This document shows positions 1 through 64,000 of a DNA stretch of 64,000 nt, piece by piece (positions within the stretch are counted from its first letter, which is position 1; every line of letters starts with the position of its first letter). The stretch lies in the sequence record PP047754; one strand, written 5' to 3'. The translations under genes were made by a program, and so were the position numbers. The stretch is from Escherichia phage KEP4. The notes under the pieces were generated by a model. It did not search any database and was not told the DNA's origin. It saw only the letters and a list, made by a program, of their open reading frames with translations.

Positions 1-670
1 GACGGTAAATCATGAGCAGGTTGTTCTGGTCAAGCCCCTTAACACCCAGGCGCGCATAATCAGGGATCCAGGCAATAGTGGTGCCGAACTCTTTCGGTGT
101 ATTGCCGATGACCGGATTGGACTTCTTGCTCATGTTGTCTTCAAACAGCTGAGTATAAGACTTCTTGCCGTCACTGGTAGCAACGCGGAACCACTTTGAG
201 AACACGTTGACGAGCGAAGCCCCTTCACCGTTCTGGCCGCCGGACTTCTGGTTGTTGTACTCCTCGTCCTCATCGTTGAAGTTGCTGCCCGCATAGAGAG
301 AGCCAAACAACATCTCAGGGAGCCACTCATTGGTGACGCCATGCTTGACCACAGGGATACCCCCGTTGTCAGAAACGATGATTTGACCGTTCATAGGGGA
401 GACCGTGACGGTGATTTCCGTCAAGCCTTTACCCTCAGGGGTCTTGCTGTGGTCAACACAGTTGGTGATGATTTCATCAAACTGTTTGATCAGCGCAGGG
501 GAGTACTCAAAGTTGTCACGGAAGATGACTTTTTCTTTGGTTGGGTCATATACCCACACCGTCCCCACAGACGAACGGATACTGCCCAGATGACGCTCTG
601 GGCGAAGTAGGATATGCTCTATGTGAGTGAGCTTTTTGTATTTGCGTTCAATATCAATTTTGTTGGACAT
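1..670 (-). CDS. DNA topoisomerase II large subunit, N-terminal GyrB-type ATPase part (T4 gp39-like); partial, continues past window start
   Basis: Reverse-strand reading frame open from ATG at 670 to the window edge (absent from ORF track because no in-window stop). Hand translation MSNKIDIERKYKKLTHIEHILLRPE...VSDNGGIPV...SLYAGSNFND shows GHKL/topo II ATPase-like motifs. Confidence 0.7.
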   Translation of the reverse strand, partial: MSNKIDIERKYKKLTHIEHILLRPERHLGSIRSSVGTVWVYDPTKEKVIFRDNFEYSPALIKQFDEIITNCVDHSKTPEGKGLTEITVTVSPMNGQIIVSDNGGIPVVKHGVTNEWLPEMLFGSLYAGSNFNDEDEEYNNQKSGGQNGEGASLVNVFSKWFRVATSDGKKSYTQLFEDNMSKKSNPVIGNTPKEFGTTIAWIPDYARLGVKGLDQNNLLMIYR

Positions 671-719
671 CGGCCTATCCCGTCAATGGTAAACACACAA
701 GATTATGTATGGGGTTGGC

Positions 720-1298
720 TTATAGACCAAATTTAGTGCGCCACTTTTCAACTTTGTGTTCTATGGCATGTTCTACTTTAACGATCGTGTTGATATGGTT
801 TTGATTATACCCACACGCCAATTTAGCAGTATTGCGTATCAGATTTGAAACCAGGTCCACCATATTATCTTCTGAACGTTGAGGTTGGTTCAGTAAACGA
901 GTGATGCGGCCTTTGTAATGATTAACCATCGCAAGATATTTGTCTATAGTTTCAACACCACTACAGAACCAATAATCCTCCAACGTATGTTGGTTGAGAT
1001 CAGTTGTGTGATTGGCCGTAGCCAAAGCAAACACCATGGAGTCAAAGATTTCTTCTTTGGACATAGACCCATGTTGTTGAACTTGTTGATAATCCACAAC
1101 ATATAATAGATCCAGAGCCGAGATGATAACGTCCGCCACTTCACCGTTCAGGGGTTCGGATGCAGCGATTCCATAAAGCACATCTGATAGTTCACAAGAC
1201 TCTTCCACGAGTTTGCAATATACAAACACAGGAGAACGATTAGGATCGCGCTGGCTGAGTTCATATGATGTGTTGAAGATAGTTTTTAGATAATTCAT
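720..1298 (-). CDS. hypothetical protein; possible MazG-like NTP pyrophosphohydrolase
   Basis: 192-aa ORF; acidic EESCEL ... EVADVIISALDL pattern resembles the EExxE/ExxD metal-binding helices of MazG-type all-alpha NTP-PPases. Function is tentative. Confidence 0.5.
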   Translation of the reverse strand: MNYLKTIFNTSYELSQRDPNRSPVFVYCKLVEESCELSDVLYGIAASEPLNGEVADVIISALDLLYVVDYQQVQQHGSMSKEEIFDSMVFALATANHTTDLNQHTLEDYWFCSGVETIDKYLAMVNHYKGRITRLLNQPQRSEDNMVDLVSNLIRNTAKLACGYNQNHINTIVKVEHAIEHKVEKWRTKFGL

Positions 1299-1795
1299 TT
1301 CAAATATCCTTCTAGACGGAAGCGGTTAATATGCTGTATGATAAAATCCATAGAGTTTTGAAAACTGTATTTCCCCTGATGTTCATAAGCGTGAATCAGG
1401 GGAAGACGGCTGTGGGCCAATTGGAATCTCAACTTGGATGGCATTGTCAGCAATTTTTGACTCGTCGCTGCGATAATGTCTCGTTTAAATTTGGGATCAT
1501 CAGGGGACAATACAACGATGCGTGACTTGGCCAGGGTTTGTCCAAATTGCTTGGCGTCGTTCCCATAAAGACTACGCAAGTCGTCGTGGCGATATTTTAG
1601 CCAATACCAGTAGCCTTCTAACGAATTGAAATTACCATCAACAGTATCCATGGGATGGTATGCAAAATGGGAAAGGAATCTGCCTAGTTCTGTGCGGCTT
1701 CGACTGTATATGTTGTAATGGGTCTTGCCTTCACTATCCGGCGTCATACGTTCTTTTGGAACATTGAGTAATGGGAGCATGATATAGGGTCTCAA
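1295..1795 (-). CDS. hypothetical protein
   Basis: 166-aa ORF, same strand as neighbours, 4-nt overlap with downstream gene (operon-style packing). Confidence 0.55.
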   Translation of the reverse strand: MRPYIMLPLLNVPKERMTPDSEGKTHYNIYSRSRTELGRFLSHFAYHPMDTVDGNFNSLEGYWYWLKYRHDDLRSLYGNDAKQFGQTLAKSRIVVLSPDDPKFKRDIIAATSQKLLTMPSKLRFQLAHSRLPLIHAYEHQGKYSFQNSMDFIIQHINRFRLEGYLK

Positions 1796-2060
1796 ATCAA
1801 AATTGCTGTGTGTAAGTTAAATCAGATCTTTTTGTACGCTTTCAAAGCACTAATAACCGAGACGCCGCCAAATAGAACTAACAATATGAATCGTTCCATC
1901 CTAAAATCAGGAAGGGAAAGCAGTCCCACAAGGCTGTCTAAAGCAATCATGAACGTTACTCCAGTCAGCATACCCAACTTAAAGGAGTTGGAACCTCTCT
2001 TGCAACGTAACATAAATCACCTCCGATTCAAAATGGGGAGTTCTCTCCCCACACAGATAT

Positions 2061-2570
2061 CTAGCCCAGAAACACTACTAAAGTCAAATTTGTGAGACTG
2101 GTCCGAGCATCCTGCAACATTTCACGGGCAGCGGCTAAACGTTTTACATCATGTAGAGTGTCAGAGAACACGATTATGTTAGCCTTATCGATCCTGGTCC
2201 CCATGAAATGGGTGATTGTCGTCGTGCTCTCTTTCTTGTCGACATCAGGGATAAGTAATTCTTCGCCCGTCTGAGGGTTGCGGGAAGGATAGAAGAATGC
2301 ATCACGTTCACGAGAAGTATGGAAGACGCCAAACACATATGCGTCGTTTTCGACCTGAAACTTTTTAGAAAGTAGTTTCTTCAGAGCGGCTGTATGTCCG
2401 GTCTGGCGGAGCATTCTGTAGTAGAGCATGTTGCCGGAGCAAATAGGGTCTATCACTCCCCTAATCTGACGTTCCTTTTGTATCTCATACGCATCTGCCA
2501 CAAGCTGCTGGATCATATCGACATGGGCATTCATGGAGATTTCTATTTTACGTTTGATCATAGATTGCAT
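2061..2570 (-). CDS. hypothetical protein
   Basis: 169-aa ORF in the minus-strand early gene array. Confidence 0.55.
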   Translation of the reverse strand: MQSMIKRKIEISMNAHVDMIQQLVADAYEIQKERQIRGVIDPICSGNMLYYRMLRQTGHTAALKKLLSKKFQVENDAYVFGVFHTSRERDAFFYPSRNPQTGEELLIPDVDKKESTTTITHFMGTRIDKANIIVFSDTLHDVKRLAAAREMLQDARTSLTNLTLVVFLG

Positions 2571-2629
2571 TTGGTATATCCTCAGTTAGGTTCCGCTCAT
2601 GGGGAACGGGTCCATTATACACCCAATGC

Positions 2630-2657
2630 TGGAAATGAAAAAGAGGCCGAAGCCTCT
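2630..2657 (-). terminator. rho-independent terminator (minus strand)
   Basis: Perfect hairpin AGAGGC-CGAA-GCCTCT (2642-2657); on the minus strand it is followed by a U-run (complement of gaaatgaaaaag). Lies just after the stop of 2658..2879. Confidence 0.55.
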
Positions 2658-2879
2658 TTAATCGTCGTATTGGCCTGTCCTGAAATTCCATTTTCGTGCC
2701 TTGGATAAATCCAAATCTTTGAAAATGTTGCCAAAGATCTTTTTAAAATCAGACTCTTCTTCAAGATCTTTTGGTTTTTTGACAGGCTCCTTGACCATAC
2801 CGCCTTCGGGTTTCCCCACATCGGCGGTCGTGGTTGCCGGAGCAGAAGAGTCTTCAAGGAAATCCTGGAAGCTCTTCAT
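2658..2879 (-). CDS. hypothetical small protein (73 aa)
   Basis: Short ORF between two minus-strand genes, followed by the hairpin terminator. Confidence 0.4.
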   Translation of the reverse strand: MKSFQDFLEDSSAPATTTADVGKPEGGMVKEPVKKPKDLEEESDFKKIFGNIFKDLDLSKARKWNFRTGQYDD

Positions 2880-2882
2880 AAA

Positions 2883-3704
2883 TTACACCACAGCCATTTC
2901 ACAACGAGTAGACGTGACAGAATGGCCATCTGCATCAGAAACAACACACCAATATTCGCCTTCATTTGCGGCTTCAACTGCTGTGATAACCAGGTTAGCA
3001 GTGGCGGCGGTGGCATTAGTGCCAGCATCGATAACTGACCCCGCACCCCCAGGAGTATCAGAGAAATGCCACACATAAGTGTATGGAGTTGTACCACCCG
3101 CAGCAACAACACTAAAGGTTCCGTCTTGTCCAGAAGTTACGTCTTTGGTGGCAGGTAAATCAGTCGACAGCGACAGAGCGCCTGCAACTGTAATAACCGT
3201 AGAATCTGTGTGATTCCCTTCAACCGTGACACCATAAACCGTTACAGTTCCTGAAGCCAGCAATTTGAATTTACCACCACCGACATGTACAGCTTTCGTA
3301 ATATCACCAGAATACCAATTAACGCCTTGATATGTGGCATTGGCAGGGGATACCGTCGCTAGCAATTCAACAAATTGTCCGATCTCTCCGCTGGCTGTAG
3401 CTGGAGTAATCACAAGTCCGGTGGTTAAAATGGCATTCGGATCGTGGATTTCATAAGATACTTGAAAGCCGATAGGCTTGGTGGGATCCACTTTGGTGAC
3501 ACCGTCCGCTTGTAAATTGCTCTTGGTGAGCAGAGCGTCAAGACCTTTACATTCGGTCAGGATCTCATCAGGATCTTGGTTGAGGCTGGTCTTTTGCCAA
3601 CCCTTTGCAACACCCGTCACGACATGATTGCGTTCGGTTTCCGGTTTGTTGCGGACAACTTCCGGCGCGACTAATACTGTGATTGTTGGCATGGTTTCCT
3701 CCAC
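2883..3704 (-). CDS. Ig-like (bacterial Ig/BIG-type) domain-containing protein
   Basis: 273-aa ORF rich in Thr/Val/Gly beta-strand repeats; C-terminal ANEGEYWCVVSDADGHSVTS resembles an Ig-fold strand pattern. Confidence 0.55.
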   Translation of the reverse strand: MEETMPTITVLVAPEVVRNKPETERNHVVTGVAKGWQKTSLNQDPDEILTECKGLDALLTKSNLQADGVTKVDPTKPIGFQVSYEIHDPNAILTTGLVITPATASGEIGQFVELLATVSPANATYQGVNWYSGDITKAVHVGGGKFKLLASGTVTVYGVTVEGNHTDSTVITVAGALSLSTDLPATKDVTSGQDGTFSVVAAGGTTPYTYVWHFSDTPGGAGSVIDAGTNATAATANLVITAVEAANEGEYWCVVSDADGHSVTSTRCEMAVV

Positions 3705-4063
3705 TCATCCAAATCGTTGTTCAGAGCCATCATCAGCTCATTATCTGGTTCGTATGAACCGGAACATAAATCATCTCGCCAAACTCCTAACGTCAACAGC
3801 GCTGCTTTAAGACGAGGATGTTGGTTCTTATCCGTTTTCAACACCAACATTCGGCACACGGCTTCGGTTTCAAAGGTATTGAAAAGGATAATCAATTGAT
3901 TGATAAGTACGCGAGGACTTTTCCCTGGCACAAATCTTTTCAATGATTGATTAATTAGCGAAATTCGCTGAATGTCTACCATCAAATCATCTCTTGAGAC
4001 ACCAGGGGTGATATAATGTCTTAGAGCGTACTCCATCAAATTGCTTTCGTCAACGATAGCCAT
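3671..4063 (-). CDS. hypothetical protein
   Basis: 130-aa ORF; start overlaps the end of the upstream gene. Confidence 0.5.
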   Translation of the reverse strand: MAIVDESNLMEYALRHYITPGVSRDDLMVDIQRISLINQSLKRFVPGKSPRVLINQLIILFNTFETEAVCRMLVLKTDKNQHPRLKAALLTLGVWRDDLCSGSYEPDNELMMALNNDLDEWRKPCQQSQY

Positions 4064-4095
4064 ATTGAATTATAATCAGCAGTTATACACTGGGA

Positions 4096-4509
4096 TTATT
4101 TAATCTGCAGTTTTTCAGTCAATTGCGAGATTATTTCATTACGGTCAGTCGCGTCGATACCCAGGGGTTCCGCAAGTGTTTTAAGATCATTGATATCGAG
4201 CAAAAGAAGAACTTCAACTGTAATATCGGTTGATACCACAGTACCTGGTTTCATCGGCTTACCGAATTTATCTAACCCATAACGGCGCAAAGTTCCGGCA
4301 AGTCCGGTGAGTTCCTCTAGAAGCTCCTTAGAGCCGTCTTTGTATTCACACACCCAACCGTAGTCACCAGCGTAGACAATACCGCCGTCGCCGCCCTGAG
4401 GCACGTTATCCACCACGCGTTGCAGATAACTGGGAAGTTTATTTTCTTCCTGTGCAGTGATTTCTTGAATGGTTTGGGTGTTTTCAATTTTCTTTTGTGT
4501 CTTCGCCAT
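4096..4509 (-). CDS. hypothetical protein
   Basis: ORF-track frame 4096..4605 trimmed to the internal Met (MAKTQKK...) at 4509, which has a GGAG Shine-Dalgarno upstream and removes the overlap with 4484..4783. Confidence 0.5.
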   Translation of the reverse strand: MAKTQKKIENTQTIQEITAQEENKLPSYLQRVVDNVPQGGDGGIVYAGDYGWVCEYKDGSKELLEELTGLAGTLRRYGLDKFGKPMKPGTVVSTDITVEVLLLLDINDLKTLAEPLGIDATDRNEIISQLTEKLQIK

Positions 4510-4783
4510 GATCAGTTCTCCTATAGACTGTAATATATTTACCACAACAATTGCAGCAATAAACATGCATGGAATATCCGTCGTCGTTAAAATCACAGCC
4601 GCCACAACGACAAAATAATTTCACGAACTGGTCGCCTATGACTTCTCTAGGAGGAAAATTCCTGAACGAGTATTCTCTGAGTTCACCCTCAAATTGGAAT
4701 GAATCAACAAGGAACTTTGTTTTTCGGCGCAGTGATCCAAATGCCTGTTGCTCATACACGAAGTAAACATCTCTGGTTTCCAT
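4484..4783 (-). CDS. hypothetical Cys-rich small protein (possible zinc ribbon)
   Basis: 99-aa ORF with paired cysteine clusters (CRCGGC ... CCNCCG). Confidence 0.45.
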   Translation of the reverse strand: METRDVYFVYEQQAFGSLRRKTKFLVDSFQFEGELREYSFRNFPPREVIGDQFVKLFCRCGGCDFNDDGYSMHVYCCNCCGKYITVYRRTDHGEDTKEN

Positions 4784-4794
4784 ATCAACCTCAA

Positions 4795-4822
4795 AGAAAA
4801 GGAGGCCGAAGCCCCCTCTTTT
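4795..4822 (-). terminator. hairpin terminator, probably bidirectional
   Basis: GGAGGC-CGAA-GCCCCCTC hairpin flanked by T-runs on both strands (aaagaaaagg ... tcttttatg); sits after the rIIB stop. Confidence 0.5.
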
Positions 4823-4836
4823 ATGTCAGTTCGCGG

Positions 4837-6420
4837 TTACTTGTATAGACCGTCAACATCAATAGATTTATGTTGGCGGTTGTATTCCGTAGTATAGTCA
4901 TCCAACACGAGATATTCACAGCAGCGGATTTTACTAGAACCGTAATCATCAGTGATAGACACGATGTCTTTCGGGTTCAGCTTACAACGCACAACCCGCT
5001 GGCCCAGGCTACCGAAACATTGTTTCAGATACGCCAGAGAACAAACGTGAAGACCATAGGAGCACAGGTCTTTGTTGTTATCGTTCACAAATGAGCGAGC
5101 CATCCGAACAATGGTCCCAGGAGCATTACTAACTTTTCCTGTGCGCTTGTCCATATAATTTCCGCGAACGGATTTGTATAGAATAATGTCGCCATCTTCA
5201 TGAATCTCAATGTCTGAGTATGCCATGAATTCATAGATTCGACCGGACTGAACCAGCGCGGCGCTCGGGTTTTGGAACATTTTGTCCAGGAAACGACCCA
5301 AGCGTTCCAAGTTCGGATAATCGCCTTTTAATGCCAAAGCCAAAATGCGTTTGGCAACGGAAGTTCCGGTGATATCATAGCCACCCCAGCGAACACGATT
5401 GTCTGAAAGGTCAACCATGCCTGTGGTGAATTGTTTGATGGCTTCACGCGGTTTCATCAGAGTGTACGCTGTTTTGACGTCACGATTTTTAATCGCTTCA
5501 ACAATACGGTCATACGCCTGGTGGCTCGTTGTGATCGTTTCCGGTTTACCATCAACCACGATTACGATACTTTCCGGCAAAATCATGATCTGGTGTTCGT
5601 TCAGGAACACAGACAGATCTTTTTCATTAAATGAATTCTGAGTTTGCTTGTCGCCTGTTTCTCCAACAACTGCAACAGTCTTGACCACGAATAATACGGA
5701 TGACAATGCCAGACGAAGTGTACGGCCTAAAATTACATCAAAGTAACCCACGCGCCGACGGGCATCAAGGGAACCGCGCATCGGGTATGTTTCGCCGTCA
5801 TGTTGTACACTGATTACCACGCCATCATTGACTTTGGTAACGCCATCAACCAGTGCTGTCGCCAATTCGGCCAACGGCGAAATATTTTCTTCATTGAAGC
5901 GGCTTGATCGAGTTTCTAACGGTTTCAGTTCTTCGCTTCTGAAAAGTTTGGCCTGAATAGCAGCAGAGCTATCGTAACGCATACAGATAAACACTGTTTG
6001 GTTTTCCAGGAAACGGCCAACATACCATTCTTCGCCTTCAGAATCGACAGACACCGAACCTTCCAGAACTTCATAGGTGTCGGGGATTTTCCCTTCTTCA
6101 GTCAATTCTTTAATTGGCGAAATCACGACCACGTTATTAGATTCTTTGATGATACGAACCATCAGGGCGCGGGCAATTGTTTTGGCACTGACGCCATAAA
6201 CTGATGCCAGAGAAGAATTGCTTTCACCTTTGCTGCTCTTGGTTTGTATTTCTTGAATCTGTTCAGTGGTCAGAGACTTAATCGAAGCTGGATCCACTCC
6301 CAGTTCTTTATCCGACACGCGTTGTATCATTGAGCGCGGTACGCCCAATTCACTGGCTATTGAACTTTGACTTCTGTTCTCATTCAACAGCTTGAGAATA
6401 CGTTTTTCTATAGCATTCAT
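4837..6420 (-). CDS. rIIB: rIIB-like protein
   Basis: 527-aa ORF directly downstream of rIIA. N-terminal helix-turn-helix-like segment and C-terminus (...CSYGLHVCSLAYLKQCFGSLGQRVVRCKLNPKDIVSITDDY...) match my recollection of T4 rIIB. Confidence 0.75.
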   Translation of the reverse strand: MNAIEKRILKLLNENRSQSSIASELGVPRSMIQRVSDKELGVDPASIKSLTTEQIQEIQTKSSKGESNSSLASVYGVSAKTIARALMVRIIKESNNVVVISPIKELTEEGKIPDTYEVLEGSVSVDSEGEEWYVGRFLENQTVFICMRYDSSAAIQAKLFRSEELKPLETRSSRFNEENISPLAELATALVDGVTKVNDGVVISVQHDGETYPMRGSLDARRRVGYFDVILGRTLRLALSSVLFVVKTVAVVGETGDKQTQNSFNEKDLSVFLNEHQIMILPESIVIVVDGKPETITTSHQAYDRIVEAIKNRDVKTAYTLMKPREAIKQFTTGMVDLSDNRVRWGGYDITGTSVAKRILALALKGDYPNLERLGRFLDKMFQNPSAALVQSGRIYEFMAYSDIEIHEDGDIILYKSVRGNYMDKRTGKVSNAPGTIVRMARSFVNDNNKDLCSYGLHVCSLAYLKQCFGSLGQRVVRCKLNPKDIVSITDDYGSSKIRCCEYLVLDDYTTEYNRQHKSIDVDGLYK

Positions 6421-6452
6421 CTTGTAGTTCTCACTGTGGGGTAATGGGGCTA

Positions 6453-9194
6453 TTATGCCCCGAGAATACGTTTTGAAATAGCCTTCACAAATCTAGTGGC
6501 ATCTTCAATCGCGTTGTGTGCCGAAGGCTGATATGTTGACATCATGAATTTCACCAAACGATGACATTCAACTCGGTATCGGTTTTTGGCCTTTTGCTTT
6601 TGAGATATAGTGCTAGTGACCTTTATCTCATCAAATCCTTCAGCAGTTAATTTTTCATTCAATAAATCAACAACTTGAGTTAACTGGTTACAGGCGCGGA
6701 AAAATCTCGTAGTTGAGAAAGGCATTTCTATATGATAATGTAATTCCTCAACAGCCTTGCGGAAATAACCGTACCCCGATCCAGACGGATTTCGTTTGGC
6801 CAGCATACGAACAATCTTCCATTCTTCTTCAGTGATTTGTTGTTTCGCATAACTGATGATTGCTTTTGCCCTGTGTTGATGATGGGCATAGCCATCCGTA
6901 ACTTTTCCATGGGAATCAATCAACAGCTTGGCACCATAATCAATGCGATGAGACATGATGTTTATGCCCTTGCGAAGTTTCAGGAGTTTCTTAGATTCAA
7001 GCGCCTGAAATTCATCTTTATAATGCTCAAGCAACATATCAAACACTGCGTCAATGGGGATGAATACTTCTGGGAATTTCTTCATCATCGGAACAGATTT
7101 ACGACGCGCAAGAACGATTGTTGGATGTGCTCCCAGCAAATCAAACAGGTTTTCGTTTCCATTCTCGCCGAACTTCGTTCTTTCCATCGCTTCACGCAAA
7201 TGTCCAGCCGCGGATTGTCGTAAGGTAATACCATGAATTTTATGGATACCTTCTCGGCCAGATACTTCGATATATACGATCTTTTTGCCCGAATCAATAA
7301 TATCTGAAACGGTTTTTCCATCTAATTCATAAACGCTGTCGAAGTTAAATGAATTGTAATGGAAACTAAACATCCCAGGATCTTTTTCAACGGTCGGGCG
7401 AACATATTCCATTTCATGCATGAAATAGACTTCATCCGGATTGAATAAATCGCCAAAAACCTCGATCAGTTTATCGGCAAAGACCAGGTAGTCCGGCGTT
7501 GTTTCTTGTACACCGATCCATGATTCAAAATAAGACTTCAATTCCTCATGGTTGGTAAATGATTCTTTATGTGCCGCCAGCTGATTCCGATTACTGAAAT
7601 AATTTTCATTCGGTTTGACGACGATAACGACATTGAAGTTATTGCGTGCTGTTTGTATCTTCAGGTTTCGAGCACGATTCGAGTTATCAATAATAACAGC
7701 AATTTTTGATTTAGATTTCAACCAATTTCCGACAGAGTTCACATAAATGCTGTCGTGTACTACACCGTTGTCGTGTACTTCAATTTCGTAAGGACTACCA
7801 ATAGACCGGAAAGGTGCATCCAAAGAGTAATCGCGCACGACGTCCGGCGCTCCGATATAACGGAACGTGCCTTTGTAGAAACGGTTATCTGCAGGAAATT
7901 CTCGCTCCACTAATTTACGGAAACCACTACCGAACATATCAGTCAGCTGAGTCTTTTTCATATACAACATAAGAGGACCCATTGACTCCGCTTGGCGAAG
8001 TTCATACATCTTCGCTTGCATGATATTTTCGGCCACATGCTTGAACACGCGGTTCAGGCTTTCACGAGTGAATTCGTCGTATGACAAGTCTTCGCGTGAA
8101 GGCGGTACATTCAGTTCCCCAAGTTCGAAGAAGGTATAGGAACTCGGGAATTTTTCCAGCACGGTGCATATTTCAGAGTCCAATTGGTCGAGATCTATCG
8201 GGTAAGAAACCCCGCCCATGACAGCATAGTGGATGTTGTCGGAATCTGACTTCGGTTGGATATATGTGTTGCCTACACGGTTTTCGAAGTTGATGTCAGA
8301 CCAACGGAAAGCATAACTGGCGTTTTCAACCTTCGGACGCATTGAAGGTCGCATCACTCGACCCAAACGGACCAACTCTTGTTCAAAGGCGGTAAAACGC
8401 TGATTCTTTACAGGAACTTTAACAGTCAGGCCGTTGAACTCATCAGTGTCCTCCGGTTTAGGATCACGGGTATCTAAATCCTTGGTAATGAGATCCACAG
8501 TTGGGATTCTGTCCGCATTCAGATACATCAGGAAGCGATACAGTTTCCCTTCATAGCGACTTTCTACTGTAAATGAATCAGATACCGCAAATGGGGATTT
8601 AGAACCTAGCCCAAACGCCCCTATTTGCCCGTCGTCGTCCTCTTTTGTACTATGGAAGAGTGTTGTATACAAACCAGGACCACGAATGATCTCGCCATCC
8701 TCAGCGCGGAATACCAGTACCCCATTATAATAACCAGGTGTACCAATAACAGCAGTGCTATCAGGGATTTCGTCTTCCTTCACGACGATATTACCTTCAA
8801 CCAGCACTTCATCTTCACGCGCTGTAATAGGCTCGCCGATGATCATTTCTAATGGAAGACCAACCCCATAATCTTTAATTTCCAGCCAGGGTTCCATAAC
8901 ATCCGGTAAATGTACAACAACAGGAGTTCCCTTGGGGGCAAGATGTTTGCTGTATCGTTGAGGCATAGGAGTGAGAGGAGCATAATGCGATGGCATCCAG
9001 CGTTGTTGGCGATCACGCATATTATGTGAGTCTATACCATTACACAACGTCTCACGCAAAGACGCCGCCTCTTTATATTTGTAGAGACTTGAAAATAATG
9101 TTTCAAATAATTTATCCGTCATCTTGACATTGAATGTCTGTCCGACGATGGTAGAAGAAGAGCGCACGAAATGCTCGGACTTGCGCATTTTCAT
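6453..9194 (-). CDS. rIIA: rIIA-like protein (GHKL/HATPase-type N-terminal domain)
   Basis: 913-aa ORF; N-box-like LRETLCNGIDSH, G1-like DYGVGLP, G2-like GAFGLGSKSPFAV as in T4 rIIA; conserved rIIA-rIIB adjacency. Confidence 0.8.
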   Translation of the reverse strand: MKMRKSEHFVRSSSTIVGQTFNVKMTDKLFETLFSSLYKYKEAASLRETLCNGIDSHNMRDRQQRWMPSHYAPLTPMPQRYSKHLAPKGTPVVVHLPDVMEPWLEIKDYGVGLPLEMIIGEPITAREDEVLVEGNIVVKEDEIPDSTAVIGTPGYYNGVLVFRAEDGEIIRGPGLYTTLFHSTKEDDDGQIGAFGLGSKSPFAVSDSFTVESRYEGKLYRFLMYLNADRIPTVDLITKDLDTRDPKPEDTDEFNGLTVKVPVKNQRFTAFEQELVRLGRVMRPSMRPKVENASYAFRWSDINFENRVGNTYIQPKSDSDNIHYAVMGGVSYPIDLDQLDSEICTVLEKFPSSYTFFELGELNVPPSREDLSYDEFTRESLNRVFKHVAENIMQAKMYELRQAESMGPLMLYMKKTQLTDMFGSGFRKLVEREFPADNRFYKGTFRYIGAPDVVRDYSLDAPFRSIGSPYEIEVHDNGVVHDSIYVNSVGNWLKSKSKIAVIIDNSNRARNLKIQTARNNFNVVIVVKPNENYFSNRNQLAAHKESFTNHEELKSYFESWIGVQETTPDYLVFADKLIEVFGDLFNPDEVYFMHEMEYVRPTVEKDPGMFSFHYNSFNFDSVYELDGKTVSDIIDSGKKIVYIEVSGREGIHKIHGITLRQSAAGHLREAMERTKFGENGNENLFDLLGAHPTIVLARRKSVPMMKKFPEVFIPIDAVFDMLLEHYKDEFQALESKKLLKLRKGINIMSHRIDYGAKLLIDSHGKVTDGYAHHQHRAKAIISYAKQQITEEEWKIVRMLAKRNPSGSGYGYFRKAVEELHYHIEMPFSTTRFFRACNQLTQVVDLLNEKLTAEGFDEIKVTSTISQKQKAKNRYRVECHRLVKFMMSTYQPSAHNAIEDATRFVKAISKRILGA

Positions 9195-9265
9195 AGTATA
9201 GAATTCCTGTTCAGATCAAAGAAGAACACATTATTGGGTAAGGTTATGATACTGGCGGGTGGTTC

Positions 9266-9291
9266 AATAGAAAAGCCTCCAATCGGAGGCT
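9266..9291 (-). terminator. rho-independent terminator (minus strand)
   Basis: Hairpin AGCCTCC-AATC-GGAGGCT followed on the minus strand by TTTTCTATT; directly after the stop of 9302..9655. Confidence 0.5.
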
Positions 9292-9301
9292 TTAATCAGG
9301 A

Positions 9302-9655
9302 TTAACTTCCCTGAACGTTTACAACGGTGGCGTTGAAATTGAATATCGGGTGGGTGGCACCTGGCTCTAACGTCTCTTCCAGATAACCCACAATATTGCG
9401 TGTCACAGATTTCGGCTCTGCGCGGGAAGGCTTCGTTGCGCCGAGGTCAATAATGCTCGAAGTGACTTGTTCAACCTGAGTGTGATTGACAACAAAATGA
9501 TAACGACTACCGAAGGCCGCAACTTCAACTTCTGTTATTTCTAAACCACTCAATTCAGAGCTGTTCAACTGCTTCACATTCAATTGAGAGCGGAGGTGCT
9601 CTACAATATTGCTGTAAACATATTGTGGTGTGATCAGCTGTTCAATAGAACTCAT
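9302..9655 (-). CDS. hypothetical protein
   Basis: 117-aa ORF. Confidence 0.5.
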   Translation of the reverse strand: MSSIEQLITPQYVYSNIVEHLRSQLNVKQLNSSELSGLEITEVEVAAFGSRYHFVVNHTQVEQVTSSIIDLGATKPSRAEPKSVTRNIVGYLEETLEPGATHPIFNFNATVVNVQGS

Positions 9656-9664
9656 GACATATCC

Positions 9665-9958
9665 TCATTTCTTTGGGGGTTTATTGTTACTTAAACGGAT
9701 CACCTCTGCTCGAAGGAAGAGGATTTCATCGGCCATCATTTTACCTTCTTGAAACATAACATGACATCGTGATGATCTGGGTTCACCTTCCGATAATGCG
9801 TGAAGGCGATATTCGGGGATGACATCATTTACGGCGTTTCTTTTTGTTCTTTCCATGGGTCTTGGCCTTTTTAGGACGACTGACGGAAGGACGAGCATGC
9901 CCAGGTTCCCCAGGGGTACACCCTTGTGCATAACGATGATCATCCCAGAGACGACCAT
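9665..9958 (-). CDS. hypothetical protein (conflicts with 9825..10031)
   Basis: 97-aa ORF with no recognisable RBS; overlaps the signal-peptide ORF in another frame, so only one of the two is likely real. Confidence 0.3.
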   Translation of the reverse strand: MVVSGMIIVMHKGVPLGNLGMLVLPSVVLKRPRPMERTKRNAVNDVIPEYRLHALSEGEPRSSRCHVMFQEGKMMADEILFLRAEVIRLSNNKPPKK

Positions 9959-10031
9959 TATGCGTCATATCTTCAGCCATGGCGGACAAAGCAAGGGTTG
10001 CTACAGCCGCAGCAGATAATGGTTTAGACAT
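9825..10031 (-). CDS. small secreted or membrane-targeted basic protein (predicted signal peptide)
   Basis: Start moved to the internal Met (MSKPLSAAAVATLALSAMA-ED...) preceded by AAGGAG at 7-nt spacing; Lys/Arg-rich C-terminus. Confidence 0.4.
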   Translation of the reverse strand: MSKPLSAAAVATLALSAMAEDMTHNGRLWDDHRYAQGCTPGEPGHARPSVSRPKKAKTHGKNKKKRRK

Positions 10032-10470
10032 TTGTTTCTCCTTTTGCTGCATACGACAGAGCTTTTACGATCATAACAGCCAAACCGATAGGATCGTATG
10101 CATTGTCGAATTCTTGTTCTATGTTCTGACGAATTTCATCAGAAGATTGTACTTCAGAGCAGTTCTTACTCTGTCTGCGTTGCTCTTGCTCGACTAGATC
10201 TTTGAACAGAAGGTCTTTGAAAGAATACTCATCGAAGTTTTCAAGATACCGTTGGATGCTTGGTTGTTTTACATCCATCGTTTGACGCAAATTGCTAATA
10301 GTTGAACTTGCCTGTTCGCGGTGTTTGTTCATAACAGCAAAGTTAACGGGCTTGCCCCAAGCATTCATCACTGGATTAGAGCATACTTGGCCAAAGAGAT
10401 CTTGGAAGGCATCATCCATGTGGATCAACGCAGTGGCCAATTCCTCATAAGTCGGTTTTTGAGTAGTCAT
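10024..10470 (-). CDS. hypothetical protein
   Basis: 148-aa ORF; 4-nt overlap with upstream gene. Confidence 0.55.
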   Translation of the reverse strand: MTTQKPTYEELATALIHMDDAFQDLFGQVCSNPVMNAWGKPVNFAVMNKHREQASSTISNLRQTMDVKQPSIQRYLENFDEYSFKDLLFKDLVEQEQRRQSKNCSEVQSSDEIRQNIEQEFDNAYDPIGLAVMIVKALSYAAKGETNV

Positions 10471-10868
10471 TTTCGTTTACTCCGATTTTTATATTTCTTA
10501 GCCTGACGTTTATGTTGGGCGGCTCCATATAGGCGCGGCGGCTTTTGATAACGTTGTGACGCAATTATGTCTCTGTCATCGGCTTCTGCTTCACAATACG
10601 AAATATCTGCCTTCCGTAACTGAGCCACCGCTTGAGATACCAATGTTTTGCGTTCACTTTCTACCAGATCATCACAAATTATCATGCGTTCACCTGGTTC
10701 ACAACGACGTTTAGGAATATCGTCTACACTGATACATTCTACTTCAACACCTTTCAACTTTTCTTGAAGGATAATGGCCATAGTCCGAGCGCCGATTCCT
10801 CCTCCAATAATCGCTATCTTTCTTGGCTTGTCTGTCATGTTCTTGTCCATGAAAAGGGGATAGAGCAA
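10467..10868 (-). CDS. hypothetical protein with N-terminal dinucleotide-binding-like GxGxxG motif
   Basis: 133-aa ORF; KIAIIGGGIGARTMAII resembles a Rossmann beta-alpha-beta start. Confidence 0.5.
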   Translation of the reverse strand: MLYPLFMDKNMTDKPRKIAIIGGGIGARTMAIILQEKLKGVEVECISVDDIPKRRCEPGERMIICDDLVESERKTLVSQAVAQLRKADISYCEAEADDRDIIASQRYQKPPRLYGAAQHKRQAKKYKNRSKRK

Positions 10869-10895
10869 TAATACCCTATCCCCATTTATTGAAGA
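10858..10895 (-). terminator. conserved intergenic hairpin element (terminator-like), copy 1
   Basis: GGGGATAGAG ... CCCTATCCCC stem with AATAATA-type loop; on the minus strand it is flanked by TTCTTCAATAAA upstream and a T-run downstream. Near-identical architecture at 13845..13890. Confidence 0.45.
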
Positions 10896-10899
10896 ATTA

Positions 10900-11322
10900 T
10901 TAGTCTTCCGAACCTACAACCCCACCACGCAGATCCTGTGCTGGCTTACCATCAGGTGCCATGACATAGATGGTATTGATGGTCTCAAACCAAGACAATA
11001 AATCAACTCCTTCAGTGTATGGCGTTACCGGAACAGAAGTTTTGATTTCTTTCTGTTCATCCTTCAAATCCGGATGACTTCCCGATAGGGTTAACCAAGC
11101 GAATCTTCCGTTGGGATAAATAATGCCTTCTTTGAACATTACAATCTTTTTGCGAGGATTATTGGCTTCGCCCAGACACACCACCAAATGATGTATCATT
11201 TCGGGGCGCGTCAACAACGTGTCATCTTTGATAATGCCCTGCTTGACAGCAGAGATTACCACTTCATCCAGTAACGCCTGTTGCTGTTCCAGCGTCAGAG
11301 ATTCGGTTAGTTTCACGCTCAT
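10900..11322 (-). CDS. hypothetical protein
   Basis: ORF-track frame 10900..11391 trimmed to the internal Met (MSVKLTES...) at 11322 to avoid a 65-nt overlap with the upstream gene. Confidence 0.5.
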   Translation of the reverse strand: MSVKLTESLTLEQQQALLDEVVISAVKQGIIKDDTLLTRPEMIHHLVVCLGEANNPRKKIVMFKEGIIYPNGRFAWLTLSGSHPDLKDEQKEIKTSVPVTPYTEGVDLLSWFETINTIYVMAPDGKPAQDLRGGVVGSED

Positions 11323-11326
11323 AAGA

Positions 11327-11896
11327 TCAGCCTTTGAAGTTAATCGGAGTCTGGACACCAGAGTCAAATGCGGCCTGGGTACGGGTGTCACTCACCACCT
11401 GACATGTCTTGTCAAGATCGATACGCGGATATCCAAAGATTCCTGCTATCAGAGAACCAGGGAACTGGCCAAGTTTAGTTTCATAGATCGCACATGCGTC
11501 CAATTTTTTAGTTTGGCTAATGCGGAATTCATCCCGACCTGAGCTGATAACAACCTGAATCTCTTTGTACAAAGATGAATCAAACTGAATATTCTGTTCC
11601 TGAATCCATTGCATTACTGCTTTGGAACCGTCTGCACCATAACGGCCTTGGAAAGTATCTTTGATCACTTCCTTCAAACCGTTTTTGTACATGTCAGGAA
11701 TCTGCGCCGTCTCCTGAACTTTGAGCGTGTAGTTGCTCAGGTGGTTTTCAGAATCTTTGTTGAACTTTTTGACCTGTTGTTCAATGCGGTTGAAATCATT
11801 GAAATAGCTAACCACACTGCCAATCCCAATTACAGCAAATGCTAGAATTGCCAACCCAACGATCCAACCAATTGAAATACCTTTACGTTGTGACAT
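11327..11896 (-). CDS. membrane-anchored protein, LemA-like (tentative)
   Basis: 189-aa ORF with one N-terminal transmembrane helix (ISIGWIVGLAILAFAVIGIGSVV) then a soluble domain; size and topology fit the LemA family. Confidence 0.45.
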   Translation of the reverse strand: MSQRKGISIGWIVGLAILAFAVIGIGSVVSYFNDFNRIEQQVKKFNKDSENHLSNYTLKVQETAQIPDMYKNGLKEVIKDTFQGRYGADGSKAVMQWIQEQNIQFDSSLYKEIQVVISSGRDEFRISQTKKLDACAIYETKLGQFPGSLIAGIFGYPRIDLDKTCQVVSDTRTQAAFDSGVQTPINFKG

Positions 11897-11911
11897 CTTT
11901 ACTTCCTCTTG

Positions 11912-13021
11912 TTAAAACAAACGTTTGTAAGTGCGACCATTGTACTGCATGCGGCCTAATATGAAAACTGCGGTAAATGGGATACATCCAAACAACACGA
12001 CGATAATCACTTCCCAAGTTTTAAGATCTCGCCATTTCAGATATTCCATTTCCTTCATCTCGACTCGGTTGTATCCCTTACTGATATTGACCGCAACTTC
12101 TTGGAACACGGATATGCCCATTGGTTTCCCAGTCAATGAAAGTCCGTTACGAGAATGGAGTTCCATGTTGTTCATGCCGTCGGCAAATGACGTAGACTTA
12201 CCCCAATTAATTTTCATATCCTTTGAAATATCGGTGACTACAATAACATCGTTCTTTTTACCGCCAGACCATGCATATAGAAGTCCCTGAAAATATTCAA
12301 CAGGCTGGCCAGAAGTCACAACCCAAACGATATTAACCTGACGTGAAGCACCTAATGTTTTCAGAGTATTGTTCAGATAATCATTCCAGTAATCAACAGG
12401 AATGTCCATCCCTGACATATTCAGAACACGAGTTACTCGGTAATAATCATACACCCTCGGATATGAAGGGATATGCTCTTTGAACTTCTCGGCGAATTGC
12501 TGGTCAGATTTAGAGAATAATGAATCTTTGTTGCCCAGCACATAATTCATATATGAATGTTCACGTGCCGCAGGTTCCCCGATTTTAACTTGTGCCCAAC
12601 GCGGAGGCTCTGTAGTACCCTGACGATCAATACGGTCAATGCTCAGATCACCGACGGTTGTTAATACGTCCCAATCAACGTCATAAGAGTGCTCATAGCA
12701 TGTGCTGCAATGACGCGTTTGTGTACAAGATCGGTTATTTCCTGAACCAGAGCAAGATGTTGTGTAATAACACATACATTCATAAGAATGTTCACAACCC
12801 ACCTTATTCCGTTGCTTATCAGTTACATATCCATTCAGGATTTCCACGTCCCCAGAACTACCAAGGGAGAAAGCAGCATATAATCCCGACTGGATAAGGC
12901 AAGACAATACGATAACAATGGCCGTGGCGATCAAAGTCTCCTTTGGCTCATGGGTCTTGCGGTGATATATTATAAACAAGATGGCCAAAATTACAGGAAC
13001 CACAAACAGAAGGTAAATCAT
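11912..13021 (-). CDS. membrane protein with Cys-rich extracytoplasmic region
   Basis: 369-aa ORF; N-terminal and C-terminal hydrophobic helices bracket a domain with many cysteines (GCEHSYECMCYYTTSCSGSGNNRSCTQTRHCSTCYEH). Confidence 0.55.
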   Translation of the reverse strand: MIYLLFVVPVILAILFIIYHRKTHEPKETLIATAIVIVLSCLIQSGLYAAFSLGSSGDVEILNGYVTDKQRNKVGCEHSYECMCYYTTSCSGSGNNRSCTQTRHCSTCYEHSYDVDWDVLTTVGDLSIDRIDRQGTTEPPRWAQVKIGEPAAREHSYMNYVLGNKDSLFSKSDQQFAEKFKEHIPSYPRVYDYYRVTRVLNMSGMDIPVDYWNDYLNNTLKTLGASRQVNIVWVVTSGQPVEYFQGLLYAWSGGKKNDVIVVTDISKDMKINWGKSTSFADGMNNMELHSRNGLSLTGKPMGISVFQEVAVNISKGYNRVEMKEMEYLKWRDLKTWEVIIVVLFGCIPFTAVFILGRMQYNGRTYKRLF

Positions 13022-13404
13022 AACACACCATCCACGAGTTGTTCCTTCGTCATACCAAGAAGTTGATTTTTATGCTCAGATTTAGCCCCATTTTTCAACA
13101 ACAGATCCCAACGTTCTTCATGATACTGTGGAGTCATTGCATCGTCAAAAGAAACATGGTGGCGATGCATAATTGTTGCAACGGTATGAAGAACGATTGC
13201 TGTTTCTCTTTTTAAAGCACGTGTATCCGTGATGTGGTCTTCGTATTCGATTCCCATCAAATCGAGTTCTTTTCGGATATATGCTATAGACAAATCACCT
13301 TCAGAATGCAATTTAACAATAGTCGCTTTCTTAGGATGTAACACGCCGTCTGTTTCTTTCATGAACAGATCGTACAAATATTGTTTGTATTCGGGGCGCT
13401 TCAT
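13018..13404 (-). CDS. hypothetical protein
   Basis: 128-aa ORF, 4-nt overlaps on both sides. Confidence 0.5.
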   Translation of the reverse strand: MKRPEYKQYLYDLFMKETDGVLHPKKATIVKLHSEGDLSIAYIRKELDLMGIEYEDHITDTRALKRETAIVLHTVATIMHRHHVSFDDAMTPQYHEERWDLLLKNGAKSEHKNQLLGMTKEQLVDGVL

Positions 13405-13622
13405 CTCGTAATCCCTCCGGCACAGATGATATTCAGTTCACCGCGACGGAAACCGCCTTGCCCACCGTTCAATTTAGTCGGAAGCGTATCTTGAACTTTT
13501 TGTGCGAACTCTTCCGACACTACCAGATGACCCTTTTCTTGTTTCGGGGTAGATTCAAAATAGTCGCCAAATGTCGCTTCCATATCGAGCACAGACATGT
13601 CTTCAATTCGTTGCATTGCCAT
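13401..13622 (-). CDS. hypothetical small protein
   Basis: 73-aa ORF in operon-style packing. Confidence 0.4.
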   Translation of the reverse strand: MAMQRIEDMSVLDMEATFGDYFESTPKQEKGHLVVSEEFAQKVQDTLPTKLNGGQGGFRRGELNIICAGGITR

Positions 13623-13633
13623 GATATAGGACC

Positions 13634-13825
13634 TCAGTATAATTTCGTATAAACTTGTTTAACGCCAATATCGGCAGGAGCTGTGCTCTGCTGCATATTA
13701 TAGAATGCCAAATCTGCTTGTTCTTTGTTTTCAAAATCAACTACAACTGTGTGTACTGATATTGCTTCACCCTGTCCATAAGCATAACAACGGCTGGTGA
13801 CCAATATTTTGTATTGAGGTGTCAT
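13634..13825 (-). CDS. hypothetical small protein
   Basis: 63-aa ORF. Confidence 0.35.
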   Translation of the reverse strand: MTPQYKILVTSRCYAYGQGEAISVHTVVVDFENKEQADLAFYNMQQSTAPADIGVKQVYTKLY

Positions 13826-13844
13826 AAATCAATCCTTGCAAAAA

Positions 13845-13890
13845 GAAAGGGGAACGGGCTAATAATAACCCATTCCCCTTTATTGAAGAA
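13845..13890 (-). terminator. conserved intergenic hairpin element (terminator-like), copy 2
   Basis: AGGGGAACGGG ... CCCATTCCCCT stem with TAATAATAA loop and the same TTTATTGAAGAA flank as the 10858 copy. Confidence 0.45.
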
Positions 13891-13906
13891 CGCAATCGCA
13901 ATCAGA

Positions 13907-14074
13907 TTACTTTTTCTTCAGCTCGTCCAGTTTGGCTTCGATTTGTTCCAGGATGTCTTTACCCTTCTGAACAATCACTTCACCGTCTTGCGCGTGTTTA
14001 CGAAAGACCAGAGCGCCAGCTACGAAGCCGACAACAACGCCAGGAAGCGCGTACACCAACAGATCTTGTAACAT
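13907..14074 (-). CDS. small membrane protein (55 aa)
   Basis: Hand-found ORF below the 60-aa track cutoff: MLQDLLVYALPGVVVGFVAGALVFRKHAQDGEVIVQKGKDILEQIEAKLDELKKK, one transmembrane helix plus a charged tail. Confidence 0.4.
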   Translation of the reverse strand: MLQDLLVYALPGVVVGFVAGALVFRKHAQDGEVIVQKGKDILEQIEAKLDELKKK

Positions 14075-14110
14075 GATAATATCCTCACTTTATAGGTGAG
14101 GATATTTATA

Positions 14111-15346
14111 TCAGCGCTTCAACAAAGACATGAGGTTTACACTGGTCGACTTCGGATTGTCCTCTATCTTTCGGACGGGCATTTTCAGATTAGTGTAAAC
14201 CTCAGATGGTTCCCAACGCGTACCCTGCTGTAAATGCCATATATGTAGAGGAACACCCGTCTCAAAGAACACAGGCATCTTCCACTTCTGGACGCCAGGA
14301 ACGTGCCCTGCAGGAGCTTTTTCGCACAACAGGGTATCTGGTAGCCAGAGTGAACGGGCTTCCCATAATGCCTTACAGGAGTATTCAGGCCAAATACGTT
14401 CCATATAATCGATCTCGTCCCATGTACGCTCGGCGTCCCACCCGATGTAACGGGTATTCTTCAGTCGGAAGAATTTCTTCAGCCAACAAGCACCGGAGGT
14501 CTCAAAGTTCAGACGATTGATAAACGTGATGTGGCCAAACTCTTCAACGCATTCCTGAAACGCTTTCTCAAGGTCGGTTTCGAGTATATCACATTCTTCG
14601 TCTGTAATAGGACAACCGTTGATCTTTTTCTTCCCGTGCTTGGTCACCCAGTCGTCACGGTTTGACAAGAATGCCGCGCCGTTGCGGTTGGACTCGCTGC
14701 CATCGCGGTCACGCAGCATGAACCCAGGGACGTCGATCTCCCACATGTTGCCGAATACCATGTTCAGGGCTTCCAGGAAGTTCCAGGCGCTCAGGCGGCC
14801 AAAGTATTTCCAGGACATCGCCGTGTCCCACAGATTCGTGAATTGGTGGACAGGGATATCCAATTCAAGCATCGGTCGGAATGCTTCCATCTGAGTACGC
14901 CCAGCCAGCCAATCAATGTAGGACTGAACACACGGGATCATCTTCGACTTACGGTAACGGCAATCGGTATCGAAGCGCATACGCTCAAAGTTCAGGTTGT
15001 ACCAATCAGAAAAGCGCTGCATCTCTTCTTTGGACTGAGGAGGCACAGGGAACTCACTGTAGATTGTCCATGGACCGATGGCGTTATAACAGCAGCCCCA
15101 AAGGAACGACATCCAGATCTTGCGCTCGATCTTCTCAAGCTGTGTGATGCCTTCAGTGACTTCGATCGCATAGTCCATCAGACGCATCTGCTGGTTGTGC
15201 TCTTCGGTGTAGGACAGCGCCTCCACCCAAGCCTTGAGCAGGTACATCCGATTCTCAGGCTTGCGATAGTCAACAGCCAGGTCAATCGGGTACTTCCATT
15301 CAGCCGGGGGCGCATAGCCAGTCGGCATTTTAGAAATGTTATTCAT
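14111..15346 (-). CDS. conserved protein of unknown function; candidate DNA-base modification enzyme (tentative)
   Basis: 411-aa Trp/Cys-rich ORF clustered with a P-loop kinase, a HAD hydrolase and the DNA polymerase. No motif-level assignment was possible by eye. Confidence 0.6.
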   Translation of the reverse strand: MNNISKMPTGYAPPAEWKYPIDLAVDYRKPENRMYLLKAWVEALSYTEEHNQQMRLMDYAIEVTEGITQLEKIERKIWMSFLWGCCYNAIGPWTIYSEFPVPPQSKEEMQRFSDWYNLNFERMRFDTDCRYRKSKMIPCVQSYIDWLAGRTQMEAFRPMLELDIPVHQFTNLWDTAMSWKYFGRLSAWNFLEALNMVFGNMWEIDVPGFMLRDRDGSESNRNGAAFLSNRDDWVTKHGKKKINGCPITDEECDILETDLEKAFQECVEEFGHITFINRLNFETSGACWLKKFFRLKNTRYIGWDAERTWDEIDYMERIWPEYSCKALWEARSLWLPDTLLCEKAPAGHVPGVQKWKMPVFFETGVPLHIWHLQQGTRWEPSEVYTNLKMPVRKIEDNPKSTSVNLMSLLKR

Positions 15347-15528
15347 CCGATTTTACTCCCGAGTTCAACACGGAACGCCAGATAGAAGAAAGTGGCGATA
15401 GATACAGGACATATCACCAAGAATGGGCGCTGTTGCACCCCTTCTGTGACCATGACGCCGACCAGCGAAACCGTAAAGATAACGAACATCAACATCATGA
15501 AGATAAAATCAACCTGCTTGATTTTCAT
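15343..15528 (-). CDS. small membrane protein
   Basis: 61-aa ORF, two hydrophobic segments. Confidence 0.4.
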   Translation of the reverse strand: MKIKQVDFIFMMLMFVIFTVSLVGVMVTEGVQQRPFLVICPVSIATFFYLAFRVELGSKIG

Positions 15529-15895
15529 CTTTCACTTCCTCTACAGGAGAAACAACTTCAGGCTCAGCTTCGGGAGCCAGCTGAATTTCTTCGGGGCTTA
15601 CTACGGGCTGTCCCAGAGACCAGATAGGCAGGAAACGACGATCATTCGTCACCAACCAAATTTGCTTGGCGGTTTTCGTCTTTTCGGAAATAAAATGCTG
15701 GGCATTGACTTGGGTACGAGCCAAACCCACCTGACGCCAAGAACCGAAATCCTTAGAAGAAGGATTGGTATTCAGTTGAAATTGTGGGACGATTTTATTC
15801 TGTTCCGGATAGTAACGGACAGCGTTAATCATCTTCGCATCACCACGGTAATCAATAGCAACAGCGACAACGTTGCGTGGAATGAGGATTTTCAT
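15509..15895 (-). CDS. hypothetical protein
   Basis: 128-aa ORF with acidic Pro/Glu-rich C-terminus. Confidence 0.5.
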   Translation of the reverse strand: MKILIPRNVVAVAIDYRGDAKMINAVRYYPEQNKIVPQFQLNTNPSSKDFGSWRQVGLARTQVNAQHFISEKTKTAKQIWLVTNDRRFLPIWSLGQPVVSPEEIQLAPEAEPEVVSPVEEVKDENQAG

Positions 15896-15896
15896 T

Positions 15897-16100
15897 TTAA
15901 TTCCTTTTGAAACTCTGAATTATGTTATAGACGAAAGGCGTTAATAAGATAGCACCCCCCAAATAATATAACGCGTAAACGTTCAATATTTCGGTTGAAT
16001 CCAACTCAACGATGCCCAAATATTTCATGACACCGACGAGCACAGCTGTGATACACATCACCAATCCGACGAACACAAAATATTTAGACATCTGTTTCAT
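15897..16100 (-). CDS. small membrane protein
   Basis: 67-aa ORF with two predicted transmembrane helices. Confidence 0.4.
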   Translation of the reverse strand: MKQMSKYFVFVGLVMCITAVLVGVMKYLGIVELDSTEILNVYALYYLGGAILLTPFVYNIIQSFKRN

Positions 16101-16102
16101 TT

Positions 16103-17008
16103 CTAACCCTTACTCAACAGGCCGAGAAGGGATACAGAGGACTTTGTTACCTCTCCCTTGGCGCTCGCCTTGGTTTTAGATTTGGTCACCTTCTCAGGGA
16201 CTCGATGCGCTAGAGGATCATCCCCACCGACTTCGCGCGTCATTGGGTCAGTTTCACAGAATCCGTAGAAATCTTTGATGTCCAGACCCATGGCGTGAAA
16301 CTCACCACGCATTTGATGATGAATAGCGTTGCCAATCACCCACAAAGGTGCATCAAACGGCATCATGGCTAATTCGCTATCATTTCCTGTTTTGAATTCT
16401 TGAGTGTTTGTAGGCGATTGACGATACAACACGTCTTGCCCGCTGTAGTCATTGACCACCACTTCCCAACCCAGCACCAGCATTTCAGTCTTCGACTTCT
16501 CAAACTCCTTGGAGTAAGATTCGTTGCGTGACCAGCCGGAGTCCCCTGCTTCCTTACCAGAGCGACCACGGATGCGCGCATCATACTGATAGCGGTCTGG
16601 GTATGCAAAATAAAGCAACGCCAGAGATTCAATCGGATAGTTCTTGAACATCCATTCAGGACGCCATTTATCTGACAGCATGAGGGGTTCACCCTCGCAC
16701 ACCAAAGTGTAACCCTGAGCCAGCCAGCCTTTGACCAGATCACGGGCGATATCACCCGAGCCTGTGGCGGCGTGGATGGCGTCCATGGAAGTCCAGGAAG
16801 CCAGACCGGATTTGTTGGACACAGTATACTGGCCGACGAAGATTAACTTCAGCTCTTCGAATTTCAGGCCGAATGGGCGCGTCTTGTCACCAATGGTGTA
16901 GGTGAGTTCAGTAGGCTCCAGCTTAGTGCGGAGCCATTCGATGAACTGGACTACTCTCGTACCCTTGCCCACGCCACTTGTTCCTTTCACTACAATTATT
17001 TTAGCCAT
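16103..17008 (-). CDS. P-loop kinase (NMP-kinase-like Walker A)
   Basis: 301-aa ORF; N-terminal IIVVKGTSGVGKGT matches the GxxGxGKGT P-loop of nucleotide/nucleoside kinases. Confidence 0.65.
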   Translation of the reverse strand: MAKIIVVKGTSGVGKGTRVVQFIEWLRTKLEPTELTYTIGDKTRPFGLKFEELKLIFVGQYTVSNKSGLASWTSMDAIHAATGSGDIARDLVKGWLAQGYTLVCEGEPLMLSDKWRPEWMFKNYPIESLALLYFAYPDRYQYDARIRGRSGKEAGDSGWSRNESYSKEFEKSKTEMLVLGWEVVVNDYSGQDVLYRQSPTNTQEFKTGNDSELAMMPFDAPLWVIGNAIHHQMRGEFHAMGLDIKDFYGFCETDPMTREVGGDDPLAHRVPEKVTKSKTKASAKGEVTKSSVSLLGLLSKG

Positions 17009-17349
17009 TATGCATCTTCCTCAATACGCCAGCTCACACCGCCCAACCAGGGAGACCAGAAAACAGCAACCTGTGGGCGATCGTTTTCTACAAACTTCAC
17101 TTTATACTGGTCGTCGAAGTTATAGAAAATTTCATCGTCATCTGGTGCCATACCGTTTTCTATCAGAACACGCTTTAACTCCAGCGCCGCACCAACGGAA
17201 GTGGGTGTGGTTTGTTTACGAATGAAGTTGTTCACATGGATAATAACGCCATCCATATCGCTATCACCGGAACGCTTGTCTGGGGTTTCCCCAAACTTGG
17301 ATTGTTCTTGCACGATGTCCTCCTCAATGGACGTATTGATAATGGCCAA
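17008..17349 (-). CDS. hypothetical protein
   Basis: 113-aa acidic ORF. Confidence 0.45.
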   Translation of the reverse strand: MAIINTSIEEDIVQEQSKFGETPDKRSGDSDMDGVIIHVNNFIRKQTTPTSVGAALELKRVLIENGMAPDDDEIFYNFDDQYKVKFVENDRPQVAVFWSPWLGGVSWRIEEDA

Positions 17350-18106
17350 TCAGGCGGTTCACCACTTCGACAATATTGCGGTTCAGGAAGTCGAAGTGGT
17401 TCTGGCCTTCGACTGGTTTAATATAAAGCATATCTTCCGAGTTCGAAAGATCCAGTTTTTCATAATTTCCCTGGGGAACAAAGATGACAAAAATATTGTT
17501 CATCGCACAGGGTTCAACGTATTTCGGGTTATCATCAATTAAAACATCACCTGCCAAAAGATGCTTTTCGTCGGTGCTGACAAACCCGTTGAAGATGCCA
17601 GGGAACTTGTCATAGACAAACTGGCGCTTGCTGCGCTCGTGTTCTGGCTCACACTTAGATACTGCGATCAATTCAACATTTTCAAAGTCTTCGAGAAGGA
17701 TCTTCTTCAGATTCACCAGGAACTCGTAAGCGCCTGGAAGCGGGTTCATCTTGGCATACAGGTCCGGCATGCGCCACCAATCCATAGGATCACGTCCTGT
17801 AGGTGAATCCATCCATTGACCAGCAACAAACACACGGCGCGTCAACCATGCTGGGTGAGCGCGTTCCCGCATGAGGATCGCCAAATCACCAGCATGAGCC
17901 ATATAGCACTCTTTGGTGATACGCTGGAAATCATTGGGATAATCATGACAACCCATGTTTTCAGCAGCAGCTTTTGAATTGGAAATATTAAACCAATCCA
18001 CCCAAGGGGAGAGGCTATCAACCAAAGTCAAGTCTACGTCTACCAGGATACGATACATTCCACCGATTTTAGAATTGGCATCATACAGACCAACATGATT
18101 ATTCAT
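17324..18106 (-). CDS. HAD-superfamily hydrolase (possible nucleotidase/phosphatase)
   Basis: ORF-track frame 17324..18166; start placed at the internal Met (18106) with GGAG upstream. Motif I hhhDxDxT present (ILVDVDLTLVD). Confidence 0.55.
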   Translation of the reverse strand: MNNHVGLYDANSKIGGMYRILVDVDLTLVDSLSPWVDWFNISNSKAAAENMGCHDYPNDFQRITKECYMAHAGDLAILMRERAHPAWLTRRVFVAGQWMDSPTGRDPMDWWRMPDLYAKMNPLPGAYEFLVNLKKILLEDFENVELIAVSKCEPEHERSKRQFVYDKFPGIFNGFVSTDEKHLLAGDVLIDDNPKYVEPCAMNNIFVIFVPQGNYEKLDLSNSEDMLYIKPVEGQNHFDFLNRNIVEVVNRLIGHYQYVH

Positions 18107-18443
18107 CAGACTTCTCCACTTGATCATAACCAGTTGCGGTGCATTGCTCTTCTGTGCAATCTGCATACAGAACCACAGAAGATTCCTTCACGTAAGTGGT
18201 ACAGTGATAGGTTTCATCTTCCTGGATGGAATCGTCATAATTGCAAACAGTTTGCAACGGACCAGGAGTGGTGTTATCCAACGCAGCATGTGCCTTGATT
18301 GTGTCTTCCATCTTATTCACCGCTTGCTGATTGGTGAACGTCGGCGCATCGAGGTCAACAGTAGACGCAACGTCCAGAAGGGTAGAGCATGCAGTGGTAG
18401 AGAAAGCCAGAGCACACACCAGAAGAATCTTATTGAGTTTCAT
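18099..18443 (-). CDS. predicted lipoprotein
   Basis: Start placed at MKLNKILLVCALAFSTTAC: signal peptide with lipobox-like STTAC, mature protein Cys-rich and acidic. Confidence 0.5.
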   Translation of the reverse strand: MKLNKILLVCALAFSTTACSTLLDVASTVDLDAPTFTNQQAVNKMEDTIKAHAALDNTTPGPLQTVCNYDDSIQEDETYHCTTYVKESSVVLYADCTEEQCTATGYDQVEKSDE

Positions 18444-18503
18444 AACAATACCTGTTGTCAAAGGGATAACAGGGGGAATTATATCCCCCTTTGGTTTATT
18501 GAA

Positions 18504-21500
18504 TCAACCTTTCTTGCCCATCATGGACAACAGATTAACTCGACGTTTATGAGACCAACCAACCACATCCAAGATAGACTGAATTGGCTCTATAAAGGTC
18601 TTTTCAAACGTGGTGTGGTAATCCACCCATTTATCCAATCCCAATTCTGGAGGAAGGAAGTCAGGGAAGGCTATGCGATCATTCCCCACAGGATTGCCAG
18701 GTTTCAGGTTGATGATTTTAACCTTATCGCCAGATTCGATAGGGGGAAGACCGAGATCTTCGTGCTTATCGATCAGCTTGTTGTACATAATACAAGCCTT
18801 GGCAGCAAAGTGCGTACCGCTGATGTAATTCCCGTTCGCGTCTAACCACTTCTCAATATCGCTTACACCAGATGCCTGAGCGATATCATCCACGGTGAGT
18901 TCCATATATTCCTTTTTGTATCCAGCGATTAATTCCTGAACCTCTGCCTCAGTACCGAGCAGGACTTTCTCATAACATTTAACCAGACGCTCACGACACC
19001 ACTCAGGAGTGGTTGATTTACGCGCTTCCAGACCTTTGAATTTGATCTTTGGCTTCTCATACTTGATGCCTTCGCTATCGTATACTGCCATGCAATACAT
19101 CTTCTTGGCTCGCCATACAGCAGACGATGCGATGACCTCACGTTCCCAGACCATGCGCTGCTCAAACCCGTTCATGGTATTACACAACAACTGCGCCCAT
19201 TCACTGGTTTTTGGCTGGTAATTCTCTTTGATCCATTGGTCAATGTTATCAACGAGTTTGTGATGGTCCTTTTCTTCAGGCCACAATTGCTTGACCAGGC
19301 GTTCAATGCAAATGTAGTTGGAGTCTGTATCACCTGCGATAACAAAATCCTGACCAGTAGTACCACAAAGTTTGTTCAGATAATCATCAGTGTGGCGTTT
19401 GTTCCATTTATTGATCAACTGGCCGGAAGTGGTAATTGCTTCAGCGATGTTGATGTTGAAGTATTCTTTAAACCAGACGTTAGAAATTGCACCATATCCT
19501 GCGTTCATCAAGATCTTCAGACCTTGTTGTAACGTATCTTGGGCAACTCCCAAATCTTCCCACTTGTGCATGACTTCAGTCAGGTGATCAAGGTCGATAT
19601 GCTTGTGTTCTTCATACCATTCAGGATCGTAGAAACGAGACTTCATGGCAGATTCAAGGTGGAAATCACCTTTAGACATTTCCTTACACCAACCAGCCCA
19701 TTGCTCATACTTCAGACCAGTTGCTTTCTCTCCTTTACGGTCAGCGTATATGCCTCGCATAATTTCGGAAAGGAAAGACATCTTCTCATTACTGAAGAAT
19801 TGAACGTTCGGGGTAAACGAAACGTTATATCGACGTAATGTTTCAAAATGGAATTCACCCAGCGCGACCAATTCATCAACAACTTGTATGCGTTCATCAA
19901 TAGCACGCTGCAGCTTGTCGTGAAGATTTTTGAGATGACGGCGCTTGTTCATAGGCGTTGTCATATCATTCATCGCTTTGGTCAATTCTTCACACATGGA
20001 CTCAATGATATCGCGACGTGTGTGCTTGTCAGAAACGATAGTCTCAGGACCAAGGTTGTATTGCTGTATGATGTGGGGATACAGGGAGTTTAAGTCCTCA
20101 GAGAATACCCAGAAATATATCCCTGGTGCAACCTCCATGACATATGCGCCTTCAAAGTCCGTTGGACCATCATATACACGCTGTATTTTAGGGACAATCC
20201 CCTTTTCATAAAGACGATAGTAACACATCGCCAGCCATGGTGCTACAGTCCCAAGACCGTCTTCATAGTTAGATTTGGTGCGATACGCCAATACGAACAT
20301 CAGCTGTATCAAACGCAGCTTTTGTTCTAAACGCCACACGAGTTTGACGTCTTTGATACCATATCGGGTGTGTTTGCAATAATCATTAAAATATAGATCA
20401 TACAATGACTTGCTTTCACTATAATCCAACTTCTTCTCACCGAGTTCACAATAAGCGATCCAATCCAGTGAGTATTTTTCGCGGGTTGTGTACGTGTGTT
20501 TCTTGTAAACTTGCATGTAGTCCATCATAGGACAACCCACGAATTGATAAGAAGTCACGTCGCCTTTACGGTCTTTGATGAAACGTTTCTTGAGTTTGCC
20601 CCAAGGACTGAGGCGCTCTGCCTGAGTTTCACCGAGAACCTGCGTAATACGTTCAACCAAGTACGGGCTATCAAACGTTTCGATGTTCCAGCCAGTCCAA
20701 CCATCAAATTGACGTTCAGACCAATAATCTAAGAAAGCGCGAAGAAGTTCTTGTTCAGTCGTGTATTCTTTGTATTCAACCTCAAGACCACCTATCTCTT
20801 CATCATTTGGATCATATTTGAATTTATGGCGATCCTTAGAACACGGCATACCCCAGACATAGAACTTGTTGGTGTTCATGTCTTGAAGCTGGATGAGCGT
20901 AATAGGGAAGGCGGCATTCATGTTCTGTGTGATCTTACCATTACTATCAATGATAGGGAACTGGTCAGTCACGTTGTTGGAAATAAAGGAACCTGGGAAG
21001 TGCTCTCGAACGAAATCATGGTTGGCCAACACTTGCTTATGGAATCGGCGAACACGCGCCTCGCTCCCCTTAAACGTGTGGGATTCAATCGTCGCGTGAG
21101 GAAATGGGCCTTTAGTCATTTCTCCATCGCGCCACCCAGCCGAGAAAACTTCGATATCCACGTTGGCGATGTGAATATTTGAGTAATCGGGGGTAATCAT
21201 CCCAGGAAAACTATGCGCTATGAATTGATATGCATAATCCGTTTGTCCGTAAACGGCAGCGCCTTCGACCTCCTTATATTCCTCCAGATAGTTGTCGGCG
21301 TCACGCATTGACGCAAATTTTTTAGACACCAACGGTTCATTGAGGAGGCCAATCTTTTCAACTTTGGAATAATCGGCTGTGGGTAAATACAAGGTGGGTT
21401 CGAATTTCTTACGCAACATACGGCGATTGCCGTTGTCGTCTGCAATACGAATCAGAAGGTCGTTACCCTGTCGGGCAACGTTCGTATAGAAAACAGTCAT
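18504..21500 (-). CDS. DNA polymerase, family B (T4 gp43-like)
   Basis: ORF-track frame extends to 21659, but the internal Met MTVFYTNV... at 21500 has a GGAG RBS and avoids overlap with the divergent gene. Exo I-like NVDIEVF and motif C IAGDTDSNYI present. Confidence 0.85.
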   Translation of the reverse strand: MTVFYTNVARQGNDLLIRIADDNGNRRMLRKKFEPTLYLPTADYSKVEKIGLLNEPLVSKKFASMRDADNYLEEYKEVEGAAVYGQTDYAYQFIAHSFPGMITPDYSNIHIANVDIEVFSAGWRDGEMTKGPFPHATIESHTFKGSEARVRRFHKQVLANHDFVREHFPGSFISNNVTDQFPIIDSNGKITQNMNAAFPITLIQLQDMNTNKFYVWGMPCSKDRHKFKYDPNDEEIGGLEVEYKEYTTEQELLRAFLDYWSERQFDGWTGWNIETFDSPYLVERITQVLGETQAERLSPWGKLKKRFIKDRKGDVTSYQFVGCPMMDYMQVYKKHTYTTREKYSLDWIAYCELGEKKLDYSESKSLYDLYFNDYCKHTRYGIKDVKLVWRLEQKLRLIQLMFVLAYRTKSNYEDGLGTVAPWLAMCYYRLYEKGIVPKIQRVYDGPTDFEGAYVMEVAPGIYFWVFSEDLNSLYPHIIQQYNLGPETIVSDKHTRRDIIESMCEELTKAMNDMTTPMNKRRHLKNLHDKLQRAIDERIQVVDELVALGEFHFETLRRYNVSFTPNVQFFSNEKMSFLSEIMRGIYADRKGEKATGLKYEQWAGWCKEMSKGDFHLESAMKSRFYDPEWYEEHKHIDLDHLTEVMHKWEDLGVAQDTLQQGLKILMNAGYGAISNVWFKEYFNINIAEAITTSGQLINKWNKRHTDDYLNKLCGTTGQDFVIAGDTDSNYICIERLVKQLWPEEKDHHKLVDNIDQWIKENYQPKTSEWAQLLCNTMNGFEQRMVWEREVIASSAVWRAKKMYCMAVYDSEGIKYEKPKIKFKGLEARKSTTPEWCRERLVKCYEKVLLGTEAEVQELIAGYKKEYMELTVDDIAQASGVSDIEKWLDANGNYISGTHFAAKACIMYNKLIDKHEDLGLPPIESGDKVKIINLKPGNPVGNDRIAFPDFLPPELGLDKWVDYHTTFEKTFIEPIQSILDVVGWSHKRRVNLLSMMGKKG

Positions 21501-21579
21501 TGTTTGTCTCCGGTTAACCGTGCCGTTAGCACGTCCCCGTAATTTAGCCGAGGAACGTTCAATGACCAAGGAGTTTATT

Positions 21580-22152
21580 ATGGCAATCCCCTTTGTGAGT
21601 ATGATCCCAGGGGCGCTCAAGCAACTCTGGAACCTCGGGACTGATTTGATCCAATACAAGCGGGAAGTTGTTCAGGCCAAACACGATGTCAAGCTAGAGG
21701 CTATCAAGTCCTCCTCAGATTGGGAGCTGTCTAAGATCACCGAAGTCGGCGGGTCTTGGAAAGACGAATTCTGGACTATCGTGTTAGCTGTTCCCGCTAT
21801 CCTCGTCATGACTGCTCCGGTTGTGGAACTAATTCTGTTCCCTGATGAGTATCATAAAGGGGATTTCATCAAAGCAGTAATCGACGGCCTCCAGGCGCTC
21901 GATACCGCACCTGAATGGTATACCTATTCGTTATTGACAGCAATTAGTGCATCATTCGGTATCAAGGGGTATAACCATTACAAAAGCAACAGCCGGAAGG
22001 CGCAAGCTGTGGATGCTCTCAAGCAGTTTGGGGTCAAAGTGGTTAACAAAGATCCCACTGTTGTTACTCAGTCGGGTTCTCCCGATCTTGAGTCTGCTCC
22101 CCCAGCTGGGTCTACTGCGACCTCTGGTGCGTGGCCTGATCTGAAGAAATAA
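21580..22152 (+). CDS. hypothetical membrane protein
   Basis: ORF 21520..22152; start placed at the ATG (MAIPFVSMIP...) preceded by AAGGAG. Contains a hydrophobic helix (WTIVLAVPAILVMTAPVV). Confidence 0.5.
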   Translation: MAIPFVSMIPGALKQLWNLGTDLIQYKREVVQAKHDVKLEAIKSSSDWELSKITEVGGSWKDEFWTIVLAVPAILVMTAPVVELILFPDEYHKGDFIKAVIDGLQALDTAPEWYTYSLLTAISASFGIKGYNHYKSNSRKAQAVDALKQFGVKVVNKDPTVVTQSGSPDLESAPPAGSTATSGAWPDLKK

Positions 22153-22156
22153 GTTA

Positions 22157-22184
22157 GAGGGGAGGAAACTCCCCTTTCTTTTGG
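22157..22184 (+). terminator. rho-independent terminator
   Basis: GGGGAG-GAAA-CTCCCC hairpin followed by TTTCTTTTGG. Confidence 0.65.
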
Positions 22185-22193
22185 TGTTAAGGA

Positions 22194-22406
22194 ATGAAAG
22201 TGGTAAACAAGAGATTGCTCGTCACCCAAGGCGGGGCGACGATAGTGAGAGGAAGGATTTACGAACAGATTCAGCTGGGTGATCATAAGACACGCCTGAC
22301 TGTCAAAGCACCGGACGGCGGATGGCCCACAAAGGTGGTTGTCCCCGACGGCCTCATAGAACGAGGGACAGCAGTGTACAAAGGAGCAGAGTTCAAAATT
22401 TATTAA
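22194..22406 (+). CDS. hypothetical small protein
   Basis: 70-aa ORF after the terminator. Confidence 0.4.
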   Translation: MKVVNKRLLVTQGGATIVRGRIYEQIQLGDHKTRLTVKAPDGGWPTKVVVPDGLIERGTAVYKGAEFKIY

Positions 22407-22501
22407 AATATTTATTGAATAAAGTTTACTTCTTCAATAACTGGCGTATACTTCTAATTGTAGTACGAACAAACAACAATCTGAAGAGAAGGAAATACAT
22501 C

Positions 22502-23059
22502 ATGGCAATCGAAATTATCGCTCAATCCAAATCCGGCAAAACTGTATTGTTCGGCACCGAAGAAGGCCGTGTAATCACCACTTTGGGCACAGTTGACGGC
22601 AGCAACCCCGTAAAAGGCGGTCGCTTCCTGGTTGAGTACGGTTCTCGTGTCGTGATGGTAAGTAAAATTGATGGGCGTGATATCACTGCTCCTCGTCAAG
22701 AATTCTTTGATTCACGTTCTGCCGCCATGCAATTCTTTTTCTTCCAGAAACGTCACGAACTGTTCGTTGAAGCGAAAGACGCAGGTCTGGACGACGCAAC
22801 GGCTGAGCTGATTGCCGAAGGTAAAATGACTCTTGAGACTGCTCTGGGAGACATGGATTACGAAGCCGAAGCGCATTATATTGAATATTCCGCATATCAG
22901 AACGAATGTGAAGATGATCCGGAAGATGATGGATTTGATCCAGATCTTCACGGCGGCGAGGATGACAATACTCCTTCTCTGGAAGTTATCATGGCTGGTG
23001 GTCAGGCCGCTTGGGAATGGCAGAATGAAAAGAACGCATGGTTGGATTCCCGCCTCTAA
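22502..23059 (+). CDS. hypothetical acidic protein
   Basis: ORF 22322..23059 trimmed to the Met (MAIEIIAQSK...) with AAGGAAA RBS; acidic C-terminus. Confidence 0.55.
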   Translation: MAIEIIAQSKSGKTVLFGTEEGRVITTLGTVDGSNPVKGGRFLVEYGSRVVMVSKIDGRDITAPRQEFFDSRSAAMQFFFFQKRHELFVEAKDAGLDDATAELIAEGKMTLETALGDMDYEAEAHYIEYSAYQNECEDDPEDDGFDPDLHGGEDDNTPSLEVIMAGGQAAWEWQNEKNAWLDSRL

Positions 23060-23066
23060 TATGACA

Positions 23067-23084
23067 AAGCCCCTTCGGGGGCTT
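23067..23084 (+). terminator. hairpin terminator (UUCG loop)
   Basis: AAGCCCC-TTCG-GGGGCTT immediately after the stop of 22502..23059; downstream T content is modest. Confidence 0.4.
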
Positions 23085-23107
23085 ACTTTGAACTGAAGGA
23101 CTATATT

Positions 23108-23257
23108 ATGATTTTTATCGTGTGGGTAGTATTCGCATTTCTGGCCATGGCCGACATCGGCAAGTATCACCTAATCCCCAGTGACCTGACTGTCCTGCTG
23201 TACGGTATGGTTTCGTACATCCTGGGTTATGTCCGCGCCCGTCTTCTGTCTGAATGA
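23108..23257 (+). CDS. small membrane protein (49 aa)
   Basis: Hand-found ORF MIFIVWVVFAFLAMADIGKYHLIPSDLTVLLYGMVSYILGYVRARLLSE; upstream context GAAGGACTATATT-ATG is repeated before the next gene. Confidence 0.4.
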   Translation: MIFIVWVVFAFLAMADIGKYHLIPSDLTVLLYGMVSYILGYVRARLLSE

Positions 23258-23268
23258 AGGACTATATC

Positions 23269-23811
23269 ATGAATATACCAAAAACTCCTGTCCGTATTGC
23301 CGTCGAGCCTCTGCTGGTTGATGCTGAGAATGCTGCTGAGCAGTACGCGAACAAAGTCATCAAGAACATAATGGACGATCTGGCATCCAACGGCTGGGAC
23401 GTCGAGAAGTGCGCTCCGTGGCCATCTTCGGTTGGTGTCAAGTTTGGTGATCCAGATTACCAACGAATGAAATCAAAACATGCGCTCTACCGTTCTTTGA
23501 CCCAGGCAGTGAATCCTTCTTACATACCTGGGAAGCCGGATATTGTCAAAGCTGATCCTGAGCGCCATGCTCTGTTTGTCAAAGAAGCACGTCGAAACGC
23601 TGCGATGCAATATGAGTCTTTCATTTGTAAACTGGAAGACAAAATTGGTGGGCACAGCGCGGCTGTGCTGAATGGTTCCCATATATGGGGTTATTCAATC
23701 CTAACCGTGACTACACCAGAGGGGATCGAGCGCTGGAAGACTCAGACGATTATCAATGTGTCCAAGCTGGGCAAACTCTTTAACCAATATCCAACGAGGA
23801 AGGTGAAATGA
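23269..23811 (+). CDS. hypothetical protein
   Basis: ORF 23254..23811; start placed at the second ATG (MNIPKTPV...), which has the same GAAGGACTATAT context as the preceding small gene. Confidence 0.55.
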   Translation: MNIPKTPVRIAVEPLLVDAENAAEQYANKVIKNIMDDLASNGWDVEKCAPWPSSVGVKFGDPDYQRMKSKHALYRSLTQAVNPSYIPGKPDIVKADPERHALFVKEARRNAAMQYESFICKLEDKIGGHSAAVLNGSHIWGYSILTVTTPEGIERWKTQTIINVSKLGKLFNQYPTRKVK

Positions 23812-24182
23812 TGAAAAACTTCGCACAAGAATTACAGACTACGATTGACCAGGCTCAGATTTGGGAAGCCATGGGGATAGTTGAAAAAGCCGTTGATATC
23901 TTTGTTTGCAAAATGAAGAAGCAACTCGTTTCCCAAGCAAATCGCGGAGTTGAAATTGATGACATGGTGTACGCTGTTGGTGGCCACAGGTTTGACGAAA
24001 TATTAACCGCATTTCAACAGGCATATAAGTCTCAAAAATACCCAACAGACAAGCAAGTCGAAAAGTTCAAAACATTGTTGGTGGCGAGTCTTCTGAAGGA
24101 AGGTTTGAAGTTCGAATTACACAAGGATGAAAGAACAGATGTCGTAACAATGAGATTCACAGTACACACAAACGATATCTAA
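23808..24182 (+). CDS. hypothetical protein
   Basis: 124-aa ORF, 4-nt overlap with upstream gene. Confidence 0.5.
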   Translation: MMKNFAQELQTTIDQAQIWEAMGIVEKAVDIFVCKMKKQLVSQANRGVEIDDMVYAVGGHRFDEILTAFQQAYKSQKYPTDKQVEKFKTLLVASLLKEGLKFELHKDERTDVVTMRFTVHTNDI

Positions 24183-24184
24183 AA

Positions 24185-24207
24185 CAAAGGGGCATTAAGC
24201 CCCTTTG
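24185..24207 (+). terminator. bidirectional rho-independent terminator
   Basis: CAAAGGGGC-ATTA-GCCCCTTTG hairpin with T-runs on both sides, between convergent genes 23808..24182 (+) and 24209..24667 (-). Confidence 0.65.
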
Positions 24208-24208
24208 T

Positions 24209-24667
24209 TTATTTCCCATCCCAAAAGTCGTCTTCATCGTCTACTTCATCAAACGCAGAATCCAATTCTTCGTCAGAGTACTCTGGAAGACGACCATTCT
24301 GTTTCAGATATTCAATTTCGTCATCTTCCAATTGAAGATCCGTGGCTATAAACAGCGCCCCTGTTTCTTCATCGTGCTCAATACTGTAAGATGTATATTC
24401 AGCACCCTGGACTGTAATGATGATAGACGTCGGGTCTTCTGGGTCCACATGGGCTTCAAACGGGATACCGTCAATCGGGGCGTCCTCTAAAAATGTAGCA
24501 AGAGCTACGGCGGCGCGGACGACGTCTGTCCCTTGCACGGAAGCATAAATCTCTTCAGCGCCTGTTTCCCCGCGCTCAAAGAATTCAATCGTAGTCCCGT
24601 CTTGAACACCAGTCCAGATAGGCATGTCTGCTGGGGAATCCGCTTCAAATAATTTCGAAATTGGCAT
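24209..24667 (-). CDS. hypothetical highly acidic protein
   Basis: 152-aa ORF, Asp/Glu-rich. Confidence 0.5.
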   Translation of the reverse strand: MPISKLFEADSPADMPIWTGVQDGTTIEFFERGETGAEEIYASVQGTDVVRAAVALATFLEDAPIDGIPFEAHVDPEDPTSIIITVQGAEYTSYSIEHDEETGALFIATDLQLEDDEIEYLKQNGRLPEYSDEELDSAFDEVDDEDDFWDGK

Positions 24668-24702
24668 GGTAATGTCCTCTTGAATAAACCGCTTTGGACT
24701 AT

Positions 24703-25152
24703 TTAGGCTTCTCTGGTCGCCAACCCTGGCTTAAACACCACCATTTCCTCAACGTTATTGGCACTCATAGAGGCTATAGAATCGAACCCTTTGTTGATAA
24801 GTTCTTTCACATTATCATGTATCTTACCAGGCTTTATCCCCAACTCTCGCATTTTATTTTCCCACACCGAAACATTGTTGGAATCTATTACAAGAGTCTT
24901 CTTGGCCTTGACACGAAATGCCATGACAATAGGTTCACCAGATTGACGATAGCGCACGGCATTTTCTGCGTAGATCTGTGCCTTTTCTGGATCCCCCGTC
25001 AGGTAAAACCCAGCACCCATCGTACCAGAGTCAGTCTGGCCAAATTTTTCAAAATCAAAGATATCGAATTCAACATTAGACCCATGATACAAAACGATAT
25101 TCGTAAAATCAGGTAACGTTGATTCGCGATAAAATTCTAGAAAGGTTTTCAT
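24703..25152 (-). CDS. hypothetical protein
   Basis: 149-aa ORF; no confident motif. Confidence 0.5.
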   Translation of the reverse strand: MKTFLEFYRESTLPDFTNIVLYHGSNVEFDIFDFEKFGQTDSGTMGAGFYLTGDPEKAQIYAENAVRYRQSGEPIVMAFRVKAKKTLVIDSNNVSVWENKMRELGIKPGKIHDNVKELINKGFDSIASMSANNVEEMVVFKPGLATREA

Positions 25153-25191
25153 AGATACCCCACACTGGTCGTATGGGGTATTTAGGATGGA

Positions 25192-26385
25192 TTAGCTGGG
25201 GACAAACTCATTCACAGGGACATGTTCAGGTATTGATAATTCAGGACAAGCAGCTTTCATCGCTTCCAGATATGGCTTGCTACCCACGATCCAAAACAAT
25301 GAGTTCTCATTAAGCAATTCTGGTTTGTGTTCCTGTATCCATGTCATCACCTTCCCTTCATAACGAGGATGCAACTCAATATCTCCCCACTGGTAATCCA
25401 TGAGGTCGTTGTAACGAACCCAATTAGTGGTATGAAGATCCCAATGGTGTACCTCAAAGCGAGGAAGCACGATATCCGGCTCGTTCTTTGGCCTGATACC
25501 ACTTAGGAGGCCAGCCAGCGAAACGCTCTTAGAGGCATGCTGAAGATCCTTCTTACCATACACATAATCTGGGTTGTCGTGATAGCGACGAGTGAAATCA
25601 GTTATGTGAGGGAGGTTTGCTTGCTTACCGATAATGCGCAAACGACTTTCAATGAAATCTAATCGGTTAGGTCCAATCCCGATCAGATAGACATTCTTCA
25701 GATTTGGTTTCGGATGCATCGCTAAACCTGTCAGGATACTGGTGCATGAATTACAAGAACCAGCAGGAATGATCAGATCAGTGATATGGTCTGGGATATT
25801 GGCAACCTGCTCGCCACCCAGCATATGGAATCCAGCAATGCGTTCTGGTGAATGAACGGTATGATCCAATGTAATGCCATATTCCAGATAATACGCCTTT
25901 GGATTTAATTGTTCAATGAGTTTCTTACAGCGCGGCTGAATGGTGCTATTGTAACCAGATCCAACAAAGTTGAACTCACTACCAAACCATGCTGACATTG
26001 AAACCATATCATGATTCATGCATGTGGTTGGTTTAGTGGCACCCAGCACAGTGGTTGTCTTGCCGCCGAAATGCCGTGAGACTGCCGTCGCCATAGGGGA
26101 CTGCGGACTACCAACTACAGTACCATGGATAAGATCTGGGGATCCTCCAGCTTTCAGATGCTCCATCATGAGCCAGATGGCCTGGCGGAGTTTGCTGCCA
26201 TTGATCCCCTGCTTGCCATTCATATAGCATGACAAAGGCGCGAAGTAATCTTCACGTTTGAACCAAACCTGCTGATTGGTTTCTGGATTGGCAATAAGTT
26301 CGCACGGGGTGTGTTTGTAGAGATAGTCTTCCCAGTGAACCAGATTACGGTCGAGGGAAAGGGTATCGAAGATGGTTTTGTTCAT
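25192..26385 (-). CDS. PLP-dependent enzyme, fold type II (Trp-synthase-beta/ACC-deaminase-like), tentative
   Basis: 397-aa ORF; candidate PLP-lysine motif NGSKLRQA and a loop IIPAGSCNSCTSILTG resembling the VVCSVTGSTQAG loop of ACC-deaminase/D-cysteine desulfhydrase enzymes. Confidence 0.45.
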   Translation of the reverse strand: MNKTIFDTLSLDRNLVHWEDYLYKHTPCELIANPETNQQVWFKREDYFAPLSCYMNGKQGINGSKLRQAIWLMMEHLKAGGSPDLIHGTVVGSPQSPMATAVSRHFGGKTTTVLGATKPTTCMNHDMVSMSAWFGSEFNFVGSGYNSTIQPRCKKLIEQLNPKAYYLEYGITLDHTVHSPERIAGFHMLGGEQVANIPDHITDLIIPAGSCNSCTSILTGLAMHPKPNLKNVYLIGIGPNRLDFIESRLRIIGKQANLPHITDFTRRYHDNPDYVYGKKDLQHASKSVSLAGLLSGIRPKNEPDIVLPRFEVHHWDLHTTNWVRYNDLMDYQWGDIELHPRYEGKVMTWIQEHKPELLNENSLFWIVGSKPYLEAMKAACPELSIPEHVPVNEFVPS

Positions 26386-26454
26386 TCTATTTCTCCTGTA
26401 GGCATTGGCTTATCATAGCGTATCTACAGGAGTATAGAAAAGGAGAATCTCGGA

Positions 26455-27156
26455 TTACTTCTTGAACAGACGAAGGAACTTCATCATGTTATCCATGAAA
26501 GTCGGCTTCTCGACCTTTTGTTTTACCGGAGCGCCCTGATCATTCAGAACACGACTGGCCGGAGGAGTAGGCGGTGTCGGGATTGAACTGTCATGTTTAA
26601 CAACCGGAGCACCACTGGCCAGAGGAGTTGGCTTCAAAGATTTAATTGCCTGATTCAAATCGGAATTATCCACGACACCCACTTCTTCACCGACCGTAAC
26701 GCATGGTTTGATCAGAACGGATTTCTTAGACTGCTCATACTGATGAGCGATGTCCAGATATTTCTTGCGCTCTGTGTAGAAATCAACATTCTTTACTTTA
26801 CGGCGGCGAGCAGTAGAACTCTCTTCACCATAGAAATCATAACCATTTTTGAATAACCAATTCACGGCTTGCTCAAATGTGTTGAACACCATATACAGAC
26901 CGCGTCGACCATTTACCATGTCGTCTTCGCTGGAATAACCAATGAATACCGCTTGCCCTTTCTTGTTGATATCAAAAGGAGTACACACACCAGTTTCTTC
27001 AAGTGATCGCGGAGCAAGATGCCCGTCCCGATAGATATATGCCGGATACAAGAACTCATTAAGAGTACGTTTGTTCCCTTTGTATGTGTACAGGCGAGCA
27101 AATGGAGGCAGGTCACAAACGACATCGTTGTAATCCCAAATCGTAACATTACGCAT
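26455..27156 (-). CDS. hypothetical protein
   Basis: 233-aa ORF with Pro/Thr-rich linker and basic C-terminus. Confidence 0.5.
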   Translation of the reverse strand: MRNVTIWDYNDVVCDLPPFARLYTYKGNKRTLNEFLYPAYIYRDGHLAPRSLEETGVCTPFDINKKGQAVFIGYSSEDDMVNGRRGLYMVFNTFEQAVNWLFKNGYDFYGEESSTARRRKVKNVDFYTERKKYLDIAHQYEQSKKSVLIKPCVTVGEEVGVVDNSDLNQAIKSLKPTPLASGAPVVKHDSSIPTPPTPPASRVLNDQGAPVKQKVEKPTFMDNMMKFLRLFKK

Positions 27157-27227
27157 GTTGTTTCCTCAAATCAATGAAGGGGTTTATAAACGGTTAAATT
27201 TTAAACCCCTTATTCTCATTGAACAAA

Positions 27228-27746
27228 TCAAATACTAGTCATATAGAGTGGGACAACCTGCTCAGCGATCAACACGACCTCGGTAATGGTAAAGTCACCA
27301 CCATAAGAGTACAGTTTCATTTGCGCTCCGTTGGTCGCCAGGTTCCCATCCTTGTCAACGCTGAAGAATGTAATGAAAGACAAAGTGTCCGGCGGCGGTA
27401 CGCTAGCATCACGACTTCTTGATAACTGGTTCCCCACAGAACCCACAAAATCTAATATCATAGTTCTATTAGAAGTAGACCCAGACCATGATCCGACAAT
27501 ATTAACCTTCACCGGAAGAATAGAATCATAGGGAAACGCATGAAATTTGTGATCTGATAATTTAAAAAACGGGGCTAAACCAGTAGGAGAAGAAGGGTTC
27601 GGAGTCTTCCCATCCAACACAGTTAATAAATCTATTCCAGTTGCCCCAGAAGTTAGCAGTTGTGACAATCCAGAAAATCTGACTTCTGTTTTAATGCGGT
27701 GGGTCTGAAGCATATTCCCCAAATAGGGAGATGTCAAAATAGCCAT
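27228..27746 (-). CDS. hypothetical protein
   Basis: 172-aa ORF. Confidence 0.5.
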   Translation of the reverse strand: MAILTSPYLGNMLQTHRIKTEVRFSGLSQLLTSGATGIDLLTVLDGKTPNPSSPTGLAPFFKLSDHKFHAFPYDSILPVKVNIVGSWSGSTSNRTMILDFVGSVGNQLSRSRDASVPPPDTLSFITFFSVDKDGNLATNGAQMKLYSYGGDFTITEVVLIAEQVVPLYMTSI

Positions 27747-27755
27747 ATCTCCCCC

Positions 27756-27989
27756 TTAAGAAACGATAACTGTCGCATCAGAATTAATTGCCTTAACCCA
27801 ACCCACCGTCGGCGGGGTTAAAACGACCATATTTCCTTGATATATGATATGCGCGTTGTTACCCGTTGGAGCGCTGGGGCTATCACACAGATACACAGAA
27901 CCGTGAGTCACTTGAAGAGTTTTCAAAGATGTTCCGTCTGAGACTTGTGTCCATGTACTTGCGTTTGGTATGATCTTAGCGGTTGCCAT
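27756..27989 (-). CDS. hypothetical small protein
   Basis: 77-aa ORF. Confidence 0.4.
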   Translation of the reverse strand: MATAKIIPNASTWTQVSDGTSLKTLQVTHGSVYLCDSPSAPTGNNAHIIYQGNMVVLTPPTVGWVKAINSDATVIVS

Positions 27990-28034
27990 AATAGACCTCC
28001 TTTACAAGTCAGATCTATTTATTATAGACAAAAA

Positions 28035-28060
28035 GAAGCCCGATCTTCCTGATCGGGCTA
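28035..28060 (-). terminator. rho-independent terminator (minus strand) at the exit of the tRNA island
   Basis: AGCCCGATC-aggaa-GATCGGGCT hairpin followed on the minus strand by TCTTTTTGTC. Confidence 0.5.
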
Positions 28061-28119
28061 TGGTTAAACCATCGTGGGGATGGAAAGACTACTCACAGCA
28101 ATTTCTAGTATTAGGCGTT

Positions 28120-28150
28120 TGGGAGAGTGCGTCGGGAATCGAACCCGAAA
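28120..28150 (-). ncRNA. tRNA-like 3-prime fragment (T-arm plus acceptor strand); 5-prime half not found
   Basis: Reverse complement reads TCGGG-TTCGATT-CCCGA-CGCACTC-T-CCCA, a perfect T-arm, but no complementary acceptor strand or anticodon stem was found nearby. Confidence 0.25.
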
Positions 28151-28283
28151 TCGTCAGGACGTTGAAAGCTATTTGCATTTCACTTGCATATCCTGCGACT
28201 TTCTTAACTTCCTTAACCCCAGATTGTTATGAAGTCGGCATGCACACCTTCTTCATCTTCAGGAAGTCACACTCATTATTCTG

Positions 28284-28370
28284 ATTGCTTCAACTGGATT
28301 CGAACCAGTGACCTCAGGCACCTTGTTCTCTCGAAACTTTCCTGCGCTCTACCACTCGAGCTATGAAGCA
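28284..28370 (-). pseudogene. tRNA-like element without an anticodon stem (probable pseudo-tRNA)
   Basis: Reverse complement has a 7-bp acceptor stem (TGCTTCA/TGAAGCA), canonical D-arm GCTC-GAGTGGTA-GAGC and T-arm ACTGG-TTCGAAT-CCAGT, but a sliding 5-bp/7-nt/5-bp scan of the 35-nt middle segment finds no anticodon stem. Confidence 0.35.
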
Positions 28371-28373
28371 ATT

Positions 28374-28462
28374 TGGCGGAAGGTGAAGGATTCGAACCTT
28401 CGGGGGCTAAAAGCCCCACTCGATTAGCAGTCGAGTCCCTTAAACCTCTCGGGCAACCTTCC
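28374..28462 (-). tRNA. tRNA-Ser (anticodon GCT), type II with long variable arm, CCA encoded
   Basis: Reverse complement folds as GGAAGGT/ACCTTCC acceptor, anticodon stem CTCGA/TCGAG with loop CTGCTAA, variable arm GGGGCTTTTAGCCCCC, T-arm GAAGG-TTCGAAT-CCTTC, discriminator G plus CCA. Confidence 0.8.
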
Positions 28463-29002
28463 AATTTGGAGCGGGAGAGCAGTCAGCTACTGGCCAACCC
28501 CTATGGCTCCCGCGAAATTAGGACGGGCTTCACACCCGATTGTGCATTTGATCTGCCGTAGCCCAACTCCCCGCGCTTATCAGCGCCGATTGGTTAACTG
28601 GCACCAGTGCCTTCTGGTTCGATCTCCTGGAACTTTACAGGCTTCGTGCCCGACCATTTCTGGAAGTTGGGGCATCGTTTCCGATGTGGAGTCACCCCAT
28701 TTTATACACAGCTGGCTGCAACGCTTACTGTGTTTGGTCTACCACCACGTGCTGGGCCACGCTTGAGGACATCGGCCATCCTTCCTCAGCTAATCCACGC
28801 GGTGGTAGATTTTGTATCAGAGTGTCCGGTGTAGCTTTCCGTGAGGTGCGCACTACTGTAGCCTCTACACTCTGAATTTGGTGGGCGTTACTTTCGTCGG
28901 GTTCGGATTCCGTTCGGCTATTGGACGTCGCTCGAGAGAACTTGTCGTTCGCGTACTTCGTGCTTACTTGCTTTCGTTTCACACCCATTGTTTGTCGTCG
29001 GG

Positions 29003-29023
29003 CGGGGGATTCAAACCCCAATC
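29003..29023 (-). ncRNA. tRNA-like T-arm fragment
   Basis: GGGG-TTTGAAT-CCCC motif in reverse complement followed by an acceptor-like strand; no matching 5-prime half. Confidence 0.2.
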
Positions 29024-29130
29024 TTTAGTTTGTGTTTCTTCAAAGCTATCATATGTTCACTTTGAATACTAGACTCCCCTGGACATCAAAACAGAATCTC
29101 TATTCCATCCTGCAAGACCCGACATAATCC

Positions 29131-29206
29131 TGGCGACGATGGCAGGACTTGAACCTGCGACATACGGTTTAACAGACCGCCGTTCTACCGACTGAACTAC
29201 ATCGTC
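29131..29206 (-). tRNA. tRNA-Asn (anticodon GTT), CCA encoded
   Basis: 76-nt cloverleaf: acceptor GACGATG/CATCGTC, D-arm GTTC-AGTCGGTA-GAAC, anticodon stem GCGGT/ACCGT with loop CTGTTAA, T-arm GCAGG-TTCAAGT-CCTGC, discriminator G plus CCA. Confidence 0.85.
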
Positions 29207-29619
29207 ATTTATTCTTACTTTCGTAAACATTCTTTATTTTGCATGAAGACCCAGGGCAGGATCATAACGATCGTAAGTTTTTGGATGAGACCCGTTCTTG
29301 ATGCTCACCATCCGACCTTCCCAACTAGCGCGAATTCTGTTGGAAATCACCACCCAAATATTCTTCATAATATAGAACCCTTCAACTATGTTTATTCGCT
29401 TCGATCGCCCTTAATTGGGCGTCCGCGTCAGCTTTGGTGTCATGTGTCCCAAGAACTTTAGTCTTGGTGTGGTCAAGGACAACCCACTTATCGCCTCGCT
29501 TTTCAACAAACTCAACAATCTCTTTGTTGTCAGTAGCGAGGCCATCCCACTCAGTAAGAAACTCACCGAACGTTTTCATCATACTCACCAATTGTTTATT
29601 GAACAACTGGTTTATTTAG

Positions 29620-29695
29620 TGGTGACCCTGGCTGGACTTGAACCAGCGACCAATCGATTATGAGTCGACTGCTCTAACCACTGAGCTACGGGGCC
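29620..29695 (-). tRNA. tRNA-Met (anticodon CAT; elongator Met or lysidine-Ile type), CCA encoded
   Basis: 76-nt cloverleaf: acceptor GGCCCCG/CAGGGTC (one mismatch, one GU), D-arm GCTC-AGTGGTTA-GAGC, anticodon stem GTCGA/TCGAT with loop CTCATAA, T-arm GCTGG-TTCAAGT-CCAGC. Confidence 0.8.
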
Positions 29696-29758
29696 AAAAT
29701 TTGGCGGGGTCTGAGGATTTTCACCTCACCTGCTGGATTGGCCTCCAGCTGTTCTCTA

Positions 29759-29784
29759 TGAGGATTCGATGCGCGCGCATCGAA
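29759..29784. repeat. perfect 26-nt palindrome
   Basis: GGATTCGATGCGC|GCGCATCGAATCC is an exact reverse-complement palindrome. Confidence 0.6.
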
Positions 29785-30016
29785 TCCCTTAAACTATCGC
29801 CCCATAATTTATTGTGTGACCAACCAAGGTCTCTCAACCCTTTATCCCGTTTGTGCATGATCAGTTCATGCATGCCTGTTTGTGCGCCTCGCGGCAACGC
29901 GCTTCTGTGGGTCTTTGGCTTGCACCGTAGCCTCACCACAGGCGTTTATTTTTCCAGGGCTTTCCACTTGCAAGTCTTGACCATACAGGGATACGGGCTT
30001 GCAAGATCGGGTTGGA

Positions 30017-30096
30017 CACAACTTTGATGGCTCTGGTACTAAAGATCCCGCGTCACCCATAGACATGGTTTATAAAATCCAGAGCCATCAAAGTTG
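30017..30096. repeat. long inverted repeat (about 18-bp perfect stem, about 42-nt loop)
   Basis: CAACTTTGATGGCTCTGG at 30018-30035 is the exact reverse complement of CCAGAGCCATCAAAGTTG at 30078-30095. Confidence 0.55.
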
Positions 30097-30475
30097 CAAC
30101 CAAATGTTACAACTCGCATTCAATGTCTTCGTCACACCGAATACTTGTCCTCTATCGCTCGGACCAAACGAGGCTGGCCGAAGAAACAAAACACCACTCA
30201 ACACTAGAGCAAGGATGTGGTTGATGGCCACGATGTAATGTCTCTATCGAAGAGTGATCACACTTGTCAGATGATCACTGTTTTGCGAACTCGAGAATAC
30301 TGCGCCTGTCTCGGGTTTCCCCTTAGTTCGGCCTCTCATTGTTCGTCCGGTCAGGGAGCTACCCTTGATGACCAGCTTATATTGAGATCTTCGCCAGCGC
30401 CCACCAGTGTCTAGAATGTGTAGGCGTCGAGGTCTGCAAGGCATTGCCCTATTTCATACAACGCTCTCTCAAGTA

Positions 30476-30608
30476 CGCAAATCGAAGTTCTCTGGGCTTA
30501 ACAGGTTCGACCCAACATGTTGTATATCGCCTAACTTACTCATGGGACGGCCACTTCTGTGTACAGACCTTGAGGGTTAAAAGATATACCCAGAGAACTT
30601 CGATTTGC
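30476..30608. repeat. long inverted repeat (20-bp perfect stem, about 93-nt loop)
   Basis: CGCAAATCGAAGTTCTCTGG (30476-30495) and CCAGAGAACTTCGATTTGCG (30589-30608) are exact reverse complements; a second hairpin TGTGGGGG-CAAA-CCCCCCACA follows at 30610-30630. Confidence 0.55.
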
Positions 30609-30894
30609 GTTGTGGGGGCAAACCCCCCACACGGCTACTTCTTTAACAGGGATTGCTAGCCCTGGGGATTCCACTGTTTAAGGCTTTATCCCATAACGCC
30701 CGAGGCGCGTTTTAACTTATTGAAGCTTGCATAACTGCAAACTGATGCGCTGTGAGACACATCTTTGAGGGCACTCAGTGTACAACAGGCTCCGATATTT
30801 CATAGGGCATTACTGCCTCGGATTTAAGTTGCCTTTCTCCTGAAACTCCATACAGTCTCGCGTCTGACGCGGAATGCCCTCAAAGATATGGAGC

Positions 30895-30925
30895 CGTTTT
30901 AGGGAGTCGAACCCAAATGCTTGGC
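30895..30925 (-). ncRNA. tRNA-like T-arm fragment
   Basis: GGG-TTCGACT-CCC in reverse complement; no acceptor complement found. Confidence 0.2.
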
Positions 30926-31016
30926 CAGCGCTGACCTTACATCCCATCTGACTTAGGCAACCCACCTCTGCCTACTCAGGAGCTTATCCCCTTTGGACAG
31001 TCAGATATAACGGCGT

Positions 31017-31045
31017 TGGGATTGGAGGAAGGACTCGAACCTTCT
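31017..31045 (-). ncRNA. tRNA-like 3-prime fragment with encoded CCA
   Basis: Reverse complement GAAGG-TTCGAGT-CCTTC-CTCCAAT-C-CCA; no 5-prime acceptor strand (ATTGGAG) nearby. Confidence 0.25.
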
Positions 31046-31300
31046 CATGTACGCTCCTGATTTCTCAGAAGTAGTCTGCTCCCATCGACCTATTAAGTAC
31101 ACGCTCCGCTCATTGTCGACGGGAGATTATTAATCACACCCTCCCGTCTATTTTAGTGCGCCGAATTTGGTGATGAGGAATCGGAAGACCTCACTGGTGT
31201 ATGGCTATTAAGCTACTGCCAGGAACGTGTTATCATTAGCGATTATTTTTGTGGTCAGTTTCTAAAAACCCGCAAAGTCACGCACAACGAAAACGAAAAC

Positions 31301-31365
31301 CTGTTTGAGTCCTAAACCTACCTGTCTTGGTCTCACATCGCTATGAGTGGCCAGGACTCAAACAG
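31301..31365. repeat. inverted repeat (13-bp perfect stem, about 39-nt loop)
   Basis: CTGTTTGAGTCCT (31301-31313) is the exact reverse complement of AGGACTCAAACAG (31353-31365). Confidence 0.5.
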
Positions 31366-31427
31366 CTTGCCGTTCAGTGAGTTAACTATACTTTGTAACC
31401 CGTTATTGATAAAACCTTTTATTTTTG

Positions 31428-31500
31428 TTGGCGAGGGTGCGGAATCGAACCACACTTCTGAGCGCTACCCCGTGTCATCAATGCACCACCTCACCATCGA
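31428..31500 (-). ncRNA. truncated tRNA-like element
   Basis: Acceptor-like GGTGAGG/CCTCGCC pairing and T-arm TGTGG-TTCGATT-CCGCA, but the body is about 8 nt too short for D plus anticodon arms. Confidence 0.25.
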
Positions 31501-32158
31501 TTTGCCGGAACTTACGCATCCGGCCTCGTCCTGTCGGTGTTCTTCTGAATCCGGGAAGATCAGCAGGAACTATGAATCAAGTTAATTCAACCAACAGGAA
31601 TCCTCTTGTTGCCCTTTGACGCAACATTATGAACCCTCTATGAAGACTCATAATGTTGTCGGCGTGATGGAGATTAGCGCCCCCGACCTCCCCTTATATG
31701 TTGGTGTCGACTTGCCAACGGGGTGCTCTCGTTTTTCTGAGCTAATCACGCTACAACAGGGAGTTTCGTTCTCCGACGGTCAAGTGCGTCCACTGACACC
31801 AGCGAGGTGGCTATTACGCCTCTATTCACACAAGCCCCTGAGACTAGGGGTTAACTGGTTTTGGGCTGCAAACCCGACTCCCACTGTGTTATTTCCCTCA
31901 TGTTTAATACTTTACCGCAGCCCAGCTAATTTGAAAAGTCCTCTCCCCTTTGAGCTACACTGCCCACAGCAGTGCGGACGAACCTTCACTCAAAACCGGA
32001 TGCGCCGAAGTGGGCAACTGTTTACCGGACTGATCGGGTAGACCCAGGAGAGAGCAGGTAATCCCGATCAGGAGGATGAGGAGTAACATCATGTAAAACA
32101 TAGTGTTCCCTCCCTTCCATGCAACTAACTTTACTACAATTATTTATTGAATAAAGCG

Positions 32159-32728
32159 TTATTTTAACACTTCTAACTTCACAACACGACGCAGAAGGTA
32201 AACATATTCGCCAGCAGCTTCATGCGTCATATAATGGGTAGAAGGTGTGGAATGATTGTTCTGGGTTTCTTTTAATCCAACACGTTCTGCCCAACCATTA
32301 ATAGAGTTCCCATAGAAACCGATAATCGCGCCAAAATAAATGCGCTGGCTTTCTGGCTCTAAAACATAGTTGACAGTGAAGCAAATATCAGAACGAATAG
32401 ACTCCAGTTTCATACCAACACGACCTTCGGAGAATTCGTTACGAACATATAAATGACGGAAACGATCGCGCCGCGCTTGTGATGATTCTTCCAATTCTTG
32501 TCGGAGTGAAGAAGTTACGTCAATATTAAATGAAAATGTTGGATTCTGTAAATCGGAACGGGCCAACTCTAACGCAGATTCAACAACGCGACGGAAATTG
32601 ATACTTTTACCTGTCAGGCGTTTCACTTCATCTGTGATTGTTCCAAAAGGGATTTTCGTGGCGCGTTCCCCTTCGTATTTTGCCAATAAAGGAATAATGT
32701 GTTTCATGATTGCTGTGTTAATGTGCAT
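32159..32728 (-). CDS. hypothetical protein
   Basis: 189-aa ORF transcribed divergently from the structural module. Confidence 0.55.
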   Translation of the reverse strand: MHINTAIMKHIIPLLAKYEGERATKIPFGTITDEVKRLTGKSINFRRVVESALELARSDLQNPTFSFNIDVTSSLRQELEESSQARRDRFRHLYVRNEFSEGRVGMKLESIRSDICFTVNYVLEPESQRIYFGAIIGFYGNSINGWAERVGLKETQNNHSTPSTHYMTHEAAGEYVYLLRRVVKLEVLK

Positions 32729-33091
32729 TCCGGAGCCTCACCGAATTGATTAAATGTCTCCATTATTATATTGGAGATACGTTTATTGAATATAAACACA
32801 GGAATGGCCAATAAAATAATGACAGTGATTATTAATAGGTAAAAACTACTTTTCTACAACATCAAGAAACTGTATCTTAACGCGGTGCCCTTCGAGTTGT
32901 GAGTGTTAACGAACAACGAGAAGCAGCCTCCATGGCTGTGGAATGGGACTGCCTGTCAAGGCGGTGTTACGAGCGAGGGCGTCAGCCCCCTCGCGAGTAT
33001 ATTCGAATAAATTAAACGCGCGCGAGCGTTTTGATTCCCGTTGGCTAAATATCTTCAACACCATATTCAAACTCAGGTGATGGAGATTATC
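32729..33091. promoter_or_regulatory. divergent intergenic control region (early-type leftward, late-type rightward)
   Basis: 363-nt gap between divergent genes; TATAAT-like hexamer on the minus strand and the CTAAATATC late-promoter-like motif at 33045-33053. Confidence 0.35.
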
Positions 33092-34873
33092 ATGGCCACG
33101 CAAACAGTTCCTTCACTCGACGTCAGAGCATTTGAATACATTATTAAACAGCGAATGAAAGCTGATCCCACCTTTAAAGATTATGACTTTGAAGGTTCTG
33201 GTCTTAGTGCGATTATTCGTTTGTTGGCATCTGACGCGAACGCCATAGCCTTTATGCAAAACATGCTTAATGGTGAAGGCCATTTGAAGACAGCAAATCA
33301 ACGTTCAAACGTCGGTTTATCTGCTGCATTTCTTTCCTACACGCCTGACAACTATCGGGCAGCATACATGTATGTCAACATCAAAGTTACGCCTTATGAC
33401 GCCAGCACAGCCCCCAATGAGATCATCATGGATCGGCGCGTAATGTTCGTTGGGGCAAAAGACGGCAGTTCCTACAACTTTACTGTTGAGAAACCAGTGT
33501 CGGCAACGTTGACTGCAGACGGTTATTACATGTTCAACAATGTAAAGTTGATACAGGGGAATTGGTTGTACAAGACATATGATGTTGAAGGAAGCGCGAT
33601 TTCAACATATACGATTCCTTCTGGGAATGTCGATATCAATCATATGGTCGTGCAAGTACAAGAATCAGAGTCTTCCGACGTTTCGACGACATATCAACGT
33701 TACAACAGTCCATTTGATCTGAGCCAATATGCCTACCTGTATTTCGTAGAATTGGGTATTGATGGTCTGTATGTGTTTGAATTCGGAGATGGTTATCTTT
33801 CGCGTCGAGTAGAAGATGGGAACGTCATATTCCTTCAATACTTAGAAACTTCTGGTGCTGATGGGAATGATATCACAAGCCTGTCATCAGCGTCATCCAT
33901 AGGCGGGTTTAACCAGGTCGATGTAGAATTGGTTTCCGAACGTAGCGCAGGTGGAGACGATCCGGAATCTATTGAGGACACTAAACGGTTGGCTCCTTTA
34001 GCTTATCAGGCTGATGGTGCTGCGGTTACAGAAACAGATTATGGTGTATTGACTGAAAGGTTATTCTCCAACGTCTCCCGAGCTAAATCATATGGTGGTG
34101 ACACGCTGTCTCCTCCTGATTCTGGCTATGTTTACATCGCTGTTATACCTTCTGTTGGTGAGACACTTTCGGACGCTGAGAAGGCCGATATCGTTGCTGC
34201 TCTGGACAAGTATAATGTGGGATCTATTACCCCCAAAGTGGTAGACTCCGAGATCACATATATCCAAGTCTCAACGACTATATTTTGGGATCCGACTTCT
34301 ACAGTCTACGTTGAAGAACAGATGAAAGTTGTTGTTGGAAACAGTATCGTTAAATGGGGTGAAAATAATCTCGGCGGATTTGACCAATTGTTTGACAAAG
34401 AAATATTGCAGGAAGCAATTACAAAAATGGAGCGTTCTATTAACTCGAATATTACTTCGGTTGGTTATAAACGCCATTTCAAACCCGATTATGGAGTCTT
34501 AGACAGTTTTACATTCAGTTATGGAAGAAGTATCAAACCTGGTTCTGTGAAAATAACGGGGTTCAAACCGCTTCCTGCCGAGGTGGATTTCACTTACTAC
34601 ATGCGCGACAATAATGGCGATTTGAACATGTATAAAGTGAATAACAATGACACGACAAAAGAGTTTTTAGTTCAAAAAACAGGGGTTGTAGATTATGCAA
34701 ATGGGGTTGTAGACCTTCAACAGATCACAGTCTCCAACTATAACCCTGAAGGGGTGACCATAGTCGTGTTACCGGATGGACTGAACCAGAACATACAGGC
34801 TACACAAAACCAAGTATTCAAGATTGGTGATGTGGTTGTTACGCCAGAGGTGCGCTATGTCCAAAGATCTTAA
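33092..34873 (+). CDS. baseplate wedge protein, T4 gp6-like (baseplate J family)
   Basis: ORF 33041..34873; start placed at MATQTVPSL... (GGAG RBS). N-terminal ...KDYDFEGSGLSAIIRLLA... matches the gp6 DYDFEGS signature. Confidence 0.7.
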   Translation: MATQTVPSLDVRAFEYIIKQRMKADPTFKDYDFEGSGLSAIIRLLASDANAIAFMQNMLNGEGHLKTANQRSNVGLSAAFLSYTPDNYRAAYMYVNIKVTPYDASTAPNEIIMDRRVMFVGAKDGSSYNFTVEKPVSATLTADGYYMFNNVKLIQGNWLYKTYDVEGSAISTYTIPSGNVDINHMVVQVQESESSDVSTTYQRYNSPFDLSQYAYLYFVELGIDGLYVFEFGDGYLSRRVEDGNVIFLQYLETSGADGNDITSLSSASSIGGFNQVDVELVSERSAGGDDPESIEDTKRLAPLAYQADGAAVTETDYGVLTERLFSNVSRAKSYGGDTLSPPDSGYVYIAVIPSVGETLSDAEKADIVAALDKYNVGSITPKVVDSEITYIQVSTTIFWDPTSTVYVEEQMKVVVGNSIVKWGENNLGGFDQLFDKEILQEAITKMERSINSNITSVGYKRHFKPDYGVLDSFTFSYGRSIKPGSVKITGFKPLPAEVDFTYYMRDNNGDLNMYKVNNNDTTKEFLVQKTGVVDYANGVVDLQQITVSNYNPEGVTIVVLPDGLNQNIQATQNQVFKIGDVVVTPEVRYVQRS

Positions 34874-35711
34874 TAATGGACACAACGGGGTTAAGTATGA
34901 AACTCCGTTGTTCTACCAGAATGATTTCCCTCTGTTCATAGAATTTATGGACACGTTTTTCAATTGGCTGTATAGACAGCAGGGGTTCACTCAAGAAGAG
35001 ATCTTGGCATATCTGGCAGATACGTCTAGTTGGATGAATCCCGAGAGTGAAGATTCTCCGGTTAAACAGCTGATTGATTTAAAGGCTGACAAGACTCCAG
35101 GCTCAGAGGCCAAGGATTATTTGTCTGATAAATTCTTGGTTCGTACCTTTGAGAACATGATGGCTCTGGATGCCGAAGAACTTTTAGATGCCGACGGAAG
35201 GCCGCTATTGTCAATAGAAGATAAGAACAAACAGATAGATGACTGGTATAATGATTTTGGTTTCCAACGAACTGTTGATAAATCATTTCAGGAATTTGGT
35301 CATTTTATCCCAGTTGGTTCGGATTCTTTGCTGACGGCAACGGGAGACAGGTTCTCAGTTTACATTGAAGGAACGAAACGGAGAACGCTAGATCATCCAC
35401 GTTGGTTGAAACTGTTAAAACATATCTATAAAATCCGCGGAACCAAGAAAGCAATTGAATTGTTCTTTTGGATATATTTTGGTTGTCCAGTCAGTGTCTA
35501 TTTCCCAAAAGAGGAAATAGGCGGTCTGGATGGCAATTTTGAATGTGACGGTATGACAGGGATGCGTGATGACTATTATTATGATGAGTACACTTACGTG
35601 ATAAGAGTCCCAGGCGACGTATCTGATTTCGAAGGCGTATTTGAACGTGTCTTCCGTCAGCATTTCCATCCTGCTGGGTTTACTGTATTCCTAGAAAGTT
35701 CAAGGAGCTAA
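34857..35711 (+). CDS. putative baseplate-associated structural protein
   Basis: ORF 34824..35711; start placed at MSKDLNNG... (GAGGTG RBS), 17-nt overlap with gp6-like gene. Function from position only. Confidence 0.45.
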   Translation: MSKDLNNGHNGVKYETPLFYQNDFPLFIEFMDTFFNWLYRQQGFTQEEILAYLADTSSWMNPESEDSPVKQLIDLKADKTPGSEAKDYLSDKFLVRTFENMMALDAEELLDADGRPLLSIEDKNKQIDDWYNDFGFQRTVDKSFQEFGHFIPVGSDSLLTATGDRFSVYIEGTKRRTLDHPRWLKLLKHIYKIRGTKKAIELFFWIYFGCPVSVYFPKEEIGGLDGNFECDGMTGMRDDYYYDEYTYVIRVPGDVSDFEGVFERVFRQHFHPAGFTVFLESSRS

Positions 35712-35713
35712 AA

Positions 35714-36904
35714 ATGGCCGATTTCCTGAGTCAATATACAGGTCAGCAGATAGATCAGATATTGGGTTCTGTTGACGACAAAGTAAGTAAAAATGACGTT
35801 ATTAACGATTTTGAAGTTAACGACCCATTGTTTCCACCATCTGCTCGCCTGACATATGAGTTGAAAAGATCTGTTGACACAATCAATGATACTCTGGCCA
35901 ACAAAGTTATTCGTACAGATAGTGGTGAACAAACAATCAATGGCAAAAAGACTTTCAATGCGTTGTTGGTGACCAATGGGGGCATACAAGTCCCCGCCGG
36001 AAAATCCGTTTCAATCACAGATGAACCAACGAACTCGACAGATGGTGTTAACCTGAGCATGTTGAGAAAGCATGGCGTCAGTGAAGACACTACCCCGCCT
36101 GGTTCTGGTTTGGCTGGGGAGTTGTTGACATCCGGATATTACAAATTCAATTTGGATTTCACCAGATTGTCTGCGTATACCGGACCAACGTTGCCGACTT
36201 CAGTTCCTGTACAGACAGATTCTGGAGCGCGTTATTGGACAATGACTGCATTTTTTGATGCGTTGTTTGCAGACAACCGATTTAATGGATATGTGACAAC
36301 GACAGCGTATGACGCAGATATGCTGAGTCTAGAGTCTCAAATTAATAACATCAACACGTCGTTGAACGGGAAAGTCAACACCTCGACTTACAACACTAAG
36401 ATGGCGTCGTTGGATTTGAGTATCTCCAATATCAACACGTCTCTGGGTAATAAAGTCGAGGTCAGCACATATAATACGAAGATGACTTCCTTGGACGGCA
36501 GTATCAGTTCTCTCACGACTGGTAAGGTCGATGTATCAACGTATAATGCCAAAATGACCACAATTGATAACAGTTTAGGGAACGCAGTTTATCGCACAAA
36601 AACAAACTTGTCGTCATACACGGTTTCGGCTTCGGGAACGACGGCTCTTCCAGATTTTGATTTGGTGAACCTTTGTCAAATACTGGTAACTGCGCAATGG
36701 GGGACAGGTAACGTTGTTGACACATATCGAGTAACCATAACTCGTGACGGAACGATCAAATCAGAGTTGTTGGTTCAGAAAAGTACGAGTGGTACAGTGA
36801 CGTTCACAGGGTCTGTGGTGGGCGGTAAATTGAGAATTTCCGTTGTTAATGCGAATACAACAACTGCTTGTTCTGTCGATTATTCTATTGCAGCTTCTTT
36901 CTAA
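35714..36904 (+). CDS. tail fibre-like protein with tandem ~20-aa repeats
   Basis: 396-aa ORF; central repeats (NTSLNGKVNTSTYNTKMASLD / NTSLGNKVEVSTYNTKMTSLD / TGKVDVSTYNAKMTTID) typical of fibrous trimeric proteins. Confidence 0.55.
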   Translation: MADFLSQYTGQQIDQILGSVDDKVSKNDVINDFEVNDPLFPPSARLTYELKRSVDTINDTLANKVIRTDSGEQTINGKKTFNALLVTNGGIQVPAGKSVSITDEPTNSTDGVNLSMLRKHGVSEDTTPPGSGLAGELLTSGYYKFNLDFTRLSAYTGPTLPTSVPVQTDSGARYWTMTAFFDALFADNRFNGYVTTTAYDADMLSLESQINNINTSLNGKVNTSTYNTKMASLDLSISNINTSLGNKVEVSTYNTKMTSLDGSISSLTTGKVDVSTYNAKMTTIDNSLGNAVYRTKTNLSSYTVSASGTTALPDFDLVNLCQILVTAQWGTGNVVDTYRVTITRDGTIKSELLVQKSTSGTVTFTGSVVGGKLRISVVNANTTTACSVDYSIAASF

Positions 36905-36950
36905 AACTAAATACCCCTAGATGACATGAATACATTTAGGGGTATTACAA

Positions 36951-39900
36951 ATGGCCAACAAACCAACACAGCCTCTTTTCCCTTTGGGTTTAGAAACTTC
37001 TGAGTCTTCGAACATAAAAGGCTTCAACAACTCCGGCACTATTGAGCATTCCCCTGGTGCCGTAATGACATTTCCTGAAGATACTGAAGTTACAGGTCTT
37101 CCATCTTCTGTGCGTTACAATCCTGATAGTGATGAATTTGAAGGTTATTACGAAAACGGTGGTTGGTTGTCTTTGGGTGGCGGCGGAATACGCTGGGAAA
37201 CGCTCCCTTACGCTCCCTCTAGCAATTTGTTAGAAGGTCGCGGCTATCTCATTAATAATACGACAGGGACTTCTACAGTGGTTCTCCCTTCCCCTACGCG
37301 CGTTGGTGATTCAGTTACAATTTGTGATGCCTATGGGAAATTCGCGACGTATCCATTGACTGTATCTCCAGCGGGAAATAACCTGTACGGCTCCACCGAA
37401 GATATGACGATATCCACCGATAACGTGTCGGCGACTTTCACTTGGTCTGGTGCCGAGCAGGGTTGGGTTGTTACATCTGGTGTTGGCCTCGGCCAAGGTC
37501 GTGTGTACAGTCGTGAGATTTTCACTCAAATTTTAGCATCTGAAACAAGTGCTGTCACTCTCAATACTCCACCAACAATCGTGGACGTGTATGCTGACGG
37601 AAAACGTCTTGCGGAATCCAAATATTCACTAGATGGGAATGTAATCACTTTCGACCCTTCTTTACCTGCCAGCACTGAATTGCAGGTAATAGAATATACT
37701 CCGATTCAGTTGGGCACTGGCGGCGGGGGTTCGGGCGCTTCTGCAATCACCTGGATTTACAATGGCGGATCCGCTATTGGTGGCGAAACCGAAATAACGC
37801 TAGATATCGTTGTAGATGATGTTCCGGCTATTGATATAAACGGGTCTCGTCAGTACAAAAATCTTGGATTCACGTTCGACCCATTGACGAGTAAAATCAC
37901 TCTGACGCAAGAACTGGAACCAGAAGATGAAGTTGTTGTGGTTATAAATGGGACACCAAACATTTATAACCAAATCGATCGTTCTTTACAGGAAGTTGCT
38001 CGCGCCTACAATTTTACAAATGCTCAAGTTATTTTGAGCAACGATTATACTTCTGTTCTGGATAATAAAGTCGTTATTTATGATACGACATCCCAACGTT
38101 CTTGGGGGATTCCATCTGGAATCCCAGCAGGTTCTACAGTGGTTTCCGTCAATGGGGATCAACTGAAGTACAAAAATGGATCAACTGAAACCACTGTTAC
38201 ATTGGTGAGTGTACCAGGTAGTGCAGAGAAATTGAAGAACGATCTGGCTTCAAACTCTGGTTCAGGTATGTTGAAAACTTCTAGAGGTGATACCGTAGAA
38301 GAAGAATTGACTTTCATTAATCAGAATATGGTCGTTCAAATTTCAGATTTCGCGAGTCTTAGAACTTTAGTGCCAGCCACAGCGGGTATCCGAGTCAAAT
38401 TGAAAGGTTATTATTCTGGTTCTGAAATCGGTGGCGGAGAATTCATTTCTGTCGCTGGAGATGCTGTTGATGATGCTGGGATGATTGCTCGAGTGTCAAG
38501 CAGCTTCTATTGGAAGAGAATTATCGACAAACACATTACTCCTGGCATGTATGGCATCAAAGGGAATCTTCCAGAAGATCCGGCAGTGAAACTGAACGCT
38601 ATGTTTACGGCTGCGGCTGCGGCTAACGCTTATGTCTTACTGAACGATGTCGACACTCTGGTCTGTAAAAGCCCTGTCGTGATTCCAGCACATTCATTAG
38701 TGTACGGCAACAAACGAACTATACTGAAACGTGATGCATCGTTGTCATATGCTAATGATTTCTTGACAATTATGAATGATTCATATGTCAAGGGGATCTA
38801 TGTTGATGGTAGCCGTTTAGATTCTCAGACTCCTCTAGAAGCAGTTTTGGTGCGTATCGCTGGGAATGTAACTATCCATAAGAGTGAGATCCGAAACAAT
38901 GCTGGCTATGGCGTTGTTGGTAACGCAGTCCCTGGTATTCGTATCACCAAGAACATTTTTTCCAACTTCGCCAAAGGTTGTGTAGCCATGTTTGGCGACG
39001 GAACAGCGACGAGTGATGATCTGCAAATTAATGATAACAGATTCTTTAACCTGGGCGCGGGAACCATTTATGTTGGCGGTTACTCAAACTTCCTTGTCGA
39101 CAAAAACGTCGGAAGAGGCACTTACGTGGGTTCTCCAGGAAACCGTCTGTATGTTGTGACCAATACTAACGGGACTATCACCCAAAGCGCTGGGCCAGAT
39201 TTTGGGCCATTGAAAACGGGTATGTTCTTTGTATTGCCTGGTGGTTCTGAACATATGATAACGGCGGTCAACAGCCTTACCAGTGTGACAGTAACCCCAC
39301 CACCGCCGTCGAACGCCACAGTTCGTGCAATCGCAGGGACAGGGGATCTTCTGGGCATCCAATCATGCTCCTACGGCACCATCAGCCGTAACAACCTGAC
39401 CGATTGCGTGACTTACGGAACTGGTGGAGGCACGATGGAGGGGAGCACTCTGGGTTGCAATTATGTCACTTGGGAAGACAACTTCATCCGCAACACAGGT
39501 AAGAACGGAATCAACGTCGGGCAATCAGGCGCTGGGGTTGCCACGTGTTCTATCCTGAGGAACACTCTGATACAGGTTGGTAACGGCGGTCAGGGTGTTG
39601 GCCCAGCGTATCTTCTGCCTTGGTTCGATACGCTAGGTATCGCTCTGTATCAGGGAAACCCAGGTTATATGGCGAATATGGACGTCAGTGATAACAACGT
39701 CTCTACATGGTCTGGCGATCTGAATGACGGCGCTGCTTGGTTTGGTATGAGCGGTTGTACGGAAGCCACTGTGACTTGTACAGGCAACAAATCTTCTGGT
39801 TATTCCGACGGCTATGTTCGTGGAGATATATTAGAAGTCACGTTGACAGGTTATGGTACAGGGGCGGCTGCGACTTCATTCGTTAGTGATGGTGAGTCTA

Positions 39901-40124
39901 TACAGATAACCGTTCAAACAGGTACTTCACCAACAGCTTCACCTTATTTTTCAGTGCGGAAGGCGATCCGCACCCGCCATCAACCGATGATAACGGCGCA
40001 GATCGTCACCACAACTGGGAACATGTCTCATTGTTGGGGTATGCAATCTAGTACAGCAGGAAACTGGATGGTGGGTCAGAATACAACTCCTTCGGGGCTT
40101 ACGACATATTACGCAAAAGGGTAA
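36951..40124 (+). CDS. tailspike protein 1 (right-handed parallel beta-helix)
   Basis: 1057-aa ORF; PbH1-type repeats (NNAGYGVVGNAVPGIRITKNIFSNF ... INDNRFFNLGAGTIYVGG); N-terminal module homologous to that of 42756..45536. Confidence 0.7.
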   Translation: MANKPTQPLFPLGLETSESSNIKGFNNSGTIEHSPGAVMTFPEDTEVTGLPSSVRYNPDSDEFEGYYENGGWLSLGGGGIRWETLPYAPSSNLLEGRGYLINNTTGTSTVVLPSPTRVGDSVTICDAYGKFATYPLTVSPAGNNLYGSTEDMTISTDNVSATFTWSGAEQGWVVTSGVGLGQGRVYSREIFTQILASETSAVTLNTPPTIVDVYADGKRLAESKYSLDGNVITFDPSLPASTELQVIEYTPIQLGTGGGGSGASAITWIYNGGSAIGGETEITLDIVVDDVPAIDINGSRQYKNLGFTFDPLTSKITLTQELEPEDEVVVVINGTPNIYNQIDRSLQEVARAYNFTNAQVILSNDYTSVLDNKVVIYDTTSQRSWGIPSGIPAGSTVVSVNGDQLKYKNGSTETTVTLVSVPGSAEKLKNDLASNSGSGMLKTSRGDTVEEELTFINQNMVVQISDFASLRTLVPATAGIRVKLKGYYSGSEIGGGEFISVAGDAVDDAGMIARVSSSFYWKRIIDKHITPGMYGIKGNLPEDPAVKLNAMFTAAAAANAYVLLNDVDTLVCKSPVVIPAHSLVYGNKRTILKRDASLSYANDFLTIMNDSYVKGIYVDGSRLDSQTPLEAVLVRIAGNVTIHKSEIRNNAGYGVVGNAVPGIRITKNIFSNFAKGCVAMFGDGTATSDDLQINDNRFFNLGAGTIYVGGYSNFLVDKNVGRGTYVGSPGNRLYVVTNTNGTITQSAGPDFGPLKTGMFFVLPGGSEHMITAVNSLTSVTVTPPPPSNATVRAIAGTGDLLGIQSCSYGTISRNNLTDCVTYGTGGGTMEGSTLGCNYVTWEDNFIRNTGKNGINVGQSGAGVATCSILRNTLIQVGNGGQGVGPAYLLPWFDTLGIALYQGNPGYMANMDVSDNNVSTWSGDLNDGAAWFGMSGCTEATVTCTGNKSSGYSDGYVRGDILEVTLTGYGTGAAATSFVSDGESIQITVQTGTSPTASPYFSVRKAIRTRHQPMITAQIVTTTGNMSHCWGMQSSTAGNWMVGQNTTPSGLTTYYAKG

Positions 40125-40174
40125 TATTGAATGCCTAAATACCCCATATTGGTCATCCTTTATGGGGTATTATC

Positions 40175-42715
40175 ATGATTTCTCAATTCAATCAACCACG
40201 CGGTTCCACTTCCATAGAAGTTAACAAACAATCTATCGCTCGAAATTTCGGTGTCAAAGAAGACGAAGTCGTTTATTTCACTGTCGGTATTGACCTCAGT
40301 GGATTTAAAGTAATTTATGATGAGTCTACCCAACGGGCTTATTCTCTCCCTTCCGGTATTGTTTCAGGGACAACTGCAATTAGTCTGGATGAAAGAGCTA
40401 TCCTCACTCATTCTTCTGGCTCTGTTGACCTTGGGGAATTAGCAGTAAGCCGCGAAGAATATGTGACTTTACCTGGTTCTTTTAATTTCGGCCATACCAT
40501 TAATGTGAAAAATGAACTTCTTGTTCACGATGATGAAAAATATCGATGGGATGGTTCTTTGCCAAAGGTAGTTGCCGCTGGTTCTACACCCGATAACTCA
40601 GGCGGTGTTGGCACAGGCGCGTGGATACCTGTTGGCATTAATTCTTTGTCTGGCGATGGTGGTTGGTCGCGTATCGGATCAGAATTTGGTAAATCTTTGA
40701 AAGAACATATTCAAAGTCTTCCCAGCTTGTCTGCTGTCAAATATATGACATTTGTTGAATACGCAGCCCTTTTGGCAGGAAACGACACGGTCAATCATGA
40801 CGTTAAAGTTCAGCAAGTTATGGATGAAGCGCATGAATTGAAATGCTCTGTTTATTTTCCAACAGGGCGTTATGTATTTGACACTGCAGTCAACGTTTGG
40901 ACATACGTTCGCGCTGTTTGGGGAGACGGTTCGGCCATTATCACCAGACGTTACGGAAGTCAGTTTAGTTCCCCTGGGGTGATAGATCCGGCGCATGATA
41001 CGCGTAAATTATTCCGAATGATGGGCGGAGCGTTGGGACCGCAGTCTATTCATGGTCTTATTATTGATGGTAATGCGCGTTCATTTACAGTCCCAAAACA
41101 TACTGATTCGGATCAAACTTATCCCAACCAAACTTATTATGGCGATGTTGAACCAGTCGATGTTGGCCCATATGTATTTGGACCGGAAGGAAATACTTCT
41201 GTTCCTGGCGCTTCTTACTATAACCATGATAAGAAAGAATCCGGTCTGACCGTTTTCGATATGGTGTTTAAAGATCAACCTGGTGGTGGTGTCGTAGGTA
41301 ATGGCCAAAACGTCCGTGTGTTTGGAAATCACTTTATGGGTTGGTATGACCATGCTGTGTATATCGCCGGAAGTAACTTTGCCTCGGAAGGAGACGGAAT
41401 TTTGTGTAGTGATATTGTTGTCACTGGTAACGTATTCCGAAATCGTATTAACAATCGAGGCAATGGAGCAGTCAAAGCACGATTTGGTGTTAATCGTTAC
41501 GCAGTTACAGGCAACTCCTTTGATATAGTTGACTATTGCATGGCATTTGAGATGGGTAATGGACCAGCGACTCAACCATTTGGCCAAATTGTTGTGGACG
41601 GCAACGTGTGCACTTCAGATGGTATGTTTATGCAAATCGGGAATGATATTGGGACTGAGTGGTTCTCGACCAATTGGCTCAAATCAATGACTATTACGAA
41701 TAACACAGCACGGTCGTTGGATCGCATTTTCTTGTTAGGGGTTAGCGGATCTTCCAGTTATATTATGGATGGGTTTTCTGTACAAGTGGCCAATAACCGA
41801 TTTTATGCGCCGTCATTTTTGTCCGTGTACACATTCATGACGAATACGGAATGGATGTTGAATAACAATATCGTGGAGATCACAGGAACTGCTATGATCA
41901 CAGGAGTTGATCAATCGAACATCAACAATTCACGGATATATCTTAAAGATAATGTTTTAGGAGTTCTCCGGACTGATGTTCAAGGTTATGCTGCAGTCAG
42001 TAATTTTCAACAAGTTGAAATTTCTAATAATACATTGCGTAATTTGTATTTCCAAATAGGAAGTTATACCACAGATCTGTTTATTAAAGGAAATACTGTT
42101 AACTACACATCTGCATTATCCAGTAAAAACTTGGCGCTCATGTATTCAAGTGCTGGGAATGGTTTGATAACAGCCGATATCAGTGATAATAAGTTTTTCG
42201 GTGGAGTTGGTCGTTGCCAACTTAAATTCAGTAGCAGCGCTTCTCTGGATTGTATTAACAACAAATTCTTTACAACTTCGGCACCGTTTTTGGAATTGCA
42301 TCCGGCTGGTTATACTCCACGTGTCGTTCGTATAAAGGACAATTTAATGCGTGGTGCAGGCGTATTGCTGGCTCCTCTTGCTTCTGGTGTTTCTTTGTCC
42401 GGTGCTGGGAATTATATGGTAATTTCGGGAAACACGTTGATGGCTAATAACCCATCTGCGCCTGAAAATATAACTTTGTATCAGGACACAGGTGCGCAGA
42501 GTTGGGTGGCCCATTATGAAACTATCAGATGTGTTCGAAATGATTTCAAATCTGCGCTGTTGGCGATTAATGCAACAGGGACAGCACAATCTGGTTTGAG
42601 TACTACCAATAAATTCTGGTTCGGGGATAACGCGACGATTAATACCACGGTTGTTTGTACTTATCCTGCTGGCAACAAAGCCAACACCGACATCACCCAG
42701 ACAGTTTCAGTTTAA
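40175..42715 (+). CDS. tailspike protein 2 (parallel beta-helix)
   Basis: 846-aa ORF; N-terminal about 90 aa alignable to 45591..47825; beta-helix repeats (GNHFMGWYDHAVYIAGSNF ... VVTGNVFRNRINNRGNGA). Confidence 0.7.
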   Translation: MISQFNQPRGSTSIEVNKQSIARNFGVKEDEVVYFTVGIDLSGFKVIYDESTQRAYSLPSGIVSGTTAISLDERAILTHSSGSVDLGELAVSREEYVTLPGSFNFGHTINVKNELLVHDDEKYRWDGSLPKVVAAGSTPDNSGGVGTGAWIPVGINSLSGDGGWSRIGSEFGKSLKEHIQSLPSLSAVKYMTFVEYAALLAGNDTVNHDVKVQQVMDEAHELKCSVYFPTGRYVFDTAVNVWTYVRAVWGDGSAIITRRYGSQFSSPGVIDPAHDTRKLFRMMGGALGPQSIHGLIIDGNARSFTVPKHTDSDQTYPNQTYYGDVEPVDVGPYVFGPEGNTSVPGASYYNHDKKESGLTVFDMVFKDQPGGGVVGNGQNVRVFGNHFMGWYDHAVYIAGSNFASEGDGILCSDIVVTGNVFRNRINNRGNGAVKARFGVNRYAVTGNSFDIVDYCMAFEMGNGPATQPFGQIVVDGNVCTSDGMFMQIGNDIGTEWFSTNWLKSMTITNNTARSLDRIFLLGVSGSSSYIMDGFSVQVANNRFYAPSFLSVYTFMTNTEWMLNNNIVEITGTAMITGVDQSNINNSRIYLKDNVLGVLRTDVQGYAAVSNFQQVEISNNTLRNLYFQIGSYTTDLFIKGNTVNYTSALSSKNLALMYSSAGNGLITADISDNKFFGGVGRCQLKFSSSASLDCINNKFFTTSAPFLELHPAGYTPRVVRIKDNLMRGAGVLLAPLASGVSLSGAGNYMVISGNTLMANNPSAPENITLYQDTGAQSWVAHYETIRCVRNDFKSALLAINATGTAQSGLSTTNKFWFGDNATINTTVVCTYPAGNKANTDITQTVSV

Positions 42716-42755
42716 ATTGAATTGAGCCTAAATACCCCATATTGGCAAATCCTTT

Positions 42756-45536
42756 ATGGGGTATTTTCAAATGACCAGAAATGTAGAAGAATTATTCGGC
42801 GGCGTAATCACAGCTCCCCACCAGATTCCTTTCACTTATAAATCAAGTGTCGGTGGAGAAACTTTCTTTTCTCTACCTTTCTATCCTGTCACTGGCGTAG
42901 TCACAATTAACGGCGGCATGCAAGTTCCGTTAGACAACTTCGAGATAGACGGGAATACGTTGAATCTCGGGCGCGCATTGTCCAAAGGCGATGTTGTGTA
43001 TTGCTTATTCGATAAAATTCTTTCACCAGAAGACACTGCCAAAGGCATCCGCATATACAAATTTCAAGCCGTGGGTGGAGAAACTGAATTCACGCCTGAC
43101 TTTACTTCTTATGGTGTACAGTCTCTTTATATCGGTGGCGAATACAAAACTCCTGATATAGAATATTCCTATAACAGCACGACAGGGAAAGTGTCTTTGC
43201 AAACTGCATTGACTGCAGGCGTTTGGGTAGTCGCTGAAATGTCTGTTAAACAACCGAATATCAGTCCGGCGTTTGATCGCAGTATTCAAGAAATTGCCCG
43301 TTCTGCTAATGTGAAAGACTCTGAAGTCATCGTTAGTACGGACACCATATCTTTATTGGATGGGAAGAAAGTTGTTTATGACGTAGCGGCGCAAACCAGT
43401 TATGGCTTACCAACCATTCCTGATGGTTCTGTCATTTCTTCTGTTAGTAATGGGCAACTTACTTATAATCCAGGTAATGTTGTAGTGGATTTGTTACCTT
43501 TAGAAGATTCATTTATTAATGTGATAAACACTCTGGGGCGCAATGATGGTGCCAAGTATATCGGAGAATGCCATTCTGTTGCTGATCTCAGGAATACTGA
43601 ACCCACTATGGATGGACAACGCATTATTCTTAAGCAACACACTGCGGGTACTCTTCTTGGTGGAGGGGTATTCCGTGCGTTAATTGATGGTACAGGAAAG
43701 ACTGATGATAACGGCACTGTGATCAAAACTGTTGGCGGCGCAGCCTGGTTACGTGTTAATGCTGATAGAGTTAACCCATTCATGTTTGGTGCTTTGGGCG
43801 GTTCTAATGATGATACTATTCCAGTACAATCTTGTGTGGACAGTGGTAAGGCCACACAATTAACTGGTGTACATTACGTTAGCAATATCCGGTTAAAATA
43901 TAATACGTCGTCTATTTATGGGTCTGGATTACATTACTCCAGGTTGCATCAGTTGCCTTCTGCTACTGGGAATTGTATTACCATAAAAGATACATGCTCC
44001 CTTATTGTATTAGACTCCTTTGGGGTATATGGCACAGGTGCACAACAAGGCACATCATTTACTGCGGGTACAACAGGTATCTATATAGAAACTCCTTCAG
44101 GTCTCTCAGCCGATTATCCGTTCCACACTACCGCAGACCCAAGACGCGACTTGTGTATTTCTAAGGTCCATATAGCAGGTTTTGATGAATATGGGTTAAA
44201 TATTGATAGTGGTAACTTTAGTGTTACTACAGATTCTCTTTTAGTCAACCACATCAATCAGGTGGGCGTCCGTTGTGCTACTACTGATTGGACTTGGACA
44301 AATATTCAGGTTAATACCTGCGGTAAACAATGTCTGGTTCTTGATGGTTGTGGTAATGGTCGTATTATTGGTGGTAAATTCATTTGGGCTAACTGGCAAC
44401 CTTATGGTACAGTAGGACAGTTCCCAGGCATTACTATTAATAATAGCCAGAATATGGTTATTAATGGTATTGAGGTACAAGATTGTGGCGGGAATGGCAT
44501 TGAGATTAGCGATTCATATTCAATTTCCATGAACGGATTGAACACCAATCGTAACGGCATCAACGCTAACAACACTTTCTACAACATCGTATTTAACAAA
44601 AGTGATGCAGTTATCAACGGATTCGTAGGACTCAATTATGCTGCGAATAGTGGTTCAGGTGCTAACTCTAGTGCAGGCAATTTTCAGTTCCTGTCTAATG
44701 ATTGCAGCGTCACCATTAATGGTGTGGTTGAGACTGGTTATATGGGCATTAACTTTATTGGTGATAACAATATTATCAACCCCACAAATTCCGAACTGAG
44801 CATTAACGGATTGGTTAATTATTCCAAGACTGGTTTGCAAACCATGAACGAGACCCCTACATTTGATGGTGTTAGCACTACACCTGTTTATGTAAGTGTC
44901 CCATCTTCTGTAGGGCAAGTAAATGGTCTGAGACTATCACAAGCCAACAAAGATAAATTACTGTACTCAAGAACAGCAGGTCCAGAAGGTATTACCATGG
45001 CTGCTGTTGTAGTACCTACCATATCTGGAGCTGAAGTATTTAACTTCATGGCCATTGGTTCAGGGTTTAGTGATACATCCAACAGTCTTCATCTTCAATT
45101 AGTTATAGACGCTTCTGGAAAACAAACAATTGCTTTGCTATTGGGGGGCGATGGTACAACCCAAATTTTATCTGGGGATTTACCTAACGACCTTAAACTA
45201 CAAAGTGGTGTGCCATATCATATAGCTATTGGTGCTAAACCTGGATATTTCTGGTGGAGTATTCTTAATATTCAGACGGGTAAGAGAATCAGACGGTCAT
45301 TCCGAGGCGCTTATTTAGCTGTACCATTTAATTCTATATTCGGATTAACTTCTTCATTAACATTCTTCTCGGATAGCAATGCTGGTGGGGATGCCTGTTC
45401 TGGTGTAGGTGCTAAAGTGTATGTTGGTATGTTCTCTTCTGAGAATGATTATGTAGCTTCACGGTACTACAACCTGATTAATCCTGTAGACCCTAATAAG
45501 TTAATTAGTTACCGTATATTGGATTCTTCTATTTAA
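42756..45536 (+). CDS. tailspike protein 3 (parallel beta-helix)
   Basis: 926-aa ORF; shares the FDRSIQEIARSANVKDSEVIVSTD...VVYD... module with tailspike 1; Asn/Gly-rich beta-helix repeats. Confidence 0.7.
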   Translation: MGYFQMTRNVEELFGGVITAPHQIPFTYKSSVGGETFFSLPFYPVTGVVTINGGMQVPLDNFEIDGNTLNLGRALSKGDVVYCLFDKILSPEDTAKGIRIYKFQAVGGETEFTPDFTSYGVQSLYIGGEYKTPDIEYSYNSTTGKVSLQTALTAGVWVVAEMSVKQPNISPAFDRSIQEIARSANVKDSEVIVSTDTISLLDGKKVVYDVAAQTSYGLPTIPDGSVISSVSNGQLTYNPGNVVVDLLPLEDSFINVINTLGRNDGAKYIGECHSVADLRNTEPTMDGQRIILKQHTAGTLLGGGVFRALIDGTGKTDDNGTVIKTVGGAAWLRVNADRVNPFMFGALGGSNDDTIPVQSCVDSGKATQLTGVHYVSNIRLKYNTSSIYGSGLHYSRLHQLPSATGNCITIKDTCSLIVLDSFGVYGTGAQQGTSFTAGTTGIYIETPSGLSADYPFHTTADPRRDLCISKVHIAGFDEYGLNIDSGNFSVTTDSLLVNHINQVGVRCATTDWTWTNIQVNTCGKQCLVLDGCGNGRIIGGKFIWANWQPYGTVGQFPGITINNSQNMVINGIEVQDCGGNGIEISDSYSISMNGLNTNRNGINANNTFYNIVFNKSDAVINGFVGLNYAANSGSGANSSAGNFQFLSNDCSVTINGVVETGYMGINFIGDNNIINPTNSELSINGLVNYSKTGLQTMNETPTFDGVSTTPVYVSVPSSVGQVNGLRLSQANKDKLLYSRTAGPEGITMAAVVVPTISGAEVFNFMAIGSGFSDTSNSLHLQLVIDASGKQTIALLLGGDGTTQILSGDLPNDLKLQSGVPYHIAIGAKPGYFWWSILNIQTGKRIRRSFRGAYLAVPFNSIFGLTSSLTFFSDSNAGGDACSGVGAKVYVGMFSSENDYVASRYYNLINPVDPNKLISYRILDSSI

Positions 45537-45590
45537 AAATATACCCCTCTTCGGAGGGTATTTACTAGAGAAAAACAGGAGATTCTTATT

Positions 45591-47825
45591 ATGAATCCGC
45601 AATTTGCTCAACCAAAAGGTTCTACTTCAAAAGAATCGAATAAAGATAGCATCGCCCGTAAATTTGGGTGCAAAAAGTCGGAAGTCGTTTATGCGAAATC
45701 AGGACAGTCCTTGTCTGGTTATAAGGTTATTTATGACAAGGAAACACAGAGAGCGTATTCCTTGCCTGTAGATATTCCAGCAGGAACCACGGTTATTAGC
45801 CTTAGCGCCAGTGCTCTGCTTGTACACTCTGGGGGTTCTGTAGACCTGGGCGAACTAGCTTCCCAACGCAATGAATATAATGTATTACCTGGTTCTTTTA
45901 CTACTGGTGCAATAGTATCCACAAAGAATGATGTACTTACCCACAATGGTATCCAGTATCGTTGGAATGGTTCATTACCTAAAGTTGTACCTCAGAACTC
46001 TTTACCATCCAGTGATGATAATTGGATTGGCTTGGGTGCTTCTTATCTGAAGGAACAGCTTAACAGTACCAGTGGTGCATCCATGGTAGTACTGGCTAAT
46101 GGCAAAACCATTGAAGAAGAATTTGCCGAAGAAGCTGCATGGCAGAACCAAGAGAATATGGTGAGAACCGTTATTCCTAATGTTTATCACCATATCCGTG
46201 GCGTTCAGCGTCACTCTGGTAAAAACTTAGCATGGTCTGCTCCAGACGTTGCTATTGATAAACTTAACCCTACGGATACCGTCTTCTACCGTATGCCCCA
46301 GATTGTTAAAACTGGTGATGGTACTCTGATGATTTTCTGTAATGAGTTGCATGGTAACAATACAGATATTGGTGCTACTCCAGATCAGCAATGTAATATC
46401 GTTATGAAATACTCCATTGATAATGGGTGGTCTTGGTCGGCTAAGGTAGTGGTAGCTAACTTTGGGGCTACGTATCAGAACGGTGAGATTGCTGCTGTGT
46501 ATAACCCAGCAGATGGTCGGGTATACTGTTACTTTACTTCCTGCAAAGGCCAGTTGGGTTGGGGATACTCACAGCCAGGCAATGACCCTAATACATCATC
46601 CCAGATATATGTTACCTACTGTGATGCGGAAGCTCCTACTATATGGCGTACACCAGCTAACCTTACTGCTACCCTTAAGCCAGCAACGGCAGATTTTATC
46701 TGGACTTCACCAACTAAACCAGTTGTTTTACCGGATGGTAAGATGGCAATGATTGTGTCTACCGTCACTGGTTCACGGGTTGATTCTTTCCTTACCATCA
46801 TGAAGTATGACATTAAGTACAGCATGGACTACGTACTTAGTTCCGAAGAATCTGGTGGGGAAGTCGGACTGAACCTTTTGCCGGATGGTCGTATGGTGAT
46901 GAACTCTCGTGCTTACCACACCACAGACCTTAAAGGGCTTCAGAAATTCTATATCAGTGATCATCAGTTTAAGAACTGGCAGCACTTATCTGATTTAGTT
47001 ACATCGGATAGTAAGGGTGACCTGGTTCCTATTTTTGATGGGGTTAATGGTGTTCTTACTTGGGCGTTTACTTGTGCTAATGGTGTAGGTGATAATTCTA
47101 TTGGTCGTACTAACTACCGAGTATGGATTAGTCGTGACCTAGTTACTTGGGGGTTAGCTCCTACTGGGGATATCAACACAAGTGATTCTGTTGGGTACAT
47201 CGCATCAATGCCTGGTGGTGATGATGGTTATGTAATCTCTACATCTGAATCAGGTGGTTTTGGTGGTATTTGGTTTACTCAATGGAATGCTAAGTATATC
47301 CAGAACAGAAACTACAACCGCTATCACAAAGAGTTGCGAGAATTAGAGTCAGTAGATGAAACAGCAATGCTCGCATCCGGTGCTATTCCTAACTACTCTT
47401 TTTACGTAAACAAAGACTCCAACCTAATTAACTTCAACCGCAACGGTACTCCAGTTAAGATTCAGCAGTTGGGGGTTAGTCAGAATGCTGTTGATAAGTA
47501 CACTACAACTCAGACCCTAGCATCTATTCCTGTAGATGGTGTTGATATTGTATTAGTCACTGGTTCTGGTACTACTCTTACCCTTAGTGGGTTTAGCGGT
47601 GGATATATGGGCCAGCGTGTGACAGTTATCTCTGATTCATCTGGTGGTGGGGTGGTGCTTAAACGTGCTGATACAACATTGCCTACTGTAACGGACAGAT
47701 TCCACTTTAATGTGGCAGGAGCCTTTACTGCTTTGAGGGTAGACTATGCAACTAAGATGATGGCTACTTTAGTTAAGACTCCATCTGGTTGGTTCACGGA
47801 AAGTATTGCTAACGTAACAATCTAA
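45591..47825 (+). CDS. tailspike protein 4 with putative sialidase/BNR-like domain
   Basis: 744-aa ORF; N-terminus homologous to tailspike 2; one canonical Asp-box SIDNGWSW and one degenerate (SRDLVTW). Confidence 0.65.
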   Translation: MNPQFAQPKGSTSKESNKDSIARKFGCKKSEVVYAKSGQSLSGYKVIYDKETQRAYSLPVDIPAGTTVISLSASALLVHSGGSVDLGELASQRNEYNVLPGSFTTGAIVSTKNDVLTHNGIQYRWNGSLPKVVPQNSLPSSDDNWIGLGASYLKEQLNSTSGASMVVLANGKTIEEEFAEEAAWQNQENMVRTVIPNVYHHIRGVQRHSGKNLAWSAPDVAIDKLNPTDTVFYRMPQIVKTGDGTLMIFCNELHGNNTDIGATPDQQCNIVMKYSIDNGWSWSAKVVVANFGATYQNGEIAAVYNPADGRVYCYFTSCKGQLGWGYSQPGNDPNTSSQIYVTYCDAEAPTIWRTPANLTATLKPATADFIWTSPTKPVVLPDGKMAMIVSTVTGSRVDSFLTIMKYDIKYSMDYVLSSEESGGEVGLNLLPDGRMVMNSRAYHTTDLKGLQKFYISDHQFKNWQHLSDLVTSDSKGDLVPIFDGVNGVLTWAFTCANGVGDNSIGRTNYRVWISRDLVTWGLAPTGDINTSDSVGYIASMPGGDDGYVISTSESGGFGGIWFTQWNAKYIQNRNYNRYHKELRELESVDETAMLASGAIPNYSFYVNKDSNLINFNRNGTPVKIQQLGVSQNAVDKYTTTQTLASIPVDGVDIVLVTGSGTTLTLSGFSGGYMGQRVTVISDSSGGGVVLKRADTTLPTVTDRFHFNVAGAFTALRVDYATKMMATLVKTPSGWFTESIANVTI

Positions 47826-47831
47826 AATACA

Positions 47832-47858
47832 AGCCCCCAATAAGGGGGCTTTCTTTTG
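47832..47858 (+). terminator. rho-independent terminator
   Basis: AGCCCCC-AATAA-GGGGGCT hairpin followed by TTCTTTTG, just after the tailspike 4 stop. Confidence 0.7.
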
Positions 47859-47955
47859 CTATGTCTCGTTAACCTGACAGGAACTGGAAGTTCAAAACTA
47901 TCTATTGGCTGTATACTAAATATCTCTATAAAATGGCACTCGATGGAGCATCAAA

Positions 47956-50900
47956 ATGCAATCTACAAATTTAAACCGTCGCCCGTATTGGGATGACTGG
48001 AATCCTGGGAAACGTTTTTCACGGATTCTTTTTCGTCCGATGCCTATCAAGGTTCAGACTCGCGAACTGAATCAGATGCAGACTATTCTTCAGGATCAAA
48101 TTGAAAAACTGGGCAACCATTTGTTCAAAGATGGTTCTATGGTTATCCCTGGCGGTTTGACGATCACTAACGCCGCAGTCTCTTTGAAATTCACTTTGGC
48201 TGGTGGTACTGAATTCACTGATCTGGAAGGTATTTCTGAACTCTACGTTTTGGGGAAAGACAATAACGCCAAAGCGCGTGTGCTGTCTCTTGAACGTGAT
48301 CTGTCTGCTCCTGATACAATGCTGGCTATCCTTGAGATGACTGAAGCGGGTAATGCTGACGGATTCCATGTTAACGATAATCTGTATTTCCAGACTTACG
48401 ACGTGAATGATAATTTCATTCGTATTGGTTATGGGATCGCGGCTGCTGTGACTGGTTCTATCGTTGCTCGTATGACGAAAGGCGTTTACTTCATTCGTGG
48501 GATGTTCCTAGACGTTGATGACGCGACTCTTATCGTTGATAAAACTTCGAACACGTCTTCCCACCGCGTCGGATTTAAAGTCACTGAAACCATCGTGACT
48601 GAATCTGAAGACGAATCCCTTTATTCAAATGCTCAGGGAACGATTAACTCCAAAGCCCCAGGCGCTCATCGTCTTCGAATAGATCTGGTCTTATCTCGAT
48701 TTGATTATGATGCTGTGGTTGAAGACTTTGTTGAACTGGCCAAAGTTCGTGATGGTAAAATCCAGTCTATGGTGACTCAGTCCACCTATAATATTCTGGA
48801 AGACACGTTGGCCCAACGGACGTATGAAACCAACGGCGATTACAACGTTTCAACGCACCAGATCGACATCCGCGAACACCTGAAAGTCAATAACAATGGT
48901 GGTGTATTCAATGCTGCTGATGGCGGCGACGAAAGTAAATTCGTGTCTGTAATGAAACCAGGTATTTCCTATGTTCGCGGTCGCCGTATCGAAAACGTCG
49001 GGGAAGAGTTGGTGATCGTTGATAAGGCGCGGGATACCGATGTCCTGAACAACACCCCTGTTGCGGTGGCCACAGGCAATTATCTGGTCACTAAGAATTC
49101 TAAAGGTGTGCCAGTGATATCCCGCACCGTTCGATACAAATTACTGAATGCTTCAGGCGTTACCCAGGCTACAGCACTTTGTATATCAGCTGAACGTAAT
49201 TCAACAGAATTTCGTCTGTATATGCGCGACCTGGTCGTTACTGGCGATGCATCCACTATCACCAAAGTGTCTTACGAAGAAAGCGGTATCACCATGTTCT
49301 CTGCTGAACTGGAATCCAATCAGTTTAACCAGAGTTCTATGATAGATCTGATCTTCTCTCTTCCGGTATTCGGTGTCAAGACTTTAGCACCAACTGGCTC
49401 CGTGGATATCAACTACACTGTTCTCAGAACGTATAAAGTGACGTTGGACAACAGCGGCGCGGGTTCTATTTCTGCTCCATTGGGATATAGTTTTTCCCCA
49501 GAATTTTCGTTGTACTCTGCAGCGAAATCTGATGGTTCTGAAGCGCAGTTCGATATCTCTGGTTCTTTGTCTTTGACTGGTTCTCCGGTCGGTTCGGCGT
49601 TGCAGATTTCTCTGGGCAGTGGTAATGCTAACCAGTCAATCAATTTGCTGGCGCTGATGATTCGTACCACGGCCACAATCAAAACGAAGACCATCACTGA
49701 AACAACTGAAACAGTGACGTTCACCTCGCAGACTAGCCACCCTTTGGCGAATCACGATGGTTGGAAATTGGTGTCGGTCAAAAACGATACTGGCGCAGAC
49801 GTGACCTCCAGCTTCGTCCTAGATGGCGGACAGCGTGATGCAGGGTATTACAAGTCTAACTTGTTATCCAGCGCTGGAGCAATCTCAGGGACGTATACAG
49901 TGGTGTATCAATACTTCGCCCACAGTTCCGGTGATTTCTTCTCTGCTGATTCGTATACTTCGATGGATTATAAAGATATCCCGAATTATACATCTTCTAC
50001 ATCAGGCGCGGTGTACGGCCTGGCAGATAGTTTGGATTTCCGTCCGAAAATCACCAACGGAACTTCTGACACAGATATGGTTCGTCCAAACACTGCAGTT
50101 ATTCTGGACACAGAATATTATCTGCCGCGTATTGACGCGATTTATCTGGCAGATAACGGTGTGTTTGGTGTGGCTCGTGGCATCAGTTCGAACAATCTGG
50201 CTTCTCCAGCAATCCCAGCGAACGCCATGCGTTTGTATGAATTGTTGATCCCACCGTATACGCCGAATATTGATGATATCCAAATTCGCACTATTGACAA
50301 TCGTCGTTATACGATGCGCGATATCGGTAAACTGGAAACCCGTATTTCCAATGTTGAATACTATACCTCTCTGTCACAGTTGGAATCTTCAGCGATGACA
50401 CAGCAAGTGTTTGACCCCATCACGGGTAATCCTCGTTTCAAAAATGGTATTGCAGCTGATCCGTTCAAAGACTTCCGGTTGATTGATGACTTGTCTGAAG
50501 ATTGGATGGGTTCTATCGATACCGAAAACGGACGTCTGCGCCCGTTTGTACAACAAAACGTTGTTGACATGACTCCGGTTGGCTGGAACAAAGTGATGGA
50601 TGGGATGGTGGTTTGTAATTACACGCCTGAAATCTCAGTGAACCAAGAATATGCGACGACGACGATCAACGTTAACCCGTATGCAGTATTCAACTGGGAA
50701 GGTTTCTTGAAGATTAACCCGACCACGGACTACTGGTTCGAAAACTATTATGTTGCCCCGCGTATTATTAATGAAACGATCAACACCCGTGGTACTGTAC
50801 AAGAAGGTTCAGTGTACGGAACATGGCGGACTGTTTCTGTTTCTGATCGTGTTTGGGAGCCGCATGGTGCTGGTGGTGTGTGGTGGGGATATCGTTACCG

Positions 50901-52794
50901 CACGACTGTTTCTGCCCGTGATGTGACCACATACACATACACAGACAAAACAACCACGACCATGACTGGTGAACAGATTGTGGAGACGCAAGTTATCCCA
51001 TACATGCGCGAGATCGATATTTCTTTCGACGCATCTGGACTGCGACCTTTCACTCGTATGTATGCGTTCTTCTCTGGTCGTGACGTCAATCTGTATTGCA
51101 AACCGAATGGCGGTAATTTCGGTGACCCAATCACCACTGATGCCAATGGTGCTGTTAAAGGTGTATTCCGCGTTCCACAGAACGATACAATCAAGTTCAA
51201 CACAGGTGACAACGTGTTCCGCTTGACAGATAGCCCTGTTGATAGTAAATCTGCGGATGATACACTGACCAATGCAGAAATTGTTCATAAATCTTTCGGC
51301 AAGAAACAAGGTATTCAAAAGACCTTTGTCAACACTCGTGTCTTGGGTTACACTGCCAGCACTCGCACCGAAACTTCTACTTCTGAAGTTGTGGTCGACC
51401 AATGGCGTGATCCGATTGCCCAATCGTTTATGGTGGCGACTAAGATTGGCGGCGAGTATATCGAAGGCGTGGAAGTATTCTTCTCTACCAAATCTCGCGA
51501 TGTACCGATCACTTTGGAAATTCGCGAGATGGAGAATGGCTTACCTTCTCACACAGTCATTACTCGTAAGACTTTGAACCCATCTGAAGTGACGATCTCT
51601 ACAGACTCTTCCGGCGGTACGAAGTTCACCTTTGATTATCCGGTGTATCTGCAAGCATCGACTGAGTTTGCTATCGTTTTGTTGGCGAATACTCAGGATT
51701 ACAACGCGTATATCGCGGAAATGGGCAAGAAAAACCTTCTGTCCAACGAATATATCGCCAAACAACCGTATACAGGGGTGTTCTTCACTTCTTCAAACGG
51801 TTCAACTTGGTCTCCGAACCAAATGGCTGATATGAAATTCCGCATATATCGTTGCAACTTTGCGGCTGGTCAGAACGTTGTAACATTTGATCCGAAGCTC
51901 GGGCCAAAACAACGTCCTCTGGGTCTGAACACTCTCAACTGTGTGAGCGGGTCTTCTGTTGTGACGGTGTTTGCACCTGGTCATGGTTTGGTTGCTGGGA
52001 ACAATGTTACTCTGTCTGAATTGACAGGTGGTTGTGGGTTCACCCCAGAACAACTCAACAAAACATTTACCGTGACAGACGCAAGCTATACTTCATTCAA
52101 GATTGATGTTGGCGCAGCAGCAGACAGCAACGGTCAGATTGGTGGTGACAACGCATCTTTCTTGGGCAATTATCTGGTTGATATGTTCTATGCCAGTGTC
52201 ACCAATTCAGCTCTGGAAGGTTCAATTCTGAAATTGGAATATCGCTATCGCGATGCTACTTCCAATTCTATGTCTGATTGGGCTGAATTTGAAACTGACA
52301 CTGACGTGGCGTTGCCGACTGAAGGGATCTATCGTCAGGTCGGGGATTTCCAGATCCGAGCCACCATGACGCGCAGTGAAAACAACGTGTACACCGCTCC
52401 AATGATTGATGGTGATGACCTGAGCGTAATCTTCAACTCATACGGCGTGGATCCATTTGAAGATGTCTTCAAATATGTGACAAAAGACATCGGATTTGAT
52501 AACCCATGTTCGACTGTGAAGTTGTTCTTTGGTGCAATGCTCCCATCTCAGTCTTCTATGAAGGTGCAGGTGAAACTTCTTAGAGCAGGTCAGGAGATGG
52601 ATAGTGTGGCTTGGGAAGATGTTACTCCAACGTCGCCTCTGGTCAACGACGGTTCTACATTCTTTGAATATGAATACGACAAGACTGTGGCGAGCAATAA
52701 CCCGTTTGTTGGCCTGAAAGTCCGAGCGCTTGTACGGGGGAACCGCGTTGCTCCTCCATCATTCAAAGACTTCCGTCTTATTGCTCTGGCATAA
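47956..52794 (+). CDS. very large virion structural protein (putative baseplate/tail-fibre-associated)
   Basis: 1612-aa ORF with the CTAAATATC motif 32 nt upstream; Thr/Ser/Gly/Asn-rich like fibrous proteins. Function inferred from position between tailspikes and neck genes. Confidence 0.55.
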   Translation: MQSTNLNRRPYWDDWNPGKRFSRILFRPMPIKVQTRELNQMQTILQDQIEKLGNHLFKDGSMVIPGGLTITNAAVSLKFTLAGGTEFTDLEGISELYVLGKDNNAKARVLSLERDLSAPDTMLAILEMTEAGNADGFHVNDNLYFQTYDVNDNFIRIGYGIAAAVTGSIVARMTKGVYFIRGMFLDVDDATLIVDKTSNTSSHRVGFKVTETIVTESEDESLYSNAQGTINSKAPGAHRLRIDLVLSRFDYDAVVEDFVELAKVRDGKIQSMVTQSTYNILEDTLAQRTYETNGDYNVSTHQIDIREHLKVNNNGGVFNAADGGDESKFVSVMKPGISYVRGRRIENVGEELVIVDKARDTDVLNNTPVAVATGNYLVTKNSKGVPVISRTVRYKLLNASGVTQATALCISAERNSTEFRLYMRDLVVTGDASTITKVSYEESGITMFSAELESNQFNQSSMIDLIFSLPVFGVKTLAPTGSVDINYTVLRTYKVTLDNSGAGSISAPLGYSFSPEFSLYSAAKSDGSEAQFDISGSLSLTGSPVGSALQISLGSGNANQSINLLALMIRTTATIKTKTITETTETVTFTSQTSHPLANHDGWKLVSVKNDTGADVTSSFVLDGGQRDAGYYKSNLLSSAGAISGTYTVVYQYFAHSSGDFFSADSYTSMDYKDIPNYTSSTSGAVYGLADSLDFRPKITNGTSDTDMVRPNTAVILDTEYYLPRIDAIYLADNGVFGVARGISSNNLASPAIPANAMRLYELLIPPYTPNIDDIQIRTIDNRRYTMRDIGKLETRISNVEYYTSLSQLESSAMTQQVFDPITGNPRFKNGIAADPFKDFRLIDDLSEDWMGSIDTENGRLRPFVQQNVVDMTPVGWNKVMDGMVVCNYTPEISVNQEYATTTINVNPYAVFNWEGFLKINPTTDYWFENYYVAPRIINETINTRGTVQEGSVYGTWRTVSVSDRVWEPHGAGGVWWGYRYRTTVSARDVTTYTYTDKTTTTMTGEQIVETQVIPYMREIDISFDASGLRPFTRMYAFFSGRDVNLYCKPNGGNFGDPITTDANGAVKGVFRVPQNDTIKFNTGDNVFRLTDSPVDSKSADDTLTNAEIVHKSFGKKQGIQKTFVNTRVLGYTASTRTETSTSEVVVDQWRDPIAQSFMVATKIGGEYIEGVEVFFSTKSRDVPITLEIREMENGLPSHTVITRKTLNPSEVTISTDSSGGTKFTFDYPVYLQASTEFAIVLLANTQDYNAYIAEMGKKNLLSNEYIAKQPYTGVFFTSSNGSTWSPNQMADMKFRIYRCNFAAGQNVVTFDPKLGPKQRPLGLNTLNCVSGSSVVTVFAPGHGLVAGNNVTLSELTGGCGFTPEQLNKTFTVTDASYTSFKIDVGAAADSNGQIGGDNASFLGNYLVDMFYASVTNSALEGSILKLEYRYRDATSNSMSDWAEFETDTDVALPTEGIYRQVGDFQIRATMTRSENNVYTAPMIDGDDLSVIFNSYGVDPFEDVFKYVTKDIGFDNPCSTVKLFFGAMLPSQSSMKVQVKLLRAGQEMDSVAWEDVTPTSPLVNDGSTFFEYEYDKTVASNNPFVGLKVRALVRGNRVAPPSFKDFRLIALA

Positions 52795-52846
52795 ATAGTG
52801 TTGAAAGGTGGGCGTAAAGCCCACCAAACCAATAGAGGATAAAGAT

Positions 52847-53095
52847 ATGCGTGGAATGAAAGTACAGGGGCACGCATCCATGTTGAGAAGCAGTTCTTGT
52901 CCAGGCGCGATCATTTGTACTGATCATGCTGCAGGTATGGCTGCATTGCAAGCCCGTCAACGCAACGAAACCCGTGAAGCCACCATTGTTGAACAATCAA
53001 ACCAGATATCGAATCTGGAGGCGACGATCAAAATGATGGCCGAAAAGTTGGGGATAGAAATCCCCGAAGGAGGTCAGAATGGCGACGCAAGCTGA
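52847..53095 (+). CDS. hypothetical small protein
   Basis: ORF 52808..53095 trimmed to MRGMKVQG... with GAGGA RBS. Confidence 0.4.
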   Translation: MRGMKVQGHASMLRSSSCPGAIICTDHAAGMAALQARQRNETREATIVEQSNQISNLEATIKMMAEKLGIEIPEGGQNGDAS

Positions 53096-53420
53096 AAGAT
53101 CTGGGCTTGATATCCGTGGTATCTTGACTGCTGTCGTGGCTTCTGCATTGGTCTCGGCGGCGTCGTTCCTTTGGTTTATGGGTGGGATGGAAACACGCGT
53201 GAATGTATTGGAGCGAGATTCTAATAAAATGGATCAGGTCCTTCAAAAGGTGAATGACATGAGTGAGCGCATGGCGATCATGAATACAGACCTCGCATAT
53301 GTCAAACAAAATATGGCTGAGTTAAAACTCAATAGCAGCAGCCTATCAGACGATGTCCGCACATTGCGGATTACTGTATCTGATTTGCAGCAACGAGGGA
53401 ATAACAATGGCCGTCAATAA
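53079..53420 (+). CDS. membrane-anchored coiled-coil protein
   Basis: 113-aa ORF with GGAGG RBS; one transmembrane helix (ILTAVVASALVSAASFLWF) then heptad-like sequence. Confidence 0.5.
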   Translation: MATQAERSGLDIRGILTAVVASALVSAASFLWFMGGMETRVNVLERDSNKMDQVLQKVNDMSERMAIMNTDLAYVKQNMAELKLNSSSLSDDVRTLRITVSDLQQRGNNNGRQ

Positions 53421-54159
53421 AATTCGCGACAAGAAATCTTTTATGAACTATGTCTTGCGTAAATTGGGCGCTCCGGTCATCCAAATTAACCTTGACAGTT
53501 CACAAGTAGAAGATGCTGTTGATGATGCTCTACAGAAGTTTTGGGAATATCATCGCGACGGTAGCCAAGATGCGTTCTTCCTGTACCAAGTTAAGCAAGA
53601 AGATATCGACAAGGGTTATATTGAATTCCCAGAAGATATTGACGATGTGATTGAAGTTATCCCTGGACCTCCTATTGAGTCAATTGGAAACTGGGCAACT
53701 CCTCAATGGCAAATGGCCCAAGCCATGCTTGTACCAAAAGCGGCGCTTGTGTCTATTCGTCTCATTGATTACGTTTCCATGCAACAGCGCCTGTCTGATA
53801 TCACAAGCGTCTTGAATGTTCGTCGTAATTTTGTGTACAAGAAGTTCCAGCGACGCCTTTACCCGCAATTTGCTGCCACCATTGATGAAACTCTGGCTTT
53901 CCGTTGTTATCAGAATATCGACCCCGAATCGGAAGAAAACGCTGAAGCATGGAATGACATGTGGTTGAAAGCGTATGCGACTGCATTGGTTAAGCGCCGT
54001 TGGGCAGAGGTGCTTAAGAAGGCAAGAGGCATCCGTCTCCCAGGTGGTATCGAACTGGATGGTGATAGTATGTTCAGTGAGGCCGAGACCGAGATAGAGC
54101 GGTTGGAGGAAGAATTGCGTACTGGTCAGCAATACCCTATCGATTTTATGATGGGATAA
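53407..54159 (+). CDS. neck protein, T4 gp13-like
   Basis: ORF 53353..54159; start placed at MAVNKIRDKK... (GAGGGA RBS). N-terminal YVLRKLGAPVIQINLD resembles the gp13 ...LRRLGAPIINVEL... region as I recall it; T4 13-14-15-16-17-18-19-20 order. Confidence 0.55.
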   Translation: MAVNKIRDKKSFMNYVLRKLGAPVIQINLDSSQVEDAVDDALQKFWEYHRDGSQDAFFLYQVKQEDIDKGYIEFPEDIDDVIEVIPGPPIESIGNWATPQWQMAQAMLVPKAALVSIRLIDYVSMQQRLSDITSVLNVRRNFVYKKFQRRLYPQFAATIDETLAFRCYQNIDPESEENAEAWNDMWLKAYATALVKRRWAEVLKKARGIRLPGGIELDGDSMFSEAETEIERLEEELRTGQQYPIDFMMG

Positions 54160-54163
54160 GAGA

Positions 54164-54181
54164 AGGCGGGATAACCCGCCT
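54164..54181 (+). terminator. bidirectional hairpin terminator
   Basis: AGGCGGG-ATAA-CCCGCCT followed by TTCTTTTTA; also directly downstream of the antisense gene 54188..54400. Confidence 0.6.
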
Positions 54182-54187
54182 TTCTTT

Positions 54188-54400
54188 TTATAACTTGATG
54201 TCGCGTTCGGAAGGATTTGAATTTGCTAGAATATAACCATCAACCACGTTCTTTTCATCCCACCATTCAATAAAATCATTCCCATCTTTGCCTTTAATAA
54301 GACCCACAATGTTATAAGAATTATTTGCGACTTTAGCGTCCACACAGATAATTCTCACACGCCTTCCGTCACGAGTTTCTTTAATATCTTCAACCTTCAT
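54188..54400 (-). CDS. hypothetical small protein encoded antisense within the structural module
   Basis: 70-aa minus-strand ORF in an otherwise plus-strand late operon, flanked by the bidirectional terminator. Confidence 0.4.
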   Translation of the reverse strand: MKVEDIKETRDGRRVRIICVDAKVANNSYNIVGLIKGKDGNDFIEWWDEKNVVDGYILANSNPSERDIKL

Positions 54401-54461
54401 TTATCAATTCCTCAAAAGAATTAATGATTGACTAAATACCTTCAAAATTGAGGGTAAAGTC

Positions 54462-55103
54462 ATGGCTACTTCAAAATATTTCAACTATACAGCACACCAA
54501 GGTACTCAGAAATTAATTGACGACTTGGTGGTCGAGATGATACAACTACGTGGGATTGACGTCAAGTATATTCCACGTTCCATCGTTGAAAAATACCCAA
54601 TTTTAAACGAGGCTGAACATAAATTCGACCAGGCGTTCGATATCGAAGTATACATGCAAGATTACCAAGGCTTTAACACCCAAATGTGGGAGAAGTTTGG
54701 CGGTATTCAATTACAAGATGAAGTGACGTTCACCATTGCTCGTCGCCGTTTTTCGGAAGTGATTGGTAATGGGCCAGGACTTGAGCAGATGCCTCAAGAA
54801 GGTGATTTGATATACCTCCCAATGGCGAACAAGATATTCAAAGTGAATAACCCGAATAACGACGAAGAATTTATGCAATTCGGTAAATGGTACACATATT
54901 CCTTACCGTGCACGTTGTTCCAATATGGTAATGAAGATTTTGATACTGGTGTATCTGAAATTGACGACATCGATAAACGTTTACAAGATCTAGACGGCGA
55001 TGGTGTCTATAAAGATGCCAGTCTACAGACAGATAACCAATTTGCGGACGAAATAGAGAAAGATCTTTCGCCCAATAAAATGAAGATAGACTTCGGGGAA
55101 TAA
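54462..55103 (+). CDS. putative neck protein (gp14 position)
   Basis: 213-aa ORF with CTAAATACC motif 22 nt upstream; assignment by synteny only. Confidence 0.45.
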   Translation: MATSKYFNYTAHQGTQKLIDDLVVEMIQLRGIDVKYIPRSIVEKYPILNEAEHKFDQAFDIEVYMQDYQGFNTQMWEKFGGIQLQDEVTFTIARRRFSEVIGNGPGLEQMPQEGDLIYLPMANKIFKVNNPNNDEEFMQFGKWYTYSLPCTLFQYGNEDFDTGVSEIDDIDKRLQDLDGDGVYKDASLQTDNQFADEIEKDLSPNKMKIDFGE

Positions 55104-55105
55104 TC

Positions 55106-55804
55106 ATGGCCAGACCATTTGAAAAATATTTCTACCATGAATCGTTGTTGAAATACATTCATGTCTTCAACGCTATCATGTCAGATTTAAAAGTCAAAAC
55201 CGAACGTGGCTTGATGGAAATCCCGCTGCATATGGCTATTGGCCGTCGCAATGACCTCAACAGGAACGTGCCAGCCAATATGCTGCCATTTGCGACTATG
55301 TCCTTCGGTCAATTCGAAATTAATAAACAAGTGACCAAGTCGTATCATAATCAGATATCGACTGCAACTGCGCGGTCCAAACAACGAATTCCGATCATTA
55401 TAGATTTTGAATATAACATCAGAACGAAGAAACTGGTCGAAATGCTACAGGTGTTGGAACAAATTTATTCTGTGTTCACTCCTTCTATTGATTGTCAGAT
55501 AAAAGACAACGATACGTTATCTCAAGATCAAAACGTGAAGATTATGTTGACATCCCATACCATTTCCGATAACTGGGAAGGGGATGCCGCTGAATCACCC
55601 CATATAGATTGCACCTTTAATTTTCAATTACATGGGCACATTTATGGCGAAGATTATTGGGTCGATGACGGCTCTGGCGGTGGTGATCCGAACGTTATCA
55701 AAGAGATAATTATTGAAATGTCTAATGATTTGAACACGCCATGGTCGGAACTGCCTGAGTGGTTCCGAGTTGACAAAGATGGCATACATCATCCGGAGGA
55801 TTGA
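55106..55804 (+). CDS. tail completion / sheath stabiliser protein, T4 gp15-like
   Basis: 232-aa ORF immediately upstream of the terminase genes; N-terminal pattern resembles gp15 as recalled; synteny. Confidence 0.5.
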   Translation: MARPFEKYFYHESLLKYIHVFNAIMSDLKVKTERGLMEIPLHMAIGRRNDLNRNVPANMLPFATMSFGQFEINKQVTKSYHNQISTATARSKQRIPIIIDFEYNIRTKKLVEMLQVLEQIYSVFTPSIDCQIKDNDTLSQDQNVKIMLTSHTISDNWEGDAAESPHIDCTFNFQLHGHIYGEDYWVDDGSGGGDPNVIKEIIIEMSNDLNTPWSELPEWFRVDKDGIHHPED

Positions 55805-56487
55805 TCATGAGCAATATGTCAGAAAGGTTACTTGCGACGCTAGACGCGGTGACTGCCAGAGATGAAGTTGGTAAGGAGGCGATGGAAGCCGTCTCTCCAC
55901 GTCCAGGTATTGACTTCGATGAAAAAACGGGCGAGTGGTTTGGTGAACGCCCAGAAGGTTATCAGCCGATTCCAGAACCTCCATCATTGGAAGATATCGC
56001 GTCCAAAGAATCCAAGGTTCCGGAGTTTGCGGATACTGATGCCACAACAGATTACAAGCGGATACGCGACACAACATATGCCATGCAAGAAGCCACGATG
56101 TTCATGATGGGGCAAGCTGCTAAATTAGCTGCATCTACCGAAGCCCCAAGAGCGTTTTCCGTGTTTCGTGAATTGGGCGAACTCATGCGCGGCCTGAACA
56201 AAGACCTGATGGAAAACCAAAAAACCATCAAAGCTGTGACAGGGGATAAAGAACCGCCGACTGATGACACAACCGTGGATGTTACCACTTCACCCGACGG
56301 GACCACAACAGTATCTGTTGGGAAGAAAGCGAGATCTTCGCGCGATTTATTGAAAACGATCGAAGATGCACGCCGCCGCGCTGAAGAACGCGCCCAGGCA
56401 AAAGCCACCCAACAAACCGAAGATGAAATTATCGACGGAGAAACGGTTGACGTGAAGGAAGAAGACGATGGCGTATCAGAAGCGTGA
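55801..56487 (+). CDS. terminase small subunit (gp16-like)
   Basis: 228-aa ORF overlapping the TerL start by 20 nt; central region resembles T4 gp16 as recalled; acidic C-terminus. Confidence 0.6.
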   Translation: MIMSNMSERLLATLDAVTARDEVGKEAMEAVSPRPGIDFDEKTGEWFGERPEGYQPIPEPPSLEDIASKESKVPEFADTDATTDYKRIRDTTYAMQEATMFMMGQAAKLAASTEAPRAFSVFRELGELMRGLNKDLMENQKTIKAVTGDKEPPTDDTTVDVTTSPDGTTTVSVGKKARSSRDLLKTIEDARRRAEERAQAKATQQTEDEIIDGETVDVKEEDDGVSEA

Positions 56488-58678
56488 TATAGAATATGCT
56501 CCGATAAAAACGGGGTTTAAAATCGACGACGTGAAATTGCGTATGGACCAGACGTTCATGCGCAAGCCTTCTGTGCGCGCTCCACGAGTCGAGTTGATGC
56601 TAACAGATGAACAAGAAGACGAATTTGTTGAATGTTCAATGGACGCGCATTACTTCGCTGCCAATTACTATAAGATAACGACAATCGATAAAGGCTTTAT
56701 CCTTTTCGATATGCATGATTATCAGAAACAATTATTTCACGATTTTCAAGATTATCGTTTCAATGCCGTTGTCCAGGCGCGTCAGTCCGGTAAATGCGTC
56801 CGTGGTGATACTCTTGTTTATGTCTATGATACAGTCAGTCAACAAGAGTTGCATCTCACCATAGAAGAGCTTCACAAGCGCTTCGAAGGACCGAACCATG
56901 CTGTGCCACTGAATACCATTGGCAACCACAATAAGTTTGTAGACAGCCGTTTCGGGAAACGATATTTTGTTGAGTCCGACACTGGCTGGGTTCCGGTTAT
57001 TGCCGCTCATAAAACGAAAGAATACGCTGAATACGTGGTCAGGACTGAAACCGGACGCACAATTCATGTCGCAGATGAGCACATGTTCTTCAATGAATAT
57101 GGGCGCGAAGTATTTGCTAAAGACATGGAGGCCGGAGATGCCATAATGACCCAGGAGGGAATAGAATTCATCTCTGAGATCTGGGAGACTGGTGAGTACC
57201 ACCACATGTATGACTTGCAAGTCAAGTCCAGCGATCAACGTTATTACACGAATGGGTTCCTCAGCCATAATACCACGGTCGTGGCTGCGTTTCTTCTTTG
57301 GTATGCGATGTTCCACTCAGACAAAGAAATCGCGGTACTGGCAAACAAAGAGAAACAAGCGATTGAAATTCTTGACCGTATCAGGAAGGCGTATCAGGAC
57401 CTCCCATTCTTCCTTCAGCAGGGTTGTGAGAAGTTTGGTTCTACACTGATAGAGTTTGAGAACGGCTCTAAGATATATGCTTATGCAACGTCTTCGGACT
57501 CTATTCGTGGTCGTTCTGTATCTCTCTTGTACGTGGACGAAGTCGCATTCATCGAAAATGACTTTGAATTTTGGGAATCAACATTCCCAGCGATCGCATC
57601 TGCTGATACTTCACGTTGTATTCTGACCAGTACTCCGAAAGGCCAGCGAGGGTTGTTCTATGATATCGTCACCAAAGCAGACCCGCGCCATCCGCAATAC
57701 AACGACTTCCATCTTACCGAAGTCCCTTGGTACAAGGTTCCGGCGTACACCAAAGACCCTGATTGGGAAACCAAACAACGCGCTCGTCTGGGGGATGCCC
57801 GTTTTGACCAGGAATTTGGAATCAAGTTCCGTGGTTCTGTAGGTTCATTGATACCAGCCAAATGCTTGGATAAAATGACATCCAAGTTATATCGAGAGCC
57901 TAATGAATTCACCAAAATTTACAAGGAATATGACCCGCAACGCATCTACTTCGGGATTGCAGATACGGGGAAAGGTGTTGAAGGAGATTATTCGGTTCTG
58001 ACAATTCTGGATATAACGGAATACCCGCATGTCATAGCGGCCAAGTACAGGAACAATACAATACCTCCGATGATGTATGCATACACGATAGCCGATATGT
58101 GTACTGAATACGGGGAATGCCCTGTCCTTGTAGAAACCAACAACGACGTTGGTGGACAGGTTATTACGATCTTGTATCAAGAAATTGAGTATCCAGAGAT
58201 CATATTCACGTCGACGGATAACAAAGGGACAGGGAAACGGATTGGTGGTCGTAAACCAGAGCCAGGCATTAACACCAACAGGAAAGTGCGATCTATTGGT
58301 TGTGCTAACCTGAAAGCGCTTATTGAGAAAGAAATGTTGGTGATTGAAGATCAAGACACGATAGATGAACTCAGCACATTCGTGTTCCGTGGTGCGCGTT
58401 ATGAAGCAGATGATGGATGTCACGACGACTGCGTTATGCCGTTGGTATTATATTCTTGGGCAGTTAAACAAGAATGGTTCAGTGATCTGACTTCTACCAG
58501 TATTTCTCAAGACATGAGAAATAGAATGTCTTCGACTGAGTCACAACAAGTATTCCCGTTTGGTGGTTTAGTCGTGGGAGACACTCCATCTGGAACTGAG
58601 CATCTCCCTGGGTTCGGTGGTGTTCAAGTCTTCGACGAACGTTCAGGGATGACCATGGATGAGTGGTTTAAGAATTGA
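56468..58678 (+). CDS. terminase large subunit (T4 gp17-like), interrupted by a mini-intein
   Basis: 736-aa ORF. Extein matches gp17 across the ATPase (...VVQARQSGK / TTVVAAFLLWYAMF...GSKIYAYATSSDSIRGRSVSLLYVDEVAFIEN); about 159 extra residues sit between the Lys and Thr of the Walker A GK[TS]. Confidence 0.9.
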   Translation: MAYQKRDIEYAPIKTGFKIDDVKLRMDQTFMRKPSVRAPRVELMLTDEQEDEFVECSMDAHYFAANYYKITTIDKGFILFDMHDYQKQLFHDFQDYRFNAVVQARQSGKCVRGDTLVYVYDTVSQQELHLTIEELHKRFEGPNHAVPLNTIGNHNKFVDSRFGKRYFVESDTGWVPVIAAHKTKEYAEYVVRTETGRTIHVADEHMFFNEYGREVFAKDMEAGDAIMTQEGIEFISEIWETGEYHHMYDLQVKSSDQRYYTNGFLSHNTTVVAAFLLWYAMFHSDKEIAVLANKEKQAIEILDRIRKAYQDLPFFLQQGCEKFGSTLIEFENGSKIYAYATSSDSIRGRSVSLLYVDEVAFIENDFEFWESTFPAIASADTSRCILTSTPKGQRGLFYDIVTKADPRHPQYNDFHLTEVPWYKVPAYTKDPDWETKQRARLGDARFDQEFGIKFRGSVGSLIPAKCLDKMTSKLYREPNEFTKIYKEYDPQRIYFGIADTGKGVEGDYSVLTILDITEYPHVIAAKYRNNTIPPMMYAYTIADMCTEYGECPVLVETNNDVGGQVITILYQEIEYPEIIFTSTDNKGTGKRIGGRKPEPGINTNRKVRSIGCANLKALIEKEMLVIEDQDTIDELSTFVFRGARYEADDGCHDDCVMPLVLYSWAVKQEWFSDLTSTSISQDMRNRMSSTESQQVFPFGGLVVGDTPSGTEHLPGFGGVQVFDERSGMTMDEWFKN
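56795..57271 (+). mobile_element. mini-intein (Hint domain, no endonuclease domain) inside TerL
   Basis: In-frame 477-nt insert starting with Cys (CVRGDTLVYVYD...) and ending ...HHMYDLQVKSSDQRYYTNGFLSHN followed by Thr; block F/G-like ends and a TxxH-like block B (RTIHVADEH). Confidence 0.8.
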
Positions 58679-58730
58679 TCACTAAATATCTTTCAAATTG
58701 AGCGAAACTCTACCGAGAAGGAATGATATT

Positions 58731-60626
58731 ATGGCAACTCAAAGCTTCAGCGTTGCGCCGTCCGTTCAGTGGACTGAGCGTGATGCCACGCTTCAGACGT
58801 CCCCGTCCGTTGTTGTTCAGGGCGCGACCGTCGGCAAATTTCAATGGGGTGAAGTTGAACTTCCAGTGCTGGTGACTGGTGGTGAGACAGGTTTGGTGAA
58901 GAAATTCTTCAAACCCAACGACAGCACCGCGACCGATTTTCTCGTAATCGCGGACTTTTTGTCTTACAGCTCTATGGCATGGGTGACCCGTGTTGTTGGT
59001 CCTCTGGCCAAGAACTCTGTTACCAAAGGTCAGACAGCGATTGCGATCAAAAACAAACTGGATTTTGAAACAGCAAGTCCTTCGGCGTCCATCACTTGGA
59101 CTGGTCGTTATCCAGGTTCCCTGGGTAATGATATTGCTATCAATGTTTGTGATGCTGCTGGGTTCTCAACTTGGGAATTCCGTAATAACTTTGCATACGC
59201 ACCTCAGTCTGGTGAATTCCATGTAGTTGTCGTAGACAAAGTTGGTCGCATTACCGACTCTGCTGGCGCGGTCGGTCAGGTTGACCGTATCTCCGTTTCT
59301 GGTACGGCTACTGCTGCTGGCACCATCAGTGTGGCAGGTGAAGATATCGCATATCTGGATACTGATACTCCAGCCGATTTGGCAACCAAAATCGGCACAG
59401 CGCTAACTTCCCTGACAAGTGTTTATTCTTCTGTTGTCGTGAAGTCCAACACTGTCATCGTGACACATAAAGCTATCGGTCCTCAGGCCGTTACAGCTAT
59501 CGTTCCTGATGATAAAGGACTGACTGCAACAGCCGTAATCACTACTGTTGGCGCTTCTGGTTCCATCATTGAAAAATACGAACTGATGCAGAACACCCAG
59601 GGTTCTAAAAAATCCGATGGCGCGAATGCGTACTTCAAAGACGTGATCAACGATACTTCAAATTGGGTGTATACCTTCGCGAGCGAACTGGTTGCAGGTG
59701 TCGTTGAATTAGAAGGCGGCGTAGACGATTATAACATCAACCGCGTGGCAGCTATCCAAGTCTTGAACAATGCTGAAGCATATGATGCGAAGCCAGTATT
59801 TGCGTACTGTGAAGAACTGATTGAGCAACAAGCATTGATCGACTTATCTACTGAGCGAAAAGATACTGTATCTTTCGTATCCCCGCTCCGTGATACGGTT
59901 GTTGGCAACCGTGGTCGTGAAATGGATGATGTCGTTGCTTGGCGTGAAAGTCTGGTGCGCGACTCCTCCTATTTCTTCATGGACGACAACTGGGCATACG
60001 TGTACGATAAATACAACGATAAGATGCGTTGGATTCCGGCTTGTGGCGGCACCGCAGGTGTTTGGGCGCGAAGCATTGAAATCGCGGGTATCTACAAATC
60101 TCCGGCGTTCCACAACCGTGGTAAATACAACAACTATAATCGAATGGCGTGGTCTGCGTCTTCTGATGAACGTGCTGTGTTGTACCGCAATCAGATCAAC
60201 AGCATCGTAACCTTCTCCAATGAAGGCATCGTCCTGTATGGTGACAAAACTGGCCTGACCCGCCCGTCGGCGTTTGACCGCATCAACGTTCGTGGTCTGT
60301 TCATCATGGCTGAGCAGAACATCGCCGCAATCGCCAAATACTATCTTGGTGAGAACAATGACGCGTTTACACGTGGTCTGTTCAGCAATGCGGTTCGTCC
60401 ATATATTCGCCAGCTGGCGAATATGGGCGCGATTTACGATGGTAAAGTCAAGTGTGATGAAGATAACAACACTGCTGATGTCATTGCGGCAAACCAAATG
60501 GTTGCTGGTATCTGGTTGAAACCGGAATACAGCATAAATTGGGTGTATCTTGACTTTGCTGCAGTTCGACCAGATATGGAGTTCAGCGAAATCGAATCCG
60601 GTGGCGGCATCGTTGCTGCTTCATAA
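58731..60626 (+). CDS. tail sheath protein (T4 gp18-like)
   Basis: ORF 58698..60626; start placed at MATQSFSV... N-terminal GKFQWG and C-terminal DKYNDKMRWIP...VLYGDKTGLTRPSAFDRINVRGLF match the gp18 signatures. Confidence 0.9.
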   Translation: MATQSFSVAPSVQWTERDATLQTSPSVVVQGATVGKFQWGEVELPVLVTGGETGLVKKFFKPNDSTATDFLVIADFLSYSSMAWVTRVVGPLAKNSVTKGQTAIAIKNKLDFETASPSASITWTGRYPGSLGNDIAINVCDAAGFSTWEFRNNFAYAPQSGEFHVVVVDKVGRITDSAGAVGQVDRISVSGTATAAGTISVAGEDIAYLDTDTPADLATKIGTALTSLTSVYSSVVVKSNTVIVTHKAIGPQAVTAIVPDDKGLTATAVITTVGASGSIIEKYELMQNTQGSKKSDGANAYFKDVINDTSNWVYTFASELVAGVVELEGGVDDYNINRVAAIQVLNNAEAYDAKPVFAYCEELIEQQALIDLSTERKDTVSFVSPLRDTVVGNRGREMDDVVAWRESLVRDSSYFFMDDNWAYVYDKYNDKMRWIPACGGTAGVWARSIEIAGIYKSPAFHNRGKYNNYNRMAWSASSDERAVLYRNQINSIVTFSNEGIVLYGDKTGLTRPSAFDRINVRGLFIMAEQNIAAIAKYYLGENNDAFTRGLFSNAVRPYIRQLANMGAIYDGKVKCDEDNNTADVIAANQMVAGIWLKPEYSINWVYLDFAAVRPDMEFSEIESGGGIVAAS

Positions 60627-60634
60627 AATGACCA

Positions 60635-60660
60635 ACCCCGCTTCGGCGGGGTTTTCCTTT
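60635..60660 (+). terminator. rho-independent terminator (UUCG tetraloop)
   Basis: ACCCCGC-TTCG-GCGGGGT followed by TTTCCTTTG, directly after the sheath stop. Confidence 0.7.
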
Positions 60661-60683
60661 GTCTTATTGATTTGAGTTATTGA

Positions 60684-61142
60684 ATGATATACGCATACAA
60701 AATTGAAACGATAACTAATGGAAAGGTCTACATCGGTGTGACCAATCACCCACAACGAAGATATGATCAGCATTTTGCGAATGCTTTTCATCATGGAGTC
60801 CAAAGTGAATTGTATGATGCCATGCGTAAGTATGGAACATCTGGATTTACTTTCGTTGTAATTGCTCAGACCGATGAAGTCCATAAATGGGAATTAGAGA
60901 AGCAACTCATCGCTCAATATAATTCTTATGAGATGGGTTACAACATGAATAAAGGCGGTAATGATGGAAGTCATATGCTGGGTAAAACTGCAGCAAAATT
61001 GACATCTACAGGTGAACACATTGGTCTTGTTTCTCTCATAGATCCCCGTTGGGAATTGTGTGAAATCGAACCCGTTTTAAGCAATGTTGACCACGGATTT
61101 GATTTTTCTTCCATGAAGATTAAAAGATTGACGACTAATTAG
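60684..61142 (+). CDS. GIY-YIG family homing endonuclease (free-standing)
   Basis: 152-aa ORF; N-terminal IYAYKIETITNGKVYIGVT...RRYDQH is a GIY-YIG motif with the conserved Arg; inserted between the sheath and tube genes. Confidence 0.7.
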   Translation: MIYAYKIETITNGKVYIGVTNHPQRRYDQHFANAFHHGVQSELYDAMRKYGTSGFTFVVIAQTDEVHKWELEKQLIAQYNSYEMGYNMNKGGNDGSHMLGKTAAKLTSTGEHIGLVSLIDPRWELCEIEPVLSNVDHGFDFSSMKIKRLTTN

Positions 61143-61172
61143 AATTGTGTACTCTTATTTGGAGATATAAAA

Positions 61173-61706
61173 ATGGCGACAGTCAATGAGTTTCGCGCAG
61201 CCATGTCACGAGGGGGCGGCGTACAACGCCAACACCGCTGGCGTGTGACTGTAAACTTTCCTTCTTTTGTTGCTGGTTCCGACACAATTCGTGACGTGTC
61301 CTTGCTGGCTGTAACCACCAACACCCCAACAGGTCAGCTGGGCGAAATTCTGGTGCCCTGGGGTGGTCGTGAACTTCCGTTCCCAGGGGATCGTCGTTTC
61401 GAAGCGCTTCCTGTGACGTTCATTAACGTGGTGAACAACGCTCCATACAATGCTTTTGAAGTGTGGCAGCAATTCATCAACGGTAGTGAAAACAACCGCG
61501 CCAGCGCGAATCCAGATGATTATTTCCGTGATATCATCATGGAACTTCTGGACGCGAATGACAACGTGACTAAGACATGGACTTTGCAGGGTGGCTGGCC
61601 TCAAAACCTCGGCCAATTGGAACTCGATATGTCGGCAATGGACTCTTACACACAGTTCACTGTCGACTTGCGTTATTTCCAAGCCGTTTCTGACAAGTCA
61701 TTGTAA
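61173..61706 (+). CDS. tail tube protein (T4 gp19-like)
   Basis: 177-aa ORF; C-terminal GWPQNLGQLELDMSAMDSYTQFTVDLRYFQA matches the gp19 LWPTNVGELQLDWDS...FEVTLALDYWE pattern. Confidence 0.85.
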   Translation: MATVNEFRAAMSRGGGVQRQHRWRVTVNFPSFVAGSDTIRDVSLLAVTTNTPTGQLGEILVPWGGRELPFPGDRRFEALPVTFINVVNNAPYNAFEVWQQFINGSENNRASANPDDYFRDIIMELLDANDNVTKTWTLQGGWPQNLGQLELDMSAMDSYTQFTVDLRYFQAVSDKSL

Positions 61707-61773
61707 TGTCCTCGGTGCTGGGGGAATGTTATTCCCCCTCACTAATTACAAGAAAATGTTGAGGACTTAGATC

Positions 61774-63456
61774 ATGGCTGGATACGGCAGAGGGTTCTTC
61801 GGTTTGTTTGGCGGCGGCGGTTTAGTCAATGCCAAAGTCGACACCGATAAGTTAGCCCAAAAACAAGATGAATTGTTGCTCACCAAGGCGACAGTTGTTG
61901 CTCTGGACGATGCTCAAGACGGTTCTATAATCCTTCAGGGCGGTGCAAACACCTACAACTATGTTGGCGTTGAGAGTGAACTTCTCAGCGTTAAAACAGT
62001 TGTGGAAGAATATCAGTCCATGGCTCAACAGCCTGAAATTCGCAAAGCGGTGGACATTATTGTCAATGATGTTGTCACCTGTGAGGAAGATGAAACTCCA
62101 GTGACAGTAAACCTTGACAAAGTTGAAGGGATATCTGATACTGTTAAAGAATCTATCACCGAATGCTTCAAAGAAGTTATGCACTTGATGGACTTTGACA
62201 ATACAGCATATCAGAAGATCCGGAAATGGTATGTTGACGGTCGACAAGCATATCATGTCATCGTTGATCCCACGAATAAAAAAGGCGGGATCAAGAAATT
62301 GGTTATGCTTGATTCTCGTTGCATTCGTCCTGTCTATATCGTTGAGAAGGCGATGCGTGAAGGCGGTATTGAAGCAATAGAATCTGTAACATTGAAGTAT
62401 TATTACAACCCGAATTATAATCGAAACCAATTCACTGGCCAATCTGGTACTTCCCAGAACTTCCAGCCTTCACAGCAAGAACTCGTATTCGATGACGAAA
62501 GCATTGTTTACATCGATAGTGGTGAAGAGCCATTGGCCAATGGTATTGTCCCAGGCCTTTTAAATCCTGCTATCCGTCCGTTGAACAACCTGGTTACGAC
62601 TGAAGATGCGACTGTAATTTATGCCATCACTCGCGCCCCTGAGAAACGCGCATTCTATCTTGACGTCGGTACTCTCGGTAAGAAATCTGCTGAAGAATAC
62701 ATGACCATGATGATGGGTAAATTCAAAAACCGCAACGCATATGACCGCACCACTGGTAAGATAACAGGTAATGCCCATCTTATGGGTATTGCAGAGGATT
62801 ATTGGTTGCCGCGCCGCGAAGGTCAGAATGCTACAGAGATTGCGACTGTTGGGGGTGGGAATCAATTGGGCGAAATGGATCACGTGAACTATTTCCGTGA
62901 AAAACTCTATGATGCTCTAATGATCCCTAAGAGCCGCCTCCAAGAGGAAGGATCTATTAACATTGGGGGTTCTAACCTTGCGGAGATTACACAGGAAGAG
63001 CTGCGCTTCAGCAAGTTCTGTGCTGGGTTACGACGCCGTTACTCCCATTTCTTCATGGAATTCTTGCGCCGCCAGTTAATTTTGAAAGGCGTTACGGATG
63101 AAAAGGATTGGAATGAGAAGATCAAACCGTTTATAAAGTTTGAATTCACATCCGATAGTTACATTCGTGAACAACAAGAAAACGCTATCTTGAATGATCG
63201 TCTGGCTTCATTGAACACTGTTGAGCCATTTGTTGGTTCCATTTTCTCCATAGACTACGTCATGAGAAATGTATTGCGTATGTCTGATGAAGAAGTTAAA
63301 GAACAACAAACGAAGATCGCGGAAGAGAAAAAGAAAGGTCTCTATCCGAAGGTTCAAGCAGATGAAACTGGCAATTATAGCGGTTCAGATGTTAGTCCGT
63401 TGAAGTTTAAACCTGAGACTATCCCATTCTCCGGTTCAACAGACGATAGTATTTAA
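61774..63456 (+). CDS. portal vertex protein (T4 gp20-like)
   Basis: 560-aa ORF; RKWYVDGRQAYHVIVDP and VIYAITRAPEKRAFYLDVGTLGKKSAEEYM...EDYWLPRREGQ match conserved gp20 blocks. Confidence 0.85.
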   Translation: MAGYGRGFFGLFGGGGLVNAKVDTDKLAQKQDELLLTKATVVALDDAQDGSIILQGGANTYNYVGVESELLSVKTVVEEYQSMAQQPEIRKAVDIIVNDVVTCEEDETPVTVNLDKVEGISDTVKESITECFKEVMHLMDFDNTAYQKIRKWYVDGRQAYHVIVDPTNKKGGIKKLVMLDSRCIRPVYIVEKAMREGGIEAIESVTLKYYYNPNYNRNQFTGQSGTSQNFQPSQQELVFDDESIVYIDSGEEPLANGIVPGLLNPAIRPLNNLVTTEDATVIYAITRAPEKRAFYLDVGTLGKKSAEEYMTMMMGKFKNRNAYDRTTGKITGNAHLMGIAEDYWLPRREGQNATEIATVGGGNQLGEMDHVNYFREKLYDALMIPKSRLQEEGSINIGGSNLAEITQEELRFSKFCAGLRRRYSHFFMEFLRRQLILKGVTDEKDWNEKIKPFIKFEFTSDSYIREQQENAILNDRLASLNTVEPFVGSIFSIDYVMRNVLRMSDEEVKEQQTKIAEEKKKGLYPKVQADETGNYSGSDVSPLKFKPETIPFSGSTDDSI

Positions 63457-63497
63457 AGTTCAACTAAATATAGAAAATTAATTCGGAGATCAAAATC

Positions 63498-63668
63498 ATG
63501 AGCGCAATTGATATCGTTCGTGCAGTAATTGACGGTGACACTGAAACTGCTGTTGCAGAATGCAACATGGAACTTGATGCACGTAGTCAAGAACTATTAA
63601 ACCAAGGCACCGCATATGTTCTGGATTCTATCGCAGCTGATATGAATTCAAACAACAACGGCCAGTAA
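63498..63668 (+). CDS. small head-assembly protein (prohead core gp67-like by position)
   Basis: Hand-found 56-aa ORF with GGAG RBS (MSAIDIVRAVIDGDTETAVAECNMELDARSQELLNQGTAYVLDSIAADMNSNNNGQ), directly after the portal gene as gp67 is in T4. Confidence 0.4.
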   Translation: MSAIDIVRAVIDGDTETAVAECNMELDARSQELLNQGTAYVLDSIAADMNSNNNGQ

Positions 63669-63676
63669 GGAGATGC

Positions 63677-63994
63677 ATGATGGAAATCACAGAGATCGCC
63701 ACGTTCGCTGATTTCCTGGCCTCTCGTATGGACGAGCAGCGAGTCATCGATAAAGTGAACGCTCGTGGTAAACGCCGCCGCCGCTTGAAATGTGCCCCTG
63801 GGTTCAAATTGTCGGCTGATGGTTCACGTTGTGAAGTTATGGACGCCAGCGAACGTCGTGTTCGCAAGATCGGCAACCGCAAAGCCCTCCGCTCTAAAAA
63901 GCGTATGGGAATGGGCTATCAACGTAAAATCGAGCGCCGCAAGAAAAAGGCTATGAAGTTCCGCAAAATGATGGGACTGAGTAAGAACAAGTAA
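63677..63994 (+). CDS. basic prohead core/scaffold-like protein (gp68 position)
   Basis: 105-aa ORF with AAGGAG RBS; Lys/Arg-rich C-terminal half. Confidence 0.45.
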   Translation: MMEITEIATFADFLASRMDEQRVIDKVNARGKRRRRLKCAPGFKLSADGSRCEVMDASERRVRKIGNRKALRSKKRMGMGYQRKIERRKKKAMKFRKMMGLSKNK

Positions 63995-64000
63995 GGAGTT

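Follow-up and report, generated by a model that had tools for sequence, protein, structure and literature searches.

A mosaic tsp4-tsp3-tsp2-tsp1 cassette in Escherichia phage KEP4 predicted to encode a branched Kuttervirus receptor-binding complex

Introduction

Four large genes follow one another on the plus strand of Escherichia phage KEP4. What do they encode, and would their products act as one receptor-binding machine or as separate spikes? We addressed these questions in a 64,000 nt window of KEP4 DNA (record PP047754). Judged by sequence and by analogy with phage CBA120, positions 36951-47825 are very probably the tsp4-tsp3-tsp2-tsp1 cassette of a Kuttervirus (Ackermannviridae) of the CBA120/Vi01/ECML-4 group, encoding a branched receptor-binding complex. 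The four-tailspike system of Kuttervirus is already known, and its branched host-recognition complex is well described. For the KEP4 cluster, the present analysis identifies the genes, their domain homologies and folds, the catalytic residues they conserve and the breakpoints of recombination.

Results

The locus has the gene content and order of a Kuttervirus tailspike cluster. As the first-pass annotation had listed, four consecutive large open reading frames occupy the plus strand: ORF A (tsp4, 36951-40124, 1057 aa), ORF B (tsp3, 40175-42715, 846 aa), ORF C (tsp2, 42756-45536 as called mechanically, 926 aa) and ORF D (tsp1, 45591-47825, 744 aa). Megablast of the region matched 218 phage records. 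Salmonella and Escherichia kutterviruses make up most of them, and ECML-4 is the closest in DNA overall, at 97.7%. No single record of the phage collection holds all four tsp genes together, the best coverage being 83%. Over its backbone at 1-25000, the window shares 99.7% identity with Salmonella phage kage. Upstream lie a gp6-like wedge gene (33041-34873; Pfam gp6-like matches) and then a 396-aa gene (35714-36904, plus strand) that phrog_3838 covers over its full length and that is, with supporting synteny, the homologue of CBA120 orf215 and of Vi01 gp174, a "putative tail fibre". Downstream, a VrlC-like gene of 1612 aa (47956-52794, plus strand) matches Pfam DUF4815 (E=3.8e-61) and sits at the syntenic position of ECML-4 gp188, annotated "vrlC protein". 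The order wedge/orf215-tsp4-tsp3-tsp2-tsp1-vrlC is the same in ECML-4, AR2819, Vi01 and CBA120. We met no evidence against assigning the region to the Kuttervirus tsp cluster.

ORF A begins with the baseplate anchor of the complex. Its residues 1-339 (nt 36951-37967) comprise AD and the gp10-like domains XD1-XD2-XD3, and match the crystallized CBA120 TSP4-N (PDB 7REJ/7RFO/7RFV) at E=1e-212. A D1 head (~aa 342-430) and a neck with D3' (to ~aa 545) lead into a beta-helix receptor-binding body, where Pfam Beta_helix matches residues 631-719 (29 bits, cutoff 25.9). The protein shares 98.3% identity with Vi01 gp173, a tail fibre by name, and with AR2819 gp53, and 98.2% with ECML-4 gp193; phrog_19374 covers its full length. 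The match to CBA120 TSP4, in contrast, is limited to residues 1-523, at 67%. ORF A also appears to lack the D2 module of CBA120 TSP4, with no Tail_spike_N match in Pfam and no match to PDB 5W6H.

ORF B joins a CBA120-type head to a Vi01-type body. The D1-D2 head (aa 1-164, nt 40175-40666) matches CBA120 TSP3 (PDB 5W6F/6NW9; E=1e-91, with 90.7% identity between the heads), and Pfam Tail_spike_N matches at 90-155 (E=1.5e-30). The remainder (aa 165-846) is a Vi01-type beta-helix receptor-binding body, and the protein is 98.3% identical to Vi01 gp172 (tail spike 3). Among 50,697 phage records, the DNA of this body occurs only in Vi01 and as a 343-nt relic in ECML-4. The AlphaFold model scores pLDDT 74 as a whole and exceeds 90 over most of 540-800; its Foldseek matches RbmB, the HK620 tailspike and PfbA are all beta-helices.

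ORF C is a close copy of the O157-specific spike of CBA120. Its true start is probably ATG 42771 (42771-45536, 921 aa), because 921 aa is the length of TSP2 in both CBA120 and ECML-4 and the mechanical start, ATG 42756, falls within the arm of a conserved hairpin. XD2-XD3 (aa 1-168) precede a D1 head, a neck with D3' and an O157-type beta-helix glycosidase body. Full-length CBA120 TSP2 (PDB 6W4Q) aligns at 2038 bits, with query residues 6-926 corresponding to chain residues 1-921. Identity is 97.5% to CBA120 TSP2 and 98.5% to ECML-4 gp190. All four CBA120 TSP2 catalytic residues named in PMC7506556 (D506, E568, D571 and Y623) are kept.

A single head domain unites the four spikes. A four-way alignment finds the D1 head in A, B, C and D alike, with cross-matches between A 342-432 and B 14-115 (E=4e-6) and between C 166-257 and D 7-99 (E=2e-7). 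The first-pass annotation had proposed two pairs, A with C and B with D, each sharing its own N-terminal module. For B and D this proved right, with 57% identity over the first 163 residues (E=8e-49). A and C do resemble each other (31% identity over ~270 residues, E=1e-29), but the shared block (A 275-543, C 105-353) is an internal XD3-D1-neck-D3' unit, not an N-terminal one, and nothing in ORF C detectably matches ORF A residues 1-274 (z=0.9). Since pairwise alignment thus detects no likeness between A and C in XD2, this domain is assigned in ORF C from the identity of that protein to CBA120 TSP2. The two motifs taken to distinguish the pairs, DRSxQExAR...VxYD and NQPRGSTS...KVIYDESTQRAYSLP, turn out to lie within the one homologous D1 domain of all four ORFs. 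Alignment statistics had been set as a test of the N-terminal similarities, and these hold: in Smith-Waterman comparisons with 500 shuffles, the shared modules reach z=11-78, and D1 across pairs 12.6-14.6. The same procedure finds little or no similarity among the C-terminal domains (z from -0.5 to 3.6, the maximum for A vs B), in line with their proposed divergence.

For the physical assembly, enzymatic activities and receptors of the spikes, we reason from the CBA120 literature. There, TSP4 anchors to the baseplate, TSP2 docks on TSP4 via XD2, the TSP1 head binds TSP4 XD3, and the TSP3 head binds TSP2, with TSP4 XD3 also needed; the quaternary complex was seen by ultracentrifugation and electron microscopy (PMC8825819; PMC8432352 is a further source of the assembly model). 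This published docking scheme is not built on pairs of spikes with a common adaptor. The wider proposal of a CBA120-type branched multi-tailspike complex is supported by the TSP4-N and TSP2 matches above, the TSP3/TSP1-type D1-D2 heads and synteny. By analogy, four trimeric spikes would form a single branched receptor-binding complex at each baseplate site. The N-terminal AD of ORF A would anchor to the baseplate and its gp10-like XD domains would serve docking; ORF C would dock on ORF A through XD2, and the ORF B head would bind TSP2 XD3, requiring TSP4 XD3. The D1 head of ORF D may bind TSP4 XD3, an extrapolation because this head is only 54% identical to that of CBA120 TSP1.

That the four proteins are instead independent fibres or spikes, separately fixed to the baseplate with no branched complex, is highly improbable. 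In its favour, GenBank labels vary among "tail fiber", "tail protein" and "hypothetical protein". But only ORF A has the baseplate anchor AD and XD1, B and D open directly with a D1 head and no anchor, ORF C opens with docking domains, the XD2-XD3 of TSP2, and near-identical CBA120 proteins formed the quaternary complex (PMC8825819). On the branched complex, each spike would end in a different module that binds and cleaves polysaccharide at its C-terminus, so that several O-antigens or capsules could serve the phage. ORF C would be an E. coli O157-specific glycosidase, and the Vi01-type beta-helix modules of A and B would serve as receptor-binding bodies.

ORF D departs from the beta-helix plan. 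Beta-helix signatures had been proposed for all four proteins; they stand for A (Pfam), B (AlphaFold/Foldseek) and C (the CBA120 TSP2 crystal structure), whereas D carries a sialidase-type beta-propeller. Its D1-D2 head (aa 1-163) matches PDB 4OJ5, 5W6F and 9D84_A, with Pfam Tail_spike_N at 91-141. A helical neck (~aa 174-193), a GH33 sialidase-like six-bladed propeller (~aa 210-565, nt 46218-47285) and a C-terminal beta-rich domain (~aa 583-744) follow. ORF D and ECML-4 gp189 share 99.3% identity, and the DNA of the ORF D propeller and C-terminal region (nt 46100-47825) occurs at 99.5% identity in 15 phage records, Sajous1 included.

The propeller resembles exo-sialidases in sequence and fold. 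Sequence matches include 8FEB/8GN6 (E=4e-10), and Foldseek aligns the model to the P. gingivalis sialidase 8GN6 (E=5.7e-17, prob 1.00). The sialidases among the sequence matches, like the best 50 Foldseek matches, are exo-sialidases, and almost all of these chains come from bacteria or humans. Like GH33 exo-sialidases (P. gingivalis PG_0352, PDB 8FEB/8GN6/8T26), ORF D has the fold, the YRxP arginine, an Asp-box (S275-x-D-x-G-x-x-W282) and, in alignment, the acid/base Asp, the Glu and the second Arg; unlike theirs, its propeller is joined to a D1-D2 head of Kuttervirus type. A propeller is likewise mounted on a phage spike in the K1F endosialidase (PMC12632334 and general knowledge); no K1F-type (GH58) chain occurs among the sequence matches or the best 50 Foldseek matches of ORF D.

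The propeller presumably acts on a nonulosonic-acid-type sugar. We think it unlikely that it is a catalytically inactive, lectin-like adhesin binding a surface glycan, or has a non-sialic target, and is no working sialidase-type depolymerase. Such a role would fit the weakness of the sialidase similarity, which falls to 13-19% identity in the structural alignments, and the moderate confidence of the AlphaFold model (mean pLDDT 67, ~80 in the propeller). The domain also reaches no curated family threshold (no Pfam match at E<=0.01; NCBIfam 38 bits, cutoff 900), and the searched literature gave no receptor or activity for this sialidase-type TSP1 subtype. Against it, the P. gingivalis sialidase has its catalytic YRIP Arg, acid/base D219, Glu and Arg at the positions aligned to the YRMP arginine (R234), D259, E424 and R440 of ORF D, and R506, R510, Y536 and E553 are invariant in 10 homologues with 34-69% identity to ORF D. 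Their spacing further fits the GH33 pattern Arg-Asp-Glu-Arg-Arg-Tyr-Glu (S. typhimurium NanH numbering). This whole constellation would not be expected to persist without activity.

The tsp set is a mosaic in which tsp4 and tsp3 match Vi01 and tsp2 and tsp1 match ECML-4. DNA homology to ECML-4, AR2819, Vi01 and CBA120 breaks at ~aa 351 in A, ~aa 139-154 in B, ~aa 248 in C and ~aa 50 or 134 in D, and these exchange points fall at head/body junctions. Vi01 is contiguously homologous over 35001-43499 of the window but differs in its TSP2 and TSP1 bodies, homology stopping at ~aa 247 of ORF C and ~aa 50 of ORF D. ECML-4 differs in its tsp3 body (627 aa). CBA120 (TSP1-4, orf210-213; PDB 4OJ5, 6W4Q/5W6P, 5W6F/6NW9, 5W6H, 7REJ/7RFO) shares with KEP4 the gene order and flanks, a near-identical TSP4 AD-XD1-XD2-XD3, and the D1 head in all four spikes. 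Its TSP4, TSP3 and TSP1 bodies, however, are unrelated to those of KEP4, homology ending at ~aa 351 (A), ~154 (B) and ~134 (D), and its TSP1 is a beta-helix where that of KEP4 is a propeller. In the subtypes of PMC10892097, ECML-4 gp189 and gp190 are the references for TSP1-20 and TSP2-1, and AR2819 gp53 is typed TSP4-12.

Such cassette swaps could leave at least one tsp gene as a decaying or redundant relic, not a functional spike. The locus does hold relics: ECML-4 gp191 (91 aa), annotated "hypothetical protein", is all that remains there of a Vi01-type tsp3, an orphaned 3' end corresponding to the last 91 codons of the KEP4/Vi01-type gene. For KEP4 itself this origin is extremely improbable, as all four ORFs are intact and full length against their closest relatives (98-99% end to end), the start-site context of each tsp is conserved across phages, and tail spike and tail fibre products of the related phage Sajous1, its sialidase-type tail protein included, were detected in virions.

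A conserved promoter-motif hairpin, AATACCCC-N21-GGGGTATT, precedes tsp4, tsp3 and tsp2 on the plus strand. The copies lie at 36910-36946 (stopping 4 nt short of the ATG; -19.1 kcal/mol as folded RNA, z=-6.2), 40138-40171 (3 nt short; -19.6 kcal/mol, z=-4.2) and 42731-42765 (5 nt short of ATG 42771; -19.9 kcal/mol, z=-4.2), the last with ATG 42756 inside its 3' arm. A pattern search returned 3 matches vs 0 expected. The 5' arm of the tsp4 hairpin falls within the motif CTAAATAcCcc, listed as an Ackermannviridae regulatory motif (PMC7283392), and ECML-4, AR2819, Vi01 and CBA120 keep the hairpins in the same positions, CBA120 likewise with CTAAATAcCcc hairpins before tsp4, tsp3 and tsp2. An intrinsic-terminator-like hairpin (47831-47851, plus strand; 8 pairs, 6 of them G-C, then a T-run) closes the cluster after tsp1.

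Tailspike genes and their relatives

Four consecutive tailspike genes occupy 36951-47825, all on the plus strand and all where the first-pass annotation had placed four large ORFs. In CBA120 nomenclature they are, in order, tsp4 (ORF A, 36951-40124, 1057 aa), tsp3 (ORF B, 40175-42715, 846 aa), tsp2 (ORF C, 42756-45536, 926 aa as a mechanical ORF) and tsp1 (ORF D, 45591-47825, 744 aa), with 40-54 nt between successive ORFs. Upstream lie, in order, genes for a gp6-like wedge protein, a 295-aa ORF and a 396-aa homologue of orf215; downstream follows a 1612-aa VrlC/DUF4815 protein. Comparison by synteny, with flanks assigned by Pfam, found the same gene order at the tsp locus of ECML-4, AR2819, Vi01 and CBA120. 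The tsp2 start probably lies at ATG 42771, five codons into the mechanical ORF, because alignment with the solved CBA120 TSP2 chain begins at query residue 6, because TSP2 has 921 aa in ECML-4, AR2819 and CBA120, as it would here, and because a conserved hairpin includes ATG 42756 in its 3' arm.

The cluster has close relatives among kutterviruses. Megablast with the tsp region matched 218 phage records, predominantly Salmonella and Escherichia phages. The best match, the Escherichia phage ECML-4 of the genus Kuttervirus (Ackermannviridae), covers 83% of the query at 97.7% identity. TSP4 is closest to Vi01 gp173 (98.3%), AR2819 gp53 (98.3%) and ECML-4 gp193 (98.2%); TSP3 to Vi01 gp172 (98.3%); TSP2 to AR2819 gp55 (98.8%), ECML-4 gp190 (98.5%) and CBA120 TSP2 (97.5%); and TSP1 to ECML-4 gp189 (99.3%) and AR2819 gp56 (99.1%). 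A published typing table lists ECML-4 gp189 and gp190 as the references for subtypes TSP1-20 and TSP2-1, and types AR2819 gp53 as TSP4-12 (PMC10892097). Full-length ORFs A and D are already represented in PHROG families. By every criterion that can be tested on sequence, save for the body fold of TSP1, the locus belongs to the Kuttervirus tailspike system of CBA120/Vi01 type. The first-pass observation is real and its interpretation was correct, and the system was already known. The cluster mainly confirms the Kuttervirus origin of the window and leaves current understanding unchanged.

Head and docking domains

The four spikes share head modules and carry divergent bodies. Pairwise BLASTP aligned A 275-543 with C 105-353 (31% identity, E=1e-29) and B 1-160 with D 1-162 (57% identity, E=8e-49). 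These similarities survived comparison of Smith-Waterman scores with 500 residue shuffles, giving z-scores of 11.3 for XD3 (A vs C), 25.7 for D1 (A vs C), 14.9 for the neck/D3' and 77.9 for the B/D heads. The C-terminal bodies have little or no mutual similarity (z -0.5 to 3.6), bearing out the divergence proposed from the sequence. The first and third tailspikes had been said to share one N-terminal module, and the second and fourth another. The latter pair does so at the N-terminus; the former pair shares its module at internal positions.

The two sequence motifs that had been taken to mark two adaptor families belong to one D1 domain. Similarity crosses the pairs: A 342-432 aligns with B 14-115 (E=4e-6) and C 166-257 with D 7-99 (E=2e-7), with cross-pair D1 z-scores of 12.6-14.6, and a four-way alignment keeps IAR, V.YD, Q and P invariant. 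We therefore reject the motifs as distinct families. A D1 head domain has been described in all four CBA120 spikes (PMC8825819; PMC8432352). Here it precedes the body in every spike, and TSP3 and TSP1 open directly with it.

Further head and docking domains follow the CBA120 pattern, with AD/XD domains as defined in PMC8825819. Residues 1-339 of ORF A match the TSP4-N crystal structure of CBA120, which spans the baseplate anchor AD and the T4 gp10-like docking domains XD1, XD2 and XD3 (PDB 7REJ/7RFO; E=1e-212, 711 bits). ORF C carries the TSP2-type N-terminal XD2-XD3, its 97.5% identity to CBA120 TSP2 extending over all 921 aa. Pairwise comparison detected no counterpart of A 1-274 in ORF C (z=0.9) and no direct similarity between the XD2 regions, A 81-275 and C 6-105 (z=0.9). 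The D2 module, Pfam Tail_spike_N, matches only B 90-155 and D 91-141. The head of ORF B (residues 1-164) corresponds to that of TSP3 (5W6F, E=1e-91), and the head of ORF D (residues 1-163) to those of TSP1, TSP3, G7C gp63.1 and Shigella phage B2 Gp48.

This domain make-up matches CBA120 TSP1-4 and supports, by analogy, the CBA120-type branched complex proposed at first pass. Ultracentrifugation and electron microscopy revealed a quaternary complex of the CBA120 proteins (PMC8825819), and we infer one TSP4-anchored quaternary complex for this phage. If assembly follows the CBA120 scheme (PMC8825819; PMC8432352), TSP4 would anchor to the baseplate through AD (and XD1), and XD2 of TSP2 would dock on TSP4. 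The D1 head of TSP1 would bind XD3 of TSP4, and the TSP3 head would bind XD3 of TSP2, with TSP4 XD3 also needed. The outcome would be a single branched complex with four different enzymatic tips.

Receptor-binding bodies

Three of the four bodies are beta-helices, as had been claimed for all four; the fourth, in ORF D, is a sialidase-like propeller. The assignment comes from Pfam for ORF A, where Beta_helix matches residues 631-719 above the gathering score. For ORF B it comes from an AlphaFold2 model built on a 24-sequence alignment, with a mean pLDDT of 74, values >90 over most of 540-800 and short periodic strands. Apart from matches to CBA120 spikes driven by the head, Foldseek aligned this model with right-handed beta-helix proteins: RbmB lyase, the HK620 tailspike, PfbA, alginate lyases and phi92 colanidase. 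ORF C is essentially the CBA120 TSP2 crystal structure (PDB 6W4Q, full length, 2038 bits). The catalytic residues named for TSP2, Asp506, Glu568, Asp571 and Tyr623 (PMC7506556), are all kept at the corresponding positions. Pfam gave no match for ORF C, and NCBIfam none for ORFs A-C.

The tailspike set predicts host range. At 97.5% identity to CBA120 TSP2, ORF C makes E. coli O157 one predicted host. The literature searched assigns no receptor to spikes of the A, B or D types, that is, to the Vi01-type TSP4 and TSP3 bodies and the sialidase-type TSP1.

ORF D folds as a six-bladed propeller resembling GH33 sialidases. The propeller spans residues ~210-565 (46218-47285, plus strand), and phmmer with ORF D found bacterial sialidases (8FEB/8GN6, E=4e-10). 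An AlphaFold2 model reached a pLDDT of ~80 over residues 210-560, and its best 50 PDB matches in Foldseek were all GH33 sialidase chains, led by 8GN6 (E=5.7e-17, prob 1.00, TM(target) 0.57). Among predicted viral structures in BFVD, matches include adenovirus sialidase/fibre proteins and a Serratia phage sialidase-domain protein.

The catalytic constellation of this propeller is apparently intact, judging from aligned residues. Y233-R-M-P236 aligns to YRIP, which holds the (F/Y)RIP arginine; D259 is paired with D219, the acid/base residue that is altered in the mutant structure PDB 8T26; and the Asp-box S275-I-D-N-G-W-S-W282 aligns to STDGGKSW. R234, E424 and R440 align with sialidase positions, E424 as the Glu and R440 as the second Arg. 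R506, R510, Y536 and E553 are invariant in ten homologues at 34-69% identity to ORF D. Y536, E553 and the third Arg (R506 or R510) fall outside that alignment and are assigned by spacing only, which we take to match Salmonella NanH numbering for the third Arg, nucleophile Tyr and stabilising Glu. Pfam (BNR_2/Sialidase) gave no match in the propeller at E<=0.01, and the NCBIfam neuraminidase model NF052328 scored 38 bits against a cutoff of 900. Because these curated family thresholds are not reached, we name the ORF D core sialidase-like, not a proven GH33 member.

The sialidase-type body recurs in other kutterviruses. Fifteen phage records carry the propeller and C-terminal region (46100-47825) at 99.5% DNA identity, Sajous1 at that same identity, and the propeller module also occurs in one Enterobacter hormaechei and one Alcaligenes faecalis protein. 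Subtype TSP1-20 is present in ECML-4, FEC14, AR2819, Sajous1 and about ten other kutterviruses. A TSP1 that is not a beta-helix is the one departure from the textbook description, and it already appears in GenBank annotations and subtype tables (TSP1-20). For Kuttervirus sialidase tailspikes, the literature searched yields annotation and virion detection only, with no receptor or activity. We tentatively suggest, as a possibility somewhat short of probable, that TSP1-20 is an active sialidase-family depolymerase on the branched complex, conferring an unassigned host range on bacteria with nonulosonic acids. Its hosts would then be bacteria with sialic acid or another nonulosonic acid in the O-antigen or capsule; E. 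coli O145, E. coli O104 and Salmonella O48 are among the candidates.

Mosaicism of the cluster

Receptor-binding bodies have been exchanged at the junction between head and body. DNA homologous to ECML-4 covers 35001-40590 and 42373-53000, the two phages differing over B residues ~139 to 733. Homology to AR2819 covers 35001-40611 and resumes at 42722, the break running from B residue ~146 through the rest of that ORF. Vi01 matches 35001-43499, 45544-45741 and 47898 onward, with breaks at C residue ~248 and D residue ~50. CBA120 matches 35195-38004, 40135-40635, 42722-45993 and 47905 onward, with breaks at A residue ~351, B residue ~154 and D residue ~134. The break positions in these four comparators therefore place exchange points at the D1/D2 head-body junctions, where PMC8432352 had proposed them.

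ECML-4 retains a scar of such an exchange. Among 50,697 phage records, the ORF B body DNA occurs only in Vi01, besides a 343-nt relic in ECML-4. Annotated there as a 'hypothetical protein' of 91 aa, gp191 (ECML-4 11432-11707, matching window 42373-42715) shares 98.9% identity with the C-terminal 91 residues of ORF B. It represents the orphaned 3' end of a Vi01-type tsp3 that persisted when ECML-4 took up a different tsp3 body.

The ORF B body has also been traded across attachment types. Outside kutterviruses, homologues of this receptor-binding module (40667-42712; P0002-P0027, 49-85% identity) are fused to other N-terminal adaptors. Among these are the P22-type head-binding domain (PF09008), seen in genomes of Salmonella and E. 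fergusonii, and a T7-type tail-fibre N-terminus (PF03906), seen in metagenomic contigs. A protein encoded on an NCBI contig (P0001) is 100% identical to the ORF B body (residues 165-846).

Compared with the remaining genome, the tailspike region is mosaic. Window 1-25000 shares 99.7% identity with Salmonella phage kage, a phage absent from the 30 listed matches to the tsp cluster (36951-47825), where ECML-4 is best. No single record in the phage collection combines Vi01-type tsp4/tsp3 with ECML-4-type tsp2/tsp1, and coverage of the four-gene region is <=83%. Together, the head/body breakpoints and the ECML-4 relic show receptor-module swapping, which is relevant to phage host-range engineering.

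Intergenic hairpins

A conserved hairpin precedes three of the four tailspike genes. The element, AATACCCC-N18-21-GGGGTATT, stops 3-5 nt short of the start codons of tsp4 (36910-36946), tsp3 (40138-40171) and tsp2 (42731-42765), all on the plus strand. A pattern search gave three matches against 0 expected. The RNAs fold at -19.1 to -19.9 kcal/mol (z=-4.2 to -6.2), and ECML-4, AR2819, Vi01 and CBA120 keep the hairpin at all three positions. Its 5' arm lies within CTAAATAcCcc, a motif regarded as late-promoter-like, and its 3' arm holds a GGGG run at Shine-Dalgarno distance. CTAAATAcCcc has been listed as a unique Ackermannviridae regulatory motif (PMC7283392). The hairpin could act as a promoter/translation switch that couples late transcription to translation, or could provide cassette-boundary homology for tsp swapping. 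A sigma-70 promoter scan was not enriched (33 found vs 38.2 expected), so we called no promoters.

tsp1 lacks the hairpin element and has an AGGAG Shine-Dalgarno sequence. The tsp2-tsp1 spacer folds no better than shuffles (z=-0.01) and holds only a weak terminator-like stem. A strong terminator-like hairpin (47831-47851) ends the cluster. Elsewhere in the window, the motif occurs a fourth time, again in exact form and with a similar hairpin, at 25175-25185 on the minus strand, ahead of an ATG at 25152.

Rfam at gathering thresholds reported three tRNAs only across the whole window, and nothing at the intergenic hairpins. The tRNA genes, Ser-GCT, Asn-GTT and Met-CAT, lie at 28374-29695 on the minus strand. 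CBA120 has a corresponding tRNA cluster but carries a tRNA-Ile and an HNH endonuclease gene there as well.

Follow-up and report, generated by a model that had tools for sequence, protein, structure and literature searches.

The window analyzed here, the whole 64,000-nucleotide stretch of the Escherichia phage KEP4 record PP047754, comes from a Kuttervirus (Ackermannviridae), a Vi01/CBA120-like phage with four tailspike genes. On the basis of homology and annotation the genes that adjoin the four junctions J0 to J3 are tailspikes: A (TSP4-type) follows J0, B (TSP3-type) follows J1, C (TSP2-type) follows J2 and D follows J3. At the tailspike junctions the upstream stop codon and the sequence motif CTAAATA are separated by just 10 to 14 nt. 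Tailspikes A and B show no homology at their 3′ ends beyond a short ATTGAAT spacer.

J0, J1 and J2 lie on the plus strand and share one anatomy: the motif CTAAATAcCcc supplies the 5′ arm of a hairpin, a GGGG ribosome site supplies its 3′ arm and the ATG follows 7 to 9 nt on. J0 (36907..36946), upstream of tailspike A, carries CTAAATA at 36907-36913 and a 14-bp stem with arms at 36910-36923 and 36933-36946, GGGG at 36939-36942 and the ATG at 36951. J1 (40133..40175), upstream of tailspike B, carries CTAAATA at 40135-40141; its outer stem pairs 40138-40148 with 40161-40171 and is extended by an inner GG/CC pair, with GGGG at 40164-40167 and the ATG at 40175. In J2 (42726..42769), upstream of tailspike C, CTAAATA occupies 42728-42734, the stem pairs approximately 42731-42741 with 42755-42765 and GGGG lies at 42758-42761; the true ATG of tailspike C is likely that at 42771, an in-frame ATG at 42756 falling within the 3′ arm. 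Independent annotators of the phage Marshall record labeled these GGGG runs as RBS.

A preliminary description of this DNA had reported near-identical hairpins between the tailspike genes, with a late-promoter-like motif within the 5′ arm. The hairpins are real and were correctly placed, and CTAAATA does overlap the arm, by 3 to 4 nt in J0, J1, J2 and a further copy near 25 kb. J1 and J2 have in common an exact 20-nt block, GCCTAAATACCCCATATTGG (40133-40152 and 42726-42745), and a second block of 21 nt, ATCCTTTATGGGGTATT(A/T)TCA, at 95 % identity (40155-40175 and 42749-42769). Their difference, said to be confined to the loop (TC versus CAA), extends to one base after the stem. Hairpins at the first and fourth tailspike junctions had been called related: J0 is indeed an element of the same kind, which shares the CTAAATACCCC...GGGGTAT frame but has an inner stem and loop of its own, whereas J3 is related by arm sequence only.

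The recurrence of the ATACCCC...GGGGTAT hairpin pattern in the window exceeds chance, the pattern ATACCCC-N3-33-GGGGTAT being found four times in the window and 0 times in each of 100 shuffles. The predicted RNA hairpins reach -19.1 kcal/mol for J0 (z -5.9), -19.6 kcal/mol for J1 (z -3.8) and -19.9 kcal/mol for J2 (z -3.9). An Rfam search of the junctions matched no family at any of them.

The hairpin at J3 (45541..45561, plus strand), after tailspike C, reads ATACCCCTC-TTCG-GAGGGTAT followed by TTTAC. It is without CTAAATA, its predicted RNA hairpin is weaker (-9.4 kcal/mol, z -0.1) and it leaves uncovered the AGGAG ribosome site of tailspike D at 45578-45582; blocks conserved in other phages begin here at 45538 or 45543. 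Tailspike D is followed on the plus strand by a canonical intrinsic terminator (47831..47858; AAGCCCCC-AATAA-GGGGGCTT then TCTTTTG), which is part of the variable module. Conserved sequence sets in again at 47905, 10 nt ahead of the ACTAAATA of a vrlC-like gene, and the only sigma-70-like match in the cluster junctions, a weak one (9/12), is found at 47905-47934 upstream of that gene; J0 to J3 have none.

The element is not restricted to the tailspike junctions, since a fifth full copy is present on the minus strand (25152..25185; hairpin 25155-25185), where CTAAATACCCCATAC-GACCA-GTGTGGGGTAT is followed by CT and an ATG (start 25152). This copy, missed in the preliminary description, precedes a gene for 149 aa with an ADP-ribosyltransferase domain, and its hairpin is predicted at -18.7 kcal/mol (z -4.8). 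The same design recurs in three looser versions with other arms. At 14072..14110 (minus strand) TATAAATA overlaps ATATCCTCAC-CTATAAA-GTGAGGATAT, followed by TATC and the ATG of a 55-aa ORF; the hairpin is predicted at -14.4 kcal/mol, and for its ECML-4 orthologue, gp091, the ddG is -11.2 kcal/mol. Another version, at 54431..54464 (plus strand), precedes the neck (gp14-like) gene, with ACTAAATA followed by CCTTCA-AAAT-TGAGGG, TAAAGTC and the ATG (ddG -8.8 kcal/mol); this copy is kept across genera, one lineage having an alternative arm pair. A looser example at 27987..28023 (minus strand), AATAAATAGATCT...AGGTCTATT, buries AGGAGG ahead of an ATG at 27989 with a ddG of -7.9 kcal/mol, but is not borne out by the opening-energy test. 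Arm pairs vary (ATACCCCATA/TATGGGGTAT, ATATCCTCAC/GTGAGGATAT, AAATACCTCTGCA/TGCGGAGGTATTT, TACCTTCA/TGAGGGTA) and the topology is constant. Each copy has a co-directional gene upstream, permitting read-through.

For genome-wide counts of motif and hairpin we used ECML-4, a 97 %-identical phage. Such a hairpin, defined by the loss of at least 10 kcal/mol of structure on removing the first 12 nt, is found at 8 of 27 TAAATA-preceded genes, the endolysin gene among them, compared to 1.9 % of distance-matched controls (Fisher 4e-8). Sixteen of the 27 lack a strong hairpin of this type (ddG weaker than -5 kcal/mol). Taken over the 27 motif genes together, a Mann-Whitney test gives only a marginal result (p 0.07), the class being bimodal, which makes the tail (Fisher) test the informative one. 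The hairpin design is a probable genome-wide control element, present in about seven non-tailspike places and not specific to tailspikes.

The motif CTAAATAcCcc was reportedly described by Adriaenssens et al. in 2012 as conserved in Viunalikevirus. Exact CTAAATACCCC occurs in four copies in the window, each directly 5′ of a start codon, and ECML-4 has six copies of CTAAATACC. Five copies of the motif have been reported in phage EspM4VN, in a study that gives CTAAATAcCcc as a linear regulatory motif (PMC7283392). In ECML-4, 17 of the 24 CTAAATA lie 10-55 nt 5′ of a same-strand start compared to 0.7 expected, and the genes that follow CTAAATA are mostly structural or late genes. Putative late promoters that have no hairpin read CTAAATA(T/C)NTC..., without CCCC. 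In the ECML-4 annotation gp122 is a late sigma factor, gp021 a late promoter transcriptional regulator and gp152 a sliding clamp; these gp55-like, gp33-like and clamp genes are located beyond the window. We infer that CTAAATA acts as a late promoter of the gp55 type and corresponds, in the Ackermannviridae, to T4 TATAAATA. The authors of the CBA120 paper report that they did not identify the late promoter, promoters go unmentioned in the 2024 family review and we found no Ackermannviridae transcriptome, transcript-end, start-site or translation study in the searchable literature.

Burial of the ribosome site was assessed as opening energy, the predicted cost of opening positions -15 to +3. This energy is 17-21 kcal/mol in read-through RNA versus 5-8 kcal/mol in RNA beginning at the putative late start, the hairpin-less late genes having values of 3-8 kcal/mol. 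We relied on opening energies because weak alternative pairings keep the per-base unpaired probability of GGGG low (<0.1) in both RNA forms; in late-start RNA, GGGG can still enter a weak alternative hairpin. The J0 element is kept in all 18 of the Ackermannviridae loci that include the J0 junction. The stems of J1 and J2 do not differ between genera whose neighboring coding DNA shares only about 70 % identity, while loop, tail and upstream spacer do. Because these orthologous stems never vary (zero variation in 14 sequences), they have no covariation support and the covariation count says nothing either way. Pairing in the endolysin hairpin is kept through three wobble-preserving changes, and the endolysin, 25-kb and neck copies, the three non-tailspike copies compared across relatives, are conserved in place. 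Each arm could be conserved for a reason of its own, which would leave the 10-14 bp of complementarity unexplained.

From this anatomy, conservation and non-random recurrence we infer promoter activity, a start site and a translational effect, and we consider the element to be probably a composite expression signal for the downstream gene, under control of the T4 lysozyme type. It would consist of a gp55-type late promoter (CTAAATA), an anti-ribosome-site arm that starts inside the promoter (ATACCCC...) and a complementary arm that holds GGGG as the Shine-Dalgarno sequence, 5-9 nt ahead of the ATG. RNA entering from upstream would have both arms and fold into a hairpin of about -19 kcal/mol, leaving the tailspike poorly translated; the hairpin may also delay or partly halt RNA polymerase and shield the upstream message at its 3′ end. 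Assuming T4 spacing, RNA from the late promoter would start about 6 nt past TAAATA, beyond the CCCC, and without the 5′ arm it could not form the hairpin and would be translatable. As RNA from its own late promoter alone would escape the hairpin, the tailspikes and about seven further genes, including the endolysin gene, would be expressed essentially only from it. Strong purifying selection would explain why conserved sequence begins with this unit behind each variable receptor-binding module, and the unit would serve passively in the homology arm for module exchange. The early-versus-late rationale of T4 gene e is weaker here because the tailspikes follow genes that are late too, and there is less read-through RNA to gate because most relatives already have a canonical terminator 5′ of J1 and J2.

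That terminator bears directly on the suggestion, made in the preliminary description, that the stems are terminator-like. If so, the hairpins would primarily be terminators, attenuators or 3′-end protectors of the upstream tailspike, with the promoter motif merely adjoining, which we regard as unlikely. The stems are indeed stable and GC-cored, J2 is followed by TATTTTC, and the hairpins at J3 and 47831 are terminator-like. The window also has no other terminator between tailspikes A, B and C, so that J1 and J2, which here are without a separate terminator, may bring about partial termination. A simple scan for short-loop GC-rich hairpins with a T-rich run, however, reports J3 (45545-45558) and 47831-47851 and not J0, J1 or J2, which fail because of their long loops (9-13 nt) and the absence of a T-run (2-4 T in the next 8 nt). 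Furthermore, the separate canonical terminator of most Kutterviruses, AAAAACCCCGCTTCGGCGGGGTTCTTATT, lies 30-40 nt upstream of the J1/J2 element, making a terminator role doubtful: the element is retained even where transcription would already have ended. Its 3′ arm is the ribosome site, and genes such as those for the endolysin and the neck are preceded by the same design.

The hairpin could instead be present in all tailspike mRNAs, these starting further upstream, and act as a constitutive 5′ stabilizer and translational damper that sets a low, balanced output. It is known that 5′ hairpins can stabilize mRNAs, and GGGG is partly paired even in the truncated RNA. The branched complex requires its tailspikes in modest, matched numbers (PMC11414711). 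Against this reading, a structure of -19 kcal/mol over the sole ribosome site would nearly silence essential virion genes. No conserved promoter-like sequence lies upstream of the element, where the 10-14 nt spacer and the preceding coding DNA differ between phages, and the distribution of CTAAATA is itself strongly promoter-like. We hold this constitutive role to be very improbable.

The preliminary description had also proposed that the repeats could drive cassette exchange and that junctions be compared across related phages. Homology to more than 150 GenBank phages begins at 40135 in J1 and at 42722 or 42728 in J2, so the conserved edges do fall on the element: at least 147 phages have homology starting at 40135, and about 190, including Klebsiella and Serratia phages, at 42722 or 42728. 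The right-hand junctions in relatives, however, are found anywhere from the stop codon to the motif edge, in terminator, spacer or motif, scattering over about 70-190 nt upstream and never entering the element itself. That the repeats are chiefly recombination cassettes, a late-promoter counterpart of the PeSLs of T4-like phages offering a right-hand crossover site for swaps of receptor-binding modules from one tailspike position or one phage to another, is rather improbable in our judgment, even though conserved blocks begin exactly at the motif in these phages. In most Kutterviruses J1 and J2 form a direct repeat of 96-102 nt with 88-93 % identity, spanning terminator, spacer, promoter and hairpin, whereas the exact repeat in the window is just 20 nt. 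PeSLs, repeated composites of promoter and stem-loop that border replaced or inserted DNA (PMC2839356, PMC4122927), offer a precedent, and the same binding module has been found at different positions (TSP3 and TSP4, TSP1 and TSP4) in a study that names a left-hand site only, GTTAVSL (PMC8432352). Against a driving role, the J0 element sits inside a fully conserved block and about seven other copies likewise do not adjoin variable DNA, while scatter outside the element is expected of purifying selection and not of a crossover site. Exchange between positions through the hairpins was examined in 11 Kuttervirus loci, and the sole cross-position event, a TSP4-TSP3 fusion in locus L005, used homology within the coding sequence. 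Since a homologous crossover is scarless, a conservation edge is no proof of crossover use. We favor the view that the elements belong to the conserved right-hand homology arm; a causal role in exchange is at most possible. We likewise give only a small chance to the idea that the intergenic cassettes, made up of late promoter, ribosome-site hairpin and, in phages that have it, terminator, are the Ackermannviridae counterpart of PeSLs, kept near-identical along the tailspike junctions by supplying the right-hand crossover site for TSP4/TSP3/TSP1 module hopping within and between phages; if true, a single element would set both expression and host-range evolvability.

Returning to the composite expression signal, the 'cCcc' half of a long-listed Viunalikevirus motif would be the anti-ribosome-site arm of a hairpin. 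On this view about 10 genes per genome would be translated only off their own late promoter, among them three tailspike genes, the endolysin gene and the gene with an ADP-ribosyltransferase domain. Ackermannviridae phages have been engineered through tailspike swaps (PMC11414711, PMC9965104). For such work the stretch from CTAAATA to the ATG would be best left undisturbed, and the natural junctions, tolerated between the stop codon and CTAAATA, offer a guide.

Among known systems, Rho-independent terminators resemble these elements in having a GC-cored hairpin in an intergenic gap, and the hairpins at J3 and 47831 fit that class. J0, J1 and J2 differ from it in their large loops and lack of a T-run, and they end 3-6 nt 5′ of the next ATG and contain its ribosome site. 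The likeness to PeSLs lies in a short repeated promoter and stem-loop, found at borders of replaced DNA in the case of J1, J2 and J3 but not J0, and in the repeat of most Kutterviruses, which includes a true terminator together with the promoter. PeSLs, however, have early promoters of the sigma-70 type and lie beside small accessory genes of hyperplastic regions, whereas the KEP4 elements carry a late-type motif, bury a ribosome site and are mostly away from variable borders. The PeSL combination of early promoter and stem-loop terminator is not what the window holds: the motif is late-type, and a terminator is found only in the longer cassette of relatives. The Viunalikevirus motif CTAAATAcCcc, with a handful of copies per genome, is exactly the KEP4 sequence; its listing is linear (PMC7283392), whereas here its 'cCcc' half is the hairpin arm opposite the ribosome site. 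The closest system is that of T4 e, soc, 49 and I-TevI, where the 5′ strand of a hairpin contains a late promoter and the 3′ strand sequesters the Shine-Dalgarno sequence or the AUG: long transcripts fold up and stay silent, late-promoter transcripts are without the 5′ strand and, in gene e, the hairpin cuts translation about 100-fold (PMC3014915). In KEP4 the late-promoter motif likewise overlaps the hairpin 5′ strand (J0 to J2 and the 25-kb copy) and the Shine-Dalgarno pairs as part of the 3′ strand. Homologues of gp55, gp33 and gp45 are present in the phage group according to the ECML-4 annotation, and the relatives' endolysin gene bears the same device. The Ackermannviridae class differs in its motif, CTAAATA(cCcc) and not TATAAATA, and in its predicted extent, with about 10 genes per genome, including three consecutive tailspikes whose upstream neighbors are late as well.

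The region matches Kuttervirus phages (Ackermannviridae, Vi01/CBA120 group), the best match being Escherichia phage ECML-4 (97.6 % identical across 84 % of the tailspike cluster). Four plus-strand ORFs, 36951-40124 (tailspike A, TSP4), 40175-42715 (B, TSP3), 42771-45536 (C, TSP2) and 45591-47825 (D, TSP1), are followed by a vrlC-like gene; they correspond to the annotated tailspike or tail-fibre genes of relatives and carry Beta_helix or Tail_spike_N domains. For tailspike C the ORF caller mechanically picks an in-frame ATG at 42756, inside the 3′ arm of a hairpin, while 42771, the choice of annotators, has proper ribosome-site spacing. The TSP3 position, one intact 846-aa ORF in the window, is annotated in ECML-4 (L024 38349-40831) as a 627-aa gene and a separate 91-aa ORF; a gene disruption or a sequencing error in ECML-4 may account for this.

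The hairpins upstream of tailspikes B (J1) and C (J2) had been described as near-identical, and this observation is real and non-random. They have in common a 20-nt exact block (40133-40152; 42726-42745) and a second block of 21 nt at 95 % identity (40155-40175; 42749-42769), the differences being mainly the loop (TC versus CAA) plus one base after the stem. The kinship that the preliminary description extended to the tailspike 1 and 4 junctions, based on ATACCCC...GGGGTAT, holds for the outer frame of J0, upstream of tailspike A (36907-36946), where CTAAATACCCC...GGGGTAT encloses a different inner stem. At J3, between tailspikes C and D (45541-45561), it extends to arm sequence only, this shorter hairpin having a TTCG loop and lacking CTAAATA. 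The predicted RNA hairpins J0, J1 and J2 reach -19.1, -19.6 and -19.9 kcal/mol (z -5.9, -3.8 and -3.9) and J3 is weaker (-9.4 kcal/mol, z -0.1). The 64 kb contain four matches to the pattern ATACCCC-N3-33-GGGGTAT, compared with none in 100 shuffles. The fourth, on the minus strand (25155-25185), is a full copy located immediately upstream of a 149-aa gene, and thus the element is not tailspike-specific. This gene (24703-25152, minus strand) has an ADP-ribosyltransferase domain (ART-PolyVal, PF18760, E 2e-10); a late-expressed ADP-ribosyltransferase recalls T4 Alt, which is packaged and injected.

All full copies have the same anatomy. The 5′ arm opens with the last 3-4 bases of CTAAATA followed by CCCC, in agreement with the earlier proposal that a late-promoter motif lies in this arm. 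The 3′ arm ends 3-6 nt before the ATG and contains a GGGG at a distance of 5-9 nt from the start codon, the sole Shine-Dalgarno-like sequence available there. In phage Marshall, independent annotation assigns the ribosome-binding site of each of the three genes to exactly this GGGG. CTAAATA differs from T4 TATAAATA at one position and has a promoter-like distribution: of its 24 copies in the complete ECML-4 genome, 17 precede an annotated start on the same strand by 10-55 nt (0.7 expected). The genes so preceded in ECML-4 code mostly for virion components (baseplate, sheath, tube, scaffold, neck, tailspikes, vrlC), and the annotation of this phage includes a late sigma factor, a gp33-like regulator and a sliding clamp. 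The element is built on an already listed motif, CTAAATAcCcc, which reportedly originates from Adriaenssens et al. 2012. The motif is listed for the phage group, with five copies in phage EspM4VN (PMC7283392). The CBA120 genome paper states that the late promoter was not identified, and we found no description of CTAAATAcCcc as a hairpin in the searchable literature.

Elements of this design are found throughout the genome. In ECML-4, TAAATA lies 14-50 nt upstream of 27 genes; the leader of each was folded from the motif to the ATG and refolded without its first 12 nt, mimicking a transcript that starts ~6 nt after the motif. This removal resulted in a loss of at least 10 kcal/mol in 8 of the 27 leaders compared with 1.9 % of control sites, which are distance-matched pseudo-sites at the other 171 ECML-4 genes and not mutually independent (Fisher 4e-8). 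The eight genes are three tailspikes, the endolysin, gp159, gp105, gp091 and gp198; neck protein gp183 and gp109 come next (-8 to -9 kcal/mol). Arm pairs differ in sequence (ATACCCCATA/TATGGGGTAT, ATATCCTCAC/GTGAGGATAT, AAATACCTCTGCA/TGCGGAGGTATTT, TACCTTCA/TGAGGGTA) and have one topology in common, with a 5′ arm that begins within the motif or immediately downstream of it and a 3′ arm that contains the ribosome site. Late-type promoters without a hairpin, such as ACTAAATATCTC before vrlC, are also without CCCC; the 'cCcc' of the published motif is therefore part of the hairpin and not of the promoter. Looser copies are found in the window at 14072-14110 and 27987-28023 (minus strand) and at 54431-54464 (plus strand). 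The stretch at ~28300-30000 holds only short, poorly supported ORFs and corresponds to the ECML-4 tRNA cluster (Ile, Ser, Tyr, Asn, Met; 75.6-76.9 kb), in which gp198, a small gene between tRNAs, also has a CTAAATA-plus-hairpin leader.

Conservation was assessed in 18 Ackermannviridae loci from IMG/VR, including LIMEstone1; those whose TSP2 N-terminal protein showed only 61-74 % identity were assumed to represent other genera. Wherever a locus covers the junction, the element precedes TSP4 and TSP2; in Kutterviruses it also precedes TSP3. While the 10-bp outer stem of J1/J2 is invariant in 14 sequences, the loop, 3′ tail and upstream spacer vary, and the adjoining coding DNA is only ~70 % identical between genera. 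Being invariant, the tailspike stems offer no covariation evidence, and the case for structure therefore rests on hairpin stability, the length of complementarity and the existence of paralogues with the same topology and different sequence.

The preliminary description regarded the stem as terminator-like, which is probably wrong. A simple terminator scan picked up J3 and a hairpin at 47831, with no match at J0, J1 or J2. Furthermore, in most Kutterviruses the J1/J2 gaps are ~100 nt long and consist, in order, of the stop codon, a canonical terminator AAAAACCCCGCTTCGGCGGGGTTCTTATT, a ~27-nt spacer and the CTAAATACCCC hairpin; thus, the element is kept even where a separate terminator is in place. 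The short form found in the window, and in Marshall at J1, is devoid of terminator and spacer, with only 10-14 nt from stop codon to motif, and the hairpins in KEP4 may also do some terminating or 3′-end protecting. The function of the stem is probably to sequester the ribosome site, with a predicted effect on translation. Opening positions -15 to +3 is predicted to cost 17-21 kcal/mol in RNA with 60 nt of upstream sequence; with a start 6-8 nt past the motif, the cost falls to 5-8 kcal/mol, about the range of hairpin-less late genes (3-8 kcal/mol). Opening is incomplete in the late-start RNA, since a weak alternative hairpin can still take up the GGGG.

The repeated elements had also been proposed to drive tailspike cassette exchange, with module borders expected to coincide with them. 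The borders do coincide: in 60 evenly sampled GenBank records, alignments start at query base 351 (window 40135) in 48 at J1 and at query base 345 or 351 in 56 at J2. When the window was compared with relatives' loci by blastn, conserved blocks started at 40135 (the C of CTAAATA), 42722 or 42728, 45538 or 45543, and 47905, the last being 10 nt before ACTAAATA of vrlC; left edges inside genes were located at 38002, ~40590-40635, ~43480-43510 and ~45740. This coincidence has a simpler explanation: conservation covers the whole unit from the late promoter to the N-terminal anchor domain, and the preceding DNA back to the domain border is replaceable. Reading it as a recombination role goes too far, since neither J0 nor the non-tailspike copies lie at borders and the sole cross-position event in 11 Kuttervirus loci (the window and ten fetched) used coding homology, fusing TSP4 to a TSP3 binding module in the three-tailspike phage L005. 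The 1024-aa 'TSP4' of this phage (6589-9663) consists of a TSP4 N-terminus and the common TSP3 binding module, 96-99 % identical to tsp3 from nt 235 or 357 to the end, including the downstream junction; engineered tailspike outcomes match this type of fusion (PMC11414711). Visible junctions in relatives are scattered over the terminator (L001-L003, L006, L007, L014), the spacer (L009) and the motif (window, L004, L008), and none among the loci compared enters the element. Two loci, L006 and L014, contain extra DNA: in both, ~90 nt of unrelated AT-rich sequence (~7608-7700), absent from other Kutterviruses, separates the tsp4 stop from the canonical terminator. Between the tsp4 stop and J1, L008 (7610-7804) holds a fossil of a J3-type hairpin, ribosome site and ~120 nt of the tsp1 5′ end, the trace of an imported binding module whose former downstream neighbour came with it. 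In most Kutterviruses, J1 and J2 form a 96-102-nt direct repeat of 88-93 % identity; the exact repeat of the window is only 20 nt. Only a left-hand site, GTTAVSL, is identified in the literature for swaps between positions (PMC8432352), and PeSL elements provide a precedent (PMC2839356, PMC4122927). Given the long repeat and the single identified site, a PeSL-like contribution of the elements to module exchange is therefore possible.

In T4, the late promoters of genes e, soc, 49 and I-TevI lie within the 5′ strand of a structure sequestering the ribosome site, and translation from long transcripts is down about 100-fold (PMC3014915). The elements described here follow the same logic, with the promoter motif in the 5′ arm and the ribosome site buried. 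By analogy, with a putative promoter, predicted start sites and a predicted translational effect, they belong to this class of phage control devices, which is used unusually widely in Ackermannviridae. In the endolysin leader, outside the window, TTTAAATA precedes a 13-bp hairpin that buries GGAGG (L023 = ECML-4, NC_025446, 1560-1602; L027-L045, ~338-403), an arrangement kept in all Ackermannviridae genera with three wobble-preserving stem substitutions. Because the endolysin carries the device and all genera conserve it, the parallel with T4 lysozyme gene e is close: the enzyme itself is not the T4 one, but the logic of its leader is the same.

Follow-up and report, generated by a model that had tools for sequence, protein, structure and literature searches.

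The body of TSP1, a tailspike of Escherichia phage KEP4, is firmly predicted from sequence profiles and a structural model to be a sialidase-type six-bladed propeller and a divergent member of GH33. The target that such a spike probably binds and cleaves is a sugar of the bacterial surface that contains sialic acid, perhaps the O48 antigen of Salmonella. The sialidase-like nature of this spike subtype, TSP1-20, is already in public annotation, where some records of its orthologues carry the label "putative exo-alpha-sialidase" (GenBank/PGAP), and the basic point is not new. For this reason, the value added here lies in a testable substrate hypothesis, and what is new is circumstantial evidence on the substrate, namely a relative in a strain serotyped 48:i:z, acyltransferase genes as neighbours, and the residues Leu253 and Glu299.

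The TSP1 gene and its spike cluster

The window, that is, the whole 64-kb stretch of KEP4 DNA that was analysed, contains a cluster of tailspike genes in the order TSP4-TSP3-TSP2-TSP1, in which TSP1 is the last gene, between TSP2 and vriC. The open reading frame of TSP1 begins with ATG and encodes 744 amino acids plus a stop codon, and its boundaries were confirmed exactly. The genes concerned are as follows:

36951..40124, plus strand: TSP4; its N-terminal 339 aa resemble the N-terminal domains of CBA120 TSP4, and Pfam Beta_helix matches the body
40175..42715, plus strand: TSP3; its N-terminus resembles the CBA120 TSP3 head, and its body is without a PDB or Pfam match
42756..45536, plus strand: TSP2, essentially identical to CBA120 TSP2 (E. 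coli O157-specific)
45591..47825, plus strand: TSP1 (subtype TSP1-20), the orthologue of ECML-4 gp189 and Sajous1 gp139; the body of this tailspike is a GH33-like sialidase
47956..52794, plus strand: VriC/VrlC-like protein (DUF4815, 1612 aa), downstream, bounding the spike cluster

This set is the four-spike cluster of Kuttervirus (Ackermannviridae), and the gene studied stands in the TSP1 position. It had originally been named tailspike 4, which is correct for the order of the spike genes in the window, but its Kuttervirus name is TSP1, subtype TSP1-20. The same four-gene cluster is found in phage CBA120, and the TSP1-TSP4 complex of that phage has an N-terminal anchor homologous to that of KEP4. 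Over the whole gene, TSP1 shares 99.3% nucleotide identity with ECML-4 gp189 and Sajous1 gp139, which are the same protein in the same position between TSP2 and vriC, and orthologues of TSP1-20 are present in 15 Kuttervirus records. The spike locus as a whole is mosaic: the best record covers only 83%, and the TSP3 and TSP4 partners in KEP4 differ; within the TSP1 gene, only the first 151 nt are common to most other Kutterviruses. The identical Sajous1 gp139 is reported to be part of the virion, with 113 spectra in mass spectrometry of purified virions (PMC10892097). Literature searches (characterised GH33 tailspike, TSP1-20, Kuttervirus with O145) found no receptor assignment for TSP1-20, and O48 strains were not among the hosts tested in the literature found on TSP1-20 phages.

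The protein is divided into an anchor, a neck, a propeller and a C-terminal domain, which are located as follows:

45591..46040, plus strand: anchor module at the N-terminus (aa 1-150); the heads of CBA120 TSP1, TSP3 and TSP4 are its homologues
45861-46013, plus strand: Pfam Tail_spike_N (PF18668, E = 2e-8), aa 91-141, inside the anchor
46041..46214, plus strand: neck or linker, aa 151-208, with low confidence at the start of the model
46215..47288, plus strand: predicted six-bladed beta-propeller, GH33-like catalytic domain, aa 209-566 (profile, AlphaFold2/Foldseek, HMM alignment)
47313..47822, plus strand: C-terminal beta-rich domain, aa 575-744, with weak fold similarity to other tailspike domains

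The anchor module, in which a GTTVISL motif is located, matches the CBA120 TSP1/TSP3 structures 4oj5 (E = 1.4e-46) and 5w6f (E = 4e-48), and its homology across the CBA120 spikes ranges from E = 1e-38 to 1e-48. The C-terminal domain accompanies the propeller in all relatives, and the likeness of its model to domains of other spikes is slight (TM about 0.37); it may serve in trimerisation or in extra binding.

Propeller fold and catalytic residues

When TSP1 alone was compared with the PDB by phmmer, GH33 sialidases were matched at E = 1.3e-9 over aa 232-463; with a profile built from 11 members of the family, the match reached E = 5e-20. The region aa 194-744 was modelled with AlphaFold2 (mean pLDDT 79.7; a monomer built from a shallow alignment of 11 sequences). 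The model gave a propeller, not a beta-helix, and its best 50 Foldseek matches in the PDB were all GH33 sialidases or KDNases, except for one engineered protein entry. The matching was at E = 1e-18, with a probability of 1.00, about 365 aligned columns and an rmsd of about 3 A, and TM values reached 0.75 when normalised on targets consisting of the catalytic domain only. Pfam BNR_2 is matched by 6 of the 11 family members, does not reach E <= 1 on KEP4 TSP1 itself, and is joined by a weak NCBIfam neuraminidase match. The original prediction of a sialidase-type propeller is thus borne out by the profile, by the modelled fold and by the full catalytic set described below.

That prediction was built on two Asp-box motifs, a canonical SIDNGWSW and a degenerate SRDLVTW, both of which were found again, at aa 275-282 and aa 514-520, although they sit in the central propeller (about aa 209-566) and not, as had been stated, in the C-terminal domain, the extreme C-terminal part being aa 575-744. 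Altogether, Asp-box repeats occur at equivalent blade turns, one canonical and three degenerate at homologous positions:

46413..46436, plus strand: Asp-box 1, canonical SIDNGWSW, aa 275-282 (motif scan)
46620..46646, plus strand: Asp-box 2, degenerate CDAEAPTIW, aa 344-352, aligning with SEDDGKTW of the GH33 sialidase 4fj6
46956..46979, plus strand: Asp-box 3, degenerate SDHQFKNW, aa 456-463, near-canonical in the relatives P0011 and P0012
47130..47150, plus strand: Asp-box 4, degenerate SRDLVTW, aa 514-520, aligning with the canonical GH33 SCDEGKSW with a one-residue deletion

The counterpart of Asp-box 3 is SHDMGRTW in P0011, which fits the full pattern, and STDGMLTW in P0012, which is without the fifth-position Gly. 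The pattern S-x-D-x-G-x-[ST]-W appeared in 0.16% of 200,000 composition-preserving shuffles of TSP1, and it has one occurrence across the six frames of the window. A beta-helix spike with Asp-box matches arising by chance would be in keeping with just one motif being canonical, but every natural protein among the best 50 fold matches is a sialidase-type propeller, and this reading, to which we assign practically no likelihood, is ruled out by the profile match, the Foldseek matches and the shuffles taken together.

The other spikes had been described as beta-helices, and for two of them this is supported: the 926-aa TSP2 is essentially identical to CBA120 TSP2 in the PDB (6w4q), and the annotation of its counterpart in Sajous1 reads right-handed parallel beta-helix repeat protein, while the 1057-aa TSP4 matches Pfam Beta_helix. 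The description does not extend to the 846-aa TSP3, whose body had no match in Pfam or the PDB. The spike bodies of CBA120 are beta-helices, whereas the body of KEP4 TSP1 is a predicted propeller. It is reasonable to infer that the glycan target of TSP1 differs from that of the other spikes, as had been suggested.

GH33 enzymes follow a retaining mechanism, with a Tyr nucleophile, its Glu partner, and an Asp as acid/base. The corresponding positions in TSP1, together with two further positions of the active site, are these:

46290..46298, plus strand: R234-M-P, counterpart of the (F)RIP motif, with the first triad Arg (YRMP) (profile/HMM alignment, site table)
46347..46352, plus strand: L253-H254, with L253 at +19 from the first Arg, the NanI Arg285 position (HMM alignment, site table)
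46365..46367, plus strand: D259, candidate acid/base Asp at the canonical +25 from R234 (profile/HMM alignment, site table)
46485..46487, plus strand: E299 in an invariant QNGE, aligning with the Asp of the GH33 GDP motif (HMM alignment, site table)
46860..46862, plus strand: E424 (SGGE), Glu partner of the candidate Tyr nucleophile, 16 residues before R440, as in canonical GH33
46908..46910, plus strand: R440, second triad Arg (profile/HMM alignment, site table)
47106..47108, plus strand: R506, third triad Arg (HMM alignment, site table)
47196..47198, plus strand: Y536 (VGYIAS), candidate nucleophile Tyr (HMM alignment, site table)
47247..47249, plus strand: E553, Glu supporting the first Arg; DDGYVISTSE is in register with the canonical DDGSIGLLYE

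All seven canonical catalytic residues (R234, D259, E424, R440, R506, Y536 and E553) are present, and their spacings of +25, 16, about 66 and 30 are canonical in the alignment to ordinary GH33 proteins. They comprise the Arg triad with its (F/Y)RIP-type motif (R234, R440, R506), as well as the Tyr nucleophile, Glu partner and Asp acid/base (Y536, E424, D259), and the site table shows no change in any of them among the 13 closest family members of full length, down to 33% identity. The assignment of R506, Y536 and E553 was made by HMM alignment to uncharacterised full-length GH33 proteins that an exhaustive search had yielded, by spacing and by the fold match, because the C-terminal half of the propeller alone has no detectable similarity to PDB sialidases (a profile of aa 400-585 gave nothing significant against the PDB, with a best E of 0.23).

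NanI Arg285 and Asp328 are listed among the active-site residues of that sialidase. The family departs from canonical GH33 at both: the conserved Arg at +19 is replaced by Leu or Met, and the Asp of the GDP motif mostly by Glu, TSP1 having Leu253 and Glu299 instead. On our assumptions that the GDP-motif Asp corresponds to NanI Asp328, and that Arg285 and Asp328 contact the O4 of sialic acid, the replacement of these O4 contacts is a feature of specificity and not of catalysis.

TSP1 was compared with the bacterial GH33 exo-alpha-sialidases 4fj6 (P. distasonis BDI_2946), 6mrv (Sialidase26), 8feb (P. gingivalis PG_0352), 7qxo (T. forsythia NanH) and C. perfringens NanI. It resembles them in the six-bladed propeller, Asp-boxes, RIP-type motif, Arg triad, Tyr/Glu pair, Asp acid/base and canonical spacing. 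It differs from them in sequence, with only 15-18% identity, in being fused to the anchor of a phage spike and to a unique domain at the C-terminus where bacterial GH33 enzymes have a CBM, in its Leu at +19 and its Glu in place of the GDP Asp, and in its presumed substrate, a bacterial polysaccharide with internal, substituted sialic acid.

The GH58 phage endosialidases (K1F endoNF, K1E, K1-5 and phi92 gp143) likewise employ a sialidase-type propeller as a tailspike body against a sialic-acid receptor. Their substrate is alpha-2,8-polysialic acid, and they are inverting enzymes that lack the Tyr nucleophile set of GH33, whereas TSP1 keeps that set. No Pfam match to End_N_terminal, End_beta_propel, End_beta_barrel, End_tail_spike or Peptidase_S74 was obtained on TSP1 at E <= 0.1, and endosialidases were absent from the PDB sequence matches (E <= 0.01) and from the best 50 fold matches; on these grounds, a GH58 identity was rejected. 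The relative P0012 lies at the end of the block of structural and lysis genes in a T7/SP6-like phage, a place which we take to be similar to that of the K1-5 endosialidase gene.

Relatives of the spike and its candidate substrates

The close family is small: the 1.84 billion proteins searched contain 27 cluster representatives at E < 1e-30. Hardly anything was gained from a second, word-indexed search for homologues with the alignment, and no relatives were found in the GTDB representative genomes scanned. The relatives stand where the tailspike is encoded, both in podovirus-like prophages and in a T7/SP6-like phage, and in temperate podovirus-like prophages the relative is the only tailspike. 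One of them, truncated by an IS, lies in S. diarizonae LHICA D1, serotyped 48:i:z, and its full-length form is 46% identical to TSP1 over aa 150-744; P0165 is a full-length Salmonella relative. The other lysogens are Enterobacter hormaechei, which accounts for most of the prophage carriers. Queries with the KEP4, Enterobacter and Salmonella genes found no prophage relatives in 5,426 complete E. coli genomes, sialylated serogroups included, and the family was therefore not linked to E. coli O104 or O145.

It is known that O-acetylation shields sialic acids from many sialidases. In four prophage-type loci, an Acyl_transf_3 gene stands directly after the spike gene, and these genes fall into two types that are unrelated to each other, a pattern suggestive of lysogenic conversion in which the receptor can be acetylated. 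A comparable pair is presumably that of gp14 and oac in Shigella phage Sf6, the tailspike and O-antigen acetyltransferase of a temperate phage. The prophage relatives of TSP1 resemble such pairs in being followed directly by the acyltransferase gene, whereas the lytic KEP4 has none beside its spike.

Among Salmonella serogroups, only O48 contains Neu5Ac in its O-antigen, where it is located in the main chain and is substituted at C4. The O4 contacts are replaced in TSP1, and O4 is the substitution site of O48 Neu5Ac. The link to O48 comes from one serotyped strain, in which the relative is truncated and only 46-48% identical to TSP1. We consider it fairly likely that TSP1 is an active retaining glycosidase acting on a nonulosonic acid, with a Neu5Ac O-antigen such as that of Salmonella O48 as the likeliest substrate. 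A more specific proposal, which we hold tentatively and with less than even confidence, is that it is an endo-acting, GH33-type retaining sialidase on internal 4-O-substituted Neu5Ac of the O48 type, in which the loss of the Arg/Asp pair opens the site to the chain.

For substrate, activity, endo-type action and the role of Leu253/Glu299, we infer the following scheme. The anchor (aa 1-150) would dock TSP1 into the branched receptor-binding complex, and the spike would bind a sialic-acid-type (nonulosonic acid) residue in a surface polysaccharide and hydrolyse its ketosidic bond, with Arg234, Arg440 and Arg506 clamping the sugar carboxylate, Tyr536 and Glu424 acting as the nucleophile pair, and Asp259 as the acid/base. 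The substitutions Leu253 and Glu299 may admit a 4-O-substituted sialic acid. Because Neu5Ac lies in the backbone of such O-antigens, a cut at every Neu5Ac would break the polymer down and open the phage's way to the outer membrane, and TSP1 would thereby add a serogroup to the host range beside the other three spikes.

The changed residues at the O4 positions could equally mean that the sugar is not Neu5Ac, and that the same fold and mechanism serve another 2-keto-3-deoxy acid sugar, such as legionaminic, 8-epilegionaminic or pseudaminic acid, KDN or Kdo. Such a substrate agrees with the replacement of both canonical O4-contact positions (Leu/Met253, mostly Glu299), with the predominance of Enterobacter hormaechei among the prophage carriers, with the KDNases among the good structural matches, and with the lack of relatives in E. 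coli genomes of sialylated serogroups. The E. cloacae complex has O-antigens with legionaminic and with pseudaminic acid, and we know of no Neu5Ac O-antigen in Enterobacter hormaechei or in that complex. Nevertheless, we regard a sugar other than Neu5Ac as rather unlikely, since the one serotyped carrier is Salmonella O48, which has a Neu5Ac O-antigen, all the best sequence and fold matches are Neu5Ac sialidases, and replacement of the O4 contacts would also be expected for 4-O-substituted Neu5Ac.

Improbable, in our estimation, is a true exo-sialidase acting on terminal sialic acids only, either at the non-reducing end of LPS or on animal mucus glycans, and serving attachment or mucus penetration with no depolymerisation of the receptor. 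The GenBank/PGAP name exo-alpha-sialidase speaks for it, as do the nearest solved structures, which are exo-sialidases of gut and oral bacteria, and most sialylated O-antigens do end each LPS molecule in a non-reducing-end sialic acid. Yet TSP1 occupies an exchangeable receptor-binding slot in which every characterised module is an O-antigen depolymerase, its relatives, which are paired with acyltransferases, serve temperate podovirus-like prophages as their sole tailspike, and the conserved Arg/Asp pair at the O4-contact positions has been lost. Even less credible is a catalytically dead propeller retained only as a lectin-like adhesin: although three of the four Asp-boxes are degenerate and Pfam BNR_2 misses TSP1 itself, Asp-boxes are structural rather than catalytic elements, and the complete catalytic set has stayed invariant in a family that has diverged to 33% identity.

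Significance for Kuttervirus host range

Kutterviruses such as ECML-4 serve, or have been proposed, as biocontrol agents against E. coli O157 and Salmonella and as means of detecting them. Four spikes, each of them exchangeable, determine the host range of these phages. Cleavage of a sialylated O-antigen by TSP1, if true, would explain an unseen part of this host range, would provide a reagent to type or strip molecular-mimicry O-antigens such as Salmonella O48, and would bring a depolymerase based on GH33 into a repertoire of spikes that are mostly beta-helices. If the endo-acting, O48-type reading is true, the specificity of the enzyme would be distinct from those of both the EC 3.2.1.18 exo-sialidases and the GH58 endo-alpha-2,8-sialidases, TSP1-20 would receive its first receptor assignment, and phages employed for the biocontrol of O157 and Salmonella would reach sialylated serogroups.

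The TSP1 gene and its spike locus

The window phage is a Kuttervirus (Ackermannviridae), in which the gene under study is the last of four tailspike genes.

Spike genes of the window, with phage CBA120 as reference for the four-spike complex
36951-40124: TSP4; its N-terminus matches CBA120 TSP4
40175-42715: TSP3, 846 aa; member of the spike cluster
42756-45536: TSP2, essentially identical to the O157-specific CBA120 TSP2
45591-47825, + strand: TSP1, followed by the gene of a VriC-like protein

The last gene, an uninterrupted frame of 744 codons with an ATG start, had been labelled tailspike 4 in the original prediction; in the nomenclature of the field it is TSP1, subtype TSP1-20 (PMC10892097). 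It is 99.3% identical to counterparts in 15 phage records, including ECML-4, FEC14, 3HA11, FSL SP-029/063, Sajous1, Guerrero, FrontPhageNews and AR2819. Sajous1 gp139 has yielded 113 spectra from CsCl-purified virions (PMC10892097). In about 60 further Kuttervirus records the similarity stops after the first 151 nt of the gene (window 45591-45741, 92–96% identity), so the remainder is a swapped module. The boundary of the swap is set by the end of the shared stretch, a short way upstream of the conserved GTTVISL motif (aa 65-71), a recombination site in the proposal of other authors.

The complete locus (window 36951-47825) has no full match in the phage collection, the best being ECML-4 with 83% coverage. 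Since no record matches the whole and its parts resemble different phages, the spike set is mosaic, combining Vi01-like TSP4 and TSP3, a CBA120-like TSP2 and a TSP1 with a sialidase module. The similarity to Vi01 lies in the TSP4/TSP3 part (query 1-6549, 95.9%). Searches of Pfam and of PDB sequences gave nothing for the TSP3 body past its N-terminal 164-aa anchor. Upstream of the structural region, at 28374-29695 on the minus strand, stands a cluster of three tRNA genes (Ser-GCT, Asn-GTT, Met-CAT).

Domain anatomy and predicted fold

The N-terminal 150 residues of TSP1, which include Pfam Tail_spike_N, are similar to the anchor heads of related spikes, among them CBA120 TSP1, TSP3 and TSP4 (E = 1e-38 to 1e-53); residues 232-463 match sialidases of the retaining family GH33 directly (E = 1.3e-9). 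A profile of 11 family members matches GH33 sialidases in the PDB at E = 5e-20; Pfam BNR_2 is matched by six of the 11, and gives no match in the window protein itself. The close family is small, with 12–13 clusters in a word-indexed search; when 1.84 billion proteins were searched exhaustively with the HMM, 27 representatives fell below 1e-30, and ordinary GH33/BNR proteins trailed behind them in large number. The AlphaFold2 model of residues 194-744 (pLDDT 79.7) has about 22 strands in a propeller arrangement, and its top 50 Foldseek matches in the PDB, with the exception of a single entry for an engineered protein, are GH33 sialidases or KDNases (E = 1e-18; about 365 columns at an rmsd of about 3 Å). 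The last 170 residues are predicted to form a beta-rich domain of their own (pLDDT 85), with weak resemblance to other spike domains, and propeller and C-terminal domain occur together in all relatives.

The Asp-boxes from which a sialidase-type propeller had been proposed are both present, SIDNGWSW at aa 275-282 and SRDLVTW at aa 514-520, in the central domain rather than in the C-terminal domain to which they had been assigned. The canonical pattern occurs once in a six-frame translation of the whole window, and in 0.16% of 200,000 shuffles of the protein. A genuine GH33 Asp-box lines up with SRDLVTW, in which one residue is deleted. Two further degenerate boxes stand at positions expected for a propeller: that at aa 344-352 aligns with an Asp-box of the Parabacteroides distasonis GH33 sialidase 4fj6, and that at aa 456-463 has a near-canonical counterpart in relatives. 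Chance motifs in a beta-helix spike are refuted by family profile and predicted fold, and the propeller claim stands; assignment of TSP1 to the GH33 sialidase fold and family is almost certain. A propeller body is unusual among Kuttervirus TSPs. A GH58 endosialidase, the phage type, was rejected on Pfam, PDB profile search and fold matches, with none among the top 50 Foldseek PDB matches.

Predicted catalytic site and alternative activities

Residues were assigned by aligning the TSP1 family HMM to ordinary GH33 proteins from the exhaustive search.

Catalytic residues of TSP1 from the HMM alignment
R234 (YRMP): RIP arginine
D259: acid/base Asp, 25 residues past R234
E424: 16 residues ahead of R440, as in the canonical "TExxVVEL...MR" block
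R506: third Arg
Y536: "AYS" tyrosine
E553: final Glu; DDGYVISTSE in register with DDGSIGLLYE

These residues, R440 included, make up the retaining GH33 apparatus known from the literature, including that of Clostridium perfringens NanI. All seven show no variation among the tabulated 13 full-length proteins closest to TSP1 in the family, down to 33% identity, which speaks against an inactive adhesin, an unlikely rival; catalytic competence is likely. In a more distant spike-sized subgroup (P0018-P0023 and P0028-P0030), D259, E424, R440, R506 and Y536 are kept, with Tyr or Phe instead of R234, Lys at +19, and Asp, His or Asn instead of E553; these changes could be artefacts of the alignment, or could mean that the carboxylate-binding site has been remodelled.

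Sialic acid is contacted at its O4 hydroxyl by an Arg/Asp pair (NanI Arg285 and Asp328). At the first position, +19 from the first Arg, the TSP1 family has Leu or Met, followed by a His that is conserved; the second, taken to be the Asp of the GDP motif, is mostly Glu within an invariant QNGE. Among the features examined, TSP1 shares with GH33 sialidases all the catalytic and structural ones, and differs from them only in this O4-contact pair, a feature of specificity. Sequence and model together indicate that TSP1 would work like a GH33 sialidase. A genuine exo-sialidase is an improbable rival; "putative exo-alpha-sialidase" is the product name of TSP1 in several GenBank records, as exo-alpha-sialidase is the PGAP name of bacterial relatives. 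Less improbable, though still a minority reading, is action on another acid sugar, such as Leg, Pse, Kdo or KDN. The target is probably a polysaccharide with a nonulosonic or ulosonic acid.

Relatives and candidate substrate

No receptor assignment for TSP1-20 was found in Sorensen et al. (PMC8432352) or in the later papers retrieved. Relatives of TSP1 are tailspikes of temperate podovirus-like prophages in Enterobacter hormaechei; others occur on IMG/VR contigs and in a T7/SP6-like phage, whose structural block closes with the lysis genes and, after them, the spike gene. More distant relatives lie in spike or tail proteins of Aglimvirinae and Gamaleyavirus phages of E. coli, so that sialidase-type modules are distributed over several branched-spike phage lineages. 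In four prophage-type loci, an Acyl_transf_3 gene immediately flanks the sialidase-like spike gene.

Genes in loci of TSP1 relatives
L001 1029-1916: distant relative, E. phage PC3 (Aglimvirinae), ~30% identity over the first half of the propeller
L002 4543-5430: distant relative, E. phage nithesis (Gamaleyavirus), ~30% identity over the same half
L003 11433-12461: Acyl_transf_3, beside the spike gene
L004 12475-13503: Acyl_transf_3, beside the spike gene
L006 12445-13476, - strand: Acyl_transf_3, beside the spike gene
L007 6662-7714, - strand: Acyl_transf_3, beside the spike gene

The acyltransferases, found in both orientations, are of two unrelated types (63% identity within the L003/L004 pair, 17–18% to the others), and therefore their adjacency suggests that spike and receptor-modifying enzyme have repeatedly come together as a functional pair, as in lysogenic conversion. 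O-acetylation shields sialic acids from many sialidases.

The most telling substrate clue is a relative on the chromosome of Salmonella diarizonae LHICA D1 (CP078142.1; L003 8419-11134), serotype 48:i:z (PMC8515881). O48 is the sole Salmonella serogroup with sialic acid in its O-antigen, carrying Neu5Ac in the backbone of each repeat with the next sugar on its C4 (PMC9631793), the same position whose canonical protein contacts the TSP1 family has replaced. Because this copy begins at the equivalent of about aa 292, lacking R234 and D259, with an IS-type transposase gene just upstream, it is a truncated remnant and not a working spike. The full-length form from its 90% cluster is 46% identical to TSP1 over aa 150-744; a published survey, with spike receptor-binding domain subtypes set at ≥30% identity, reports that one serogroup can be common to domains as much as 70% divergent, so the 46% is compatible with the same target, without proving it. 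Endo cutting of a Neu5Ac O-antigen specifically of the O48 type is a tentative proposal, somewhat less probable than its negation.

The N-terminal module would hold TSP1 in the branched TSP complex, and in the host O-antigen the propeller would bind a sialic-acid-type residue, whose ketosidic bond it would hydrolyse with retention through Tyr536. As the acid sugar would be internal to the chain, the O-antigen would be shortened and the baseplate brought to the membrane. Sialidase-fold phage spikes are a kind already known, and public records already name the very protein studied here a putative sialidase; what is added here is a concrete substrate hypothesis for TSP1, open to testing.
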